The notes: generated by a model from the sequence alone, not told the origin. 64,000 nt of DNA from Turneriella sp. (GCA_965279515.1 CBDIID010000003.1:4576001-4640000); one strand, 5' to 3'; numbered from the stretch's first letter, positions 1 to 64,000 are shown. Made by a program: numbers and translations.

Positions 1-87
1 TTCCGGACTCTATTTTGCAAAAAGCGGTCAAGCAATTTACACAAAATCGGTTTCCAGAGGCTCTCGCTATCGGGGATGGGTGATGGC

Positions 88-534
88 ATGAAAGAAGCGG
101 AGCTCAAAACCTTTGTCGAGGGCGTTTTGCGCTACTTTGGCACGATCACCTCGACGCCCGCGACAGTGGGGATTCCCTACGTGAAGGCGGCCGACCATAG
201 GGTTGAAGAGATCACCGGAATCATTGGCCTGACCGGCAAGAAGAAGGGTGGCATCTTTATCACCTGTCCCAAAGCCATGGTCGAAGAGATCGTGAAGGAA
301 TACCTCGGCATGGCAGAGCCGACGCTCAATGCCGTGAAAGACCTTGCGGGTGAAATGGCGAATACTGTCGCCGGCAACGCTTCGTTCGCATTCGGCAATG
401 ACTTCCAGATTTCCGTCCCGGTCGTTATTGTCGGCAAACCCGAGCAGCTTGATCTGCCGACGCGGGTGCCGACATTCATCATACCTATTGAGTGGAAGAG
501 TTATAAAGCATACCTGGCCGTAGGCATTGAGTAA
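88..534 (+). CDS. cheX: Chemotaxis phosphatase CheX family protein
   Basis: ITGIIGLTG...GEMANTVAGN...ISVPVVIVG motifs typical of CheX. ATG at 88 chosen; an in-frame ATG at 76 is also possible. Confidence 0.85.
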   Translation: MKEAELKTFVEGVLRYFGTITSTPATVGIPYVKAADHRVEEITGIIGLTGKKKGGIFITCPKAMVEEIVKEYLGMAEPTLNAVKDLAGEMANTVAGNASFAFGNDFQISVPVVIVGKPEQLDLPTRVPTFIIPIEWKSYKAYLAVGIE

Positions 535-1558
535 GCCCGTTAAAAAAGCCGCCAAGACCGGCACTGCAAAAAAGACGGGCAAGGCTGTTTCCGCCCCCAA
601 GGCAATTCAGCTGACACTCCCCATTGGGTTACGCCTGGATAAATTTTTAAGCCAGGCGCTGAATGAGCTGGGCGAGACCATTTCCCGCTCGCGCCTGCAG
701 AAGCTCATCGAAGAGGGCGGCGTCACCGGTATCGATCCGGCAAAGATCAAGGCATCATTCACTGTAAAAAAAGAGCAGGAGATCCAGGTTGTACTCCCCA
801 CTGAAAAAGAGATGCAGCTAAAGCCTCTCGATGTGGAAATTCCGGTTTTGTTCGAAGATAAATATCTCGCCGTTGTGCACAAACCGGCCGGCATGACAGT
901 GCATCCCGGCGCGGGCACGGGCGACGATACGCTCGTGCATGCTCTGCTCAGCAATGTCGACAAGCTGGCACCCGATGCGGAGCGGCCCGGCATTGTCCAT
1001 CGCCTCGATCGCGAAACCGAAGGCCTGATGGTTGTCGCCAAAACAGAAAAGGCGCGCACGGCCTTAAGCCAGGCCTTTGCCGAGCGCGAGATCCGTAAAA
1101 CCTATATTGCCCTTGTCTGGGGTAAGGTGACTCTGCCCGAAGAGATTAATGGGCAAATCTGGCGGGATGTCCACGACCGGAAAAGAATGCGTTTCGGTTT
1201 GGAAGTGCCCGAACGTGTGAAGCGGGCGCGTGAAGCCGAAATGATTATTGTTTCACAGAAACAGCTGAAGTATGCGACGCGTCTTGAAATTGAACTCATC
1301 ACCGGGCGCACGCACCAGATTCGCGCGACGGTGGCCTTTTTTAATGCGCCGATTGTCGGCGATGTAACCTATGGCAACGATGCGGTCCAGGCGAAACTCT
1401 ACAAGATCGGCCGCGAGCGCAAAAAACCACTGATGGAGAGCGGCATGCTGCTGGTTGCGCAGAAACTATCATTCCAGCACCCGTTCACGAAGAAAAAACT
1501 ATCCTTTAGTCTCCCGGTTCCGACCCGCTTTACCAAAGCAGAGGAATATTTGACTTAA
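527..1558 (+). CDS. rluD: RluA/RluD-family 23S rRNA pseudouridine synthase with S4 domain
   Basis: RLDKFL S4 domain, KPAGMTVHP, GIVHRLDRETEG catalytic motif, TGRTHQIR. Confidence 0.88.
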   Translation: MSKPVKKAAKTGTAKKTGKAVSAPKAIQLTLPIGLRLDKFLSQALNELGETISRSRLQKLIEEGGVTGIDPAKIKASFTVKKEQEIQVVLPTEKEMQLKPLDVEIPVLFEDKYLAVVHKPAGMTVHPGAGTGDDTLVHALLSNVDKLAPDAERPGIVHRLDRETEGLMVVAKTEKARTALSQAFAEREIRKTYIALVWGKVTLPEEINGQIWRDVHDRKRMRFGLEVPERVKRAREAEMIIVSQKQLKYATRLEIELITGRTHQIRATVAFFNAPIVGDVTYGNDAVQAKLYKIGRERKKPLMESGMLLVAQKLSFQHPFTKKKLSFSLPVPTRFTKAEEYLT

Positions 1559-1610
1559 ACCCCGTTAGGAGTGGTTTGATAACTAACCACGGCGGCACGG
1601 CGCTTTCAGG

Positions 1611-3137
1611 CTAAATCGTGCGCGCGTAATCCTGAAAGGGCACTTGCCAGACCTTGATGCCGCAGAAGTGGTCGCCTTCGGGGCAACGCGGTTTCAGGTG
1701 CTCGCGCACCACACAGGGCGGGCCGATGTATTTGCCGAGTTCAGGAAATTTATCCTTCACGTCGCTGACTTCGGCATGCGCTGAATAAAAGATCTCTTCC
1801 TGCGCATTATAGCAGAGCCGTGATTTCCATTTGTGGTAAAAGTTGTAGAAGTCACCCGATTCCATGAACCGCACGGGAAAGGCGTTGGGTAACAGATAGG
1901 CAATATCTTCGCGGGGGATATCCTGCTGTGGCCATAACTTGCGCACGAGTTCAAAATTTTCACCGAGGTAGTTCTTGTAAATTTTTTCTGCCGCCGGCGC
2001 TTCGCTTATGAGTTTTGGTGTAATAAAATCATCTTCGAGTGAAATCTGCTCTGCCAGGTGCGGCCGGTTACCCGGCAGCGTGCGGTGGCGCTGCTCCTGT
2101 GAATCAGCAGTGTGCGAGAGTTTTTTCAGGAATGTGAAATGTGCGTGGTTGAGCAACCGCGTGTTCTCGTCGAGCGTGCCGGGGTAAAAGACATCGCCCA
2201 AAAGCGGATTGTTTTCAGGATGGAGGGCCTTCGCGATCTGCGTGCCGTCGAGTCGGGTTATGGCTTCGACCGATGATGAAATAAGCCGCGCCGGGCGGCC
2301 CGAAAGTTCGGCATCGAAGCGTGCGTTGGCCGCAGCTGCTTTCGCCGCGTCGATCTCGCGTGCGGGCGCCTCAAGCGGCGTGGGAAACTCTTCAAAGAGA
2401 TCGGGGTCGACGCCGCGCACGAGTTCAAACATCTGAATGCCGAGAATGACGAATTCTTCGTGCGCCGACCAGGTGAGCATACGCGCATAGCGCATCAGCG
2501 TCAGTGCGCTGACACTGTGATAGAGATAGGCGACAGTTGAAACCGGCATCACGTAACGCGCGACTTCCATGCAGCGCTTTTTGATTGCATCGGCCCAGTC
2601 TTCTTTGTTGCGCGCCTTGAGGCGGTGTATGGAAAAATAGATTTCTTCGACGACAGGTTTAAGAGCGGCGACGAGATCCGTATAGGCGGAAAAAGCTTTG
2701 TCATGGAGTTCGTGAACACTGGCGTTTTTAGCAAGCGAAAGGGGCAAGGTATACCAAGTGCGGTCATTCTTGATGGGCACATAGCGCTGCGAGACCTGTT
2801 CTGAATTGTAGTAGGGGTGGGCGTGCAGCACCTGCCAGATCAGCTGCCGGCTGACATTTTCGAGGCCGAAGACAAAATGCGCGTGCTGGCGCGTGGTGTG
2901 GTGCCCCGACTTCAGCGTCGCGCGCGCGACTTTTTTGCGCAGCTCGAGCGCCTTTTCTGACTTGCGCATGTCTTCGGGTAGAAGTAGTCCCTTTGAACTG
3001 TAACAGGTGCGTGCCGAAGCGGCGGCGATATCAAAGGGCTGCTCGGTGTAGGCGATCAGCCGCACCCTGACTGGCGATGCGGCAATGCGATCGGTATAAC
3101 GCTTTTTCAGATCGTCGAGCCAGTGTGTCTCGGCCAT
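1611..3137 (-). CDS. thyX: FAD-dependent thymidylate synthase, tandem two-domain form
   Basis: Two ThyX-like halves: SGHHTTRQH..F..ENVSRQ..SEQVSQRYV..ARYVMP, then SQEQRHRT..YLLPNA..RLCYNAQEEI. Confidence 0.8.
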   Translation of the reverse strand: MAETHWLDDLKKRYTDRIAASPVRVRLIAYTEQPFDIAAASARTCYSSKGLLLPEDMRKSEKALELRKKVARATLKSGHHTTRQHAHFVFGLENVSRQLIWQVLHAHPYYNSEQVSQRYVPIKNDRTWYTLPLSLAKNASVHELHDKAFSAYTDLVAALKPVVEEIYFSIHRLKARNKEDWADAIKKRCMEVARYVMPVSTVAYLYHSVSALTLMRYARMLTWSAHEEFVILGIQMFELVRGVDPDLFEEFPTPLEAPAREIDAAKAAAANARFDAELSGRPARLISSSVEAITRLDGTQIAKALHPENNPLLGDVFYPGTLDENTRLLNHAHFTFLKKLSHTADSQEQRHRTLPGNRPHLAEQISLEDDFITPKLISEAPAAEKIYKNYLGENFELVRKLWPQQDIPREDIAYLLPNAFPVRFMESGDFYNFYHKWKSRLCYNAQEEIFYSAHAEVSDVKDKFPELGKYIGPPCVVREHLKPRCPEGDHFCGIKVWQVPFQDYARTI

Positions 3138-3182
3138 AGGTAAAACTCTATTTCGAACCGGCCCCGGCAATGAGAAGGAATA

Positions 3183-4286
3183 TTAATAGTCCATCCTGAA
3201 ATAGACATACCCGGCGCCCAGGCCCGCGATGATGTTGGCCAGATTGCCCGCAAAGAACGGCGGGATTGCGCCGTTTTCCCCAAATGCGGAACCAAAATAC
3301 ATCAGGAAAAAATAGCCGAGCGTAAAAAGCATGGAAACGGCAATGCTGGTCGCCGCATTGCCCTTTTTGAGGCGTCCACCGACCATGCCGCCGATAAAGA
3401 CGATAAAAAAGCAGATGAGGGGATATCCCGCATGCCAGAAAACTTCTGTCAGAAAAACACCGTAATCCCCGCCGACTTCCTTGCGCTTACGGTAGATTCT
3501 GTAAGCGTCAAAAATCGAGCGCTCTTCCGAATCCATTTCCACATAAAAGTTACGGAACGATTTCATATTTTCCGGTAGTTCTATCTTGAAGGTGTTATAC
3601 GAATCCGTCCGAGCATAAACGCCATTTTGATTAAAGCTGGATATTCTTACCTGCTCGAGGGTCCAGTGATTACTGTCGTTCTCCCCTGCAAGAGCCCTCT
3701 CCGCCTCAACGATGCGGCTAATCGAACCTGTCGGACCGAGCTCAAGCAGGTGGAAACCATTCAGGGTGTCTTCATACCAGATACCCTGGCCGATCGTATA
3801 ATAGCGGTTTGCGAAACGTAATGTCAGATTGGTGCTGTGATCCAGTTTTCTTAGCCGGGAATCCTTGTCTCTGTTGCGCAGAAGGTAGCTGATATCCGTT
3901 GCCCGGTATGATGCGGGAAACGAGACATACTCGTTAAAGAAGAAAAACAGAACGCTCAGAATTACGGAGAAAATCAGAATCGGTCGCAAGATGCGGCGGA
4001 AAGACCTCCCGGCAGCGAGCATCACGGTAATTTCAAAGTTACGGCTGAACTGTGCAACGGTGAACGCGACCGCGAACATCAGCGATGGCGGCACGATGTA
4101 CGTAATAAAAGTGGGAGTAATGACGACATAGTACTGCACCAGCAGCGCTGTACCCTGTTTGTTCTCGTTGAAATCTTTTACCGAATCCAGCACCTTGACG
4201 ATGATCGCAACGCCCAAAAGCAAAATCAAGGTCCCGAAGAATGTCTTTACGAACGACTTGAAGATGTAACGGTCGAGAATGTCCAT
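3183..4286 (-). CDS. LPS export ABC transporter permease LptF/LptG family
   Basis: Starts MDILDRYI, contains EITVMLAAG, 3+3 TM layout with central periplasmic domain. Confidence 0.85.
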   Translation of the reverse strand: MDILDRYIFKSFVKTFFGTLILLLGVAIIVKVLDSVKDFNENKQGTALLVQYYVVITPTFITYIVPPSLMFAVAFTVAQFSRNFEITVMLAAGRSFRRILRPILIFSVILSVLFFFFNEYVSFPASYRATDISYLLRNRDKDSRLRKLDHSTNLTLRFANRYYTIGQGIWYEDTLNGFHLLELGPTGSISRIVEAERALAGENDSNHWTLEQVRISSFNQNGVYARTDSYNTFKIELPENMKSFRNFYVEMDSEERSIFDAYRIYRKRKEVGGDYGVFLTEVFWHAGYPLICFFIVFIGGMVGGRLKKGNAATSIAVSMLFTLGYFFLMYFGSAFGENGAIPPFFAGNLANIIAGLGAGYVYFRMDY

Positions 4287-4289
4287 GGC

Positions 4290-5843
4290 TTAGACCGGAT
4301 AACGGTAGACCCAGAATTTGTAGCCGAAGTAGTTTGTCACGAAACTGACGAAAACAGTCGAAAGTTTCAGCACATTCGTCAGAAAAATATCATTCTCCGG
4401 ATTGTAGATCAGATTGAGACCGTGGAACAGCAAGGCGGCAATGCCGAGCGTGAAAACCGAGACGCTGAAAAAACGTACGTATGCGGCGCGGCGCTGGAAA
4501 GTGAACCCGCTGTGCAGGCAAAAGGCAAACAGGTTCGCGCAGAGAAACGAGCACACCATATAGACGAGCTGCCGGCTGCGGTCGCCGGGACCTGCAACGA
4601 GTATCAGCGCATTATGCACGGTGAAATCCACGATGGTATTTAACACCCCGACAAACGCAAATTTGAAGAGATGGCTGAAGCGGAAGCGCAAAAGTTCGCT
4701 CAAAACCCGGATCGTCTGCTTGAATGTGACTTTGCTGCCTTCTTTATCGTTCCAGCGTACCGCGACTTCAGCCACGGCAAGATTGAGCACGGCAGCCTTT
4801 TTCAGGATCTCAAAATCGAAACCAAAGCGGATATTGGTGAGATTGCGAAACAGGTACTGTGCGGCGCGGCGCTCGAACAGCTTGAAACCGCACTGTGTGT
4901 CTTTATACGGCAGGTCTAGCAGCAGGCGAATCAGAAAATTTCCCGCGCGGCTGACGATGCGGCGTATAATGCCTTGTTTGACGCCGATGTCGCTCTCCGA
5001 CAGGTAGCGCGACCCGATTGCCACATCGCTACCTGTTGCCAGCGCTTCTTCGAGTTTTGTCAGTTCTTCAATCGGCGTTGCGCCGTCTGCGTCGGCGACG
5101 AGCACCACGCGGCCGCGGGCTGCCATGACGCCCTCGCGCACTGCAGCGCCCTTGCCAAAATTTTCATAGAGTTTGAGCGCGCGGATTCCCGGAAATTTAT
5201 GCGCGACAATCTGCGCGGTATTGTCGCGGCTGCCGTCGTCAACGACGATGATTTCATGTTTCAGGCGCCGCGAACGAAAGTAGCGCAGTATCAAGGGCAG
5301 GTATTCGGGCAGCCGTTTGGCTTCGTTGTACGCAGGTATCACGCAGGAAATGGCCGGGCCGTTTGCCGTTTCGGCATGGCGGCGGGCGAGTACGGTGATC
5401 AAACCTATGCCGGCGAGTAGATTCAGATAAGGATGCAGGTGAATCTCTACGGCAAACAGGCGGCGCAGAATAACATGGCCTCCGGGAATAAATTTTAACC
5501 AGAGGAAGGGGAGAATAAAGAAGCCGAAGTAAAACTGTTCGCGTATTTCAAAACCCTGAGGAGGCACCCGTCGCGCGGCGCGGTCGTCGCTGCGGCGCAG
5601 CGCTACGGAGACAATGAGTTCCGCATCGGCAAATGCGCCGGCCTCGCCAACGAGAACATCCCCACCGTGCCGCACAGCTTTCAGGGCAATCGTTTGTGCC
5701 AGTGAAACGCCGGCCAAAGCACCGCCGCGCGCCATCGTCAGGGTCTCTGAGCTGCGCGGGGCGTGCGCGCGTATTAAACGGGCGACGAGGCGTTCAAAAT
5801 AAGGCGAAAGCAGCGGAATTATTTTCGGCGCGTGAAAGAGCAA
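4290..5843 (-). CDS. GT2 (dolichyl-phosphate glucosyltransferase-like) fused to C-terminal GtrA domain, with N-terminal extension
   Basis: VIPAYNE, VVDDGSRD, GKGAAVREG, DADG, DTQCGFKLF; C-terminal FKFAFVGVLNTIVDF...NYFGYKFWVY is GtrA-like. Confidence 0.8.
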   Translation of the reverse strand: MLFHAPKIIPLLSPYFERLVARLIRAHAPRSSETLTMARGGALAGVSLAQTIALKAVRHGGDVLVGEAGAFADAELIVSVALRRSDDRAARRVPPQGFEIREQFYFGFFILPFLWLKFIPGGHVILRRLFAVEIHLHPYLNLLAGIGLITVLARRHAETANGPAISCVIPAYNEAKRLPEYLPLILRYFRSRRLKHEIIVVDDGSRDNTAQIVAHKFPGIRALKLYENFGKGAAVREGVMAARGRVVLVADADGATPIEELTKLEEALATGSDVAIGSRYLSESDIGVKQGIIRRIVSRAGNFLIRLLLDLPYKDTQCGFKLFERRAAQYLFRNLTNIRFGFDFEILKKAAVLNLAVAEVAVRWNDKEGSKVTFKQTIRVLSELLRFRFSHLFKFAFVGVLNTIVDFTVHNALILVAGPGDRSRQLVYMVCSFLCANLFAFCLHSGFTFQRRAAYVRFFSVSVFTLGIAALLFHGLNLIYNPENDIFLTNVLKLSTVFVSFVTNYFGYKFWVYRYPV

Positions 5844-5927
5844 CGGGTCTTTTTTCAGGGCGAAGGCAGACTGTCATTATGAAAGTGGATGACGCAATGT
5901 GGCGCCGGGCGGGAGGGTTTGCGCGGC

Positions 5928-7274
5928 ATGGATATTTTCCGCGACAGAATCAAACGTGTGCAGGGCCGCATGGCACCCGACAGTATTATGGTGCTTCCGG
6001 CTGCACCGGCAAAGGTACGCAATCGCGACACCCATTTTCCCTACCGGGCGCACTCCGACATGATTTACCTGGCCGGTGTCAATGAAGAAGAACTGTCGCT
6101 GGTTCTGACAAACGACGCGGTGCATGTTTTTGCGCAGGTGCGCAACCCGGAACGCGAGCGTTGGGTGGGCCGGGTGAACGGGCATGAATTTTACCTGCAC
6201 CGCCTCGGCAATGCAGGCGATCTTAAGGTATTTGCTTATGCCGACGGCGAGTTCGAGAAGCAGACAGCAGAACTTTTGAAGGGAAGAAAAACCCTCTACT
6301 ATGACTTCGGCGAGAATACGGACCTCGACCGCCGCCTGTTCAAGACGCTGAATGAGCTCACGCTGTCTTCACGGCGTGGCGTCACCTCACCGCAAGCTGT
6401 GGTGCGCGCGTCCACGATACTGAACGAGTGCCGCCTTTTTAAGGATGTTCACGATCTGGAGAACATGCGCCGGGCTGCGGCGATTTCCGCCGCCGCGCAT
6501 AACAGGGCGCAGGATGCCATCGCGGCCGCCGGCAAAGATGGCATCAGTGAATTTGACGTGAAAGCGCTGATAGAGCAGGAATTCATGAAGGCCGGCGCCG
6601 ACCGGCTTGCCTATCCCTCGATTGTCGCGGCAGGAGCAAATGCCACCGTACTACACTATGAGGGCACCGCGGGCCGGGCTAACCCCGGTGATTTTATCCT
6701 CATCGATGCAGGCTGCGAGGTTCAGGGCTATGCATCCGACATTACCCGAACAACCATTTCAGGGGGCAGGGGGGCGGGTTCGGCGCTGCAGCGCGATCTC
6801 TATGACCTCGTGCTCGCCGCGCAAAAAGCATCGATAGAAAAAACGCGCACCGGCATCAGCGTCGAAGAGGTGCACCAGGCGGCGATTGATATTCTCGCAT
6901 CCGGGCTCTTAGGCATGGGTTTTTTTGAGAAGGTGCCGCTCCGCGCCAAAGATGGTAAAGTTGATCCCAAACAAATGACCCGCCTCACTTCGCTGGCCGA
7001 AGTCAAAGAGCTCGAATATTATAACCTTTTTTACATGCACAGAACGTCGCACTATCTCGGCCTCGACGTGCACGATGTCGGTGAATATTATAAAGATGGC
7101 AAAAGCCGCGCCCTGGAGCCCGGCATGGTGATTACGGTTGAGCCCGGGCTTTATTTTCCGGAAGAATATGATTTTGTGCGCAAAGAGGCGCTGGGTATCG
7201 GTATCCGTATTGAAGATGACGTGCTTGTGACAGCAGCGGGCAATGAAGTCTTGACATCGGCTTGCCGGTCATAG
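5928..7274 (+). CDS. pepP: Xaa-Pro aminopeptidase P
   Basis: IDAGCE..YASDITRT, HYLGLDVHD, TVEPGLY, GIRIEDDV metal-binding motifs; GGGAGG upstream of ATG 5928. Confidence 0.9.
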   Translation: MDIFRDRIKRVQGRMAPDSIMVLPAAPAKVRNRDTHFPYRAHSDMIYLAGVNEEELSLVLTNDAVHVFAQVRNPERERWVGRVNGHEFYLHRLGNAGDLKVFAYADGEFEKQTAELLKGRKTLYYDFGENTDLDRRLFKTLNELTLSSRRGVTSPQAVVRASTILNECRLFKDVHDLENMRRAAAISAAAHNRAQDAIAAAGKDGISEFDVKALIEQEFMKAGADRLAYPSIVAAGANATVLHYEGTAGRANPGDFILIDAGCEVQGYASDITRTTISGGRGAGSALQRDLYDLVLAAQKASIEKTRTGISVEEVHQAAIDILASGLLGMGFFEKVPLRAKDGKVDPKQMTRLTSLAEVKELEYYNLFYMHRTSHYLGLDVHDVGEYYKDGKSRALEPGMVITVEPGLYFPEEYDFVRKEALGIGIRIEDDVLVTAAGNEVLTSACRS

Positions 7275-7290
7275 CGCTGGGGCGCCCCGC

Positions 7291-7938
7291 ATGCCGCTAA
7301 AAATTGCCACCTTTTTTCCCGCGCTGCTCGTGGTTTCTGCGCTCGGCGCGACCCCGGGCAAATATGATGAGCGTGGCAACGTACTCCAGGGCGGCGGCAG
7401 TGAAACAAAATTCTACCTCGGTGCCGAGGCCGCGATCACCCGGCATATTGAAGAAGGTCTCGATCACACCAAGGGCGAATATTCGGTGGGATATACCACA
7501 TTGGGCGGGTCTCTTACCGCACAGTACCATTTTCCCGATTTCTATTTTGATGCCGGTGTGGGTATGATGAAGTTATTGGCTCTTTCGGTGAATGATGTGA
7601 AAATCGATCTCTCTAACCGAAGCCAATGGCACCTGCCGTTCTATGCGCATGCGTTTTATAAAATCGATCCGATGTTTGCCGTCGGTACTGGCATAACACA
7701 TCTCACCGAACTCAGCATGTATGTCGATTCTCAGAAGGTGCCGGATTCGAGCTATAACCATATCTTCATCGATCTCGCGGCGCAGGTCTCTGTGTCACTC
7801 AACAGCAGCTTCGTTCTGACCTTTACCCCGGTTGTCGGTATCAATGTTATCCCCGGCCGGCAGAATGTTTATTCGGTGGGTGATTTGCTGCACATGCGCC
7901 TGCAATTCAACGTCGGTTTACTCTACCGCCTGTCTTAA
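7291..7938 (+). CDS. Secreted/outer-membrane beta-strand-rich hypothetical protein
   Basis: N-terminal signal peptide, alternating hydrophobic strands, C-terminal FNVGLLYRL resembling a beta-signal. Confidence 0.55.
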   Translation: MPLKIATFFPALLVVSALGATPGKYDERGNVLQGGGSETKFYLGAEAAITRHIEEGLDHTKGEYSVGYTTLGGSLTAQYHFPDFYFDAGVGMMKLLALSVNDVKIDLSNRSQWHLPFYAHAFYKIDPMFAVGTGITHLTELSMYVDSQKVPDSSYNHIFIDLAAQVSVSLNSSFVLTFTPVVGINVIPGRQNVYSVGDLLHMRLQFNVGLLYRLS

Positions 7939-7939
7939 A

Positions 7940-8758
7940 ATGAAAACTGTCATACTCAGGGTTCTCGCACTCAGTGTTTTGGCGGTACTGCTGATCTTTT
8001 TCTGGCAATCGCCTGTTTTAAAGCCGTTCAAACTCTTCGTCGTTTTTCTGCATGAGACATCGCACGCGATTGCGACGATTCTTACGGGGGGTAAACTTTC
8101 CGCGATTTCTATCGAATGGGATGAATCCGGTGCTACGTATGCCGCGTCGGGGCGGGGTATCTTCTTTATCATTGCCATCGCCGGGTATATCGGCAGCATT
8201 CTTTGGGGCTATATGATGCTGAAGGCGTCGCTGACCTCGCGCTACGTGCGCACGGTATCGCTGTTGGTGGGGCTCACGGTGATCTTCTTCGGTTTTTTCC
8301 CCGACGGCGACGGGCCGGTTAAGCAGTCGGATAAATATCTCAAATACATTATCAGCGGCGTCTGGGGCCTGACGCTCACGGCATCGGCGTTTATTCTGCC
8401 GCGCTTCAACCATATCCTGCTTTTTTTCCTGGGAGGTCTCACGTCGCTCTATTCGCTCTACGATCTCAACGACTTTATCCACGGCGACGTCATGCGCACC
8501 GATGCGGGCATTCTCGCTCACTACATGCTGGGCAAATCGGCGTTGGTCAAACCGCTCGCCTATATCATTGCCGGTTTCATCAGCGCGATTTCGATCTATA
8601 TTTTCCTGCGCCTTATCCGTACCGCGCTCAAAGTCGAACCGCCACTCGAAGAGGGCATGGACCTCGCCGAATGGCAGGCGCAGAATCCCGATGTCGAAAT
8701 TACCCCCGAAATGCTGGAGTGGCTGCGGCACCAGTCTAAAAAGCCGCCGGTGCAATAG
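7940..8758 (+). CDS. M50(B)-family membrane metallopeptidase
   Basis: FLHETSHAIA (HExxH), AGYIGS, D..TDA motif, multiple TMs; ATG at 7940 directly after upstream stop. Confidence 0.8.
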   Translation: MKTVILRVLALSVLAVLLIFFWQSPVLKPFKLFVVFLHETSHAIATILTGGKLSAISIEWDESGATYAASGRGIFFIIAIAGYIGSILWGYMMLKASLTSRYVRTVSLLVGLTVIFFGFFPDGDGPVKQSDKYLKYIISGVWGLTLTASAFILPRFNHILLFFLGGLTSLYSLYDLNDFIHGDVMRTDAGILAHYMLGKSALVKPLAYIIAGFISAISIYIFLRLIRTALKVEPPLEEGMDLAEWQAQNPDVEITPEMLEWLRHQSKKPPVQ

Positions 8759-8793
8759 TCTTTACACGGCATTTGGCCGCCGCATGCTATGGC

Positions 8794-9939
8794 ATGCGCG
8801 TGTCTACGGGTATCCAGGGTGAACTCGACCTTATCAACGAGATTTTCTCCGACGACGATGCTGCTGAAGAGAAGGTACTCGCTGCGGCAGAGACGCTTTA
8901 CAGCTCGGGCGAAAAGAATATCTATGCGCGGCTCATACACGTCATGTGCCACCTGCGCCTCAATGCCACCGAAGCGAAGCGCACATGGGAAAGCATACTC
9001 AAACACCGCGACGAACTCGAAGACAAGCTCGGCCGCAAGACCGGTTTCCGCGTCGCCTTGCTCGATTATTTCGTCAACGAAAGCCGCGAGCTCAAAAACC
9101 CCAAGGTCATCGAGATCCATGTCTATGCCGAGACCGCGCGCCAGGCGGCAATCGACGAGCTGACCGGGGTCTTTAACCGCCGCTTCTTCGACAATGCTAT
9201 CGAACGCGAACTCAAGCAGGCCTCGCGCCGCGGCCGCGAATTCTCGTTGCTGATTCTCGACATCGATAACTTCAAAAGGGTAAACGATACACACGGCCAC
9301 ACGACGGGCGATGCGGTGATTTCGGCGCTGGGTAAACTTTTGCGCCGTTCGATCCGCTCCGAAGACACACCGTGCCGTATCGGCGGCGAAGAATTTGCCG
9401 TGATATTTCCCGAAACCGGGCCCGAGGGGGCGATGGTGGTGAGCGAGAAGATCCGCTCCGAGTTTGCCAAACTCCGCATTGCCTCGACCGACTTAAGTCT
9501 CTCGGGCGGCCTTGCGACCTTTCCCGGCGACGGCAAAACGGCTGCAGAGCTCATGGACCGCGCCGACCAGATGCTGTACTTTGCCAAATATTCGGGCAAG
9601 AACCGTGTCATCTGTTATTCGCAGAATAAGCGCCGCCACATCCGTTATCCTCTCGAGTGGGAGCTCAAGGTGACTAAAAACGGCGTCGGTTCGGGGGAAT
9701 CCAAATCGCAGGATGTCTCGATCGAGGGCATTTCATTCGAACTCGACGAAAGCGCCGAACCCGGCGAACTGATGAGCCTGCACCTCAACATCGATTCAGA
9801 CCCGATCGAGCTGCCCGTACAGATTGTCTGGATCGACAACAATACCAAGTCGAGAAAATTCAGGGCAGGGGCGCGGTTCATCCGCCTGACCGAAGAAAAT
9901 CTCAATAGTCTCAAGCAAAAGCTGCCGTTTAAGAATTAA
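8794..9939 (+). CDS. Diguanylate cyclase (GGEEF) with C-terminal PilZ domain
   Basis: DELTGVFNRR, DIDNFKRVND, RSED I-site, RIGGEEF; PilZ motifs RRHIR and DVSIEG. Confidence 0.9.
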   Translation: MRVSTGIQGELDLINEIFSDDDAAEEKVLAAAETLYSSGEKNIYARLIHVMCHLRLNATEAKRTWESILKHRDELEDKLGRKTGFRVALLDYFVNESRELKNPKVIEIHVYAETARQAAIDELTGVFNRRFFDNAIERELKQASRRGREFSLLILDIDNFKRVNDTHGHTTGDAVISALGKLLRRSIRSEDTPCRIGGEEFAVIFPETGPEGAMVVSEKIRSEFAKLRIASTDLSLSGGLATFPGDGKTAAELMDRADQMLYFAKYSGKNRVICYSQNKRRHIRYPLEWELKVTKNGVGSGESKSQDVSIEGISFELDESAEPGELMSLHLNIDSDPIELPVQIVWIDNNTKSRKFRAGARFIRLTEENLNSLKQKLPFKN

Positions 9940-10005
9940 GTCACATATTTTGCTTGAAGTATTCATGCATACGGCCGATATTAAACACGGACTATAAGGA
10001 GAAAG

Positions 10006-10959
10006 ATGCGTCGAATTGCTACCCATAAAATTTTGCGGAAGGCCGCGGCTCTTCTGGCTTTTTTCACAGCCCTGAATGTCCTCGGCGCAGCCGCCCCCGA
10101 CCAGGGTTTTGTCGAAAAAATCCTGCGTGAGAACCGTTATTTTACCGAATATGCCAACGTCTGCGTATCCAATTTTGGCTCGGCCGAGAATGAAAAAGCG
10201 CTCAAAGACGCGAACCAGCACAATTTTAACGCCAATCTCTATTATCTCGAAAGCAACTATGTCGATGCCTTCAAGGAAGTCCGGCTCAGCCAGGAGATCC
10301 TGCTCGATCTCTACTACGACGTGCTGCAAAAGCGCTATATCGAAGACTCGCGTACGCTGCTCGACCTGAACGCACCGGCAATTATCCAGTCGAAAGACAA
10401 AAAATCCGCGCATTTTCTGCAGCTCGGTTACCGCGACGTTGAAGTGGCGCGCCAGTTTCGCGATATGGGTTATAACTATAACCGCTTTCTGTTCTCCAAT
10501 AAAATCCGCTATTATATCGACGGCATCAAACGCGCGCGCCGTGCGAAACGTTTTGCCTTTCTCTCGCTGATTGAATCGAAGACACCGATCGAAGACAAGG
10601 TCGAATACCAGACGCAGACCTGGGATGATCACCGCAATAAGGACGACCGCGAAAAGATCCGCGATTATGAGCGCGTGAAAAACAACATGGTCAACCAGAT
10701 GAACCGTAAGCTCTATGCAGATGGCATGAACTTTTTCCTGCACCACGACGATAATTATGGCCTGATTTCAGGTCAGAAGAAGTCGCTGCTCAAAGATGCG
10801 TTTAAGGAACTCTCCACGAAGCGCCCTGAGAAGAAAAAAATTAATCCGGAATACCCTAAGGCCGACCAGCCTGATCAGAAAAAGCCTGAGGATAAAAAAC
10901 CAGGCCCTGCACCGGCACCGGCACCGGCTCCGGGTGCACGCCCGGGCCAGGGTCGCTGA
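10006..10959 (+). CDS. OmpL37-like leptospiral surface protein
   Basis: Signal peptide; helical body resembling Leptospira OmpL37 from memory (NVCVSNF, SNKIRYY, RRAKRFA, HHDDNY); Pro/Ala/Lys tail; AAGGAG SD. Confidence 0.6.
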   Translation: MRRIATHKILRKAAALLAFFTALNVLGAAAPDQGFVEKILRENRYFTEYANVCVSNFGSAENEKALKDANQHNFNANLYYLESNYVDAFKEVRLSQEILLDLYYDVLQKRYIEDSRTLLDLNAPAIIQSKDKKSAHFLQLGYRDVEVARQFRDMGYNYNRFLFSNKIRYYIDGIKRARRAKRFAFLSLIESKTPIEDKVEYQTQTWDDHRNKDDREKIRDYERVKNNMVNQMNRKLYADGMNFFLHHDDNYGLISGQKKSLLKDAFKELSTKRPEKKKINPEYPKADQPDQKKPEDKKPGPAPAPAPAPGARPGQGR

Positions 10960-10971
10960 CAAGGGTAACCG

Positions 10972-11580
10972 TTGTTAGCACGCGCCGCCGCCTTACTCCT
11001 GACCGCTGCGCTTCTGGCCGCAGTGGCTCCGGCCCGTGCCGCTGGCATCGACTTGCAGAAGATCCGCCTCAAGGGCGCACAACACATCAAAGACCTGAAA
11101 TTTTTTCAGGATACCGGGCTCATCGCTGCGCGCAATACCGCGATCGAGATGCAGATCGATGGTTTCGAACGCAGCCTCATCACATACCGCGAAGCGAAGC
11201 ATACGGAACGTAATCTTGCGCTGAAGGGAGCGCTTTCCGCCTACGAACGTTTTAATCCCGAGTTCAAGGCAGTCGCCGAGATATTCCGCGATTTGGTAGA
11301 CAAATACCAGAAACAGTACAACGAAAAAAACGCTGAAGCATTCGCCGACACCAATACGAAAGAAAAAGTGATCGCGACTGTGGAAGTCGGCAAGCAGGAT
11401 GAAAGCCGTGCTCTCGCCGCATACAGCAACCGCAATTATTCTTATGCCGCGCATCTGTACCTGCGCTCGCTGAGGCATTACCACCAGGCTTTTGAACTGA
11501 GAAAGTGGCCGCAGCTTGCGAAACTGCCGCCGCAGGGCAAAACAAAGCCCGCCAAAACTAAAAAAACTACGCTGCCTTAA
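10972..11580 (+). CDS. Secreted helical hypothetical protein
   Basis: Ala-rich signal peptide; follows previous gene by 12 nt. Confidence 0.6.
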   Translation: MLARAAALLLTAALLAAVAPARAAGIDLQKIRLKGAQHIKDLKFFQDTGLIAARNTAIEMQIDGFERSLITYREAKHTERNLALKGALSAYERFNPEFKAVAEIFRDLVDKYQKQYNEKNAEAFADTNTKEKVIATVEVGKQDESRALAAYSNRNYSYAAHLYLRSLRHYHQAFELRKWPQLAKLPPQGKTKPAKTKKTTLP

Positions 11581-12488
11581 GGGTTCAGGGAAGGCGCCGG
11601 AACACCCGGTATCGCCGGTTTCACCGTAACTGCCTCAATCACCGGCTGGGCCATCGTGCCCTTGACATTAAATTCAATACGGCCATCTTCTTGCAGAACA
11701 CCCGCGAATTTGAGCAGTGTGCGGGGGTCTTTGTCCTGGTATTTTTCAAAAAATTCATTTGTAGGGCGCAGAGTGATGTTGAGATTGAGATCGGTTTGCG
11801 CGCCGAGCGTCACCGAACCCCTGATCTGCGCATTGATGAGCCGTCCCATCGCCTCGCCTGTTTCGATCGCGATATTGTTCTGCTGCGCGCGGCATTTCAG
11901 CACAATCTTGAGGAACGGGATCACAATCTCTTCTTTAAGGAATCTGTTCTCCCGGTAGGTCACCTGCGCCGACTCTGCAGTCAGCGAGACATTGCCGTTT
12001 AAGACCTTCTGGGTGCCGCCTGATTTTACCTGCTCGAGCGCCGAGACAAGTTCGAGCGAATCGATCTTCAGGGAAAAATCCCCTTTCGAAAAAGACAAAA
12101 TCACGGCCTCGATTTCGGCGTCGTATTTGTCGCCCATGATCGCACCGAGCAGGGATATCCGCCCCTTGGCCTCGGCAATTTTCAGTACGCCCTGTTTGTC
12201 GCTGTCACCGGAAAGCGGTATTTTGAGGCTCTCGGCTTTGAAGCGACCGAAGGTGGAAAGTGCGAGATCGCCGATTTCGATGTGTACGCCGCTTGCACCC
12301 ATTTGGCGCAGTGCGAGAAATGCATATGCTTCGAGGGGCGCAAAAAGCAGAACGCCGATGAGAAACGCGGCGATGCCTGCGGCGAAGGGCGCAATACGCT
12401 TCAATGTGCGCGCAATCGACCGGTCCGCTTCGGGGGGCGAAGGTGGCGTCACCGAATCAGGGTCTTCGTTCAGTTCATTTTCCGTCAT
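11577..12488 (-). CDS. gspN: Type II secretion protein N-like
   Basis: Single N-terminal TM, beta-rich body, C-terminal GTMAQP; last gene after gspK-L-M-like genes; ATG at 12488. Confidence 0.6.
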   Translation of the reverse strand: MTENELNEDPDSVTPPSPPEADRSIARTLKRIAPFAAGIAAFLIGVLLFAPLEAYAFLALRQMGASGVHIEIGDLALSTFGRFKAESLKIPLSGDSDKQGVLKIAEAKGRISLLGAIMGDKYDAEIEAVILSFSKGDFSLKIDSLELVSALEQVKSGGTQKVLNGNVSLTAESAQVTYRENRFLKEEIVIPFLKIVLKCRAQQNNIAIETGEAMGRLINAQIRGSVTLGAQTDLNLNITLRPTNEFFEKYQDKDPRTLLKFAGVLQEDGRIEFNVKGTMAQPVIEAVTVKPAIPGVPAPSLNP

Positions 12489-13005
12489 TTTTTCTCTGGA
12501 ATCCCGAAATCGAGACACTAAAATCGTAGATACCCGGTTTTTTAAGTACCGGGCGGTAGTTAAAACTTTCGACTTTGTAGAGCGTCTGTGTGCTCTGCTC
12601 AATCTGGCGGATAAAATCGAGAACCTGATTCGCCGGACTTTCCTTGATGGAAACCTTCACTTCGCGCTTCAGGTATTTTTCCTGCACAATGGTGTCGGTG
12701 GGCGTGAGGCTGCCGACTTTTTCCCTGAGGCCGATGTTCTTCAGCATCGTCTCGATGCTTGAGAGCATATTGTCGAGTTGCTGCGAGTCGCCCGTACGCA
12801 TCGCCTGCAGCAGCTGGTACTGGCGGCCGAGGTTCTCGACCTGCAGAGTATCGCGTTCTGCTGAATCTGAACGTTCCCTGATGTCGGCCATATAACGCGC
12901 GAACGAGCGGCCCATAAAGAACAGGCCCATAATCACGGCAAACGAGGCAAGAATCAGCACGTAGGTGCGCTCGCGCGGATTCAGTGAGTCCCAGAACTTT
13001 TTCAT
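12475..13005 (-). CDS. gspM: Type II secretion protein M-like
   Basis: WDSLNPRER + TM + coiled coil + ferredoxin-like domain; position in operon. Confidence 0.7.
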   Translation of the reverse strand: MKKFWDSLNPRERTYVLILASFAVIMGLFFMGRSFARYMADIRERSDSAERDTLQVENLGRQYQLLQAMRTGDSQQLDNMLSSIETMLKNIGLREKVGSLTPTDTIVQEKYLKREVKVSIKESPANQVLDFIRQIEQSTQTLYKVESFNYRPVLKKPGIYDFSVSISGFQRKNDGK

Positions 13006-14660
13006 TGCGTCTGGCCTTCAGGCTTTTTGATTTTGCAGAACAGCGTGAACTTGATGCGGTTTTGACCGTTCGGGCCCGGAGTGGAATTTTCGTTTTTCGA
13101 TTCAATACCCGTGAGCAGCGATGCCTTCGAGAGCGAACGTTTGATATCTTCGAGTTTGGCGAAGTCGGGCACAAGGCCGTTGATCTCGACGCCGCGGTCA
13201 TTGTAATAGAACGAAGTGATCTCGAGACTATTGTCCGTCGAGATATTCTGGTGCAACTGCACGAGAATCGCCGACAGCCGCGGGGCTTTCAGAAAGATTT
13301 CGAGGATTTCTGTCTTCTGCTTTTCTTTGCGCACAAGTTCGCCCGCATAGGTCAGCGCTGAAACACCGTCGGGAATCTGCGCGCCCGCAAAGAACTGCTG
13401 GAATACTTTGGTTTGGCGGTCTTCCCATTCTCTCAGTTGCTGCGTGCGGCGCTTCAGATCGACAAAAAACGAGATGCCGAAAAAAACCAGCGCTGCCGCG
13501 GCAACCATGATGACAATGCGCGAGGCGCCGGTTTGCGAACTGACAACCCACTTTTTGAGGTCGTCTTTGAGCAGGTTCATCTTGCCCGAGACAGTCTGCG
13601 AATAGGCCCCGCCCATGGTAATCAGGTGCTCGCGGTCGAGCAGGGCAAGCGGGGTGCGCTCGTAGGGAAACTTTTCCACGCTGTGTTTCAGGTTCGTCGC
13701 CAGGGCGTTTTCGATGACGATGGCGTTATTGAGGTCTGAACTCAGGGCAACGGGCAGATCCGCCGGATTAAACGGTTTGGGCGCACCTTCGGCAGGCTGC
13801 GCTTTCTCGCCGCCAGCGCCCGCTGCATCGGGGTCCTGGTCGATCTGCAGGTTGCGCAGTGATACTTCGAGTTCGCGGCTGATGACCTGGGTGAATTCCG
13901 CAACCGAATCGGTCAGTGCCTTAAATTTGGGGTTCGTGATCTTGTGCGTCTTCTTAAAATCGTCGACGTCTGCGCTGTCGTCGAGGCTCGAAGGCAGCGC
14001 AAGCAAAATACGGTGGATCTCCGACGGTTCTATCTTCCATTTGCTCCTCAGCTTAGCAATGAGCCAGTCGTAACCGACCGGCATGACCCGGGCGAAACGC
14101 CATTCGCTATTCAGCACTATATTGATGATCGAGACCAGGCGTGAAACATGCAGCATGATGCACGACTCGATGCCCGTGAAAGGGTGCAGGCGGTAGAGCG
14201 CGTCGTGTGGCGTATAAATACCGAGCACCGTCACGTCGCGTTTTCTGAATTCGTCCAGATAGCGAATGAGGATATCTTTGCGCGCGCCGGCCACAATCGA
14301 GCGCGTCATCTGCCCCGACGCCTGCGTGGTCAGGTAGCTGTCGAACACCACGTCGTTGATGTCATTGGGTATCAGGGGCTCGAGTTCGAACGGTAAAACT
14401 TCGCGCACCTTACGCCGGTCGGCGAAGGGGAAGCTGATTTCGCGGGTAAACAGGCTCTCATACGGCACATTAAAATGCACGCCGATGGCACCCGGATAAC
14501 GTTCGGCGACAAACTGCGCTGCCTGTTCGGCGGTGCTGAGCGCCGGGTTCAAAAACATCGATTCGGCCTGGAAGAACGAACGGCCGGCAAAGCCGCTGCG
14601 GAACGCGAGACCTTTGATCTCGTAGTTATTGATCTCAATGACGACAGGGGTGCGCGCCAT
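13002..14660 (-). CDS. gspL: Type II secretion protein L (PilM/actin-like cytoplasmic domain + TM + PilN-like domain)
   Basis: REISFPF..VLPFELEPLIP..VVFD typical of GspL; TM near aa 385. Confidence 0.75.
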   Translation of the reverse strand: MARTPVVIEINNYEIKGLAFRSGFAGRSFFQAESMFLNPALSTAEQAAQFVAERYPGAIGVHFNVPYESLFTREISFPFADRRKVREVLPFELEPLIPNDINDVVFDSYLTTQASGQMTRSIVAGARKDILIRYLDEFRKRDVTVLGIYTPHDALYRLHPFTGIESCIMLHVSRLVSIINIVLNSEWRFARVMPVGYDWLIAKLRSKWKIEPSEIHRILLALPSSLDDSADVDDFKKTHKITNPKFKALTDSVAEFTQVISRELEVSLRNLQIDQDPDAAGAGGEKAQPAEGAPKPFNPADLPVALSSDLNNAIVIENALATNLKHSVEKFPYERTPLALLDREHLITMGGAYSQTVSGKMNLLKDDLKKWVVSSQTGASRIVIMVAAAALVFFGISFFVDLKRRTQQLREWEDRQTKVFQQFFAGAQIPDGVSALTYAGELVRKEKQKTEILEIFLKAPRLSAILVQLHQNISTDNSLEITSFYYNDRGVEINGLVPDFAKLEDIKRSLSKASLLTGIESKNENSTPGPNGQNRIKFTLFCKIKKPEGQTQ

Positions 14661-14685
14661 GGCTAATTACCAGTCTGGAAAGGTT

Positions 14686-15780
14686 TCATTCAGCGTAAAA
14701 CACGAGGCGCTTTGCGTTCGGGTCCAGGACTCCCATGACCTGCGCTACTTGCGAATCAATCGACGCGTCGGCAACAATCTTATAGATTTGATTCTGCTCG
14801 GTAATGCGGATAGACAGCTCCTTAAAAAGCGTCAGGTTCCCCGTTGTGGGAATCTGCAGCTCGGGGAAGGTGGCGAGGTCGGCAATACTCTTGAACCGGC
14901 CCCCCCGCTTGACGCGTTCGGTGACGATTTTGCGGGCCGCGACCGGGGTCATAAACTCCGAAAGCGCGAGAATCACATGGTAGGGCGCTGAGTTGATATT
15001 GATGAGGTCGGTCGATGTGTCGGCGTTATAGACCAGGTAGGTTGTGATATTATTGGCGAGAACGTAGTCCGCCGGTGAAATCGCGGCTTTTTCCGCGTCG
15101 CTGAGGCTGCTGGTCGATGTATTCTTAATGCGGTCGAGTGAACGCAGGTCGTCATAGAGCAGGCGCGCATCGAACCCGGGAATAAAAAGCAGTTCTTCGA
15201 GCGCCTGCATGCGGCCGTTCTTGATGCGCCGCGGGGGTATCAGGCGTTCGTACTCGTCGCGCTCGGCCCCGCGCGCCATCGGCGTATTGTTCTCGTCGAC
15301 GTAATCGATCACCGCATGCCAGAGATCGATGGGAATACCCAGTGCGATCGACAGGCGCTGAAAATATTCGAGCTGTTTTTCATCGGTCTGGTCTTCGAAC
15401 ATACGCACGAGGCGGTTTACGTTAAATTTACCGCTCTCTTCGCTGATCGACAGCGTCACCGTGCCGCCACCCAGCGGAATCGTCGGCGCCATCGCGAAGA
15501 TACCGAAATCATAGAGCGAATCGAGTGGTATACGCGTGAGTAACAGAATACCAGTTTCGAGTCCGCTCTGTGCGAGCTGCAGCGATCTCTCCCGGTTGCC
15601 GGCGGTTGAAACGCCGCGGTATTCGTTCAGCGCGAAGCGTACATAGACGAGCGCGACCGATGCAGTGAGCGTCAGAATCAGTGTCGCCGTAATCAGAATG
15701 ATCGCCCCACGGCGGCGCAAAAAATATTTCCTGCGCACCGGTGTTTTTGTAGGGGGGATATCCTGCTTTGCAAAAATCAT
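14686..15780 (-). CDS. gspK: Type II secretion minor pseudopilin K
   Basis: RRGAIILI prepilin-like N-terminus, EESGKFNVN, IDYVD, KNGR..LEELLFIPG, ININSAP. Confidence 0.85.
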   Translation of the reverse strand: MIFAKQDIPPTKTPVRRKYFLRRRGAIILITATLILTLTASVALVYVRFALNEYRGVSTAGNRERSLQLAQSGLETGILLLTRIPLDSLYDFGIFAMAPTIPLGGGTVTLSISEESGKFNVNRLVRMFEDQTDEKQLEYFQRLSIALGIPIDLWHAVIDYVDENNTPMARGAERDEYERLIPPRRIKNGRMQALEELLFIPGFDARLLYDDLRSLDRIKNTSTSSLSDAEKAAISPADYVLANNITTYLVYNADTSTDLININSAPYHVILALSEFMTPVAARKIVTERVKRGGRFKSIADLATFPELQIPTTGNLTLFKELSIRITEQNQIYKIVADASIDSQVAQVMGVLDPNAKRLVFYAE

Positions 15781-15782
15781 TT

Positions 15783-16649
15783 TTACTCGGCGAGATATTT
15801 TTCGAGGTTGGAATTCCGCGCGGGGCGCGGTATGCAGCCGAAGGCCGCATGGAAAAGTGCAAGGCGTATCTCTTCGTAGATAAAAGGCGCCATCGCCTTG
15901 CGCATCGAGCGCGAGAGTTCAACCGTAATGATCGGAATTTTATTCTCGCGCGCCCATGTGCCGAGCGAGCCCGGCGTCGGGTAGCCGACGTCTGAGCCCA
16001 GCGGGTAATCCGACAAGAGCGCAAAGGGTTTGGCGATCTCTTCGTGCTCGGGGTAGTGCAGCACGACGCGAAACGGCTGGTGCAGGTTGTACATCAGCGC
16101 CGGCGGGTATTTCTCCATGAGTTTCATGAAGGCCTGTGTCTCACGCGCATTGGGCGCACCCTCGGCGCCGTCGGAGCTCGGGAAGTCGCGGTTGAGATCG
16201 ACCTTTTCAGCGGCAAAGCGGTCGTTGCGCTTATAACCGTCGGGGTTGTAGAGCGGTATCACAATGATGCGCCGTCCGTTGCGGAAATCATCACTGACGA
16301 GTTTCATTTCACGCACGAAAAAATCGAGCGCACGGCTGGTATTGCGTTCGTCGCCATGCTGCGCGCCGAGTATATAGACGTTTTCCGCGCTATCGCGTTT
16401 CTCTTGCGCAGGGTCGACGATCCAGGCGATGAGCGGCTTTTTCTTTTTCGAATGCCCGTAGGTAACCTTGCGCGGGCGAATTTTCACCGTAGGGTCGGCG
16501 TCGCTGACCTTGCAGGTGAGTTTGGCGACAAAGCGTGCGTGATCACCCGAAGAGAAATAGGGTTTGGCAGCGCCTGCCGAACCTGCTAGGCTCAGGAATA
16601 CAAGGGGGATTGCTATCGGGGCGAAGGCGCCGGATACTTTGGGAAACAC
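15783..16649 (-). CDS. M14 zinc carboxypeptidase, murein peptide amidase A (MpaA)-like, with signal peptide
   Basis: QHGDE, NPDG, DLNRDFP, NLHQP, GYPTPGSLGTW, ITVEL. Confidence 0.8.
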   Translation of the reverse strand: MFPKVSGAFAPIAIPLVFLSLAGSAGAAKPYFSSGDHARFVAKLTCKVSDADPTVKIRPRKVTYGHSKKKKPLIAWIVDPAQEKRDSAENVYILGAQHGDERNTSRALDFFVREMKLVSDDFRNGRRIIVIPLYNPDGYKRNDRFAAEKVDLNRDFPSSDGAEGAPNARETQAFMKLMEKYPPALMYNLHQPFRVVLHYPEHEEIAKPFALLSDYPLGSDVGYPTPGSLGTWARENKIPIITVELSRSMRKAMAPFIYEEIRLALFHAAFGCIPRPARNSNLEKYLAE

Positions 16650-17007
16650 TCTACCTGACGCTCCAAGACTCAGGCCCGGCCGTCAAGAAATAACACATGA
16701 CCAAGCCCCCATGATATGGGCAGAGGAATTTGGCGCGCTATTCGCCAAGAGGTTTTCGGTTAGGGCCGGTCAGCCGTGTGGCCAACGTCCGAACAGCCTC
16801 ACGGCGAGGCGGGCAACCGCTTCCAAGTCGCGGCAAAGGCTCAACTAGAAACAAAGCACCATTTTGCACAATGTCGGTTTGCCTTTCGTGCCATTAGGCA
16901 ATAAGCCGGTTGGTGAGTAGACCGCGGGTTGTCTCGAACCAGGCCGGGCATGTAAACCCGATTGGGCGAAGTGGTGACGCGAAGCCGGTGATGCGGGGAG
17001 GGCGGCT

Positions 17008-17424
17008 TCAAAACCAGTCATTTTCGCCACCCTTCATTCTGAACTGCCAACGCTCAGCAGTGATTAACTTTGGCTGATTACGGTGGATTTCAACGGTATG
17101 GGTTTTCATAAATTCGCGCCAAATGTTTTTATCATACGGCACTGGTAACGTTGATTGGTCAAATACGAATACCGTTTTGAATTGCTTGTTTGAATCAATC
17201 GCGATGATCCCTATCTCCTTTCTGTTTTGCCAATCTGGGAAGCCAGCCTCTTCAAAATCTTCAGCTGGTATGCCATCCGTATTGACGCAGGTTAAGCTGC
17301 CGGTCTCCTTGGGGGCATTGCATAGAGTTTAGAAACCGTTCCTATTTCGAGCCAAGTTATAGAGTTCCACGAGTTCTTGAGAAAATTGGTTCAGAAAAAA
17401 TTCGAACATTTTGAATTTGCTCAT
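17008..17424 (-). pseudogene. Nonsense-interrupted hypothetical gene (possible orphan immunity remnant)
   Basis: ATG 17424 MSKFKMFEFF...NGF, TAA at 17331-17329, then the same frame stays open for 106 codons (TLCNAPKETG...GGENDWF) to TGA 17010-17008. Confidence 0.45.
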
Positions 17425-17658
17425 TGTGCAACCAACCCGGTTCAGCCTTTTGTAAATACTCTCGGAATCTATTTCTCTCTTCAGCGTCCTTCACTGGCCC
17501 AACGGCTTTAAATGAATGAGTGACGTTCATAAATCCGGCCGTAATATCTAGCAGGGTGTTGAAAAACGCATAGAATCGGGTATCCGTTCAAACCATAAAT
17601 ACGATTGGACGGGCACGTATTTTGCGCCTTGCCACCTTCGCTTCTGGGCGCAACGGGC

Positions 17659-18750
17659 TCATAGCTTGCCAGCCAAAATAACCAGATTGGCTGCCGCCAT
17701 CGTGAATATGAAATGAAAGCCAACCTTAGCTTTGCCGCAGTAGCGTGTTTTACGGATACCACCGATGGTTTTGCCCCAGCCAAATAATTCTTCAATCCGT
17801 TTGCGAACGCGTTGGCTGATTGCATAGCCGGTACTTCGCGCCGTTCGGCGATCAAGGCCTGGTGTTTTTCGTGTTTCAATCATGGCGATGTGCGGTTTTA
17901 TCTTCAATGACCTGAGCGATGCTACCATGTCTTTCGTATGGTAGCCTTTGTCTGCACCCAATGTTCGCGGCTTGATTTTGCGCTTGCGGAGATTCTTTAA
18001 TAGAGCAAGCAAGCCACGGCGTTCTGCTTTGCCATCAGCAGCCTCCAGGTTTGCCGCAACACAAAGACCGGTACGATTTTCCATGACGACATTACCGCAG
18101 TAAGACAGCTTTGCTTCTTTGCCGGGGCCCTTGCGTGCAAGCATGGATTCGGGATCAGTAGTACTGGCATGTGTTTCATTGCTGCGTTTTTCATCGTGAA
18201 AATTCACGATCGGATTGCGACTGGTGTCTATTGGCTTTTCGCGTTTTACGTCTGCATCTTTTTGTTTCGGCTTAAAGCTTTTAAGCGATGCCCATGCTTC
18301 GATCAATGTGCCGTCAGCGGTGAAGTGTTCATCAGAGACCAGATTCTTGCTTTGCGCAAAACGAACGACCTGCGCCAGAAAGCTATTTGCGATTTCCTGA
18401 TTGAGGAGGCGTTCGCGGTTTTTGGCAAAAGTACTGTGATTCGGAACAGGATCATTCGGCATCAGATCAAGAAACCAGCGGAAGAGAAAATTGTAGCTGA
18501 GTTGTTCACAAAGCTGGCGCTCCGAACGAATCGAATAAAAAGCGATCAGAAGCGATGCCTTCAGCAAAAACTCCGGCGGTATCGAGGGTCTGCCAGCATC
18601 GGCGTACATCTTATCAAGTGCTCCATCCAGTTTGCCGAGCACGTCATCGGCCATAGTCTTGATTTTACGCAATGGATGCGACGGCGGAATCAGATCTTCC
18701 GCAGAGAAATTGTAGAGAAAATTCATCTGAGCTTTTTGGTCACCGCGCAT
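17659..18750 (-). CDS. IS5-family DDE transposase
   Basis: HPLRKI, GRPSIPPE, FTADGTLIEAWAS, GADKGY, RKRIEELFGWGK. Confidence 0.92.
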   Translation of the reverse strand: MRGDQKAQMNFLYNFSAEDLIPPSHPLRKIKTMADDVLGKLDGALDKMYADAGRPSIPPEFLLKASLLIAFYSIRSERQLCEQLSYNFLFRWFLDLMPNDPVPNHSTFAKNRERLLNQEIANSFLAQVVRFAQSKNLVSDEHFTADGTLIEAWASLKSFKPKQKDADVKREKPIDTSRNPIVNFHDEKRSNETHASTTDPESMLARKGPGKEAKLSYCGNVVMENRTGLCVAANLEAADGKAERRGLLALLKNLRKRKIKPRTLGADKGYHTKDMVASLRSLKIKPHIAMIETRKTPGLDRRTARSTGYAISQRVRKRIEELFGWGKTIGGIRKTRYCGKAKVGFHFIFTMAAANLVILAGKL

Positions 18751-18756
18751 TGGCTC

Positions 18757-18785
18757 AATATAATCAAAATTAAGGACTTCTTCAA
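18757..18785 (-). promoter_or_regulatory. sigma70-like promoter of the transposase, likely leaderless
   Basis: TTGAAG-17nt-TATATT, then 6 nt to the ATG at 18750; the -35 lies inside the IR. Confidence 0.5.
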
Positions 18786-19237
18786 CACCCTGCTAGAGAG
18801 TAACTTCCGGCAAAATAGACTCGATTTGGCTCAAGACTGAATGTAACGCACTCGTCACTACAAAGAAAGGTACTTCTACCTAAACTAGTCGAGTAGATGC
18901 GGTATCGCCCTCTGGGCAACGCTACGGTAGTAAACGGAGAGGAGTTTCGGCTCGCAATTTCCACATTTCCTGAAGCGTTAGAACGATAAGTTTTCTTGCT
19001 ATCGATATCGATGATGGCAACATTTTCAGACATTCTGCCGATTTTACCCACACCTTCCATTTCTATCACCAAACCGAGGAGAGATTTATCGCTCTGGTAG
19101 ATCGGTACTGACTTACAATAGAGTAATACCAGTGAGGGCGTAAAAATCCATAGTCTCAATAGATGTTGAAATTTTAGCTTTGCGCACATAACTGCTTCAT
19201 CCTTTTATCATTTATTCCAACGTGAGGAGTTCCTGAG

Positions 19238-22200
19238 TCAACTCCGATTCTTATTTTTTCCATTTCTCGGAGCAGGTTGAGATTCGCAGCTGATTGCCAT
19301 GCACTTAAAGACTCTGCCGAGTTCGATCGAGGCTTCTTTCATAGCCTTACCTGTCCTTAGGAATTCCCTTCCTGAAGCCTGAAACTCTCTCTTGGTTTTC
19401 TGAAAATCCCGCTTCGTTTTTTGCCAATCATCCGCCATCTGCTGATATGGTGCGGCAATCTTGTTACCCATTTCAGCAAATTGGCCAGGGATTTCGCTTA
19501 TTTGACGCATGTCATCCAGAAAATCATCAATTTTCTTTTGCCGGAGGCGAGACTCCTCTGCTCTTTCTCTTTTCCAACGCTGATAACTATCATATGTATC
19601 CTTGATATCAGCACCAATATCATATGAATACCCTACGTTTACGTCAAAGCCGCTTTTTCCATATCTTGGGCCAATTGATACGCTTTGAAAATCTTTCATA
19701 TCAAATAAATCAAGCCCTACACCCCAGTCGTTTAGATGGCCTTCACGATCCCAGGAAAGTGAGCCGCTTACCTTACCTATGCCATAGGCATAATAAAGCT
19801 CCGCGTTTGTCCCTTCGTAACCAGTTTTAAAGCCAAATGAAGCCGTAACACTCAATCCAACAGTACCGATTGGTGCAGTAAAGGAAACGCCAACACTGGC
19901 GTAGCTAACACCTTGATTTTGCCCAAAGTTATAACCTAGACCAAACGTAGCCGAGGCGTTAAAACCAGCCCCAAGGCCGTTAATGTCAATCCCGAGACGA
20001 GGGCCAGCTTGAACATTCCCCCCAACTGAAAAACCATTGCCCCATTTTATATCGATGCCAATCCCTCCAAAACCAAGATTTATTCCAAAGGAAATTCCTT
20101 TGCTGCTGATGCTCAAAAAGAAATGGCCTGTCGGATCCGTATAAATGATAGGATTACCACGAACATACATATGTCTATTGAAAGCAAAAGCCCCCTGTTC
20201 TTCGTCAAACTCTGTGTCCGGCGTTGTGAATACTCCAAGTTGCGGGTCGTAATATCTTGCGTTGTAGTAATAGAAGCCTGTTTCCGGATCATATTCCTGT
20301 CCGGTGTACTTTACCGCCGTAATCGCAACCGACGCATCCTCTAAATGATGCTCGATCTCTCCGGTTGCCGGGTTGTACTTGCCCGAATTCGCCAGATCAA
20401 TCTCACCGTATTCGGTGTACGTAATCCGGAAAACCTCATTCCCCGCACTGTCCGTCACCAGCGCCCCCGACCCGAGGTGATTGTGGCTGTAGTAAACCGT
20501 TCCCGTAGGTAGGCCTGTGTAAAGCGCGGAGATTATGCTGTTTCTGCTGTCCGCCAAATCACTGGGCACCGAACCAGGGGAATTGCCCGAACCGCAATTC
20601 ACTGAAATAAACGATGCAAGCATTGTGATAGCCGCAATACGTGTCCATAATGGAAATTCGTGTTCCTTGCGTTGCGTAGAGATCAGATAAAGTATGAGCA
20701 GCAAGGCCAGAACGGCAAACGTACCGATCCGCAGACCTTTACCGGTATTCTCGTGCTGATAGATTCCATAGAAAGTGTAATAGACCTTGTTCGTAAGGCC
20801 GCCGATGCTGCTCGAAGAATAACCATCCGCCAGCGCGAACATCGCGCCGGCACCGGCAACAGGCATTGTCGTTTGGACATTTCCGGTAATCGAAGCGAGC
20901 TTCTTCTCATCTGTGCCGTAAATGTATTTCGTCGCTTGATAGGCATTAAATGTTCCGGAAGAACTTTGTGAAGCGCCAATATATTTCTCGCGCAGTTCGA
21001 TACCGTCGCCCAGATACCAGGTCTTAATTAACACACCATTGCGTAAGTGCGTCTTCAAAAAACGCTGCCCGGTATGGTCATAGTAGAATTTTGTATCGCC
21101 CACGACAGTCGCTGTGTTCTGCGGGTCCACCTCCGTCGCGCTCGTCATCATGCTATTGCTGTCGTAGCCAAAAGTAAATGGGCCCTTGGTCAGAAGTTGT
21201 CCGCTTGTTGACCAGGTGAAAACCTGATTTGCCTGCCACTGGGCAGTGTCCTGATTGTAAACCTCGTCGCTCATGGGGTAAGTCTTCCCATCGGCGTATG
21301 CCATACGCCTGTTGGCCTTGAGTTCCAGATTTCCCTTGCTTTCCGGCTGGCCGTCCTTATCAAACTTATACGTGCGCGTAACGCCTGAATCCAGCACGGC
21401 GGATTTCAAACGATTCAGGGCATCGTAATCGAATTGGACGGAAAGGCCAGAAATAACATTGTCCTCTATGCTCTGGATATTGTACGAAGTATCATACTGG
21501 TATGTTAAGTCGAATAACGGAGCGGTATTGGAGATTTTGAAAGTATCGAGTAGCCCTGTGTTCGCAACATAAGTGTATTGATGCACAATGCCGTTACCGT
21601 AAGTAATCTTGCCGATGTGTGGGGCTATGTCGTAGCTAAAGTCGCTGTATTCGGCGTACGTGGTGCCGTTGTGTTTGATCTTAGACACAAAAGATTGGTA
21701 GGCATCGACGTAGCTAATCTGCGAATGCGTTCCATCGGGATACATCATATCCGTCACGCGGCCTAACTCGTCTTTGGTTTTGCCGAAGGTCTGCAGGCAT
21801 GGCATCGCATTGCTATCGGCGCAGAGCGTTTCCGTCGCGTGTGAAAGGCGCCGCACAGTCTGCGTAATTTCGCCGCGCTCGTCGTATGTATAACGTTCCT
21901 GAATAGTAAATCCGTCTTTTATATGCGTTAACGTTGTTAGACGTCCCTCGCCATGAGCTACATCTGTCTCATCATATAGATAGGTTATGCTTTCCAGAAT
22001 ATTTGCAGGCGCCGCCACGGCAACCTTCGTCGTTTTTGAAACTCTGCCGAAACCGCCGTTATATTCGAAAGCAGTGACATAGCCTGCGCGAATCTCTGTC
22101 TTCAATTTACCAAAATTGGGTTGTCCTGCGGCCAGATAATATTCATAGTCTGTTCTGCCCGCCACCGGGTCATCGATATAGCGTTGTAAGTTGGATCTCC

Positions 22201-25200
22201 CTACGTAACCGATACTCGTCGGCACGGTGCCTGTCGTCGTTATGCTTTGTGGGGAAATAACTCTCGTAAGCCTTGCCAACGCGTCGTAAACGTAATTCAC
22301 CGTCGTGGTTTGCAGCGCCGCGTGGTTTGCCTCATACACGATAGCTGTCTTGCCTTCGATGTTATTGTAAGTGCGCTTTTGTTTGCCATCGGGGCTGGTA
22401 ACAAGTGTGCCTGCGACGGTTCCACCGGGTAGACTGGTGGTCAGATAGTCGGTATGTGTGGTTCTGTTGTTGAACGTCACAGAATCGCTGACACGACCCA
22501 TTGAATCATAGCTTTTGGCATTCCATTGTGTTGGATTTCCACTGAGCGCATCAAAAGGCTGCGAAATTTTCAGCTCTCTGCCGCGTGAATCATAGCGGCG
22601 CTCGATAGCCATGAGTTTTTCGACACCCGCGACAAACTCGGGATACTCTTCACGATATACGCGTCCCAACGCGTCGGCAATCTTTCTGGAGCAATGCTCT
22701 TGCGCAAAACCGGTACCGTACTTAACGCAGTCCTTTTTCCATGCAGGCTGCTCGTTATATGCAGAGCGATAGAATGATTTCTTGGAGATTACTGAGCTGC
22801 CGTTTTTAATCTCTACGGCTACAACGAAACCCGCATTGTCGAAGGTCGTCGATTCTTCAACGCCCGTTTCGCCGTCTAATTTGTAGTTTGGTTTGCTGAA
22901 ACGGTAATCCACGCGTTGTGAAGTTATGCGGATTCTTGCCCCATCGATCTTTTTCACAGTATAAGGAAATTGCAAATAATCCGGGTCATATTCGATTTCG
23001 GTGCGTATGCCCATACCATCGACAGAATCTTTTAAAAGGCCTGAATCATAGTAGGTGTATGTTTCGGGAACCCAGAGCCCGGTTCCATCGCCGGTTGAAG
23101 CATACGTTTCTTTACGCGTAACCTGATGTTTCGCACCCACAAGTCCGAAACCCTGCTGATCAAAATAAGATTTTGCCGATGCAAGAAAATTGACATCCCC
23201 TTCTGTGCATTCCGTCGCGCTGAGGCAGTTTTTCTCCGCGTAGGGTAGCCCAATGACGTATGTGGTCGCCGTATCGTTGAAAAACTGCGTGTACTTATAT
23301 GCGGTCTTGAAATTCCCGTTAGCCTCTAAGCCGCTTTTCGTTGCCAGCGGATTTCCATATGCATCTTGGCTTAAGACTCCGTTATACTTACGGCTTATGA
23401 GTATGCCATTTTCATAAGCTTTCTCTTGTGTCTCGCCGACCGTCCTAAATTGCTTCGGCAGCGCCGGATTCGGATTGTTCGACGGATCGTGCGTACAGCC
23501 GTTGGTATCGCAGAGCCAGAGTTGTGGCTGTCCGCCGATTTGCTCAGAAAGCAAAGTACCGTCGGAAAGATAGCTGCGGGTAACGCTCGCTTGTGTCTGA
23601 AACGGCTTATCTTGGCGATATGTCGTGATCGAATAATTACCGCTATTCACATCCGTAGTTTTCATTTTCTCAAAGCCTAAGGATCCACGTTCATGTACAT
23701 ACCCTGTACTCACTCTACCATTGAAGTACTGGTATTGCATCGCAAAAGTATCATTTCCAGGTACGTTGTCGAGATCCCGATCGCTGGTCGTAATGACTTG
23801 GGTAACAAGATAGCTGGGAGAAGAATTAGGAATCCCAGCTGCACCGGAGAGTGATGGTTCAGAACTTGGGCCGCTGCAAGGTGACGGACAGACAGGGCCA
23901 GAAAGCTGCACAGCAGATTCATAATTAATGGCTATTTGTACGCCAGAATTGCGTTGAATCGATACTAATAAGTTCGGCTGTTTCCCGGTGGATAATCCAA
24001 CATGCATGGTGCCACTGTGATTACCGGTTTGACACCAAAAATCCGATTTACCATCGCCATTGAGATCACCGGAACCACAATATTTTTTCATCTCTGGTCT
24101 GGTTGGGCCACTCAAAAATTGGCTGACCCAGCTTGTACCTGTCGATATTGCAACGTGCCAAACGCCTGTGGTATCTCCTGTTTGGCACCAGAAATCTGTC
24201 TTTCCATCTCCGTTTACATCGCCGGTTAGGCAGCTTTCTTTCATCGATCCAGGTCCCGGCCCGTTCCAGTAAGAAGAATTCCAACCCGTGCCTGTAGATA
24301 ATGCAACATGCCAAGTACCCGACTGATCGGCTGTTTGACACCAAAAATCCGTTCTTCCGTCACCGTTCAAATCACCAGTCAGGCATGTGTCAGGTGCACC
24401 TGGTGCGGGACCGTTCCAAAATGGAGCATTCCAGCCGTTTCCAGTAGATAGTGCAACATGCCATGTAGGTGATTGATTGCCTGTTTGACACCAATAATCT
24501 GTTTTCCCATCACCATTCAGTTCGCCGACCAAGCAATTTATGGCGGCATCAGCCGTTGTTGGCCCATTCCAAAATGCACTATTCCACCCGTTACCATTAG
24601 ACAATGCAACGTGGGACGAACCTGTATGATCCCCCGTCTGACACCAAAAGTCCGTTTTGCCATCACCATTGAGATCCCCTATTTTGCAGCTGTTGCTGGG
24701 CGAGCTAGGGCCTGGGCCAGACCAAAAGGGCATAGCCCAACTGCCAGTGGACAATGCGACGTGCCATGTGCTGGATTGGTCGCCTGTCTGGCACCAGAAA
24801 TCGGTCTTCGCATCACCATTGAGATCACCGCTAAAACAATAGGCGGTCATGTTTGGCCGAGTTGGTCCGCTCATGAATGGAATACTCCAGCCATTACCCG
24901 TGGAAAGACCTGCGTGCCAGGAACCCGTGTTATCACCCGTCATGCACCAGAAATCGGTTTTTCCATCACCATTAACTTCACCAATAAGGCATTCACTGCT
25001 GAAAGAACCAGGACCCGGCGCGCCGCCCCAAAAAGGCATCGCCCAACTGGCATTTTCAGAGCTCCAGCCAAATGTTAATCTCGAAATTTCGGTCGCAGCA
25101 GAATCTAACTCTTGCCAGGTTTTCAGTCGACTGGTAAAAAGTTCTGTTTCATACTGTAACGTATATGCCCGTACCGGCTCACTGCATGTAAAAAGGACCA

Positions 25201-26020
25201 AACACGAATCTTTATAAGTAACATTAATACCCGCTAACCGCCAGGCAGTCTGTACATAGGAACTTGCCGCATAGCTGACATCCTTATCAGGCCGGCCCGT
25301 CTTATCATAATCAAATGTTACGGCGTAGAACCGCGAGGCCCAGCCACCCAGAGTGTAAGTTATCTTTTTCGGATAAAACTGTCCTGCATTTTGAAAGTAT
25401 TCGACTTCATAATAGTTACCGTGCAGGTCTGTTACGCGCGACAAAGCCCAGACGCGCACAGAGCCTGAATTGATGGGTGTACCACCCACATCAATTGCGA
25501 TCACCCTTGACGTTCCCGCATCACCGTAAAGGGAGACGACGCCGCTGCGATCAGTGACTCGCCAGGTGCACGCAGAGTCACCGCAGCGATTTCCGCTGTT
25601 GAGAACATTACCATCCCAACCAAGAGGTTCGTATTTTGACCACGCTTCGTTCTCTGCGTGGAAAACCGTTCCAACAGGCGCCGATGCTGATGCGCTGACA
25701 TCAATCAGCCGACCTTCGGGCCCCCCATAAGTATCGCCGCCGCCATAGTTTATCCCGTTGCCATAATTTATACGCGTAATCGTTGGCAATCCTTGTAAAC
25801 TCCAGCCTACACCAACAACGCCATTTCCACCATTCGAATTATAAGATAGGGCCAGCTTTGGTTGTACGCCGTTGCGTCCTGCCGGAATTTCGACGGGCAA
25901 ACTTTCTGAATAGCTGCCGTCAGGATTAACGCCCGCATAGATCGGTAAGGCCAGACATAGAGGAAAAATCAATTGTCCATAGCGTACGAACGAATAAAGT
26001 AATTTTCTTGTTTTTGCCAT
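19238..26020 (-). CDS. RHS/YD-repeat protein: SpvB/TcB-like N-terminus, FG-GAP repeats, RHS core, variable C-terminal domain
   Basis: PAGRNGVQPKLALSYNS..GVGWSL (SpvB-like), GDLNGDGKTD repeats, YD repeats, YTGQEYDPETGFYYYNARYYDP, NPIIYTDPTG; GAGGT SD before ATG 26020. Confidence 0.9.
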   Translation of the reverse strand: MAKTRKLLYSFVRYGQLIFPLCLALPIYAGVNPDGSYSESLPVEIPAGRNGVQPKLALSYNSNGGNGVVGVGWSLQGLPTITRINYGNGINYGGGDTYGGPEGRLIDVSASASAPVGTVFHAENEAWSKYEPLGWDGNVLNSGNRCGDSACTWRVTDRSGVVSLYGDAGTSRVIAIDVGGTPINSGSVRVWALSRVTDLHGNYYEVEYFQNAGQFYPKKITYTLGGWASRFYAVTFDYDKTGRPDKDVSYAASSYVQTAWRLAGINVTYKDSCLVLFTCSEPVRAYTLQYETELFTSRLKTWQELDSAATEISRLTFGWSSENASWAMPFWGGAPGPGSFSSECLIGEVNGDGKTDFWCMTGDNTGSWHAGLSTGNGWSIPFMSGPTRPNMTAYCFSGDLNGDAKTDFWCQTGDQSSTWHVALSTGSWAMPFWSGPGPSSPSNSCKIGDLNGDGKTDFWCQTGDHTGSSHVALSNGNGWNSAFWNGPTTADAAINCLVGELNGDGKTDYWCQTGNQSPTWHVALSTGNGWNAPFWNGPAPGAPDTCLTGDLNGDGRTDFWCQTADQSGTWHVALSTGTGWNSSYWNGPGPGSMKESCLTGDVNGDGKTDFWCQTGDTTGVWHVAISTGTSWVSQFLSGPTRPEMKKYCGSGDLNGDGKSDFWCQTGNHSGTMHVGLSTGKQPNLLVSIQRNSGVQIAINYESAVQLSGPVCPSPCSGPSSEPSLSGAAGIPNSSPSYLVTQVITTSDRDLDNVPGNDTFAMQYQYFNGRVSTGYVHERGSLGFEKMKTTDVNSGNYSITTYRQDKPFQTQASVTRSYLSDGTLLSEQIGGQPQLWLCDTNGCTHDPSNNPNPALPKQFRTVGETQEKAYENGILISRKYNGVLSQDAYGNPLATKSGLEANGNFKTAYKYTQFFNDTATTYVIGLPYAEKNCLSATECTEGDVNFLASAKSYFDQQGFGLVGAKHQVTRKETYASTGDGTGLWVPETYTYYDSGLLKDSVDGMGIRTEIEYDPDYLQFPYTVKKIDGARIRITSQRVDYRFSKPNYKLDGETGVEESTTFDNAGFVVAVEIKNGSSVISKKSFYRSAYNEQPAWKKDCVKYGTGFAQEHCSRKIADALGRVYREEYPEFVAGVEKLMAIERRYDSRGRELKISQPFDALSGNPTQWNAKSYDSMGRVSDSVTFNNRTTHTDYLTTSLPGGTVAGTLVTSPDGKQKRTYNNIEGKTAIVYEANHAALQTTTVNYVYDALARLTRVISPQSITTTGTVPTSIGYVGRSNLQRYIDDPVAGRTDYEYYLAAGQPNFGKLKTEIRAGYVTAFEYNGGFGRVSKTTKVAVAAPANILESITYLYDETDVAHGEGRLTTLTHIKDGFTIQERYTYDERGEITQTVRRLSHATETLCADSNAMPCLQTFGKTKDELGRVTDMMYPDGTHSQISYVDAYQSFVSKIKHNGTTYAEYSDFSYDIAPHIGKITYGNGIVHQYTYVANTGLLDTFKISNTAPLFDLTYQYDTSYNIQSIEDNVISGLSVQFDYDALNRLKSAVLDSGVTRTYKFDKDGQPESKGNLELKANRRMAYADGKTYPMSDEVYNQDTAQWQANQVFTWSTSGQLLTKGPFTFGYDSNSMMTSATEVDPQNTATVVGDTKFYYDHTGQRFLKTHLRNGVLIKTWYLGDGIELREKYIGASQSSSGTFNAYQATKYIYGTDEKKLASITGNVQTTMPVAGAGAMFALADGYSSSSIGGLTNKVYYTFYGIYQHENTGKGLRIGTFAVLALLLILYLISTQRKEHEFPLWTRIAAITMLASFISVNCGSGNSPGSVPSDLADSRNSIISALYTGLPTGTVYYSHNHLGSGALVTDSAGNEVFRITYTEYGEIDLANSGKYNPATGEIEHHLEDASVAITAVKYTGQEYDPETGFYYYNARYYDPQLGVFTTPDTEFDEEQGAFAFNRHMYVRGNPIIYTDPTGHFFLSISSKGISFGINLGFGGIGIDIKWGNGFSVGGNVQAGPRLGIDINGLGAGFNASATFGLGYNFGQNQGVSYASVGVSFTAPIGTVGLSVTASFGFKTGYEGTNAELYYAYGIGKVSGSLSWDREGHLNDWGVGLDLFDMKDFQSVSIGPRYGKSGFDVNVGYSYDIGADIKDTYDSYQRWKRERAEESRLRQKKIDDFLDDMRQISEIPGQFAEMGNKIAAPYQQMADDWQKTKRDFQKTKREFQASGREFLRTGKAMKEASIELGRVFKCMAISCESQPAPRNGKNKNRS
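23980..25050 (-). repeat. Seven ~50-aa Cys-paired FG-GAP-like tandem repeats within the RHS gene
   Basis: Consensus C-x2-G-[DE]-[LV]-N-G-D-G-K-T-D-[FY]-W-C-Q-T-G...W-H-V-A-L-S-T-G...W..P-F-W.GP, seven copies. Confidence 0.85.
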
Positions 26021-26031
26021 AAAATTTAACC

Positions 26032-29000
26032 TCAATAATTTTGCAGTTCCAGTATCTCCGTGGTATTTAGAGCGCGAGAATATATGCGAACGTCATCCAG
26101 ACTACCGGCCCAACGCAGGGCAAAGTCGGATCGGGCACCAATGGTGAACGTGCCATTGGAAACGGTTGCGAAATTGATAGCCGACGGACCACCGCCGGCA
26201 GGAATCACACCATTCAGAAAAATTGTGGCTTTGCCTTCTGCGTCTAATACACTACAGAAATGCGACCACTTATTTGCGGGCAGGGAAGCGGAGGATGTCA
26301 GATTGTTGGCAAAGTTACCGAAAGTAAGGCCTGCCAAGCCGCCAGAAAAGAGAAAGCTGTTTTCGCCCACGTTCGTTGTGCCGTAGCTGAGTGCGAATGC
26401 GTTAAGACCGACATTGACAGGATTTACGCGCACGCACATGGTTCGCGCGGAATTCCCCATCGGCAGGCCCGTATCGTTAGAAAAAAAGTATTGATTCGTT
26501 CCGTTCAGGGTAAATGCGTTACTTGCGACGCCGTCGGAACCATTGCCCAAAGCAGGGTTCCCCATAGCTGTCAGGCCCGGCCCACCATTGTCTTCGGTTA
26601 ACCTGCCTGATTCGAATGAGTACTGTCTCAGCAAGCTAGTTCCTAATTGAGAGGAAAGCACGGTAATTTCATGTTGTTCCAGTGCACGCCCATAAACTCG
26701 GACGTCATCAATGACTCCAGTAAAGGCTGTCGTCCCTGAAGTATCTCCTTGCCCCACGAGAATACCACCCGCACCGGCAAGAACTGTATTCCAATTTTTT
26801 GCGGCCGAAGCTACTTTTGAACCGTTAACGTAAAGCGATGCTTTTTCCCCGTCATATGTGCCACAAAGGTGTGTCCAGGTATTGGGTACTGCAGGCAGGC
26901 CGCCGCTTAAGTCATCTGTCCATGCACCAAAGAAAAATTTGGTCGCGGTGCCATCGTTATAAAGCCCAAGCGTCTGTGCTTCTCCCACGGATGGGTTACC
27001 GTATCTTATGGCAGTGCCATATGCCCCGGTAGCCGGAAGAGCCGTCGGCATCACCCAGACGCAAGTGGTTCGAGAAGTTGCTCCGGCGGGCAATCCTGTG
27101 TCTGAGGCCGTAATCCATTGATTCGCTGCAGTGAAATTGTATGCCCCGACGTTTCCAAAGCGATCGGTCGTCTGTGAGGGGCCGCCAACCAGAGTACCGT
27201 TATGCCCATTGTTACTATAATCTGTGGCCGTGAGCGATGCAGCGTCGCTGAATGAATAATAAACCAGCAGACTTGCCGGCACTTGAACCGCCATCTGTCT
27301 AATGACTGTGGGGGTGAGGGCACCAGCATAGATGCGCACATCATCGACACGGCCGTTAAAAGCAGATTGTGTGGCATTGCCAGAAGCTTTGCCGATAACA
27401 ACTCCCGCTCCAAGAGTAGTGGAGGCCACGGACGATCCGGTTCCGTCCTGAATGCCATTCAGAAAAATGCGCAAATTGTTCCCGTCATAGACATGGCACA
27501 AATGCGTCCAGGTGTTGAGTTTAAGGGATGTGCCACCCAGAAAATCTGAGCCACCGGCGAAACCATAGCCGCCAGTGCTGGTTCTGTTACCCAGATAAGC
27601 GCCGCCAGAGGCCCCATACATCATCGCAACGCAGTTTGTACCGCACTGCGACGCGGTATTTACCCATGCACATATAGTACGGGGGCCTTGGCCGAGTGGC
27701 AAACCGTTGTCGAGGCCGCTCAGGTAGGTGTTACCGGAACCGTCGAACTTATAGGCGCCGAAAGCATCGCCATCGACCCCGTTTACCTTTTTGGGATCTC
27801 CATATGCAGAAAGATGGAAGGGTGTAAACGCCCGGTCCTGAATATTCGTCGAATCGCTGTTAAAAGTGAACTGGCGTAGCAGGCCCGAAACGGCAAAGCC
27901 CGTATTTGAAGTATACGTGGAGGCCAATGTATTTCCGGCAATATCACGAATGCCGGTAGTCACGCGCACTTTGTAAATCCCAGGCTCGAATCCGTCTGCA
28001 GCTGACAGCAGAAATGTCTGCGAAGAAATCGCCATAGGCTGCGAGCGCATCTTGACGCAGGTGTTTGGCGCAAAATCGTCCGCGGCCGACGAAATCTGCA
28101 GAGTTCCAGAGCAGCTGGAATCGGAGGTATTCGTCGTGATCGTGGATAAATCCAAAGCAAGCGGATCTGCAATCGTTATGGCTACGGGGGCCGCGCCCGG
28201 TATTGCATTCGAAAGATCCCCGGGCGTGATGGACGCTATAGTTGGCTGGGTATCACTGCGGTAAATAGACAGGTTCGAGTCTGCGACCTGAACACCGTTG
28301 GAGAGGCAGATATGAATTGCATTGTTTCCGCTCGCCAAAGCGGGCGGGCCGTTTACGGGAATTTGTGTTGCTATCCAGCTTCCCTGAACATACTGTTGCA
28401 CGGAACCGATTGTCAAACCGGAGCCGCATCCTGGTCCCGATGTACATCCCCCACCGCCAAGGCAGATCTGGTAGTTGCCGGATTGATTTGCCTGCCAGGT
28501 TATCGTGGTCGAATTGTTTGCGGAATTTCCGCTCACATAAGTCGTCGAGGCCGCAGGCGACGCAAAAGATATTACGGGCAGTGATGAATTGATCTGATAA
28601 GAAAGCACAAGCGGCGTGCTTTGATTGCCAGCGGTATCCATGGCGACAGCAATCAAGGTTGAGTAAGTGGAATCGCCAGAGTAGGGGGTGATCCAAGAGC
28701 CTGTGAGCTCTGTTCCGGTCAGTACGCTGCCATCATTGTTAAAGATGGGGGCACTCGGTGTCCCCGGGGATGAAGCACCGGTTGCTACTTTATACGCGAT
28801 GCGCACGCAATTATCAGAGCAGCTGATGGATACACTCTGCTGCTGGGCGTAGGCGCCGTTTCCGATACTGGCTTGTAATACCGGAGCGCTACTATCATTA
28901 ACGACGATGGCCACAGCTTCGCCTGACTTATTAAACCCTGAATTGTTCTGCACACAGATGCGAACAAAGTAAGTTCCTGAACTATCAAAATTTCCGGAAA

Positions 29001-29667
29001 GAGGAATCGTCGACGTTATCGCGCTGTTACCGGGCAGATTTGAACCAGTTATATTTGTTCCTCCGGATATCGCCCCAGCATCGGCGCAGCTTGACCCGCC
29101 CAGCTTGAGGGTGTAAGAGTTATTGTTTTGCGGATCAATCCGGTAGTCATGGTTCCAGTTAATGACGACCGAAGTCTTCGCCAGACCGCCTCCAGAGCTC
29201 ACGAAATGCGTCGAGGTTGAATCGAGAATGCTCACACCGATATCCAGATTACCGATGAGCCGCAGTGAAGTGCCCTTGGAAAATGGCATCGATGTAAAGT
29301 TTGTCAGGCCGGGAAAAGACAGATCTGCGTTGCCGTTGGCTAACTTGCCCGAAAGTTTCAATGTGACGGTATAAGTGCCTGTCTGTTCGATCGAGGCAAT
29401 TTTGAGGCTGCCCATATTGGCCAGCTCATAGTTATCCGGGTCTAACCAGCCTTTAATTCTTTGGGAAAAGGTGACCTGTATGCCTTCTAACTTACTGACG
29501 GTATTGGATCCCCGGTTTGGTATGGGAACGTAGCTTACCACATAGGGGGCAACTGTCTGGGGCTTGAAGCAGGATGCCCGGGGATTCAGGCAATTTTCAT
29601 TGGGATCGAAGAATTTACAGCTTCCCGTTAAAGCCAACGCACCAAGAATAGCCCATCGGAGAGACAT
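26032..29667 (-). CDS. Large lipoprotein with Ig-like domains and three LamG/ConA-like jellyroll domains
   Basis: Lipobox LALTGSC; Ig-like VTTGIRDIAGNTL; three repeats of LP.G..RT.C.WV...W.H.C..YDG...DDVR[IV]Y..AL. Confidence 0.85.
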   Translation of the reverse strand: MSLRWAILGALALTGSCKFFDPNENCLNPRASCFKPQTVAPYVVSYVPIPNRGSNTVSKLEGIQVTFSQRIKGWLDPDNYELANMGSLKIASIEQTGTYTVTLKLSGKLANGNADLSFPGLTNFTSMPFSKGTSLRLIGNLDIGVSILDSTSTHFVSSGGGLAKTSVVINWNHDYRIDPQNNNSYTLKLGGSSCADAGAISGGTNITGSNLPGNSAITSTIPLSGNFDSSGTYFVRICVQNNSGFNKSGEAVAIVVNDSSAPVLQASIGNGAYAQQQSVSISCSDNCVRIAYKVATGASSPGTPSAPIFNNDGSVLTGTELTGSWITPYSGDSTYSTLIAVAMDTAGNQSTPLVLSYQINSSLPVISFASPAASTTYVSGNSANNSTTITWQANQSGNYQICLGGGGCTSGPGCGSGLTIGSVQQYVQGSWIATQIPVNGPPALASGNNAIHICLSNGVQVADSNLSIYRSDTQPTIASITPGDLSNAIPGAAPVAITIADPLALDLSTITTNTSDSSCSGTLQISSAADDFAPNTCVKMRSQPMAISSQTFLLSAADGFEPGIYKVRVTTGIRDIAGNTLASTYTSNTGFAVSGLLRQFTFNSDSTNIQDRAFTPFHLSAYGDPKKVNGVDGDAFGAYKFDGSGNTYLSGLDNGLPLGQGPRTICAWVNTASQCGTNCVAMMYGASGGAYLGNRTSTGGYGFAGGSDFLGGTSLKLNTWTHLCHVYDGNNLRIFLNGIQDGTGSSVASTTLGAGVVIGKASGNATQSAFNGRVDDVRIYAGALTPTVIRQMAVQVPASLLVYYSFSDAASLTATDYSNNGHNGTLVGGPSQTTDRFGNVGAYNFTAANQWITASDTGLPAGATSRTTCVWVMPTALPATGAYGTAIRYGNPSVGEAQTLGLYNDGTATKFFFGAWTDDLSGGLPAVPNTWTHLCGTYDGEKASLYVNGSKVASAAKNWNTVLAGAGGILVGQGDTSGTTAFTGVIDDVRVYGRALEQHEITVLSSQLGTSLLRQYSFESGRLTEDNGGPGLTAMGNPALGNGSDGVASNAFTLNGTNQYFFSNDTGLPMGNSARTMCVRVNPVNVGLNAFALSYGTTNVGENSFLFSGGLAGLTFGNFANNLTSSASLPANKWSHFCSVLDAEGKATIFLNGVIPAGGGPSAINFATVSNGTFTIGARSDFALRWAGSLDDVRIYSRALNTTEILELQNY

Positions 29668-29934
29668 CTATACATGATCCCCTTCACGCATATCTATTCC
29701 TTGAAACCCCGAAAAATCGGAACTGTATTCAACTTTTTTAGAAATTGTTTTGAACGGAAGGCTTTATGGGCGCACAGAGGAACAGCCGGTTGTCTGATAA
29801 GCATTTAAGCATGTTCCTCCTCCACGCCAAAGATAGGTAAGACCAGACACCATTGGTCGGCGCGACATGCTGTCAAACACTTAGTGCGCCGCAAGATCGA
29901 CGACTGGGTCAATTTTCAATGCCTTATGTCAGTT

Positions 29935-31008
29935 TCAGAAGGAAAGCCCGAGCCCAAAAGAAAAGTGTCCGGATGTGTGATTCTGGACGTCATTTGCGGC
30001 TGACCGAGCCGAGCCTCCTAAGATCAGGAATGTGCCCTCTGAGCGCCCCGTCGCCAACCTCTTTCCCAGCTGCGCATGCCTGGTGTCGAAAATCCAGGCA
30101 TCCATAATTTGCCATACGTAGACGGCAAGCGTGACGCCAATGCTCACCAGCGTAATCTGTTGCCAGGTTTGCGCCTGCGAAGCGTAGCGATCAAACTGCG
30201 CCTGTGCGTCCGCCGGATCGATCAGCTCTGTACCACCTTGCGGAGTAATGACATGGTCGGGGTTATAGTTGCGGTATCGGCTATATGCATTTTGCCACAT
30301 AACCAAAGAAAAAAGAGAAAATACAAAACCGGTACCGACAGCCCCGCCGTAAATGTATCCCCAGGTTTCCCGTCGTTTATATGCTTGCCCCCATCCCGGT
30401 AATAAGGCTGACCGCCACATTGCGCCGAGATCAGAAGGGATGAAAAGTTCTTTCATCTGGTAAGCTAATCGGTCTGCGAAGGCGTGAATATCCCGGGAGG
30501 TGTGTTCTGAAATTGGTATGGTGACATCAACCTCTCCCATGAGCTCCCGACTCAATACCGAAAGCACTCTGCCTGATAGGTGAATCTTTCCTTCCAATAC
30601 TTCAAATTTACCATAGACTACGCCGTCCGCTGGCAATGCTTGTCCCATCATCTGGACTTTTTCTCTGTCAGCCAAGTGCGACGCGGTTAAACCGCTTCTG
30701 CGAACATAATCTTGCCAGGTATTCCGGTCAATTTGGGCATAGGCATATTTATTGATCGTTGCCTTATAAACGCTCTCGCCAATCTCTTTCTCGAGATATT
30801 TATATTCTGTATTCCGGGTTTCGTTGTAAAAATCCAGAAATAAGATTTGTCTCAGGGCTATCTTTCTTGAAATCTTTGTAGACTCAAATGATGTTTCCCG
30901 ATCTAAGTTATCCGTTTTTAAGCCCTGCGCAAACATATCCATGGGCATGAAAAAAAACATGATTAATGCGAAATATACAATCCGCGGAGATCTTGATCGC
31001 CAAAACAT
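29935..31008 (-). CDS. CsgG/TolB-N-like domain + DUF5683-type membrane protein
   Basis: Signal peptide; ILFLDFYN...ADGVVYGKF..LSGRV; AMWRSALLPGWGQAY followed by two TMs and IMDAW; ends FSFGLGLSF. Confidence 0.65.
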   Translation of the reverse strand: MFWRSRSPRIVYFALIMFFFMPMDMFAQGLKTDNLDRETSFESTKISRKIALRQILFLDFYNETRNTEYKYLEKEIGESVYKATINKYAYAQIDRNTWQDYVRRSGLTASHLADREKVQMMGQALPADGVVYGKFEVLEGKIHLSGRVLSVLSRELMGEVDVTIPISEHTSRDIHAFADRLAYQMKELFIPSDLGAMWRSALLPGWGQAYKRRETWGYIYGGAVGTGFVFSLFSLVMWQNAYSRYRNYNPDHVITPQGGTELIDPADAQAQFDRYASQAQTWQQITLVSIGVTLAVYVWQIMDAWIFDTRHAQLGKRLATGRSEGTFLILGGSARSAANDVQNHTSGHFSFGLGLSF

Positions 31009-31102
31009 ATGAATCTGTCGCCTTAATAAGCGAGTCAGAGCGTAAATCTAAAGTTCTGGCCTGGCTTTCCGGCGAAGGTGCCATCCTGGCAGTCGAAAAG
31101 CT

Positions 31103-32260
31103 TTAGGAGATCGTGTCCCTCAAATCCTTCATTATATTCTTCTGCATCGCCTCGTTGGTGCCCCCGCCGATCGAGAGCAGAATCGCGTCGCGCAGCAGTT
31201 TTTCCACCGGGTATTCGCGGGTATAGCCGTAACCGCCGAAAACCTGAATCGCACAGCGTGCAACGTATTCGGCCATCTGTGTTGCCGAGAGTTTCGCTGC
31301 CGCGGCGGACAGCGATTCGCGCGAATTCGGGTTCACCCGAAGCGCGGTTTCATAGACGAGGGCGCGGCTCGCGCGGTAGCGCGAGTAGGATTCCGCAATG
31401 AGCTGCTGTATCTGGCCGAAATCGGCCAGCTTTTTGCCGAAGGCGCTGCGGTCGACGCTCGCATAACGGACCATTTCGTCGAGCGCGCGGCGGGCAATCC
31501 CAATCGACATCGCGGCGAGGGTCAGGCGCTCAATCTCGAGGTTGCGCATCATGTGCGTGAGCGCGCCGTGCTCAGCGCCGATGAGATTCTCGGCCGGAAC
31601 TTCGACGTCTTCGAAAATCAACTGGCAGGTAGGTGACTGGCGTATGCCCATCTTGATCTCTTTTTTGCCGACACTGAAACCCTTCCAGGTCGATTCGACA
31701 AGAAAGCTCGAAAGCGCCTGGCGGTTACCCTTTTCGGTGCGGGCATAGACAAGAAAATAACGGCCGACGTTACCGTTGGTGATCCACTGCTTGACGCCGT
31801 TCAGAATATACTTATCACTCTTTTTCTCAGCTGTAGTTGTCATACCCAGCACGTCGGTACCGGCGCCGGGTTCAGACATCGCCATCCCGGCTATTGCCGT
31901 ACCGTCAAGCACAGGGGGGATGTACTTATCGCGCAGGGGTTTTTGCGCCGCATGGTAGAGATTGTTCACAAACAACACTTCGTGGGCGAGGTAGCTCAGC
32001 GTAAAAGCCGCGTCAGAATAGCTGAGCTCTTCATGCACAATTACCGACGCCGTCGCGTCGAGTCCATGGCCACCCGCCTCGGCGGGTATCGTGATGCCGA
32101 AGAGGTTATATTCGCTACCCATACGGCGCAGCAAAGCTTCATTGAGCGTCTCTTTTTCGTCGAATTCTTTGACTTGGGGTTCGATCACGCCTTTGGCGAG
32201 ATCGTGCACAAGCTCACGCAGGGCTTTATGATCATCGGTGGGGTTGAATAGGTCAAACAT
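31103..32260 (-). CDS. Acyl-CoA dehydrogenase (isovaleryl-CoA dehydrogenase-like)
   Basis: AMSEPGAGTD, LNGVKQWITN, QVFGGYGY, IGGGTNE. Confidence 0.9.
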   Translation of the reverse strand: MFDLFNPTDDHKALRELVHDLAKGVIEPQVKEFDEKETLNEALLRRMGSEYNLFGITIPAEAGGHGLDATASVIVHEELSYSDAAFTLSYLAHEVLFVNNLYHAAQKPLRDKYIPPVLDGTAIAGMAMSEPGAGTDVLGMTTTAEKKSDKYILNGVKQWITNGNVGRYFLVYARTEKGNRQALSSFLVESTWKGFSVGKKEIKMGIRQSPTCQLIFEDVEVPAENLIGAEHGALTHMMRNLEIERLTLAAMSIGIARRALDEMVRYASVDRSAFGKKLADFGQIQQLIAESYSRYRASRALVYETALRVNPNSRESLSAAAAKLSATQMAEYVARCAIQVFGGYGYTREYPVEKLLRDAILLSIGGGTNEAMQKNIMKDLRDTIS

Positions 32261-32344
32261 ACCGGTCACTCAGCGAAGTCGAAGTGGCCGGAAAATCACT
32301 AATTGGTTAATGACACAAGTGTCATAGTTTTAGGGTTAAGATTT

Positions 32345-32412
32345 TAACCGCAGAGGCCGCAGAGTTACGCAGAGTTTCTTCCTCTGCGCGACTCTGCGTA
32401 CTTTGCGTTAAT
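32345..32412. repeat. Imperfect CGCAGAG-type intergenic palindrome
   Basis: aaccgcagaggccgcagagttacgcagag...ctctgcgcgactctgcgtactttgcgtt; related element at 63897-63987. Confidence 0.6.
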
Positions 32413-32457
32413 TTTATTTTGCCGCCCACTCGACGCAACGGTTCGGCGGGCCGGTTT

Positions 32458-34911
32458 TTAAACGTCTGCGGTATTTTCGTCGAAGTCTTTTTCTTTGAAG
32501 AGCGTAATCAGCACTGCCGGTGTAATCACAAAGTCAGCGAGCAGGGCCAGGGCGATGATGATCGCAGAAAGCAGCCCCATATTCGCGTTGATGAGAAATC
32601 CGCTGAACATCAGAATACCAAAACCGACGACGAGAATCACCGAGGTCATGATGAGAGCGCCGCCGGTTTCACGCAGCGTATGCAGAATTGCTTCTTTATT
32701 ATTTTTGCCTGAGCGGTGCGCGCGCAGGAATTTTGCCAGGAAGTGGATCGTGTCATCGACGGCAATCCCCAGGGTGATCATACCTACAACAGACACACCG
32801 AGGTCGACTGTGTAGCCCGTGACACCCAGGAGGCCATAGAGGAACAGCACCGGCCAGACATTGGGAATCATCGACAACAGGCCGATCTTGAGGCTCTTGA
32901 AACCCCAGATCATCGACACCGTGATGAGCAGAAATGACGTCAGCATCGATATAATCATACCTGGGATAGCCTGCTTCATGAGCAGGGCGAACATGACCGG
33001 AATACCGATCGCGCGCGCCTTCATCTCGGGCATTTCTTTGTCGAGCCAGGCGTTGATCTCCGTCGCGTACTTGACCTGTTCATTCGAGGTCTGCGCGCGG
33101 GCAAAGCCGGTGATGCGCATCATCGAATCGTCCGAGTCGACGAGGTTGGTCACGTCAGAGCCCTGCGGCAGGTTTGTCTTGTAGAGGAACATGTACTGCG
33201 CGATAAGTTTCCGCGTGTCGGTGCCTTCTTTCGGTTCAGGAATCCGGTATTCTTTGGGATCTTCACCGTGCATGGTTTTATTCATGCGTTTCACAATATC
33301 CAGAAGGCTGGAAACATGGGTGAATTCAAACTCGGGTTTGGATAACAGGTAGTTATGGAACTTCTCCACTTTTTTCAGGAATGCAGGATCATAGACCTGG
33401 CCCGTTCCACTCGAGCGGAAATTGAATTCGAACGGCATCGTGCCCAGGATGTTCTTATCGATATAATCTGAGGCAATGCGAAAATCCGACTTCTTGTCGA
33501 AGTAGGCCATCGTGTTGTTATCGACGTTGATGCGGAACAGGAAGACAACCGAAGCGATGCAGCTGATCACCCAGATTATCAGAATCGAGCGTTTGTATTT
33601 GAAGACAAAGTCTACGAATTTCTCATAACCTTTGGTCGGTACGCCGTCTGAGAAGTCGTCTTCAGAAGCCTTGGGTTTCTGTTTGAATGGGATGATCGCC
33701 AAAAGCGCAGGCAGTGTGAAGATCGAGGCAAACCATGCATAGACGGTGCCGGTGCCGGCAAAGAGACCGAGGTCGCGGAATGGCGGCATCGACTGTGTGA
33801 CCAGCGAGTAAAAACCGATCGCGGTTGTCACCGAAGTCAGAAGGCAGGCGAGGTAGTTCTTATCGAGGGTATCGATAATGGCCTCTTCGCGCGACATACC
33901 GTGCCGCATGTTCCGCAGGAAAACTGCCATGATGTGGATCGAGTCCGCGATGGCGATGGCGACCATGAGCTGCATGGTATTCGCCGACGCGTTATTGAGC
34001 GGCATGCCGAAGATGCCCATGAAGAGCAGCATCGGGAAGATGATCGAGGTGAAGAGCACGACCATCGGCAACAGCATGCCGACAAACGACCGCAGCATCA
34101 GTGTCATGGTGATGATGATAAAGAGGAACATGAGCGGCACCAGTGTCTTCTGGTCGTTCATCGCAAATTCGAGGAAGGCGTTGTTGAGCATCACGGAACC
34201 CGCGAGCATGATCTGGAAATCGGGGTTGTCTTTTGCGATTTCAGCAACGACCTTCATGGTCGCGGCCTTGGCGTCGGGGAAGGCGTTCGGGAAATCCTGC
34301 GGAGCGACAATACGCATCGTGATCTGCGTGAGATCGAGTTTCGGGGAGATCATGAATTTCGTCATGAGCGGATCTTCGAGTAGCTGTTTCTTTTTGGCTT
34401 CGAGCTTCTTCGGCTCGTACGGCAGGTCACGGAGGAACTCGCCGACAACGAGGTCATCCCCCTTGGCTTCGGTGTAGTTGAAGTTGGCGAGACCATCGAC
34501 GCGGTTCGTGTAATCGACCGTCCACAACGCTTTGGTCAGCTTCATCAGCGATTCGAGATTCTGGTTTGTCCAGAGATTGCCCGACTTCGCTTTTATGAGA
34601 ACGATAAGGATATCTTCGCGGTTATAGACGGCCTGGTGTTCGTCCATAGCCTTCAGGTTGGGATCTTCGCTGTCGAACCAGACGCGGTAGTCTGAATCGA
34701 ACATCGGTTTTTGGCCCTTATAACCTTCGATGCGTTTCGTCGGGTCATTACGGATTTCGGTCATATACTTGATATGATCGCCGTATTTTTTGCCACGGAA
34801 GCCCATGCCGGCAAAGACGATAGCAAGCAGCAGCACGTTTGCGCCGATGATCCACCATTTTCTTTTCAGGACGAATTTGGCGATTTTCAGACCAGTAGAT
34901 TCTTTTTCCAT
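32458..34911 (-). CDS. MMPL/RND-family lipid transporter
   Basis: Two RND repeats with IAIADSIH and GIAVDDTIH motifs; about 12 TMs. Confidence 0.88.
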   Translation of the reverse strand: MEKESTGLKIAKFVLKRKWWIIGANVLLLAIVFAGMGFRGKKYGDHIKYMTEIRNDPTKRIEGYKGQKPMFDSDYRVWFDSEDPNLKAMDEHQAVYNREDILIVLIKAKSGNLWTNQNLESLMKLTKALWTVDYTNRVDGLANFNYTEAKGDDLVVGEFLRDLPYEPKKLEAKKKQLLEDPLMTKFMISPKLDLTQITMRIVAPQDFPNAFPDAKAATMKVVAEIAKDNPDFQIMLAGSVMLNNAFLEFAMNDQKTLVPLMFLFIIITMTLMLRSFVGMLLPMVVLFTSIIFPMLLFMGIFGMPLNNASANTMQLMVAIAIADSIHIMAVFLRNMRHGMSREEAIIDTLDKNYLACLLTSVTTAIGFYSLVTQSMPPFRDLGLFAGTGTVYAWFASIFTLPALLAIIPFKQKPKASEDDFSDGVPTKGYEKFVDFVFKYKRSILIIWVISCIASVVFLFRINVDNNTMAYFDKKSDFRIASDYIDKNILGTMPFEFNFRSSGTGQVYDPAFLKKVEKFHNYLLSKPEFEFTHVSSLLDIVKRMNKTMHGEDPKEYRIPEPKEGTDTRKLIAQYMFLYKTNLPQGSDVTNLVDSDDSMMRITGFARAQTSNEQVKYATEINAWLDKEMPEMKARAIGIPVMFALLMKQAIPGMIISMLTSFLLITVSMIWGFKSLKIGLLSMIPNVWPVLFLYGLLGVTGYTVDLGVSVVGMITLGIAVDDTIHFLAKFLRAHRSGKNNKEAILHTLRETGGALIMTSVILVVGFGILMFSGFLINANMGLLSAIIIALALLADFVITPAVLITLFKEKDFDENTADV

Positions 34912-34923
34912 ATATCCTCTTTG

Positions 34924-34977
34924 CCACCCCTAACGGGGTGGAGTGTTATTTTTTAAGGGGGCTTCAAGCCCCCTTAA
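34924..34977. repeat. Two adjacent GC-rich REP-like hairpins
   Basis: CCACCCC-taac-GGGGTGG (34924-34941) and TTAAGGGGGCTT-c-AAGCCCCCTTAA (34953-34977). Confidence 0.6.
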
Positions 34978-34989
34978 GATCCCCCAAAC

Positions 34990-36345
34990 TCAGAAATAAT
35001 ATGATACTAATAAGCTGGCCCTTGTCGTATGATCGAATGAACTGAGCTGGCTGGTCTTCGACGTCGCGAAGCCAAAGAATTGTGCTTTGACTTTGACGCG
35101 CTCGAAGAAGCGCTCTTCGTATTCGAGGCGGGCGATGACGTCGCCTTTTTTGTAGTCGGTAAAAGTTCCGAGCAGCAGCGAGCGGTCGCCGGTGTTGTTG
35201 AATGTATAGCGAAGGCCGGCGAACACGTGGTTCTGGAAGGGCCGGAAGATATCGAGCTCGTTGAAATTTTTGCCGGTATCGGTGTCGCCAAGCCCTTCGA
35301 CGATAAAGCCCAGATCCTGGTTGTCGACGATCAGGCCGTTGAACGTGTATTCTACGCCGATTGTGTACTGCGCATACGGTGCCACCGTATTCTTGCCGTC
35401 CTGCGACTTCACATCGCCCGCGTACTGTATGTAGGCAATATCGCCCTTCACAAGCAGTGCATCAATCGTGCCCTGCCAGGTCATGCCGGCCTGGTGTATG
35501 GGGTTATACGCTTGCGCATATTGTGTCGGTATCACAACGCCAGGAAGTGGCGTAACGATTGCTGTTGCCGGCACATAGGCGAGCTGCGGAAACCTCTTGT
35601 ACCCATTGAAATAGTAGAAAGAGGTATCCACCTTGCCGAAAAGCTGTTTCTGGTAGCGGACCGCACCCTGTGGCCGCCAGCGGTTATAAGGCGTCTCGTA
35701 TTTATTTTGGTCCGGATCGTAAATTACCGAAGGAGAGATCGTTTGACCCATGTACTGCGTTTGCGGAAGGGCGCCTGAAAAATCGAACCGGTTACCAGCG
35801 ATCGGTAGTTTTGCTGGAGTAAAGTAGGGCAGGTAATAAACCTCGAACGTATGCGGATTTTCCTCGCCGATAATGAAGCGCGCACGCAGCGCCGGCTCGC
35901 CCACCTTCGGAGCGTCGAAAAAATCCAGCGAGGGATCAGTCTGGTTGAGTATGTCTGAGTGTGCCACCGATTCAACGGTTTTCCATGAGAAAATCTGGTA
36001 ACCCGCGCGCAGCTCGAAGCGGCTCGTCACAAAATCGGCATAGATGTCCTGCGGCAAAAAACGGCGGCGGTTTGCGTCATAGACATCGACCATGCCGCGC
36101 GGGTTCGCACGGAATTCGAGATACTTGCCGGTCTTCAGGTTGAGGTCAATCTGGCCGTCAAAAGTACCGACATGCGTCGGCATTTCCGATTTGGGCGCGT
36201 CCTTCGGGAAAAACCAGTAACTCATACCGATATTGCCCTTGTAGTTGAGCCTGGTGTTTTCGGAAATTTCGACGCTCTGCGCCAGGAGCGGCGTCAACGC
36301 CAGTCCCGTGAGGCCGCAGAATCCCCTGAGAAACCACTTTAGCAT
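34990..36345 (-). CDS. Outer-membrane beta-barrel protein associated with MMPL/LolA-like operons (DUF1302-like)
   Basis: Signal peptide, ELRAGYQIFSW..DILN motif, C-terminal VSYYF beta-signal. Confidence 0.7.
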   Translation of the reverse strand: MLKWFLRGFCGLTGLALTPLLAQSVEISENTRLNYKGNIGMSYWFFPKDAPKSEMPTHVGTFDGQIDLNLKTGKYLEFRANPRGMVDVYDANRRRFLPQDIYADFVTSRFELRAGYQIFSWKTVESVAHSDILNQTDPSLDFFDAPKVGEPALRARFIIGEENPHTFEVYYLPYFTPAKLPIAGNRFDFSGALPQTQYMGQTISPSVIYDPDQNKYETPYNRWRPQGAVRYQKQLFGKVDTSFYYFNGYKRFPQLAYVPATAIVTPLPGVVIPTQYAQAYNPIHQAGMTWQGTIDALLVKGDIAYIQYAGDVKSQDGKNTVAPYAQYTIGVEYTFNGLIVDNQDLGFIVEGLGDTDTGKNFNELDIFRPFQNHVFAGLRYTFNNTGDRSLLLGTFTDYKKGDVIARLEYEERFFERVKVKAQFFGFATSKTSQLSSFDHTTRASLLVSYYF

Positions 36346-36369
36346 ATGGCGTTCCTGAATTAGAAGGCT

Positions 36370-37128
36370 TTACTGGATGCGCTGCAGGTTGCGCTCGGTG
36401 AAGAGATCGGCCGCGAGGCCCGCCTTCATCTTGCGGCTGGTGAAGTCGAGCACGCTCTTCTTCTTGGTCTGCAGGTTTTCCACGGCGATCTTCTGGCTGC
36501 GCCATGTGGCGCCGTATTTCTGGTGCCCGTCGAAAGTCATGACCTTGAGCAGTGAGCTTTTACGGTCAAAAAAGTCCTGGCGGAGCACAAGATTGTTATC
36601 TTTGCTGATCCACATCTTGATTTTAGTATAACCGCTGTTCGCATAATTAGGTGTTTTTTCGAGTACAAAGCAGTCTTTGCCCTTGTAGTTTTCGTCTGCG
36701 AGTTTTTTGTAAGTGAATTTTTCCAGGGTATTGCCGCCGATATCTTCGTAGGTAAATTCGCTGCCCATGAAAGAGCCGGTTTTGCCGGTCGAAGAAATCC
36801 GCTTCACACGGCGCAGTTCAGGCAGATAGAGCCACTGGTTATCGTCGCCCTTGGGGTCTTGGTGTGTGAGCAGTGAGGTACCGCGCACGTCGGCGGGTTC
36901 AAGAAACTGGATCAGCTGATAATCACGGCTGCCTGCACGCTCGAGTGTCATATTCTTTGTCTTGCGTGTTACGACCGAGCCGTTGGCAGCGATCAGCGAC
37001 ATTGTCGATTCAACGGTTTCATCGCCGAAATTGCGCTGGGTTTTCTCAGCCTTTGCTGCGATATCGTATGCCTCGTCGGCAAAGATTGCAATAGGGAGTA
37101 AGAGCAGGGGTAGGAGTTTTTTAACCAT
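36370..37128 (-). CDS. Outer membrane lipoprotein-sorting protein (LolA-like fold)
   Basis: FLEPADVRGT, DNQWLYLPELRRVKRI, SFMGSEFTYED, FTERNL. Confidence 0.85.
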   Translation of the reverse strand: MVKKLLPLLLLPIAIFADEAYDIAAKAEKTQRNFGDETVESTMSLIAANGSVVTRKTKNMTLERAGSRDYQLIQFLEPADVRGTSLLTHQDPKGDDNQWLYLPELRRVKRISSTGKTGSFMGSEFTYEDIGGNTLEKFTYKKLADENYKGKDCFVLEKTPNYANSGYTKIKMWISKDNNLVLRQDFFDRKSSLLKVMTFDGHQKYGATWRSQKIAVENLQTKKKSVLDFTSRKMKAGLAADLFTERNLQRIQ

Positions 37129-37230
37129 TTGGTTAATCTAATTCAGACCTGCAGGTCCGGCAAAAAAAATATACGCTTTTGGAACCGTTTAATGGTTTGC
37201 GGGGCCTGCTGCATTTAGTCTCAGCAATTT

Positions 37231-38040
37231 GTGCCCGAACTTCCCGAAGTCGAAACCGTGCGGCGTTCGCTGCAACCCCTCATCGGCCAACGCCTGAAAA
37301 ATGTGGTCATTGCCGATGGGCATTTGCGCTACCGCGCGACACCGGCACTGGCAAAAAAAATTACCGGTGAAAAACTCAGCGAGCTGCTGCGCATCGGCAA
37401 ATACCTCTTACTGAAATTTCCCTCAGACACGCTGGTGTTTCATCTCGGTATGACGGGCCGCCTGCTGACAGGCCAAAAACAAAAATCTCCCTACGTCAAA
37501 GTCCTGTTCCAGTTTAGCATCGACCGTCTCGATTTTATCGACGTGCGGCGTTTCGGTTTTGTACTCGCGGGCGCCGCCGGCGAAAAGTCCCTGCCGCGCG
37601 GGCCCGATGCCCTGGCACCGATCGACCGCAGCGGATTTTACCGGCGCATCCATGCCAGCAAAGCCCCGATCAAGGCGCTGCTGCTCGATCAAAAGGTCAT
37701 CGCGGGCCTCGGTAATATTTACGTTTCTGAAATTTTATTTCTCGCAAAAATCCATCCGGCACAAAGGGGGATAGATCTCGGCGAAGATGACGTCTTGCGC
37801 ATTCTCAAGGCAATACCGAAGGTGTTGAAACGCGCGATTGAAGCCAAGGGCAGCAGTATTTCCGATTTTGTCTACGCATTGCCCGGAGAAAAAGAATATT
37901 CCACCGGCAATTACCAGAGCAAATTTCTTGTCTATAGCCGTGACGGCGAAGCGTGTAAGGTATGTAAAACGAAGATTAAGAAAATTGTGCAGGGTGGGCG
38001 AAGTAGTTTCTATTGTCCGGGTTGTCAACCCCACCCCTAG
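37231..38040 (+). CDS. mutM: Formamidopyrimidine-DNA glycosylase
   Basis: MPELPEVE, HLGMTG, GLGNIY, C-terminal CxxC..CPGCQ zinc finger. Confidence 0.95.
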   Translation: MPELPEVETVRRSLQPLIGQRLKNVVIADGHLRYRATPALAKKITGEKLSELLRIGKYLLLKFPSDTLVFHLGMTGRLLTGQKQKSPYVKVLFQFSIDRLDFIDVRRFGFVLAGAAGEKSLPRGPDALAPIDRSGFYRRIHASKAPIKALLLDQKVIAGLGNIYVSEILFLAKIHPAQRGIDLGEDDVLRILKAIPKVLKRAIEAKGSSISDFVYALPGEKEYSTGNYQSKFLVYSRDGEACKVCKTKIKKIVQGGRSSFYCPGCQPHP

Positions 38041-38098
38041 CCCCTCCCCTTATAGGGGAGGGGACTCAGGTTCCCCCCTATAAGGGGGGATGGGGGGT
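38029..38098. repeat. GC-rich REP-like palindromic element between convergent genes
   Basis: CCCCACCCCTAGCCCCTCCCCTTATAGGGGAGGGG..TCCCCCCTATAAGGGGGGATGGGGGG. Confidence 0.6.
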
Positions 38099-38712
38099 TA
38101 GTAGTTAGAGAAAATCTTCCCCGCCGGGAATTTTTTGCGCGCTAAAATCTCGCGGCAGTTGGCCATCATCTCATTCGAACCCACCAGCAGAATCGCGCCA
38201 AAGTCACCGAGGTCGAGGGTGTCGACGAGATCCTGAACATATGCCTTGTATTCGGCATTGGAAAAAGCCCGCAGCTGTTTGATGCCGAAATCTTCGCGGA
38301 GGCAATCCAACTCAGGTTCGACATTCGCCGAGGCAATGCCATAGAGGAGGGTGTCGGCGGTAAAACCGCGCTTTTTGCGCTCCAGCATGGCCGGCCTGAT
38401 CGCCGAGATGCCGGTGCCATGTGTGAGATACAAAAAGGGGTGGCGGTCGCCGAAATCGGCGGCAAAACCTTTTCCCTGGGGGGCCGAGACGGCAACGCTT
38501 TGCGCCGGCAAGGCTGTGTCACGCGAGAGAAAAAGCAAATGCGCTTCATCGTGATGCGAGGCAATCGCCAGAAATTTGGGTTTTTCGCCTTCCCTGAAGG
38601 CGAGGGAAGCGTATTGCCCCGCGACCAGGTTATACCCCGGGGGTTTCTCCAGCAGCAGGTGGGTAAAGCCACCCCGGTCTTGTCTGCTCTCACGTACCTT
38701 GAGCTGGGTCAT
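38098..38712 (-). CDS. Ferredoxin-reductase-like FAD/NAD(P)-binding oxidoreductase
   Basis: AGQYA, SAPQGKGF, HGTGISAIR, LVGSNEMM. Confidence 0.7.
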   Translation of the reverse strand: MTQLKVRESRQDRGGFTHLLLEKPPGYNLVAGQYASLAFREGEKPKFLAIASHHDEAHLLFLSRDTALPAQSVAVSAPQGKGFAADFGDRHPFLYLTHGTGISAIRPAMLERKKRGFTADTLLYGIASANVEPELDCLREDFGIKQLRAFSNAEYKAYVQDLVDTLDLGDFGAILLVGSNEMMANCREILARKKFPAGKIFSNY

Positions 38713-39362
38713 AGCAGGTGGATGTGTTTTTTATAAGCCTTTTCGAGAAACTGTGTTTCATGGCCACGGACATACTGAGTGAATTCGAAGAATACTTCGC
38801 GCGAGACGGGCTTGGTTGCATTATAACCTGCCTCGAAAACCTTGTAGAGCTCGGTGAAGCCGGCAGTGCGTGCGGCCAGCCAAACCGGGCGCATTACGAC
38901 AGGCGCGAGGGGATGTTTGGAGAGTTCGAAAAAAGATTCGAGATTGTGCACCACGAGCCGCAATTGTTCGACGCGGTCTTCGAGGCGATTGCATTTTTTA
39001 TAGACCTGCGGCAGTTTTTTCAGGTCGATGTGCTCGACGTCGCCGTGTTTCACGATGAGTTTTTTGTTTTTACGCAGGTGATCTGCCATCTGCCGGTCGA
39101 GCCGGTCGGTGACTTCGTTCAAAAGCAGCAGGTTCTCGATACGACCCCGGCTCTTTTCAGAGAGCATACCCTTGAAGCGGTTATAGGTTTTGAGAGCGAG
39201 GTCGTCGCGTGCGGCTTTGCCCTCGAGGGTATAAATCTCTTCGAAAAAATAATCGGCGAGCGAGCGCGTCGCTTCCTGGCTGAAATATTCTTTGTAAGTC
39301 AGGTGCGAGCGGCGCACATAGGTATTGACGACGATCTGGTGGTAAGGGTCGACCATGGACAT
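38709..39362 (-). CDS. FFLEELY-motif-like helical hypothetical protein
   Basis: DYFFEEIY...RDD..; overlaps the downstream reductase by 4 nt. Confidence 0.55.
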   Translation of the reverse strand: MSMVDPYHQIVVNTYVRRSHLTYKEYFSQEATRSLADYFFEEIYTLEGKAARDDLALKTYNRFKGMLSEKSRGRIENLLLLNEVTDRLDRQMADHLRKNKKLIVKHGDVEHIDLKKLPQVYKKCNRLEDRVEQLRLVVHNLESFFELSKHPLAPVVMRPVWLAARTAGFTELYKVFEAGYNATKPVSREVFFEFTQYVRGHETQFLEKAYKKHIHLL

Positions 39363-39458
39363 GGATGTCTAAGGGTTGGCAGCAACAGTAAGGCTGCGGC
39401 TGCCGACCACCGGGCAAAACTGCTTTCCGGGGGCGCGGGACAATCAAAATGCGGTGGA

Positions 39459-40586
39459 TTGTTTCGCGTCGCTAAAATTTCTTCTTTTGTAACCCTCTTA
39501 TTCGCGCTCAGTAGCGGTGTTTTTGCCGCCAAAGAAAAGGTTCGCTTTACTTTGGTGCAGATCGAAAAACGTTCATATCTCTCGCTGGGCAACCTGAAAC
39601 GGGTACACAACGACTTGACTGTCAGCTATAACGCAGGGGAAGAGCAGGGTGAAATCCGCTTTGGTAAGCGGATTATCCTTTTCTCCCTGGGCAAGGCCGA
39701 GTACCAATCGCAAAATGAAATCCGCGAGCTCGACGGCGAGGGTGTCATCGAGGACGATGGTTTATTTTTTTCGCGTGAATTTATCGAAGAGATTCTGACA
39801 GAGCTAAGCCTGCCGGTCTCATACAAGTTTCAAAAGAATAATCTGATTATCGTGCGCGATAAAGAGCGCGAGGGCCTGCAAAAGCTCGATTTTATCTATA
39901 TCGACGCCGGCCACGGCGGCCGCGACTCGGGGGCGCTGGGGTATTTCGACTATGCCGAGAAGGATATCACGCTCAGCCTTGCGCATGCGCTGAAAGACCA
40001 GTTGGCCACCGATTTTCCCAAGGTCAAGATTTACCTCACACGCAGCGGCGATAAATTTATCCGTCTCGAAAAGAGAAGCGAGCTGGCGAACAAAAGGCTT
40101 AACGGTGCGCCCGGTACCCCGGGCGCATTCGGCATTTTTGTCAGTGTCCACTGTAACTCCCACCTTTCGCCGAAGGTCAAAGGTTTTGAGATCTATTACC
40201 TCGCTCAGAACCCCGACAATAAACAGTCACGCGAACTTCAACTCAGGGAAAATCAAGGCTTTGAGAAGAGCGGTTATATCAAACGCCTGACGAGCCAACT
40301 CATGAACGCGCAGATTCAGCGGGAGAGCAAAACACTGGCGCGGGCCGTGTTTAAGGGCATCAGCATTCGCCTTGACGGTATGATTAAACCGCGAAAAGTG
40401 AAGAAGGCGGATTTTGCGGTTTTGAGGGGCTCACTCATGCCGGCAATCCTCATAGAAACAGGCTATCTGACAAACAGGGACGACTTGAAGAAATTACGCA
40501 GCAGCGAATATTCCAAAGCCTTTGCCGCCGGGGTCAGCCGTGGTATCGGAGCTTTCTTAGGTGAACTTTCAAAAGCTGAAAAATAA
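39459..40586 (+). CDS. N-acetylmuramoyl-L-alanine amidase (Amidase_3)
   Basis: IDAGHGGRDSGA, AEKD, FVSVHCN, PAILIETGY; signal peptide after TTG 39459. Confidence 0.88.
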   Translation: MFRVAKISSFVTLLFALSSGVFAAKEKVRFTLVQIEKRSYLSLGNLKRVHNDLTVSYNAGEEQGEIRFGKRIILFSLGKAEYQSQNEIRELDGEGVIEDDGLFFSREFIEEILTELSLPVSYKFQKNNLIIVRDKEREGLQKLDFIYIDAGHGGRDSGALGYFDYAEKDITLSLAHALKDQLATDFPKVKIYLTRSGDKFIRLEKRSELANKRLNGAPGTPGAFGIFVSVHCNSHLSPKVKGFEIYYLAQNPDNKQSRELQLRENQGFEKSGYIKRLTSQLMNAQIQRESKTLARAVFKGISIRLDGMIKPRKVKKADFAVLRGSLMPAILIETGYLTNRDDLKKLRSSEYSKAFAAGVSRGIGAFLGELSKAEK

Positions 40587-41283
40587 ATTTTTAGGCTTCT
40601 TCCCGGCAATCACGAACAGGCTGAATACCTTCCTGGCTTGGCTGAGTGTGCCGCTGAACCGTTTTCGTTTTCTCACCCTCTTGTTGGTCGTCGATTTTAT
40701 GGCCTTTATGTCGCTGACCAAAAGCAGTTATCTGCAGCTGTTGAACCCGGTCGCATTTCTATCCGTACCGCGCGCTGAAAGCTACCAGACATTGGAACTC
40801 TATTTCCCGCGCTCGCTGTCGCTGACCGGTGTCGAGAAAATCTACGCCGAAGACGAGGCCGTGCCCTCGACGGGGCTGGGTGATGCAAAACAGCCGGCCG
40901 CCGCGCCGAAAGAAGCTGCCAAGGTGCTCGACGATGCGGCTATCCAGGCCGAGGTCATCCTTATTAAAAAACGTTCCGCAAAACCTCTGGCCAAGGTCGA
41001 TACGCTCGAGCTGAGCCCCGCTGAAGCCGCCGCGCGCCGCATCATCTATGAACTCGTTGCAGGCCCCGCGGGTGAGCGTGGGTCATTGAAGGCGCGCAAC
41101 CTTTTGAAAGAAAAAATTTTCCTGCGCGCGCTCTGGACCTACCAGGGCAAACTCTACATCTCGACCGAAAAAGCCGCGTGGGAAAAAATGTCGCCCAACG
41201 AACAAAAAGTGACCGAATATTGCATTCTGGAATCACTCAAGAAAAATCTTCCCGCTGAAAAATTTGCTCTACTAAGAGAATAA
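40561..41283 (+). CDS. Membrane-anchored hypothetical protein
   Basis: N-terminal TM; overlaps amidase stop and abuts PNP. Confidence 0.6.
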   Translation: MNFQKLKNKFLGFFPAITNRLNTFLAWLSVPLNRFRFLTLLLVVDFMAFMSLTKSSYLQLLNPVAFLSVPRAESYQTLELYFPRSLSLTGVEKIYAEDEAVPSTGLGDAKQPAAAPKEAAKVLDDAAIQAEVILIKKRSAKPLAKVDTLELSPAEAAARRIIYELVAGPAGERGSLKARNLLKEKIFLRALWTYQGKLYISTEKAAWEKMSPNEQKVTEYCILESLKKNLPAEKFALLRE

Positions 41284-41284
41284 T

Positions 41285-42115
41285 ATGTCACAGATTACGC
41301 CCCAGGAAATTGAAGGCGCCGCAAATTTTTTGCGCGCCAAGGTGAACTTCCCGCTGCAACTCGGTATCATCCTGGGTTCGGGGCTCTCGGGCCTCGCCGA
41401 CCGCGCTGAGAAAAGCGTCGCGGTTCCGTACGGTATGGTGCCGCATTTTCCGCAGTCAACCGTCGAAGGCCATAGCGGAAAATTTGTCGGCGGTTTTATC
41501 GAAGACACCTCGGTGCTGATGATGCAGGGCCGTGTGCACTTTTACGAAGGATATACGATGCCGCAGGTGGCGATGGGCGTGCGCCTCATGGCCGCGCTCG
41601 GCGTAAGAACCCTCATTGTCACCAACGCCGCCGGCGCTGTGAATACCAATTATACTCCCGGGGATTTCATGCTGATTCAGGATCACCTGAACTTCATGGG
41701 GGTAAATCCCCTCATCGGCAAACACTATAGCGAGTGGGGCGAACGTTTTGTCGACCAGAGCGATACCTATTCTCCCGAACTCATGGCGCGCGCCCGTGGG
41801 GTTGCCAAGGCATATAACGTAACGCTGCGCGAAGGCGTCTATGCGGGCCTCACAGGCCCCACCTATGAAACTCCGGCGGAGATCCGCATGTTACGCACCA
41901 TGGGGGCCGATGCCTGCGGCATGAGCACCGTGCCTGAAGCGATTGTTGCCCGCCAGTGCGGTATGCGCGTCCTGGGTCTGAGTATCATCACCAATATGGG
42001 TGCGGGAATGGCATCGCCTCTGCACCACAGTGAAGTGGTTGAAATTGCCGAAAAGCGCAAGACCGATTTCCAGAACCTGCTTTCCGGCATCATCAAAACC
42101 ATAAACGCCGAGTAG
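41285..42115 (+). CDS. punA: Purine-nucleoside phosphorylase (trimeric type)
   Basis: IILGSGL, GRVHFYEG, TNAAG, GPTYETPAE, GMSTVPE. Confidence 0.92.
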   Translation: MSQITPQEIEGAANFLRAKVNFPLQLGIILGSGLSGLADRAEKSVAVPYGMVPHFPQSTVEGHSGKFVGGFIEDTSVLMMQGRVHFYEGYTMPQVAMGVRLMAALGVRTLIVTNAAGAVNTNYTPGDFMLIQDHLNFMGVNPLIGKHYSEWGERFVDQSDTYSPELMARARGVAKAYNVTLREGVYAGLTGPTYETPAEIRMLRTMGADACGMSTVPEAIVARQCGMRVLGLSIITNMGAGMASPLHHSEVVEIAEKRKTDFQNLLSGIIKTINAE

Positions 42116-42127
42116 CAGCTTCTCTTA

Positions 42128-42330
42128 GAACCTATCTCAGCAGCCTTTAGGCTTGGCGTTTCTACGAAACGCCCAGATCGAGGCGCGATCTTCGATAACC
42201 TGACACTGCTTCAAAAAACAGAAATCCTCGCCATTTCGCGGAGCGAAATGGCTGCTGAAGCGGCGAAGACGCCTGCTTTCTGCTTTTTGAAGCTCGATAA
42301 TTGTGCGCCTCGATCTACTGAGATAGGTTC
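42128..42330. mobile_element. 203-bp MITE (non-autonomous, IS5/IS1031-like ends)
   Basis: Perfect 13-bp TIR GAACCTATCTCAG / CTGAGATAGGTTC (15/16 extended); TTA on both sides (42125-42127, 42331-42333); no ORF. Confidence 0.8.
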
Positions 42331-42378
42331 TTAGTCTTTTGATTTACGCCCTTTTCGGGATTCTGTGGATGAGTCTAT

Positions 42379-43704
42379 ATGCATCCTGCGAAGGCGCGTT
42401 CTCCTCATCCCAAAGAACACCGGATAGTTCTGAGTTATTTCCATAAAGAAAACTCGCACACCCTGAAAGTTTACGAAGCCGAAGGCGGTTATGCGCAACT
42501 GAAGCGCATCGGGCGCGATGAAAAAGAAAAATGGAATCCGAACGCGATCATAGACGAAGTCAAAAAATCCAACCTGCGCGGCCGCGGTGGTGCGGGTTTT
42601 GCCACCGGTATGAAGTGGTCGTTTGTACCCAAAGACAATGCCGAACCGAAATACGTCGTCTGCAATGCCGATGAATCCGAACCCGGTACTTTTAAAGACC
42701 GTTTCATGCTCGAAGAAATTCCGCATTCGATTATCGAGGGCATGATCATCGCGGGCCTCGCGCTCAACAGCGAGCAGGGGTATATCTATATCCGCGGCGA
42801 GTTCTACCAGGGTTGGGAGCGCATGGAAGCGGCGCTTGCGGAAGCTTACGCAGCCGGTTATCTGGGCGACAATATTCTCGGCACGGGCCGTAAATTTCAC
42901 CTCGCCACATACCGCGGCGCCGGCGCTTACATCTGCGGCGAAGAGACCGCGCTGCTCGAAAGTTTAGAGGGCAAACGCGGCCATCCCCGCCTCAAACCTC
43001 CTTTCCCTGCTTTCAAAGGCCTCTATGCTTCACCGACTGTTGTGAACAATGTCGAGACATTCGCAACCGTTCCGGCGATTTTCCGCCTCGGCGGCGAGAC
43101 CTATGCAAAACTCTGCAAGGGCAATGAAAAATCCGGCGGCACAAAGGTGTTTTCGATTTCAGGTCACGTGCAAAATCCCGGTGTGTATGAAATCCCACTG
43201 GGGCTGCCGCTCTCCGAAGTGATTGAAATTGCAGGGGGACTCAAACCGGGGCGGACACTCAAGGCTGTGATTCCCGGCGGCAGTTCAACGCCGATACTGA
43301 CGCCCGCCGAAGTAGAGAAGGCCATTTTTGATTACGAGGGTATGGCGGCGGTGGGTACCTTTCTGGGGTCGGGCGGCCTCATGGTGCTCGACGATACCAC
43401 AGACATGGTCGAGCTCACTTACCGTGTGGCGCACTTCTATGGTCATGAAAGCTGCGGGCAGTGTACTCCCTGCCGCGAAGGCAGCCGCTGGGTTGCCGAC
43501 GTGGTGCACCGGGTGCGCGATAACCATGCGCAGGTCGACGACCTCGATACGCTTTTGAGCTTCGCCGGTAACATGGGCAATGGCACGACGATCTGTCCGT
43601 TTTCAGATGCAGTCGTGATGGGTGTTACGCCCATCATCAAAAAATTCCGCGCCGATTTCGTCAGCCGCATTACCGCGGGCAAGGAATCCACTCATGTTCA
43701 GTAA
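42379..43704 (+). CDS. nuoF: NADH-quinone oxidoreductase subunit F
   Basis: LRGRGGAGF, NADESEPGTFKDR, GAGAYICGEETAL, ESCGQCTPCREG. Confidence 0.93.
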   Translation: MHPAKARSPHPKEHRIVLSYFHKENSHTLKVYEAEGGYAQLKRIGRDEKEKWNPNAIIDEVKKSNLRGRGGAGFATGMKWSFVPKDNAEPKYVVCNADESEPGTFKDRFMLEEIPHSIIEGMIIAGLALNSEQGYIYIRGEFYQGWERMEAALAEAYAAGYLGDNILGTGRKFHLATYRGAGAYICGEETALLESLEGKRGHPRLKPPFPAFKGLYASPTVVNNVETFATVPAIFRLGGETYAKLCKGNEKSGGTKVFSISGHVQNPGVYEIPLGLPLSEVIEIAGGLKPGRTLKAVIPGGSSTPILTPAEVEKAIFDYEGMAAVGTFLGSGGLMVLDDTTDMVELTYRVAHFYGHESCGQCTPCREGSRWVADVVHRVRDNHAQVDDLDTLLSFAGNMGNGTTICPFSDAVVMGVTPIIKKFRADFVSRITAGKESTHVQ

Positions 43705-45526
43705 AATACGCGGAATATATAATTCGATTTTTACCACCATCCGCGCGAAGCTGATCGCGATTATTTCGCTGATCGTTCTCGCGAGCGTGTTGCTTTTTAC
43801 CGGGATTTCACTCAACATGTTCCAGTCGAGCATGTCTGAGATGGTGAAGCTCAACAACGGTAACAACGCCAAAATGCTTTCCGATAAAGTCGAGGGCGAA
43901 CTTAAGGGCAATGCTGAGCAGCTGCGCCTTCTGAGTTCCCTGTCGCGACAAAGCAGCTCGGTGATGAATGCGTATTTTAAAGATGACAGCGATTTTCTTC
44001 TCGTCGCCGACTTTGCCTCGCTGGATTCCGAGCCTTCTAAAATCTACTACCGCGAAGAAAAACTCGATCGCCTGAATCTCACGGTTTCGTCGCTGACCAC
44101 TTTTCTGAAATTCACCGCCGCAGATGCGAAACAGATCCGCGAAGGCAAAACCATCATCAGGGCGCTGACCTCGCCGCGGCAAAACGTCTGGCTCTATGTC
44201 GTGCCCGTCAGGGAAAAAGGCAGCGAGCATGGCATTGCCGCAATCATGAACGGCGACTCGCTTTCGGCCCTGTTTTCTGCGGTTAAATCGAAAGGAACAT
44301 CGTCTTCTCTTTACAGCGCGATGCTCGTCGACGCCGAAAAAAAGCTCGTCGCGCATTCGGATAACCGTAAGTACAAGGCATCGCAGAATATGGCCGATCA
44401 CCCGGCCGTTGACATCGCCTTCAAGAAATTTGCGCAGAATGTCGTGACCGGGGTGCAGCGTTATTCGCTCAACGACACCAACGAATATGGCAGCTACCGG
44501 AAACTGGCTTTCGGCGGTGCCGGCCTGATTACCACGGTGAACGAAGATATCGCCCTCGAAGGGGTACGTTGGGCGCGTATCCTGACTATTTTGCTGGCAT
44601 TTCTGATCATCACCATTGCCATTCTGTTCATCTACTTCTTTGCCCGCACAATTTCTGACCCCCTGAAGCGGCTCGTTGGCGCCACACAAACCATCCGCGG
44701 CGGAAACTACGATGTCAAACTCGAAAATTCATCGCGCGACGAGACGGGTGAACTGACAAATGCCTTTAATGAAATGGCGGCGGGCCTTAAGGAACGCGAG
44801 CATCTCAAAGGTGCTTTCGGTAAATTCGTCAACGAAGAGGTGGCGAAGATGGTTATGCGCGGCGATCTCGCGCTTGGCGGTGAATCCAAAACAGCGACGG
44901 TATTTTTCTCTGATATCCGCTCGTTTACCTCGATTTCTGAAAAACTTACGCCACACGAAGTTGTCGGTTTTCTCAACGAATACATGACGCTGATGGTCGA
45001 GATTGTGCATAAACACCACGGTGTTGTCGATAAATTCATCGGCGATGCTATCATGGCGATCTGGGGAGCGCCCGTGACGCGGCCCAATGATGTGGAAAAT
45101 GCGCTCAACGCGACGCTCGAGATGCGCGCCGCGCTGCAGAAGTTTAATGTCGGCCGCGGCAGTAAAAGTAAACCCATCATCCGTATTGGCATGGGGCTCA
45201 ATACCGGTGACCTGCTCGCGGGTCAGATCGGTTCGAATGACAGGCTTGAATATACCGTGATCGGCGATACGGTTAACCTCGCCTCGCGGATTGAAGGCCT
45301 CAATAAAACCTTTGGTACCGACATCCTGATCAGCGAGAACACCTATGAACTCGTGAAGAAAAACTACAGCTGCCTTCAGCTCGAAAAGATCAAAGTGAAA
45401 GGTAAAGACGAAGCGCAGCGCGTCTATGCGGTATTAGGCAAAGCGGGAGATCCCAAAGCGCCGAAATCTTTGGCCGAACTGCATAAACTGATCGACCTCT
45501 ATCCGCAGAAAAAAACGACCAAATAG
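43694..45526 (+). CDS. Membrane adenylate/guanylate cyclase (periplasmic Cache-like + HAMP + class III cyclase)
   Basis: FSDIRSFT, DKFIGDAIM, YTVIGDTVNLASRIE; two TMs and HAMP; AAGGA SD before ATG 43694. Confidence 0.9.
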   Translation: MFSKIRGIYNSIFTTIRAKLIAIISLIVLASVLLFTGISLNMFQSSMSEMVKLNNGNNAKMLSDKVEGELKGNAEQLRLLSSLSRQSSSVMNAYFKDDSDFLLVADFASLDSEPSKIYYREEKLDRLNLTVSSLTTFLKFTAADAKQIREGKTIIRALTSPRQNVWLYVVPVREKGSEHGIAAIMNGDSLSALFSAVKSKGTSSSLYSAMLVDAEKKLVAHSDNRKYKASQNMADHPAVDIAFKKFAQNVVTGVQRYSLNDTNEYGSYRKLAFGGAGLITTVNEDIALEGVRWARILTILLAFLIITIAILFIYFFARTISDPLKRLVGATQTIRGGNYDVKLENSSRDETGELTNAFNEMAAGLKEREHLKGAFGKFVNEEVAKMVMRGDLALGGESKTATVFFSDIRSFTSISEKLTPHEVVGFLNEYMTLMVEIVHKHHGVVDKFIGDAIMAIWGAPVTRPNDVENALNATLEMRAALQKFNVGRGSKSKPIIRIGMGLNTGDLLAGQIGSNDRLEYTVIGDTVNLASRIEGLNKTFGTDILISENTYELVKKNYSCLQLEKIKVKGKDEAQRVYAVLGKAGDPKAPKSLAELHKLIDLYPQKKTTK

Positions 45527-45532
45527 GAAAAT

Positions 45533-47074
45533 ATGAAACTAAGCCGTCGCGATAAAGTCGTTACCGTCATTCTGATTGTAGTCATGCTGATACTGATCTA
45601 TATCATGCAGTGCCACTGGCGCAACCGTTTTGGTTCGCGCGGCGAATCTAAACCTGTGGGCCATGTCGAATACAAATACCACCAGGTACAGCGTAAGTTT
45701 TCTGACCGTATGCTGTGGGAAGATGTCGAATCCAAATCGGCGATCTATGCCTATGACTGGGTCATGACGAAAGATAAATCCGATGCGCGGATTACCCTCA
45801 ATAACGGCATGAAGGTCGATATGGACCCGGAGTCGATGGTCGAGATCGATGAAACCCGCGACGGCGTGGGGCTCACGCTGCGCGACGGCACGATCCGCGC
45901 CGACACGCGTACATCGAAGAACGGCAGCATTACCGCTGCAGATGGCACAAAAATCGATCTGTCAGGCGCCGATGCCCAGATTACCACCGACGGGAAAAAC
46001 GTATCTGTGGATGTGAAAGAGGGCAGTGCTACGCTCAAGAACCGCGACAAGGAATCGAAAGTCGGTGCGGGTGAAATCGGCAATGTCAACACCTCGGGTT
46101 TCAGCAAAGAAAAGACGTCGATTATTCTCCGCTCTCCCGCACAGGGTGCCGTTCAGGAGAGTGCATCCGCACCGGTCAATTTTGCCTTCGATGCGCCGCC
46201 GGGGTCTGACAATTGCAAAATTTCACTCTCGGGAAATAAGGCCAAAAGGCTGCTTGCCGTAAGCGGTGGTTCGCGCAGCGAGCGGCTCGCAGACGGCACG
46301 TACAAATGGCGTGTGACCTGCAATCAGAAAGGCCAGGCGGTCTCTTCACCCACAGGGACATTCCGTGTCCGGCCCACTGCAAATTTCGCACTCGTGTCTC
46401 CTTCTCCGGGGCAGGTCGTCTATGCCAATCAAACTGAGAACCTGGCGCTGCGCTGGCGCAGCAATGGCCCTGTCAAAGCCGAGCTTTCGCGCAGTGCTGA
46501 TTTTTCAAGTCCGGTCAAAGCCAGCGAGACGGGCGGGCAGAGCCTTGCGGTGCCCAACCTGAAGCCGGGAAAATATTACTGGCGTGTCTATCCTGCGGGT
46601 GACAGGGCGCAGGCGCTATCTTCCTCTTTCACAGTTTCTGAGAAGGGCGAACTTCTGGCTGAAAACACCGATAAGAATAATCAGACCGGGAAAAAGAACA
46701 AGTCAGAAAAGACCGAAAAAGCGGAAAAGCCAGAGAACTTCCGCATCACTGCGCGGGCAGAATCCCGGGTGAATATGGAGCCGGATGCAAAGACGGCGGG
46801 TGTACGCATTTCGTGGACACCTGTCAACAAGAAGCACCAGTATCGCGTACGCATCGCAGATAGTAAGGATTTTTCCGGAGAGCTGGTGACGCGCGACGTA
46901 ACGGGAAAAGGCCAGGCCACAGTGCCGCTGGCTCCCGGTGAATATTTCTACCGCGTAGACGTCCGGAAAGGAGCGGGAACCAGGCCCATGGCTTCGACCT
47001 TACCGCAAAAAATTACCGTGACGAAAAAGAAACTGCCGCCACCACCGCGCGTCAAATCTGTGCAGGCCGATTAA
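45533..47074 (+). CDS. FecR-domain protein with C-terminal Ig/Fn3-like repeats
   Basis: TM, S.A.ITL..G..V.MDPESMVEI, VDVKEGSA; LVSP...YYWRV repeats. Confidence 0.75.
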   Translation: MKLSRRDKVVTVILIVVMLILIYIMQCHWRNRFGSRGESKPVGHVEYKYHQVQRKFSDRMLWEDVESKSAIYAYDWVMTKDKSDARITLNNGMKVDMDPESMVEIDETRDGVGLTLRDGTIRADTRTSKNGSITAADGTKIDLSGADAQITTDGKNVSVDVKEGSATLKNRDKESKVGAGEIGNVNTSGFSKEKTSIILRSPAQGAVQESASAPVNFAFDAPPGSDNCKISLSGNKAKRLLAVSGGSRSERLADGTYKWRVTCNQKGQAVSSPTGTFRVRPTANFALVSPSPGQVVYANQTENLALRWRSNGPVKAELSRSADFSSPVKASETGGQSLAVPNLKPGKYYWRVYPAGDRAQALSSSFTVSEKGELLAENTDKNNQTGKKNKSEKTEKAEKPENFRITARAESRVNMEPDAKTAGVRISWTPVNKKHQYRVRIADSKDFSGELVTRDVTGKGQATVPLAPGEYFYRVDVRKGAGTRPMASTLPQKITVTKKKLPPPPRVKSVQAD

Positions 47075-47131
47075 GCTTCCGGTACAGCCCGTTTTTTCTT
47101 GACCACATTGCCGTCAAAGCCAGCTGTACTT

Positions 47132-47911
47132 ATGAAGTTTAAATACGTTCTGCTGGCCGGTTGCCTGGCAGCAATCTCTTGCGGCAAGAGTTATGAAGAA
47201 TTGCTGCAGCATGGTACCGAACAGCGCAAAGCACAGAAATGGGCCGATGCGAAACAAACGCTCTTTGCTGCGGCGGAAAAAAAGCAAACGGCCGAGGTCT
47301 ATAAAGAACTGGGGAATGTCTTTCTGCTCGGTGAACAGAACCTGGGTGAAGCGGAGGGTTATTATAAAAAGGCCCTGGGGGTTGACCCCACCTATATCAA
47401 CGCCGAATTTAACATGGCGGTTGTAGCCCTAAAAAAATATGAAATGACGCTCGACGAAAGGGGTAAGGGCAATGAAGTTTTGCTCGATGATGCCGACAAA
47501 TGGTTCAAAAAGGTCTATGCGCAAAACCCGAATTTCGGCGTGGGCATTGAAGAGATGGCAAAATATTATTATTACCGAAGGGATTACAAAGCGGCGCTCG
47601 AGACCGCCCAAAAAGCCATCGCTGTGGATAACCGCAATTCGAATGCCTATTCGGTCATGGGCCAGATCTATTACAGCGGCATCAAGGATTTCAAACAGGC
47701 ATTTGAAAACTTTGAGCAGGCGCGATCTCTGAACAATAAAGATGCCGATATCGTCTATTTTCTCTGGGCGACGAGCGAGAAGCTCAAAAAAACCCAGGAT
47801 GCCGCACAATTCAAGACCCGCTATGAGCAGATGCTGAAACAAGAGGGTTTGGCTGGCGATCAGGCCAAAGACCGGGTCAAAAGGCTCGAAAATCAGCTCC
47901 GCGGGGGATAA
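47132..47911 (+). CDS. TPR lipoprotein
   Basis: MKFKYVLLAGCLAAISC lipobox; TPR repeats. Confidence 0.75.
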   Translation: MKFKYVLLAGCLAAISCGKSYEELLQHGTEQRKAQKWADAKQTLFAAAEKKQTAEVYKELGNVFLLGEQNLGEAEGYYKKALGVDPTYINAEFNMAVVALKKYEMTLDERGKGNEVLLDDADKWFKKVYAQNPNFGVGIEEMAKYYYYRRDYKAALETAQKAIAVDNRNSNAYSVMGQIYYSGIKDFKQAFENFEQARSLNNKDADIVYFLWATSEKLKKTQDAAQFKTRYEQMLKQEGLAGDQAKDRVKRLENQLRGG

Positions 47912-47962
47912 CTCCCACCGCTGGCCCGCAAGTTTGCCCTACGGGAAGGCCGATAAATAGCT

Positions 47963-50326
47963 GTGGGGTTGCTCTCCAAATCTCTTAAAAAGACCGGCCA
48001 GGAAAGAACTGCCAAACCCAAACCAGCGGAAAAAGCCGAAGAGAAACCATCGGTAGGCTGGCTGGGGCGCACCTTCAGCGAGCGCACCAGGGCTCTTACC
48101 GATAAAATCGACCTCGAATCGCAGTATGCACGCCTAGAGGCGCTGAGCCAGACGGGGGAAATTCCGCCCCCGCCCAAGGCTTCGCTGCGTGAACGCGCGA
48201 AAAGATTTCTGACGGGCCTTTCAACCCCCGGCAAACCCCAGATCGATGAACGGGTGGTGGATGAACGCCCGAAGCTGAGCCTCAGGCAGAAGGCCGCGAT
48301 GCTCATGCGCAAAATCGGCGGTTTTGGCGGTGAGGGCGGCGACGCGGGTGGCATGGCGGGAAAAGCCGAAACCGGTAGCGCGGGCGCTCCGCCCAAAAGC
48401 GGTGCGGATGCCCATCCGCTGGACGATGAACTTCCCGCGCCTGGTTTTTTCCCCTGGCATGCGCTTTCTGAAGAGGGCGCCTTGCAGTCTCACATCGCCT
48501 TCGGTGAAGAGCCGCACCCTGAACATTTTATGGTCACGGCAGAAAGCACGCCCGCGCCCGAAGCTGCCCTAATCCCTGAAGAAGCAAAATCGCCGCTCTC
48601 TGCCTTTGCGGAAACGATGGAGCGGATAACGGAGAATCTTAAGAACCTCCATGTGCAGTTAGATAGCCATTTGCCTGGCGGCCCTGGCCTGACAGGCGGT
48701 AATTTCATCCGCGATGTACAGGTCGAGCGCCCGCCCGCGCCGCCCGCTGCTGCGGACCAACCGCCGCTGATCAGCCACCATGTACCGATTGAAACTCAGG
48801 TGCAGGGCGCTGTCGCCGGTGCGGCGCCAGGCGGCATCCCGGGCGGTGGCGGTGGCGGAACTTTTATTTCTACCGGGGCAGGCCCGGCGGCTGCACCTCC
48901 CGGTGCCCAGGCAATGCCTGCACCGCAGGAAAAACCCAAGGATGTCTTCTGGCCGAAGGATCTACCCCTCGACATGCCGGCGCGCGATATCAAGTTGAAC
49001 GCCGACGGCAGCGTGTCTGTCGTTCCCGGCCCATTCCAGTTACCTTATCTCGCCGAAGATATCGCTCCGCCTGAGAGTGCAATTTCACATTTTACGCGCA
49101 ACCTGAAAAACGCGGAAACTTTTATCGGCGAAGGCGAGTTGCAGCTGACGCGCATTATCTACGAGCGCCTGCTGACAAAAATTGCCGACGAAGAAGCGCA
49201 GCGCAAGATCAAGGCCAACCTCGAGGCGCTCGACAACTACAAGAAGTCGCATGACTGGGGCAATTTTATGCCCGTACCGCCGTGGCAGCAGCCGCCCTGG
49301 GCCGGCAGAAACCCATGGCAGGATGTACCACCGCCACGTGTCAGCGTTTCCGAGATGCCGGTCGAGGCGAAGAATATTACCATCAATATGGATAAGGGCT
49401 TTTTTGAAATCGCCCGCTCCATATTTGAACTGAAGGACGCCATCCAGGAGAAAAAGGGTGAGGCTGGTGCCGGTGAGGGAGAGGAGGCCGCTGCAGAGGG
49501 TGAAGCGGGCGCCGATGCTGAAGGAGAAGACGCCGAGCGTCGCGGCGGTGCCGACCGCCGCCAGGGCGGTGTGGATCCGCGCGGCGAAGGTGCGCCTGAT
49601 CGCCGTAAGGGTGAGGGGCGAAGGGCCGAAGACGGCGGCGGCGGTGCGGCCGATGAGGCCGCCACACCCGAAGAAGCAGGTGAAGAAGAACTACGCACCG
49701 GCGAAGATCGCCGCAAGGGAGAACCTGATCCGCGCGGCGAGGGCGCTGAAGAGCGCCGCACTGGCCGGGACCGACGGGTCGACGAAGGCGACCGCCGTGA
49801 CGAAGGTTTTGAACAAAATGCGCCGCCACCGCCTTTAGCGGCAGATGGCCAGGGAGCTGCAGAAGAAGAGCCAACGGCCGACGGTGTCATGGAGCCGCCG
49901 AAAATTCCAGACATGTCGCCTGACGGGCAGGCAATGTCGCCTGGCGGCGGCGATGATGAGGGCGGCTCGGGCGAAGACAAAGAAGAAGAGAACAAGGTCC
50001 AGGAAATCCGCGGCGTTCTCGAGCTGAAGACGCCCGACCAGGAAGACACCCCCTTTCTCACGCTCACCTATGATTTTACCAAAATACCGCATGCCTACCG
50101 GCTCGCAAAAGACAACGGCATTTTCGAATACGCGTACTATAAATACAAACCGATGCTGGTCAAGGCGCACCAGTTCATCAAACGCAAGCAGATCACCCGT
50201 GCGCTCAACTACTACCGCGTGATCCGCGAACAACAGATTCCCACCGAGTTCCGGCACATGGTTGATCGCAATATCAAAGACATTACCGAGTATCTGCAGA
50301 AGTATCTCGTTACCCGGGCATCGTGA
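47963..50326 (+). CDS. Large low-complexity hypothetical protein with RRxGxDRR repeats
   Basis: Long ORF with Pro/Gly/Glu-rich linkers and a globular-looking C-terminus (FLTLTYDF..YKYKPML..NYYRVI). Confidence 0.7.
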   Translation: MGLLSKSLKKTGQERTAKPKPAEKAEEKPSVGWLGRTFSERTRALTDKIDLESQYARLEALSQTGEIPPPPKASLRERAKRFLTGLSTPGKPQIDERVVDERPKLSLRQKAAMLMRKIGGFGGEGGDAGGMAGKAETGSAGAPPKSGADAHPLDDELPAPGFFPWHALSEEGALQSHIAFGEEPHPEHFMVTAESTPAPEAALIPEEAKSPLSAFAETMERITENLKNLHVQLDSHLPGGPGLTGGNFIRDVQVERPPAPPAAADQPPLISHHVPIETQVQGAVAGAAPGGIPGGGGGGTFISTGAGPAAAPPGAQAMPAPQEKPKDVFWPKDLPLDMPARDIKLNADGSVSVVPGPFQLPYLAEDIAPPESAISHFTRNLKNAETFIGEGELQLTRIIYERLLTKIADEEAQRKIKANLEALDNYKKSHDWGNFMPVPPWQQPPWAGRNPWQDVPPPRVSVSEMPVEAKNITINMDKGFFEIARSIFELKDAIQEKKGEAGAGEGEEAAAEGEAGADAEGEDAERRGGADRRQGGVDPRGEGAPDRRKGEGRRAEDGGGGAADEAATPEEAGEEELRTGEDRRKGEPDPRGEGAEERRTGRDRRVDEGDRRDEGFEQNAPPPPLAADGQGAAEEEPTADGVMEPPKIPDMSPDGQAMSPGGGDDEGGSGEDKEEENKVQEIRGVLELKTPDQEDTPFLTLTYDFTKIPHAYRLAKDNGIFEYAYYKYKPMLVKAHQFIKRKQITRALNYYRVIREQQIPTEFRHMVDRNIKDITEYLQKYLVTRAS

Positions 50327-51123
50327 ACGGGTTCTTTCCACTGGGTATTGGAATTCTTTTCGCCGTCTGGCATTCTTTTGCCGACGCTCTTGCCTGGCGC
50401 ATCTATACGGCGTATTATTCGCCGCAGCGCAAAAGCATCCCCGGAAAGGTTTCGTTTATCTTTTCCCAGTCGTCTGTCTGTGAATACTGTTCAGCAAAGG
50501 TTTCATGGTTAGGGCTCATTCCCATTATTGGTTTTTTTCTCGTCAAAGGTAAATGCGCCAATTGCACTCGCCCGATCTCGTGGCGGTTTCCGGTTTTTGA
50601 AGCGCTGGCCTTCGTTTTTGGGCTCTGTGTTGGTTTTATGAATGCCGCGCCCGCCGAGTTTGCGGTTATTCTCATCGCCTATGCGCTGTTATGGATCGTC
50701 ATCACGGTCGATTACCGCATGCTCTTGATTCCCACAGAGGCGATTCTGGGCCTGCTGGTATTGGGGATCTTCAACCTGCTGGTGGTGCGTTACCCGCAAT
50801 GGTTTTTATTCAACAATTTTGATCTCGCGCTCGATCTGGCGGTGAGTTTTGTCTGGTATTTCTTTTTTCACCTGCTGCGTATCTTATCAGGTTACAAGAT
50901 GGGTTTGGCCGATGTGCGGCTTGTACTCGCATTGGGATTTCTCCTCGGGCACCCCTATGCGATCTATTTGCCGGGTTTTGCCGCAGCTTTGGCGATTATC
51001 TTCTACTTGCTGAGGCGGCGTTCTGTTTTGATCTATGCGCCGTCCGAGACGCAGATACCCTTCGGCGTCTTTTTGAGCGTCGGGTATCTGCTGATGTATC
51101 TGTTACGCGGCTTTGCCGCGTAG
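50323..51123 (+). CDS. pilD: Prepilin peptidase (A24)
   Basis: S.CEYC, LIPIIGF..KGKCANC...ISWRFP, D(YR), MGLADV, IPFG.FL. Confidence 0.82.
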   Translation: MNGFFPLGIGILFAVWHSFADALAWRIYTAYYSPQRKSIPGKVSFIFSQSSVCEYCSAKVSWLGLIPIIGFFLVKGKCANCTRPISWRFPVFEALAFVFGLCVGFMNAAPAEFAVILIAYALLWIVITVDYRMLLIPTEAILGLLVLGIFNLLVVRYPQWFLFNNFDLALDLAVSFVWYFFFHLLRILSGYKMGLADVRLVLALGFLLGHPYAIYLPGFAAALAIIFYLLRRRSVLIYAPSETQIPFGVFLSVGYLLMYLLRGFAA

Positions 51124-51126
51124 CCG

Positions 51127-52695
51127 TTATTTCTTGAGGGGAGTTCCCACGAGAGCCGCAGCAGCTGCTGCCGTCATGGTGAACTCACGTTTCGCGCGCA
51201 TTTCTTTGAAGTTTTCGTAAAATGACGCAATGCTGATGTAGAAAAAACCCGCGGCGTACATGACCATAAAGGGTACGAACATGGTGCGGTCGAAAGCAAA
51301 TGCGGTATAGATAATCATGAGGCTGTAGATGCCCATGAGGAATTCGAGGAAGGGCGTTTTGTCGAGTTTCACGTGGCCCGCATATTTCATACGGTCATTG
51401 ATCTTATCTTTTTGGCCTTCGATGCGCAGTTTCGGCGTGCGGATAAAAGTCGACTTCTTACCGATCAGTGCCTGCCAGACAGCGCGTGTATTCGAGACCG
51501 CAATACCGGTACCGATCATCGTGAGCACGGGCATCCACGCAACGCGGTTGAACCAGCGGTTGTAGAGAACTTTTTGCGAAACCAGGTACATCGCAATCGG
51601 GCCGAATGTGCCGAGGGAGAAAAATACCGCGGCGATGCCGATGATGGCATCGGGTACATTGCCGAGGCGCTCGCTGAAATAGAGTACGGGCAACGTCGCG
51701 AGAATGTTAATCACCATGAGCGGGTGCACCAGATAGTTCGTCAGATGCGTCAGCGCCTCGAGTTTTACCTTCCAGGGCAGGTTTGTGCGGAGGATCGTCG
51801 GTGCGAGTTTAACAGTCGTCTGGATTGAACCCTTGCACCAGCGGAATTGCTGCGACTTGTAAGCCGAAACCGTGGCGGGCAGTTCTGCGGGATTAACCAC
51901 GTCGACGATGTATTTGAAGCGCCAGCCCTTGAGTTCAGCGCGGTAAGAGAGGTCAAAATCTTCGGTGAGCGTGTCGGCCGACCAGTTACCCGCATCATAG
52001 ATGCAGCTCTTGCGGCAGATGCCGGCTGTACCATTGAAGTTCATCCACAGGCCGCTGCCGCCGCGTGCGATCTGTTCGATCGTGAAGTGGCCGTCGATAC
52101 CTAAACTCTGGCCTTTTGTCAGAATGCTGTAATCGGCGTTGATGTGGCCCCAGCGTGTCTGCACCATGCCAATGTCGTCTGCTTCGTAGAAGTAGGGAAC
52201 GGTCTTTTCGAGGAAGTCGGGAGCGGGCAGAAAGTCGGCGTCGAAGATCGCGACAAATTCGCCCTTCGCAAGCTCTTGCGCTTCTTTGAGCGCGCCGGCC
52301 TTGTGGCCCTGGCGGTTCACACGGTGGATGAGTTTGATGTCAAAACCTTTCTTTTTGTAGAAGGCTACCTTCTTGCGCACGAGGTCGGTCGTCTCGTCGG
52401 TTGAATCGTCGAGCACCTGTACTTCGAATTTATTCTTCGGGTAGCGTACCTGCATCGTGGTGTCGATCAGGCGCTCGGCAACGTAATACTCGTTGAACAT
52501 CGGCAGCTGGACAGTCACCTTCGGCCAGACCTTCATTTTTGTAACGAGCTCTTCGAGACGCGCAGGATCCGATTCGCAGTTGCGGCGGTATTTAAAGAAT
52601 AGCTTCACCATGACAAAGCAGTGTATTCCGTAGTAAAAAAGGATGATGATGTCGACGATATAGACGACCAGACTGAGTACAAAAAGGGCTTCCAT
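51127..52695 (-). CDS. Processive GT2 glycosyltransferase (cellulose synthase-like, CslA type)
   Basis: VTVQLPMFNE, DDSTD, KAGAL, FDADF, TEDFD, QQFRW. Confidence 0.88.
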   Translation of the reverse strand: MEALFVLSLVVYIVDIIILFYYGIHCFVMVKLFFKYRRNCESDPARLEELVTKMKVWPKVTVQLPMFNEYYVAERLIDTTMQVRYPKNKFEVQVLDDSTDETTDLVRKKVAFYKKKGFDIKLIHRVNRQGHKAGALKEAQELAKGEFVAIFDADFLPAPDFLEKTVPYFYEADDIGMVQTRWGHINADYSILTKGQSLGIDGHFTIEQIARGGSGLWMNFNGTAGICRKSCIYDAGNWSADTLTEDFDLSYRAELKGWRFKYIVDVVNPAELPATVSAYKSQQFRWCKGSIQTTVKLAPTILRTNLPWKVKLEALTHLTNYLVHPLMVINILATLPVLYFSERLGNVPDAIIGIAAVFFSLGTFGPIAMYLVSQKVLYNRWFNRVAWMPVLTMIGTGIAVSNTRAVWQALIGKKSTFIRTPKLRIEGQKDKINDRMKYAGHVKLDKTPFLEFLMGIYSLMIIYTAFAFDRTMFVPFMVMYAAGFFYISIASFYENFKEMRAKREFTMTAAAAAALVGTPLKK

Positions 52696-52781
52696 GGATA
52701 GTGCAATGTGCAAAAACGAGACACACCGTCAATAAAACCTGCGACCCCCCACGGTTCCCGGTTTTAACCCGCCAGGTTTGC

Positions 52782-52810
52782 TTGACAAGAGAGCATTTGT
52801 TTAGTATTTT
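52782..52810 (+). promoter_or_regulatory. sigma70 promoter of ccmE, likely leaderless
   Basis: TTGACA-17nt-TATTTT, then 6 nt to ATG 52817; no SD. Confidence 0.55.
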
Positions 52811-52816
52811 TGGGCC

Positions 52817-53239
52817 ATGCGCACCAAACTGACCGTATTTTTTGTGCTCCTCGCGACCGCGCTGACAGTGCTTGTGGTGACCTCTTCTTCCTCGGCGTCG
52901 CAGGTCCATTTGAAGCTCACCGAGTTTAAGGATGAGCTGACTAAGGCTGGCGGCGACAAGCTGGCGAAACGCAACCTGACCCTCTACGGCAAGGTCAAAG
53001 AAGGCAGCATTGAGCGCGAAGGCGTGAAGGCGAAATTCATCATTGTTGATGGCAAAAACGAACTCATAGTGCATCACTCGGGCAAGACGCTTTTGCCCGA
53101 TACTTTTCAGGACGGCGCAGACGCGGGCGTGGAGGGCTATTATGACGCACAGCAAAAAAGCTTCACTTCGCATAAGGTCATGGCCAAATGCGCTTCGCGC
53201 TATGAGGCGGCGGGAAAACAGGCTTCGAACAAAAACTAG
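52817..53239 (+). CDS. ccmE: Cytochrome c maturation haem chaperone CcmE (CxxxY variant)
   Basis: G.VKEGSI, LPDTF.DG, VEG, AKCASRY. Confidence 0.85.
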   Translation: MRTKLTVFFVLLATALTVLVVTSSSSASQVHLKLTEFKDELTKAGGDKLAKRNLTLYGKVKEGSIEREGVKAKFIIVDGKNELIVHHSGKTLLPDTFQDGADAGVEGYYDAQQKSFTSHKVMAKCASRYEAAGKQASNKN

Positions 53240-53250
53240 CCTGGCCGCCG

Positions 53251-53287
53251 GCTGTTAGCCCGAACGGCTGACAGCTTTCTGTTTTCT
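53251..53287 (+). terminator. Rho-independent terminator after ccmE
   Basis: GCTGTTAGCC-cgaac-GGCTGACAGC followed by a T-rich tract. Confidence 0.55.
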
Positions 53288-53328
53288 GAAACAGCTCTTT
53301 TTCGTCGGCTAATAACCGATAATGGTAT

Positions 53329-55818
53329 ATGAGGGACATTCCCCACAAAACACTTAAAACAACCCTGGCCATACTTATGCTCGCAGGGCTCCTGGGGGGG
53401 AGCTACCTCGTCCTCAAAGGCCAGAACCCCCTGAAGGGGTTTGAACCCTCGTCTATCAAGGACGACCGCGAAGTCAAAATACAGTCCTTGCTTGAGCTGT
53501 TAAAACTCGAACCCGAAGATTACAAAACCCACGGCGAACTCGCGAAACTCTACTTTTCGCTCGAAGATTACCGCAATGCCGAAAAGCATGCCCTGCAGGC
53601 CATCGACCTGGGCAAAAAGCACAATGCTACGAAAGAGTTTCTGGCCGAGCAGTACATCCTGCTTTCGAAAATTTACCAGGCGCTGGGCGACAATGCGAAG
53701 GCGCTCGAGTATGCCGAAAAGGCTGCCGAGTCAGATCCGACCAAAACGGCGCCGCTGAAAAGAAAGGGGCAGGTCTTCGAGGCGCTGAAGAAAAACGACA
53801 AAGCGCGGCTCGCCTACCTCAAGGCGATGGAGCTCGATGAAAAAGATCCCGAGACCTATGCCTTACTTGCGAACCAGGAATTCAAGAAAGGAAATAAAAA
53901 AGCTGCGCTGGAATGGCTGAAGATGGGCGTGCGGCGCAACCCGTCGAGCGCAACGGCTTTCCGCAATCTCGCGCGTGGTTATGTGCGCGTCAAAGATTAT
54001 GACAAGGCGAAAGAGGCATACCAGCGCGCCCTCGCACTCGATCCCAATAATGGCGCGTTGCGTTATGAGTACGCTAAGCTTTTGAAAAAGCTGGGCGACA
54101 ATGACGGCTATCTTGCGGAGCTCAAAAAGGCTTATGCGGCGGATCCCAAAAATCCTAAAATTCTCGCGGCGCTGGGTGATGCCGAACTTGCGGCGGGCAA
54201 CAAAAAACGTGCGCTGGAACTCTACCGCGAGGCGCTGAAGGGCGACGGCCGCAATGCCGAGCTGCGCGCGAAATACAATTCTCTTTATAATGAACTGGCC
54301 AGCGCCGGTAAAGGTGGCCCGGGCAAAGGTGACGGTAGCAATGGCACCGGCGGTCCAGGTTCGGCTTCGGGCGATGGTAGCGGCAAGAACGCCGGTAACA
54401 AAGGCGAGGGCGGTCCAGGGAATGGCACTTCGGGTTCCGGAACCGGCGATACCGGCAGCGGCAATAATGCCGCGAATGGCGTCGATAAAGTTGAAAGTTT
54501 AGACAGCGGAAAAGGTGCGGGTTCGTCGGCGCAGCCAACCCTAAGCTCGTCGAAGGGCGATATTGAAGCCGGCAAAAAAGCGTTTGCTGAAAAAGATTAT
54601 GTAGCGGCCGAATCGGCGTTTAAGAAGGCGCTCGAGAAAGATCCGAACAACAGCGATGCGCGTTTCTTTCTGGCCCGCACGCTCGACGCGCAGGGAAAAA
54701 AAGAAGCGGCGATGGCCGAATATCGTCGCCTGCTCGAAAAAGAACCCGACCACGCGAAAGCCAATTATTATCTCGGCCGCTTGCTTTACCAGGCGCAAAA
54801 ATATTCCGACGCGGAACGGCATTTCAAAAAATCTGTTGCGGCCGATGCGAAATTTGCCCCCGCGCAGTACTCACTGGGCTTAGCGCAGGAGAAGCAGGGC
54901 AAAAACAGCGATGCGCTCTCGTCGTATAAAAAATCGGCAGAGACTGACGGCAGCCTCACGCAGGCGCATTTTAACAGCGCGATCATTCTGAAGAAAAATA
55001 AAAAATATGATGAGGCTTTGGCAGAACTCGGTAAAGCAGGCGGTGGCAGCGACGTAGAATACCAGAAGGGGGAGATCCTACTCAAACAAAAAAAGTATGC
55101 CGAAGCGAAAGATGCCCTCAGCAAAGTACTCGCAGAAAAACCGCAGCACTATGAAGCGGCATTCAACCTGGCCCTGGCCTACCACAAGCTCGGCGACCCG
55201 GCGGGCGCCGACCGTGTGCTGGCGAAGGTGATACGCGAAGATTCGCCCGCCGACCTGCATTATACCTACGGCAAGTTGCTCGAAGACGCCGGTGAAAGCG
55301 CCAGCGCAGAAAAGCAGTACCGCACCAGCGTGCAAAAAGACCCGCGCTACTTCAAGGGCTGGCTGAATTTAGGCAGGATCTCCGCAGCGGCGCAGAAGTA
55401 TGACCAGGCCGAAAATGCCTACCGCCAGGCTGCGGCGCTCGAACCGGGCTCTTACGAGGCGAACTACAATCTCGCGAATACTCTCTTTAAACAAAAAAAA
55501 CACCAGAGCGCGATCGAATATTTTGAGGCGGCCAAAAGACAGGAAAATACCCGCGACGTGGTCATGCCCCTGGCAGCCAGCTACGAAGAGAGCGGGCAGC
55601 ATGAAAAGGCGGCGAAGGCCTATGCCGAGTATCTCCAGGAAAACCCCAAGGACCGCGTCACGCTCGAACGCCTCGGATATCTCTATTACCGTAAGATAAA
55701 GAACAAAGACAAGGCGCTCGAACAATTCAATAAGTTGTTGAAGTATTATCCCGACTCGGACAAGACGCAGGAATATAAGGGTATGGTACAACTCATCGAA
55801 AAACAAAAGGCGGAGTAA
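53329..55818 (+). CDS. Membrane-anchored multi-TPR protein with Gly/Ser-rich central linker
   Basis: N-terminal TM; two TPR arrays separated by GKGGPGKGDGSNGTGG... linker. Confidence 0.8.
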   Translation: MRDIPHKTLKTTLAILMLAGLLGGSYLVLKGQNPLKGFEPSSIKDDREVKIQSLLELLKLEPEDYKTHGELAKLYFSLEDYRNAEKHALQAIDLGKKHNATKEFLAEQYILLSKIYQALGDNAKALEYAEKAAESDPTKTAPLKRKGQVFEALKKNDKARLAYLKAMELDEKDPETYALLANQEFKKGNKKAALEWLKMGVRRNPSSATAFRNLARGYVRVKDYDKAKEAYQRALALDPNNGALRYEYAKLLKKLGDNDGYLAELKKAYAADPKNPKILAALGDAELAAGNKKRALELYREALKGDGRNAELRAKYNSLYNELASAGKGGPGKGDGSNGTGGPGSASGDGSGKNAGNKGEGGPGNGTSGSGTGDTGSGNNAANGVDKVESLDSGKGAGSSAQPTLSSSKGDIEAGKKAFAEKDYVAAESAFKKALEKDPNNSDARFFLARTLDAQGKKEAAMAEYRRLLEKEPDHAKANYYLGRLLYQAQKYSDAERHFKKSVAADAKFAPAQYSLGLAQEKQGKNSDALSSYKKSAETDGSLTQAHFNSAIILKKNKKYDEALAELGKAGGGSDVEYQKGEILLKQKKYAEAKDALSKVLAEKPQHYEAAFNLALAYHKLGDPAGADRVLAKVIREDSPADLHYTYGKLLEDAGESASAEKQYRTSVQKDPRYFKGWLNLGRISAAAQKYDQAENAYRQAAALEPGSYEANYNLANTLFKQKKHQSAIEYFEAAKRQENTRDVVMPLAASYEESGQHEKAAKAYAEYLQENPKDRVTLERLGYLYYRKIKNKDKALEQFNKLLKYYPDSDKTQEYKGMVQLIEKQKAE

Positions 55819-57851
55819 TGGCGTCGGCAGCAGATCAGCTCAAACAGATAATTATCGCCCTCGACAATGAAGAAGAACTTTTGCACGAGGCAAAACACCG
55901 CCCGCCCAATGAGGTTATTGTCGTCGCCGATTCCGTGAAGCAGGCGCTGCGCCTGGCATCGGTCGAGATGCAGAAAGATCCGATACAACTCGATTATAAA
56001 ATTCTGAACAAGGGCGGTGCGCAGCTCTTCGGGCTCCGAAAATTGCCTTACCGTGTGCATGTCTTTAAAGCGAAAGAAGACACACGTTTCAGCGACCTCG
56101 AAGATATGAATGTCTCGCTCACCGGTGCGATGGCACAGGCTGCGATGGCCGACGATGCGCCGATCTCTATCAACGCCGACGGAAAAATTCTCGTGCGCAT
56201 TTACCGTACGGGTGTCTATGTCACTGTCAGGCCACCCGTGGGTGACGGGCAGGCGATCTCGATGCCGCAGGCGCTTGAAAAGCTGCGCCTCGCCGGGGTT
56301 AACAGTTATGATAAGGGCCGTCTCGAAAGCGAAATCCGTGCGAAGAGCAGCAAGCAGATCAAGATCGCCGAGTGGACGCCTAAGCCCGATGCAGATTCGC
56401 AGCTACAGGTAGAAATTTCCGCCGATCACATGCGCGCGACGCTGCAGATGACGCGGCCGCGACCGGGCGGACGGCATTTGCAGGTGGCTGATATCATGCA
56501 GGCGCTGAAGGCCAACGGCGTGCAGTTCGGCTTCCGCGAGAATGTCATAGAGAAAGCGCTCGAAGAAGAAGTTTATTCAACGCCGATCATTGTCGCAGAA
56601 GGTAAATCTGCCGTCAACGGCCGCGACGGCTACGTCGATTATAAAGTACGCATCGACAAGAAGGTGGAATTCAAGGAAGACGAAACCGGCCGCGTCGACT
56701 TCATGGACCGCGACCTCGTCGAAAACGTCGTGCAAGGGCAGGTGCTCGCAGAGCTCGTGCCGGCGCAGCGCGGGCAAGAGGGGCGCGACCTGTTTAATAA
56801 AATCACGCCGGCGAAAAACGGCAACCCGGTCACGATCCGTCCGGGCCCCGGCACAATGCTCTCCGACGACGGCAAGCGCCTGCTCGCCGAAAAGAACGGT
56901 CAGGTGCTCTACCGCGGCGGAATTCTCAGCGTCCACGATATGTTCACCATCAACGGCGACGTCGGCATCACCACAGGTAATATCACCTTTCTCGGTTCCA
57001 TCATGGTCACGGGCAGCATTGAGGATAACATGCACGTCAAGGCTGCGGGTTCCATTGAAGTGGCGGGCACCATTCAGAAAGCCTATGTCGAGGCCGAAGG
57101 CGATATCATTGTTCGCCAGGGTATTATCGGCCGCGATAACGCGCAGGTCGAATCGACTGCCGGTAACGTCTACGGTAAATTCTTACAGAGCGCGACGTGT
57201 ATGGCCGAGGGTGACGTGGTCATGGGCGAGAATATCATGCACTCGAAGGTTTATGCGGGCGGTAATGTCGTCTGCAACGGCAAGCGTGCGCAGCTCGTCG
57301 GCGGTGAAATTATCTGCGGCGGCATCGTGCGCGTAAAATCGCTGGGTGCGATGGCCGCGACGCCGACGAAGGTCATCGCCGGTGTGAATCCGCGCGCGAT
57401 GCAGCAGATGAAACAGATTGCGCAGATCGAAAAGCAGCTTAAAGAAAAAATTGAACAGGCGGAAATCAATCTTAAAACCCTGCAGCAGCAAAAGGCGGCG
57501 GCGCCCGATGCGTTCAGCGACGCCAAGGAAGAGCAGTTGGTTAAAACCCTGGCCTTCAAAGAGAAGCTCGAAGAACGCCTGCGCGAGGCTTTCAGCGAAG
57601 CCGCCAACATTTCGGAATTTATGAAAGATTCGAATGCACTGGGGGCTGTTCATGTTGAGAAGACGGTTTTCCCCGGCGTGACGGTCGAAATCAACGGCGC
57701 GTCATTCTCGGTGCAGGACGAATACAACAACGTCAGTTTCGTCGAAGAATCGGGTCGTATTAATATCGTTGCCTATGTGCCACCGGGCGATGATGATAAA
57801 CACTTCCAGAAAAACCGCCGTAAGGGCCGCTACGGGGATGTTGTCCGGTGA
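55818..57851 (+). CDS. FapA/DUF342 family protein with Jag_N-like N-terminus
   Basis: EG..AVNGRDG, GRVDF, TGNI.F.G, GG.I, V.IN motifs of DUF342; N-terminal ADSVKQAL..LDYKIL.KG..LFG. Confidence 0.8.
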   Translation: MASAADQLKQIIIALDNEEELLHEAKHRPPNEVIVVADSVKQALRLASVEMQKDPIQLDYKILNKGGAQLFGLRKLPYRVHVFKAKEDTRFSDLEDMNVSLTGAMAQAAMADDAPISINADGKILVRIYRTGVYVTVRPPVGDGQAISMPQALEKLRLAGVNSYDKGRLESEIRAKSSKQIKIAEWTPKPDADSQLQVEISADHMRATLQMTRPRPGGRHLQVADIMQALKANGVQFGFRENVIEKALEEEVYSTPIIVAEGKSAVNGRDGYVDYKVRIDKKVEFKEDETGRVDFMDRDLVENVVQGQVLAELVPAQRGQEGRDLFNKITPAKNGNPVTIRPGPGTMLSDDGKRLLAEKNGQVLYRGGILSVHDMFTINGDVGITTGNITFLGSIMVTGSIEDNMHVKAAGSIEVAGTIQKAYVEAEGDIIVRQGIIGRDNAQVESTAGNVYGKFLQSATCMAEGDVVMGENIMHSKVYAGGNVVCNGKRAQLVGGEIICGGIVRVKSLGAMAATPTKVIAGVNPRAMQQMKQIAQIEKQLKEKIEQAEINLKTLQQQKAAAPDAFSDAKEEQLVKTLAFKEKLEERLREAFSEAANISEFMKDSNALGAVHVEKTVFPGVTVEINGASFSVQDEYNNVSFVEESGRINIVAYVPPGDDDKHFQKNRRKGRYGDVVR

Positions 57852-58201
57852 AACCGCTCGACCTACAGGTCGGCATCCAGAATTCTTACGAGGCCGCGCG
57901 CTCAGAAGGGGTCAGGCTCGAGAAAACCCACGTCGCCGGCATGCTGGCGAACGAAGATGCGCAGCGTGACCAGACGGTGCGCGACCATAGCGTGACGGCG
58001 CCCGAATCAAAAGGCTTGCAGGACGACCTGTTTTCATCTGAGGAATACAGCCCCGCCGATTATGCCGATGCAGGTTCGTCGCAAGGCAAGGGCGGCACAA
58101 AGAAAAAAAAGCCCGCTGTTGTCGCCGTCCCGGAAAAACCAGAAGAAAAAGCCGAGACCGAAAAGCCCGCCAACGACGGCCACTTCTCTACATACGCATA
58201 A
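57848..58201 (+). CDS. Small hypothetical protein (fapA-associated)
   Basis: MKPLDLQV start overlapping the fapA stop; ends GHFSTYA. Confidence 0.55.
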   Translation: MKPLDLQVGIQNSYEAARSEGVRLEKTHVAGMLANEDAQRDQTVRDHSVTAPESKGLQDDLFSSEEYSPADYADAGSSQGKGGTKKKKPAVVAVPEKPEEKAETEKPANDGHFSTYA

Positions 58202-59087
58202 TCCGTTCGCGGGCTTTTTTGCCTTCCGCAAACAGGGCGGGGATATCCGCCTTGCCCGAATCAATGCTATCTGCGAGATTCGCGGCTTCATGGCCCAGCT
58301 GGCGCAGCCATGCGACGACGTTCTCTTTATTGCTGAGCGCAATGTCGCGCCACATCTCTCCCGAACTTGCAGCGATGCGCGTCATGTCACGAAAGCTGCC
58401 GGCGGCGGGGTAAACTCCGAGCTTCGCATCAAACACGTCGCCGCTCATGCGCGCCATGAGGCAGGCCACGAGATGCAGCCCGTGGCTGACATAGGCCATG
58501 GTGCGGTCGTGTTCGGCGGGGTCGATCACGGCGGTCTGCGCGCCGCATAATTTCCACAGCGAAGCGATGCACTCTGAAATCACCGCGTCTTTATGCGGCA
58601 CTATAAAAACCGTCGCGCCTTCGAAGAGAGTCGCTTCTGCTGCGGCGGGGCCATTCGTTTCTTTGCCCGCCATCGGGTGCACGCCGACGAAGCGCGCTGC
58701 CGGGTATTTGTTTTGCACAAATTCACAGATCTCTTTTTTCGTCGAACACATGTCGAAGACAATCAGCTTCTGCGCCAGCGCAGGGTCAGAGAAAACCCTG
58801 TCGAGCACGCCATAACAATCGGGCAGGTTGAGGCCCAAGGCGAGGATGTCCGCATGAGCCAAAGCCGCAAGCGCATCGCGTTCGGTCACGCAGATGCCGG
58901 TGAAGCCCATTTTTTCGAGGTCGAGGCGGCTTTTTTCAGAGCGCACGGCTCCTGTGACTTCATAACCGGCCTGTTTCAGGCGAAGGCCGAGTGAGGCACC
59001 GATGAGCCCCATACCCCAGATGAAAATTGTCGGCTTTGCGACCTCCGTGTCGCCGCCGACCCCGGCGCCTCCATGCGCCTGGGTCAC
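58188..59087 (-). CDS. tyrA: Prephenate dehydrogenase
   Basis: GMGLIGASL, D.CSTK, HPMAGKE, HD...AYVSH, FRDMTRIA. Confidence 0.9.
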   Translation of the reverse strand: MTQAHGGAGVGGDTEVAKPTIFIWGMGLIGASLGLRLKQAGYEVTGAVRSEKSRLDLEKMGFTGICVTERDALAALAHADILALGLNLPDCYGVLDRVFSDPALAQKLIVFDMCSTKKEICEFVQNKYPAARFVGVHPMAGKETNGPAAAEATLFEGATVFIVPHKDAVISECIASLWKLCGAQTAVIDPAEHDRTMAYVSHGLHLVACLMARMSGDVFDAKLGVYPAAGSFRDMTRIAASSGEMWRDIALSNKENVVAWLRQLGHEAANLADSIDSGKADIPALFAEGKKARERIMRM

Positions 59088-59971
59088 AACTGTTCCTGAA
59101 TAAACGGCATGGGATTATAGGTCAGCTCAAACCAGTTTTCGGGTTCAACATTTTTAATATGAATTTCATAGTGGAGGTGCGGCCCCGTGGAGCGGCCGGT
59201 TGTACCGACAGCGCCGATGAGATCACCGCGCCTGACCTTTTGGTCTTTTTTGACGTTCACCGAATCCATGTGTGCATAGACTGTAATAAAACCAAACTTG
59301 TGCAGTATCTTCACGTTTTTGCCCAGGCTCGAATCTGCCTCGTCGCTGCCGCTGAGCACGCTGCCGTCAGCCGTTGCATAGATGGGTGTGCCTGTGCCCG
59401 CGGCGAAATCAATACCCGCATGAAAACTTGCCTGTAAGCCGAACGGGTCGGCGCGGCTGCCATAGAGTGAAGTAATCTGGTTGGAATGGACGGCGATGCC
59501 GATCGGCATACCCATATACGCCTCTTCGCGCGCGGTTAAAATACGCATCACGCTCATCAGTGGCAGAATTTTTGCATTTTGTTCGGCGGCGGCGCTGACG
59601 CCGCTCATGTCGCCGAGGTCGGGCTGCGTTTTAAAAATCGTCGTGTAATATTTTTCACCGACGGTTTTCAGGTCGTCGAGGTTTGCCGTGATGCGCTCTT
59701 TGCCCTTTTCGAGAATTTCCCAGCGGGCGAGCCAGGCCGATGCCAGTTCGGCAGAAACTTTTTTATCTGCATCGAGCGGCGCGCGCCTCAGCAGTGCATA
59801 GGTAATGAGCGCTGCTGTCGAAATAAACAGCATCAGGAAAAAATAGATAGTCGCGTAGGATATCCGCCATTCACGCTTATGGCCACCCGAGGAGGGAATG
59901 ATAGCTACGGTTAGCGCACGGCCGCTCGAGCGGCGTTCACGCTGGCTGGAAATTCGGGATTTTAGCGCCAT
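59084..59971 (-). CDS. M23-family metallopeptidase
   Basis: HAGIDF, YAHM, GTTGRSTGPHLHYEI; N-terminal TM. Confidence 0.9.
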   Translation of the reverse strand: MALKSRISSQRERRSSGRALTVAIIPSSGGHKREWRISYATIYFFLMLFISTAALITYALLRRAPLDADKKVSAELASAWLARWEILEKGKERITANLDDLKTVGEKYYTTIFKTQPDLGDMSGVSAAAEQNAKILPLMSVMRILTAREEAYMGMPIGIAVHSNQITSLYGSRADPFGLQASFHAGIDFAAGTGTPIYATADGSVLSGSDEADSSLGKNVKILHKFGFITVYAHMDSVNVKKDQKVRRGDLIGAVGTTGRSTGPHLHYEIHIKNVEPENWFELTYNPMPFIQEQL

Positions 59972-60059
59972 GGTTCACGAATAAAAATTTTGCTTTCTGG
60001 CCTGAGGTTTAGTATACTCGCTGTAGAAATAAAGCGTCAAGCCAAAAGGTGGTTAAAAA

Positions 60060-60380
60060 ATGGGTCTCGTGCAGGAAATTACAGATCAGAGCTTCGAAAC
60101 AAAGACTTCAGGCGGTGTTGTCATGGTTGATTTTTGGGCGCCGTGGTGCGGTCCCTGCCGCATGGTTGCTCCGGTACTCGAAGACCTGCAGAAAGAGATG
60201 GGTGAGAAAGTATCCATCGTCAAAATGAATGTCGACGAAAATCCCGATACGGCGATGAAATTCGGCATCACCAGCATTCCTACTTTGATGATTTTCAAAA
60301 ATGGCGAAATGGTCGACCGCACAGTCGGCGCTGCGCCTAAGGAACATTATAAGACTATTCTCGGGAAGCATCTGAGCTAA
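60060..60380 (+). CDS. trxA: Thioredoxin
   Basis: WAPWCGPC, SIPTL. Confidence 0.95.
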   Translation: MGLVQEITDQSFETKTSGGVVMVDFWAPWCGPCRMVAPVLEDLQKEMGEKVSIVKMNVDENPDTAMKFGITSIPTLMIFKNGEMVDRTVGAAPKEHYKTILGKHLS

Positions 60381-60390
60381 GTATTTAAAC

Positions 60391-60412
60391 GCCGTGGGCG
60401 CCCGCCCATGGC
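60391..60412. terminator. Hairpin between convergent genes
   Basis: GCCGTGGGCG-cc-CGCCCATGGC. Confidence 0.4.
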
Positions 60413-60415
60413 TTG

Positions 60416-60898
60416 TTAGCGCGCGCGGCTGAGTTGTTCGGCGCGCGTAAAAACCGATAACATTTCACGCGTAGACATGGTGCCATCGCTCTGGTCATTT
60501 TCACTGAAAAGACCGGCGCGCACCGCGTCGCGGTAATACCAGGATGAAGATCCTAACAGTTTAGTAAAAAAGCCCCGCGGCAGGTCAAAACGCTGGAAAA
60601 TCAGCCGGGCAAAATCGCTGCGTGTGATCGGTTGGCGGTCGCGGCGTGAGGTAATACCCCTGGATTCGAGGTATGCCTCGATGCGTTCGTTGCTGAGCGC
60701 TGTTTCGTTCTGCACGTTTTTGCTCTGCTCGCGCAGGTCGCGGGTCAGGGCCGAGCGCACAGAGTAAAAAATCAGGTCATAAGAATCAGAAAAGGTCGCC
60801 ACCGAATCTTTGAGGAGCGCGCCCACAACATCGCCGGCTGACAGGGAGGCGGTGAGCAGCAGTACTACTGGAATCCATCGGTAGCGGCGGATCGGCAT
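60416..60898 (-). CDS. Secreted hypothetical protein (SLH-like motifs)
   Basis: Signal peptide; PITRSDFA and MSTREML resemble SLH-type repeats. Confidence 0.55.
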   Translation of the reverse strand: MPIRRYRWIPVVLLLTASLSAGDVVGALLKDSVATFSDSYDLIFYSVRSALTRDLREQSKNVQNETALSNERIEAYLESRGITSRRDRQPITRSDFARLIFQRFDLPRGFFTKLLGSSSWYYRDAVRAGLFSENDQSDGTMSTREMLSVFTRAEQLSRAR

Positions 60899-60929
60899 GA
60901 TGTCATAATATACGCACGAAACGCGAAAA

Positions 60930-61874
60930 TTACGACACTTTTTTGGCCCCGTCGGCATGCTCGCGGGCCAGCGCGGCGTCGAGGGAAATGCGGGCTTTCA
61001 GGGCGTCGAGACTCGGAAACTTCTCTTCGCCCCGGATACGGCGGTCAAACTCAAAGCGCAGCTCCTGGTCATACAGGTCAGCCTTAAAATCCAGCAGGTG
61101 CACCTCAAGCCCCAGGGGAAACTTGCCGGCTGTCGGTTTATGGCCGAGGTTGGCAACTGCGGCAATCCTTTGGCCATTTTCGAGCACGGCAGTGCCCGAA
61201 TAGACACCGGCCAGCGGCAGAAGTTTTTCCGGGTCGAGCGCGATATTGGCCGTGGCAAAACCGATCTGGTTACCGCGGCCCTCGCCGCGTATCACCCGGC
61301 CGGATACGGAGTAGGGCCGGCCCAGGATTTTGCCGGTGCTCGCGGTATCACCGGCCGCCAGCGCGAGCCGCATGCGCGACGAGGATGTCCGCTCGCCATG
61401 CGTAATCTGCTCTTCGATGATTTTTAGTTCAAAACCATAGCGGTCTTTTGCGGCTGCAAGGTAGCGTGCGTTGCCGCGGCGGTTATGACCAAAGTGGTGG
61501 TCGCCGCCCATCACGAGGCAGCGCATCTTCAGTCTCTGCAAAAGAAAACTGCGCAGAAAGGTGCGGGCAGAAATTTTCAGCGTGTCGGCGGTGACGGGAT
61601 AGAAGACGACGAGGCTGAGCCCTGTCTCTGCCAGCAGGCTTTTTTTCTCCGCGAAGGTTGTCAGGCGACTGTCGTGCTCGAGTTTCTTCATGATTTTCTT
61701 CGGGCTCGGCTCATAGGTTACCAGTACCGCTTCGAGATTCGCGGCTTTTGCACGCGCCACCGTTTCGGCGATGAGTACACGGTGGCCCGAATGGACGCCG
61801 TCAAAGTCGCCCATCGCCACAACGGAGCCGGTTAAAATGTCAGGAAGCGCGTTCAGATCGTCGAAGAATTTCAC
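60930..61874 (-). CDS. ribF: Bifunctional riboflavin kinase/FAD synthetase
   Basis: G.FDGVH.GH, SSSRMR, GFATAN, GVY, EVHLLDF, IRGEEKF. Confidence 0.93.
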   Translation of the reverse strand: MKFFDDLNALPDILTGSVVAMGDFDGVHSGHRVLIAETVARAKAANLEAVLVTYEPSPKKIMKKLEHDSRLTTFAEKKSLLAETGLSLVVFYPVTADTLKISARTFLRSFLLQRLKMRCLVMGGDHHFGHNRRGNARYLAAAKDRYGFELKIIEEQITHGERTSSSRMRLALAAGDTASTGKILGRPYSVSGRVIRGEGRGNQIGFATANIALDPEKLLPLAGVYSGTAVLENGQRIAAVANLGHKPTAGKFPLGLEVHLLDFKADLYDQELRFEFDRRIRGEEKFPSLDALKARISLDAALAREHADGAKKVS

Positions 61875-61936
61875 AGAGTTCAGTCGCCGGTTATAAAGCT
61901 CTTTACACCTTGTCGTTCTAAATAAACTCGTAAGGA

Positions 61937-62026
61937 ATGCCCAGCGGCCGTAAACGAAAACGCAGAAAAATCGCGAACCACAAGCGCAAGAAAAAGCGCC
62001 GCGCGAATCGCCATAAAAAGAAGTAA
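61937..62026 (+). CDS. Small basic ribosomal protein bS22 (AURKAIP1/COX24/mS38-like), 29 aa
   Basis: MPSGRKRKRRKIANHKRKKKRRANRHKKK*; matches the MPxGxKRK..K...HKRKK..R.NRHKKK pattern; below the ORF-track cutoff. Confidence 0.88.
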   Translation: MPSGRKRKRRKIANHKRKKKRRANRHKKK

Positions 62027-62069
62027 TCCGGTTTGGGCAGCATAAACTGCCCTCGCCGTTGATTTAGTC

Positions 62070-62095
62070 AAAATCCCGGCTCTGCCGGGATTTTT
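62070..62095. terminator. Bidirectional intrinsic terminator
   Basis: AAAATCCCGGC-tct-GCCGGGATTTTT between convergent bS22 and phasin-like genes. Confidence 0.7.
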
Positions 62096-62102
62096 GTCGC
62101 AG

Positions 62103-62447
62103 TCAGGTTTGGCCCGGAATCCGGGCGCGAATGTTTTGAGTGAGCTCTTCAATCCGCTTCTGTAAATCTTCCGCGCGGCCCTTGCCGCTCGTCTGGAATT
62201 CCTTGAGCGCGCTCGTCAGGTTATCCGACATTTCTTTGGCTTTCGCCTCATAGTCTTTCACTGAAATCAGCAGGTCGTTGACGAATTTTTTGACCCGCGT
62301 CGCCGCGTCGTCGCCCGAAGAATCCCCCTTGGCGATGAGGTCATTGATGCCTTGTTCGGCTGCTTTGAATGCTGTCTGCAAATTATCTTCGAGTCCCTTG
62401 GCGGCACCGATGCCGAGATTGACGATCCGTTTGAGAAGTTCTTCCAT
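62103..62447 (-). CDS. Phasin-like helical protein
   Basis: IVNLGIGAAK...DLIAKG pattern of PhaF/PhaI-related proteins; AGGGGG SD. Confidence 0.6.
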   Translation of the reverse strand: MEELLKRIVNLGIGAAKGLEDNLQTAFKAAEQGINDLIAKGDSSGDDAATRVKKFVNDLLISVKDYEAKAKEMSDNLTSALKEFQTSGKGRAEDLQKRIEELTQNIRARIPGQT

Positions 62448-62616
62448 GTTGCCCCCTGGAGTTTTACCCCGTTTTGTTTTCCACCGAATGGGATAACCCC
62501 TTTACGGGACAAGTTTTTTACCGGTCTTCGGGGCCTCTCTGTTGTGCTATGCACTATAGTTGTTCAATTTTCGGATCGCCTTTTACTTGGCCTTTTCAAA
62601 AACCGAAAATATAACA

Positions 62617-63879
62617 GTGGCCGAGATAGCGTACAGCAATCCCCCGATCCCGCGCGAGAGCGATCCGTTTGAAGATGCCCATGCGGAAGATTCGTATTAC
62701 GGCATTCTGAACATTCTCTATTACCTCAAGGCGAAATATACACGCATCCACTTCCGTTATTCGGGGTATGTGTATATCGCGCATTGCGAGCAGATCGACC
62801 AGTACGAGGTGCTGCTGACGGCACACGGCTTCCAGGAAACGCAGGAGCGTCGCGCGGTGCTGCAGTTCGAAGCCTACAACCGCTATTATTCGTCGCAGGT
62901 TATGGTCCTGCGCACCAATGAAAACGGCATCTACATCCAGTTTCCCAACGAGCTGCTTTACCTGCAGCGCCGGCGCCATATTCGCCTCAGGTTCGACGAC
63001 CTTTTCATGCGTTTCACGATTCTATATTCGCCGATCGGCCATAGCAGGCTGGATGAGAAGAACCTCGAAAGCCGTTTTCCCTATGTGATGCAGGAGGTCG
63101 CCCGCGAAGACGTATCGCTGCAGACGATGTACCGCATGCTGGTCAGCGAGATTCAGTCTATCAGCTCCGATTTTGAGATTGTGTTCTTCGCGAACAAAAA
63201 AGAAGAAGACCTGTCGCAGGCCGAGAAGATCGTGCGCGACCACGGCAAGACTTTTTATATCGAAGACACCATGCGTGTCTTGTCATACACTTCGCCGCAC
63301 CAGCATGTGAGCCTCGTCAATATGAGCGGCGTGTTCGAGGCGCGCGCGTCTGCCGACGGCGACACGGCGGCACTCAAATATATCGAGGAAATCCGCAAGG
63401 CCGATGCGCGTAATTTCATTGTTTCATACCTGATGAGCCCGGTAACCCTCTTTGGCGCGATGCAGGGTTATGTGCGCGTTGAAACCAACCAGTTTGATAA
63501 GAAGTACATTAACCCGGCGCAGGCGGTAGATCTGCACCGCCTGATGGAGCTGTTTTCTTATGCGATGAGCAAGACGCGCATCCGCAGTTCGCACTTTGAC
63601 CCGAGCTCGGTCGAGACGCGCGTGGTCAATATTTCGCTGTCGGGACTCCTGCTCGAATTCTCAGACGAAGCGATTTTCCGTTACCTGATGCAGCACCGCC
63701 GTATCAAGATGCTGATTCCGGTCATGGGCGACGACCTCGAACTTTTTGGTGAGATTGTCCGCTTCTCGCAGCGCGGGGGATTTTATTATCTCGGGGTGTT
63801 ATTTTTCAAAAGCAAGCCCGGCGACATGATACGCCTCGAGCGTTTTATCCACGAAAATATGCAGTTTCAATTTTTGTAA
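62617..63879 (+). CDS. DUF1577/PilZ-domain protein
   Basis: QRRRHIR and NISLSG PilZ motifs flanking a GAF-like region; start uncertain (GTG 62617 or TTG 62560). Confidence 0.7.
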   Translation: MAEIAYSNPPIPRESDPFEDAHAEDSYYGILNILYYLKAKYTRIHFRYSGYVYIAHCEQIDQYEVLLTAHGFQETQERRAVLQFEAYNRYYSSQVMVLRTNENGIYIQFPNELLYLQRRRHIRLRFDDLFMRFTILYSPIGHSRLDEKNLESRFPYVMQEVAREDVSLQTMYRMLVSEIQSISSDFEIVFFANKKEEDLSQAEKIVRDHGKTFYIEDTMRVLSYTSPHQHVSLVNMSGVFEARASADGDTAALKYIEEIRKADARNFIVSYLMSPVTLFGAMQGYVRVETNQFDKKYINPAQAVDLHRLMELFSYAMSKTRIRSSHFDPSSVETRVVNISLSGLLLEFSDEAIFRYLMQHRRIKMLIPVMGDDLELFGEIVRFSQRGGFYYLGVLFFKSKPGDMIRLERFIHENMQFQFL

Positions 63880-63896
63880 TTTTTGATGACCTAAGA

Positions 63897-63987
63897 AAAA
63901 CGCAGAATATACAGAGTTTCGCAAAGGATGCGATGTACCTGCGTCGACCTTATGAAACTTCGCGCAACTTTGCGTCCTTTGCGGTTA
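63897..63987. repeat. Second CGCAGAG/CGCAAAG-type palindrome
   Basis: aacgcagaatatacagagtttcgcaaag...cttcgcgcaactttgcgtcctttgcggtt. Confidence 0.5.
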
Positions 63988-64000
63988 GTAGCGGAATTTC

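Follow-up and report, generated by a model that had tools for sequence, protein, structure and literature searches.

An island in Turneriella sp. DNA appears to encode an RHS polymorphic toxin with a Sec signal, which a LamG lipoprotein probably directs to target cells or holds for them, together with a DUF5683 protein predicted to serve that lipoprotein. We give this reading as a whole an even chance of being correct. The pairing with LamG likely gives an RHS class without a known injection partner its route to target cells. The island lies within a stretch of 64,000 nucleotides, referred to here as the window, and its features are listed in Table 1.

Table 1. Features of the island, with the evidence for each
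Feature	Position	Strand	Evidence
Strain-specific 14.7-kb island	16436..31115	.	Flank comparison with sister genomes; GC3
Conserved ~60-nt sequence bordering RHS modules on their 3' side	16925..17007	.	Recurs in G007 and G015
Small downstream ORF with one in-frame stop	17008..17424	-	No family match
3' part of the immunity-like gene	17360..17547	-	Paralogue match
IS5-family insertion sequence	17548..18797 (transposase 17659-18750)	-	Pfam DUF772 and DDE_Tnp_1
5' part of the putative immunity lipoprotein gene, IS-interrupted	18798..19189 (135-aa ORF with lipobox 18782-19189)	-	Paralogue match
RHS polymorphic toxin, 2260 aa: signal peptide, SpvB, FG-GAP propeller, RHS shell, C-terminal domain	19238..26020	-	Pfam; PDB sequence matches; alignment
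C-terminal cargo: ~165-aa Gly-rich module in which hydrophobic residues alternate, followed by a charged helical tail	19241..20122	-	Sequence
RHS-associated core ending ...NPIIYTDPTGH, predicted autoproteolytic release site	20123..20314	-	Invariant residues; PDB sequence matches
Internal hairpin: TM1 (aa 1764-1781), basic loop, TM2 ending in lipobox-like FISVNC (Cys1809)	20594..20731	-	Alignments
Ig-like and 3xLamG lipoprotein, 1211 aa, with conserved N-terminal tag (C17 ... N25 C26 x N28 ... C33 F ... P41)	26032..29667	-	Pfam; tag alignment
DUF5683-type membrane protein, 357 aa: signal peptide, TolB-N/LpoB-like N-domain, two short and two long helices	29935..31008	-	Pfam PF18935; AF2 model; Foldseek

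The island and its RHS toxin

The island is missing at the same site in four sister genomes (G007, G016, G013 and G015), where the flanks are 240-335 bp apart, and the GC3 of its genes is 0.39-0.53 as against 0.69-0.71 for the flanking genes. No tRNA gene was found at the island, and promoter and terminator scans of the locus gave nothing above chance. The first-pass annotation had described a co-directional series consisting of the DUF5683 gene, the Ig/3xLamG lipoprotein gene, the RHS gene and a small gene; ORF calls and Pfam agree with this, and the small gene encodes a lipoprotein. The annotation was also right that the module has no integrase, but it overlooked an insertion of the IS5 type lying within the putative immunity gene. 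The edge sequence of about 60 nt is found again at the ends of two RHS modules in G007 and of one in G015, and has no conserved fold. Just outside the module, at 13002-15780, there are T2SS-like genes (GspK, GspL-like).

Counted from its ATG (MAKTRK...), the RHS ORF encodes a protein whose N-terminus, ...FPLCLALPIYA/GVNPDG, resembles a Sec signal as read from the sequence. Pfam places SpvB at aa 33-211 (E 3.8e-17), FG-GAP_3 in five stretches (E 8e-20) and RHS_repeat (E 1.6e-4), and the PDB sequence matches are to SpvB, YenB, Rhs 7q97 and SGS1. The RHS core matches those of Rhs 7q97 and SGS1, and D1962, P1963, G1965 and H1966 are invariant in the RHS alignments; we take the DPxG motif to be the protease site. 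After H1966 the sequences of six Turneriella RHS homologues cannot be aligned, while the DPxGH before it is invariant. An invariant C-terminus had been named beforehand as a point against the first-pass interpretation, and the variable C-terminal domains found among the six homologues favour it. Peptidase_M23 is among the precomputed Pfam domains of three RHS homologues (P0031, P0033 and P0036; the position within the protein is not given), and in the alignment G007b and G010_C57 have M23-like motifs in their C-terminal stretches. The Pfam domains and the differing C-terminal domains thus bear out the description of the protein as a TcB/TcC-fusion-like polymorphic toxin with a Sec-like signal.

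A 'TcdB/TcaC export pathway' class, with a signal peptide, SpvB, an integrin-like propeller, RHS and polymorphic toxins, and with spirochaetes among its members, has been described (Zhang, Aravind et al. 2012, PMC3482391). Its signal peptide and SpvB, propeller and RHS repeats, and core with DPxG and variable C-terminus are present here. The class description in that survey names no LamG partner, internal hairpin or lipobox, and leaves the delivery route open. The Tc BC subunits (TcB-TcC; YenB/YenC2, PDB 4igl) also have an SpvB-type N-domain, an FG-GAP-like propeller, an RHS shell and a C-terminal aspartyl-protease core, which releases an enclosed cargo that varies, and the window protein matches YenB residues 31-110 by sequence. 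It differs from them in being a single fused polypeptide with a Sec signal, an internal hairpin and lipobox and a LamG neighbour, in an environmental spirochaete. The teneurins and mosquito SGS1 (YD-shell, PDB 8fjp) likewise combine a YD/RHS shell with a propeller and with adhesion domains within a single surface system, but are eukaryotic and single-chain and have no polymorphic cargo-immunity pair.

Type VI Rhs effectors (PDB 7q97) are similar in having an RHS cocoon with a DPxG release motif, an immunity gene downstream, and orphan cassettes; however, the window protein is without PAAR or VgrG, and its N-terminus is a Sec signal followed by SpvB. We rejected identification as a T6SS effector because there is no PAAR/VgrG linkage and the genome has neither VgrG nor TssC: a profile search of the genome, which is 99.99% complete, gave no match to Phage_GPD/VgrG or to VipB/TssC. 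A Pfam scan of the 48 window ORFs found no T6SS, T5SS, T7SS or TcA families, in agreement with the earlier annotation. TcA_TcB_BD (PF18276) had no match in the genome, and its control had no match anywhere.

The cargo shows a dyad hydrophobic alternation over about 170 aa that resembles membrane beta-strands. A search of 1.84 billion representatives matched only a 154-aa fragment and one weak sequence (E 7e-4), a separate search showed that P0003 and P0023 bear the same C-terminal domain, and family searches matched no toxin family. The small genes that follow differing C-terminal domains differ too, and mostly have signal peptides or lipoboxes. In the window this position is taken by the immunity-like gene (lipobox ...LVLLYC), the 5' part of which is 43% identical to aa 18-142 of a paralogue, G000:C3:139172-139801 (E 1.5e-37), and the 3' part 36.5% identical to aa 144-206 (E 8.6e-14). 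The insertion sequence interrupts it at about codon 131 of about 196. There are five near-identical copies of this element in the genome (at least 99.7%), with the same ends and encoding the same transposase, pointing to recent activity. The interruption suggests that the module may be inactive or that the split gene may not be the immunity gene.

A predicted membrane hairpin within the RHS protein

The hairpin and its cysteine are found in 34 of the 57 RHS homologues with a recognisable core, about 110-150 aa ahead of that core. N1808 and C1809 are invariant in RHS alignments A1 and A6, and the net charge of the loop is zero or above in all 34 proteins and positive in 31. The genome encodes LspA (one copy) and Lgt (two copies). 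The predicted two-helix membrane hairpin ending in a lipobox, inside spirochaete-type RHS proteins, is new here, as judged from alignments.

The LamG lipoprotein and its DUF5683 partner

The LamG protein has a Big_5 domain and three Laminin_G_3 stretches (Laminin_G_3 E 1.9e-63), and is predicted to be a lipoprotein from its signal peptide, its lipobox cysteine (...ALALTGSC) and the presence of Lgt and LspA in the genome. Between its stop codon (TGA, 26034-26032) and the RHS ATG at 26020 there are 11 nt (ggttaaatttt), confirming the spacing that had been reported. A ribosome-binding site, GAGG, overlaps the stop, and this together with the short spacing suggests that the two genes are co-expressed.

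The first-pass annotation had proposed that the module would co-occur in other genomes, and for LamG and RHS it does. Ten orthologues of the LamG lipoprotein (62-84% identity) were found, seven of which have an RHS homologue on the same contig, although for five of these seven pairs the basis is exactly equal contig sizes only. Two LamG-RHS pairs have consecutive accessions (MBX3722405/06 and MBX3724133/34). The window sequence groups with c284744 in the LamG tree and with c21083 in the RHS tree (100/100 in each case), and this incongruence indicates that alleles have been shuffled while adjacency was kept. In two Verrucomicrobia loci (L121 and L123) a LamG gene precedes the RHS gene by 18 and 16 nt, respectively, and in Elusimicrobia (L103 and L079) a Laminin_G_3 domain is inside the RHS protein itself. 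Linkage of a LamG lipoprotein to an RHS toxin well beyond the window genome is therefore supported at the level of sequence. It is not general: no LamG or DUF5683 gene is upstream of the RHS homologues in the T. parva-like G007, G016b and G010, unrelated housekeeping genes are upstream of 30-odd RHS homologues from other phyla, and a 47% LamG paralogue and its orthologues adjoin ribosomal genes without any RHS.

The DUF5683 protein scores 45.1 bits against PF18935 among the window ORFs (cut-off 26.7, E 1.3e-11) and 47.5 bits in the genome search. In the AF2 model the N-domain has a pLDDT of 80-92 and the helices (192-202, 206-210, 214-247 and 265-306) one of 55-85. It had been called CsgG-like, which is weakly true at the level of the fold, where CsgG ranks 50th in Foldseek (E 7e-3). 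By sequence and by best structural match it is not: CsgG gives no Pfam match even at E<=1, and the TolB N-domain and LpoB rank first (E about 2e-5), so we rejected this identity.

The proposal that the DUF5683 protein anchors or exports the RHS complex is also not supported in that form, as the family is a general partner of tag-bearing lipoproteins and mostly occurs without RHS. Each of five DUF5683 paralogues in the genome is followed by a lipoprotein gene, and DUF5683-lipoprotein pairs are found without RHS at four other sites. Of 24 loci that have the DUF5683 core motif, 15 also have the tag, in which there are invariant residues (alignment A4). Among 69 RHS loci in other genomes, 68 are without a DUF5683 gene within 10 kb of the RHS homologue, and in G016a and G018 the DUF5683-lipoprotein pair is convergent to the RHS gene and outside its operon. 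We predict that the DUF5683 protein serves the lipoprotein, by exporting or anchoring it, rather than the toxin.

A possible parallel is LptT, part of an expanded LPS translocon in Bacteroidota that exports surface lipoproteins, an outer-membrane protein in which a long N-terminal periplasmic part precedes four helices, two of them long and two short (Liu ... Lea, Berks, bioRxiv 10.64898/2026.10.03.756453). The modelled DUF5683 helices have a similar layout behind a periplasmic domain, the comparison being of helices at the modest pLDDT given above with LptT as described in that preprint, in whose account DUF5683 is not named. PF18935 also matches in Bacteroides thetaiotaomicron. In contrast to LptT as so described, the spirochaete proteins add the TolB-N/LpoB-like domain and adjoin presumed client genes.

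Proposed delivery route and alternatives

In the reading we prefer, the RHS protein would be exported by Sec, and the hairpin, its basic loop on the cytoplasmic side, would tether the cocoon to a membrane. At Cys1809 the protein may be cleaved and lipidated by the lipoprotein pathway. The cargo would be freed inside the shell between the H and F of DPTGHF and, being Gly-rich and strand-like, may act on the envelope, in keeping with an immunity protein that is an exported lipoprotein. The LamG lipoprotein would bind glycans on the target cell, and the DUF5683 protein, with its LptT-like helix layout, would handle the N-terminal tag of the lipoprotein. A broader model is tentative and, taken whole, rather doubtful: spirochaete-type BC-fusion RHS toxins would be delivered by the lipoprotein pathway without TcA or an injection machine, cleavage and lipidation at the internal lipobox giving a two-piece membrane-held cocoon, which a tag-bearing LamG lipoprotein, exported by an LptT-like DUF5683 partner, would dock on target-cell glycans.

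It is possible, if less probable than this preferred reading, that the neighbours are unrelated, the DUF5683-LamG pair being an ordinary surface-protein cassette and the RHS-immunity cassette using a conserved LamG gene as a recombination flank or hot spot, with no physical cooperation. The DUF5683-lipoprotein pairs at the four sites without RHS would fit this, as would the RHS homologues without LamG in G007, G016b, G010 and most other phyla. Incongruent trees are also what exchange of a variable gene beside a conserved flank would give, and a conserved element of 60 nt is present at the opposite edge of the RHS modules. However, the Verrucomicrobia pairs and the Elusimicrobia fusions are independent of any Turneriella flank and argue against a mere flank, and the 11-nt spacing with the overlapping ribosome-binding site again suggests co-expression.

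It is unlikely that the locus is a decaying relic with the toxin out of use. The split immunity-like gene, the in-frame stop in the further small ORF and the signs of recent IS activity are consistent with decay, yet the RHS, LamG and DUF5683 frames (2260, 1211 and 357 codons) are all intact, the split protein may remain functional through its N-terminal two thirds, and the 43%-identical paralogue is encoded elsewhere in the genome. We consider it improbable that the RHS protein is not antibacterial but is a surface cocoon or adhesin, or an anti-grazer (eukaryotic) weapon, with the strand-like C-terminal module as its own outer-membrane anchor. The dyad alternation in the cargo, its lack of a toxin family and the LamG and Ig domains, which are typical of adhesins, would suit such a role. 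Against it are the Peptidase_M23 domains listed for sister RHS proteins and the M23-like motifs in the C-termini of G007b and G010_C57, the small exported proteins encoded downstream of sister RHS genes, and the orphan cassettes and polymorphism, which fit interbacterial conflict.

By what route SpvB-propeller-RHS toxins that lack both TcA and T6SS get to their targets was not settled where the class is treated in the 2012 survey (PMC3482391), and our literature searches found no later answer on their delivery. The locus offers two handles on this question: a lectin-type lipoprotein whose gene has remained next to that of the toxin despite allele shuffling and which is elsewhere fused into the toxin, and a predicted internal membrane hairpin with a candidate lipidation site, conserved across spirochaete-type members. 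Additionally, the pairing of DUF5683 with a tag-bearing lipoprotein is conserved outside Bacteroidota, which bears on how widespread dedicated surface-lipoprotein export is.

Composition and genomic setting of the island

ORF reading and a Pfam search place the DUF5683, LamG and RHS genes where the first-pass annotation had put them, and the 11 nt gap it described between the LamG stop codon and the RHS ATG is correct. There is a GAGG overlapping this stop. As read from the sequence, the N-terminus of the RHS protein (MAKTRK…CLALPIYA/GVNPDG) resembles a Sec signal. The same annotation overlooked an IS5-family element, which is inserted within the small gene downstream of the RHS gene. The public protein collection lists no product of the RHS gene other than one of 1475 aa (P0002), so the deposited gene call begins far within the 2260-codon frame.

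Features of the island and its surroundings (window positions unless a locus is named)
Feature	Position	Strand	Length	Description
DUF5683 protein	29935-31008	-	357 aa	Pfam DUF5683, aa 196-306, 45.1 bits against a cut-off of 26.7
LamG lipoprotein	26032-29667	-	1211 aa	Big_5 and three Laminin_G_3 stretches; lipobox …ALALTGSC
RHS protein	19238-26020	-	2260 aa	SpvB (aa 33-211), five FG-GAP_3 stretches, RHS repeats
Small lipobox ORF	18782-19189	-	135 codons	Lipobox …LVLLYC
IS5-family element	17548-18797		1250 bp	DUF772 and DDE_Tnp_1 domains
Stretch past the IS	17360-17547			Remainder of the split gene
Small broken ORF	17011-17424			One in-frame stop
Conserved element	16925-17007		~60 nt	…GCATGTAAAC…TTGGGCGAAGTGGTGA.GCGAAGCCGGTGA…
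Other copies of the conserved element	L029:7285-7375, L029:19515-19600, L016:232-315			Twice in G007, once in G015 (related family genomes)
T2SS-like genes	10006-15780			GspK, GspL-like and unassigned neighbours
Paralogue of the split gene	G000:C3:139172-139801 (L138:3172-3801)			Full length, same genome
DUF5683-lipoprotein array L139	G000:C3:2107136-2127223			Same genome
Elusimicrobia RHS genes	L103:4022-11095, L079:3256-10236			Laminin_G_3 within the shell region

There are five near-identical copies (at least 99.7 %) of the IS5-family element in the genome, all of which encode one and the same transposase. The 5' piece of the gene that it splits is 43 % identical to aa 18-142 of an immunity-like lipoprotein encoded elsewhere in the genome (E 1.5e-37), and the stretch past the element is 36.5 % identical to aa 144-206 of the same protein (E 8.6e-14). 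This 43 %-identical paralogue is solitary amid transposase genes, no RHS remnant was found near it, and it has the look of an orphan immunity gene. Neither the immunity pieces nor the small broken ORF matched any Pfam family at E≤1, and a 'SUKH-like' label for this ORF was dropped on that result. The conserved element borders RHS-immunity modules on their 3' side, is single-copy in its own genome, shows no conserved fold and may be a recombination boundary.

In G007, G016, G013 and G015, DNA matching window 11-16.4 kb is separated by just 240-335 bp from the acyl-CoA dehydrogenase gene that lies at 31.1-32.3 kb in the window (G011, whose two flanks are on different contigs, was left out of the comparison). 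This indicates that ~16436-31115 is an insertion specific to the present genome. The GC3 of the island genes (0.39-0.53) differs from that of the flanking genes (0.69-0.71), which backs island status; native paralogues of the DUF5683 and LamG genes have values of 0.59-0.67. Promoter and terminator scans gave chance-level matches only, and tRNA and Rfam scans of the island found nothing. The T2SS-like genes that directly flank the island are kept in sister genomes with or without it. They are candidates for the export of Sec-dependent surface proteins, and no link to the RHS protein was seen.

The RHS protein, its internal hairpin and its cargo

Nine of the other 19 genomes of the family have RHS homologues. 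The six from Turneriella can be aligned up to an invariant …DPxGH and are fully divergent beyond it. Peptidase_M23 is among the precomputed Pfam domains of three homologues (P0031, P0033 and P0036), and in G007b and G010_C57 the aligned C-terminal stretches display M23-like motifs. The small genes downstream of RHS genes vary between loci, most encoding signal-peptide or lipobox proteins, and there are orphan cassettes among the loci. The RHS protein is a polymorphic toxin whose class is named 'TcdB/TcaC export pathway' in the accessible sections of Zhang et al. 2012 (PMC3482391), which list spirochaetes among its holders. No VgrG or TssC was found in the genome, nor was TcA_TcB_BD, a search whose control matched nowhere. 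Searching metagenome contigs with an RHS alignment brought back two short contigs, both unrelated, and not the contig of the homologue P0003. A literature search found no description of Rhs in Turneriella or of RHS-repeat proteins in Leptospira.

There is a further feature of these proteins which goes beyond the first-pass annotation. About 110-150 aa ahead of the core, spirochaete-type homologues have a hydrophobic helix, then 12-55 aa of basic loop, then a second hydrophobic stretch ending in a lipobox-like cysteine (…LASFISVNC/GSGN, Cys1809, in the window protein); in each of two alignments neither N1808 nor C1809 varies. Among the 57 homologues whose core was found by pattern (12 more rows, in which no core was found, were excluded), 34 have hairpin and cysteine, one has the first helix alone and 22 have neither. 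The holders comprise all the Turneriella, Leptospiria, Leptospira, Leptospirales, Spirochaetia and Spirochaetota rows together with four deltaproteobacterial ORFs, in which the lipobox is canonical (LGLTAC or FGSSAC); those with neither come from Nitrospirota, Scalindua, Elusimicrobia, SAR324 and others. The net charge of the loop is zero or above in 34/34 and positive in 31/34. Judged from sequence, this fits a cytoplasmic loop, which would give the second helix the orientation of a lipoprotein signal peptide; the hairpin may act as an anchor alone, or may be cut and lipidated as well. The genome encodes LspA and Lgt. No account of an internal hairpin-lipobox in RHS proteins was found in the literature.

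The cargo (aa 1967-2260) is of a very rare kind. The C-terminal domain of P0003 shares 59 % identity with it, and that of P0023, a protein with a different RHS backbone, matches the initial 165 aa at 37 % (E 9e-28). Beyond these, exhaustive HMMER searching of 1.84 billion representatives brought up just a single 154-aa fragment and a weak match; Pfam at E≤1 had no match, and a protein atlas offered no usable lead. The domain is 21 % glycine; a dyad hydrophobic alternation spans ~170 aa, and a charged helical tail comes after it. We read it as a putative envelope-acting, perhaps pore-forming, module.

DUF5683 proteins and tag-bearing lipoproteins

The DUF5683 protein has four full-length paralogues in its own genome, each followed by a lipoprotein gene. 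At L139 the paralogue precedes three tandem genes of 2026, 2047 and 2143 codons for tag-bearing lipoproteins rich in LamG and Ig domains, and similar arrays are found in G007, G013, G015 and G016. A seven-member profile matched at E≤1e-10 in 19/19 other family genomes and, at the level of the order, in 29/34; some of the hits span the N-domain only. Throughout the order there are also many proteins of 350-530 aa, with several in each genome, in which this TolB-N/LpoB-like domain (profile positions ~47-187) stands by itself; they are a large unstudied paralogous family.

In 15 of the 24 fetched loci with the DUF5683 core motif, a tag-bearing lipoprotein starts within the ±1.5-kb locus, directly downstream in 13 and divergently in two. 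The tag is C-x(3-8)-(L/K)(D/N)x(D/E)xNC(L/T)N-x4-C(F/Y)xxD…P, with C17, N25, C26, N28, C33 and P41 invariant among 16 aligned N-termini, and the LamG lipoprotein of the window bears it. None of the other DUF5683-lipoprotein sites has an RHS gene. Across 69 RHS loci of other genomes, a single one lies no more than 10 kb from a DUF5683 gene, and both there and in its G016 counterpart that gene is convergent to the RHS gene.

An AF2 model of the DUF5683 protein (mean pLDDT 66; N-domain 80-92) has an alpha/beta N-domain followed by two short and two long helices. The N-domain had no Pfam match at E≤1. Among solved structures it comes closest to the TolB N-domain and LpoB (E ~2e-5), followed by PelC, GNA1162 and FlgT; CsgG, to which the first-pass annotation had likened the protein, ranks 50th (E 7e-3). 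Compared by description, the modelled helices appear to match the layout given for LptT in a preprint that does not name DUF5683 (bioRxiv 10.64898/2026.10.03.756453); LptT is there a helical subunit, located in the outer membrane, of the LPS translocon by which Bacteroidota export surface lipoproteins. Nothing on the function of DUF5683 was found in the accessible portions of the literature.

Linkage of LamG and RHS genes

Species-representative genomes have RHS genes without LamG upstream, and the 48 % LamG matches, from G014 and G009, are orthologous to the other LamG paralogue. A class-level search found no island-type LamG orthologue in 190 genomes besides the present one, and a LamG protein search of genome and metagenome contigs found no related loci. 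The large protein collection contains ten orthologues of the island LamG protein (62-84 % identity), seven of which have an RHS homologue recorded on a contig whose size is exactly equal.

Identity to the window proteins on contigs of equal size
Contig (bp)	LamG (%)	RHS (%)
284744	81	36
23506	80	38
17822	73	38
35896	71	43
39824	68	49
71939	67	65
21083	62	80

Across these contigs LamG and RHS identities run in opposite directions. Two NCBI pairs are consecutive (RHS MBX3722405 with LamG MBX3722406; RHS MBX3724133 with LamG MBX3724134), and consecutive accessions in pipeline-annotated MAGs denote adjacent genes. In the LamG maximum-likelihood tree the window groups with the 284744-bp contig (100/100); in the RHS tree it groups with the 21083-bp contig (100/100) and the former lies in the other deep clade. 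This conflict indicates that RHS alleles have been exchanged while adjacency was retained.

There is independent evidence for the link outside spirochaetes. In Verrucomicrobia, the gene for a signal-peptide LamG protein ends 18 nt (L121) or 16 nt (L123) ahead of the RHS gene, and two Elusimicrobia RHS proteins have a Laminin_G_3 domain of their own (aa ~1545-1685, E 9.5e-19 and 1.9e-21). The latter are SpvB-propeller-RHS proteins, with PKD too in L103. No Rhs paired with a laminin G lipoprotein was found in the literature.

An interim reading, that the trio is not conserved and consists of two unrelated modules, was revised on the orthologue and co-contig data, the consecutive accessions, the trees and the Elusimicrobia fusions. 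The retained LamG gene beside exchanged RHS alleles may also be seen as mere juxtaposition, with LamG a conserved recombination flank; the RHS genes that have no LamG upstream speak for this, the Verrucomicrobia and Elusimicrobia cases against it, and we regard it as the less likely but still substantial alternative. Decay of the module, whose downstream gene is split by the IS, or a non-antibacterial role takes the small probability that is left. The most economical account, to which we give an even chance, has two parts: the LamG protein would be a tag-bearing surface lipoprotein served by its DUF5683 partner, and the RHS protein would be a Sec-exported, self-contained and membrane-tethered cocoon that is targeted through this lectin-type lipoprotein.
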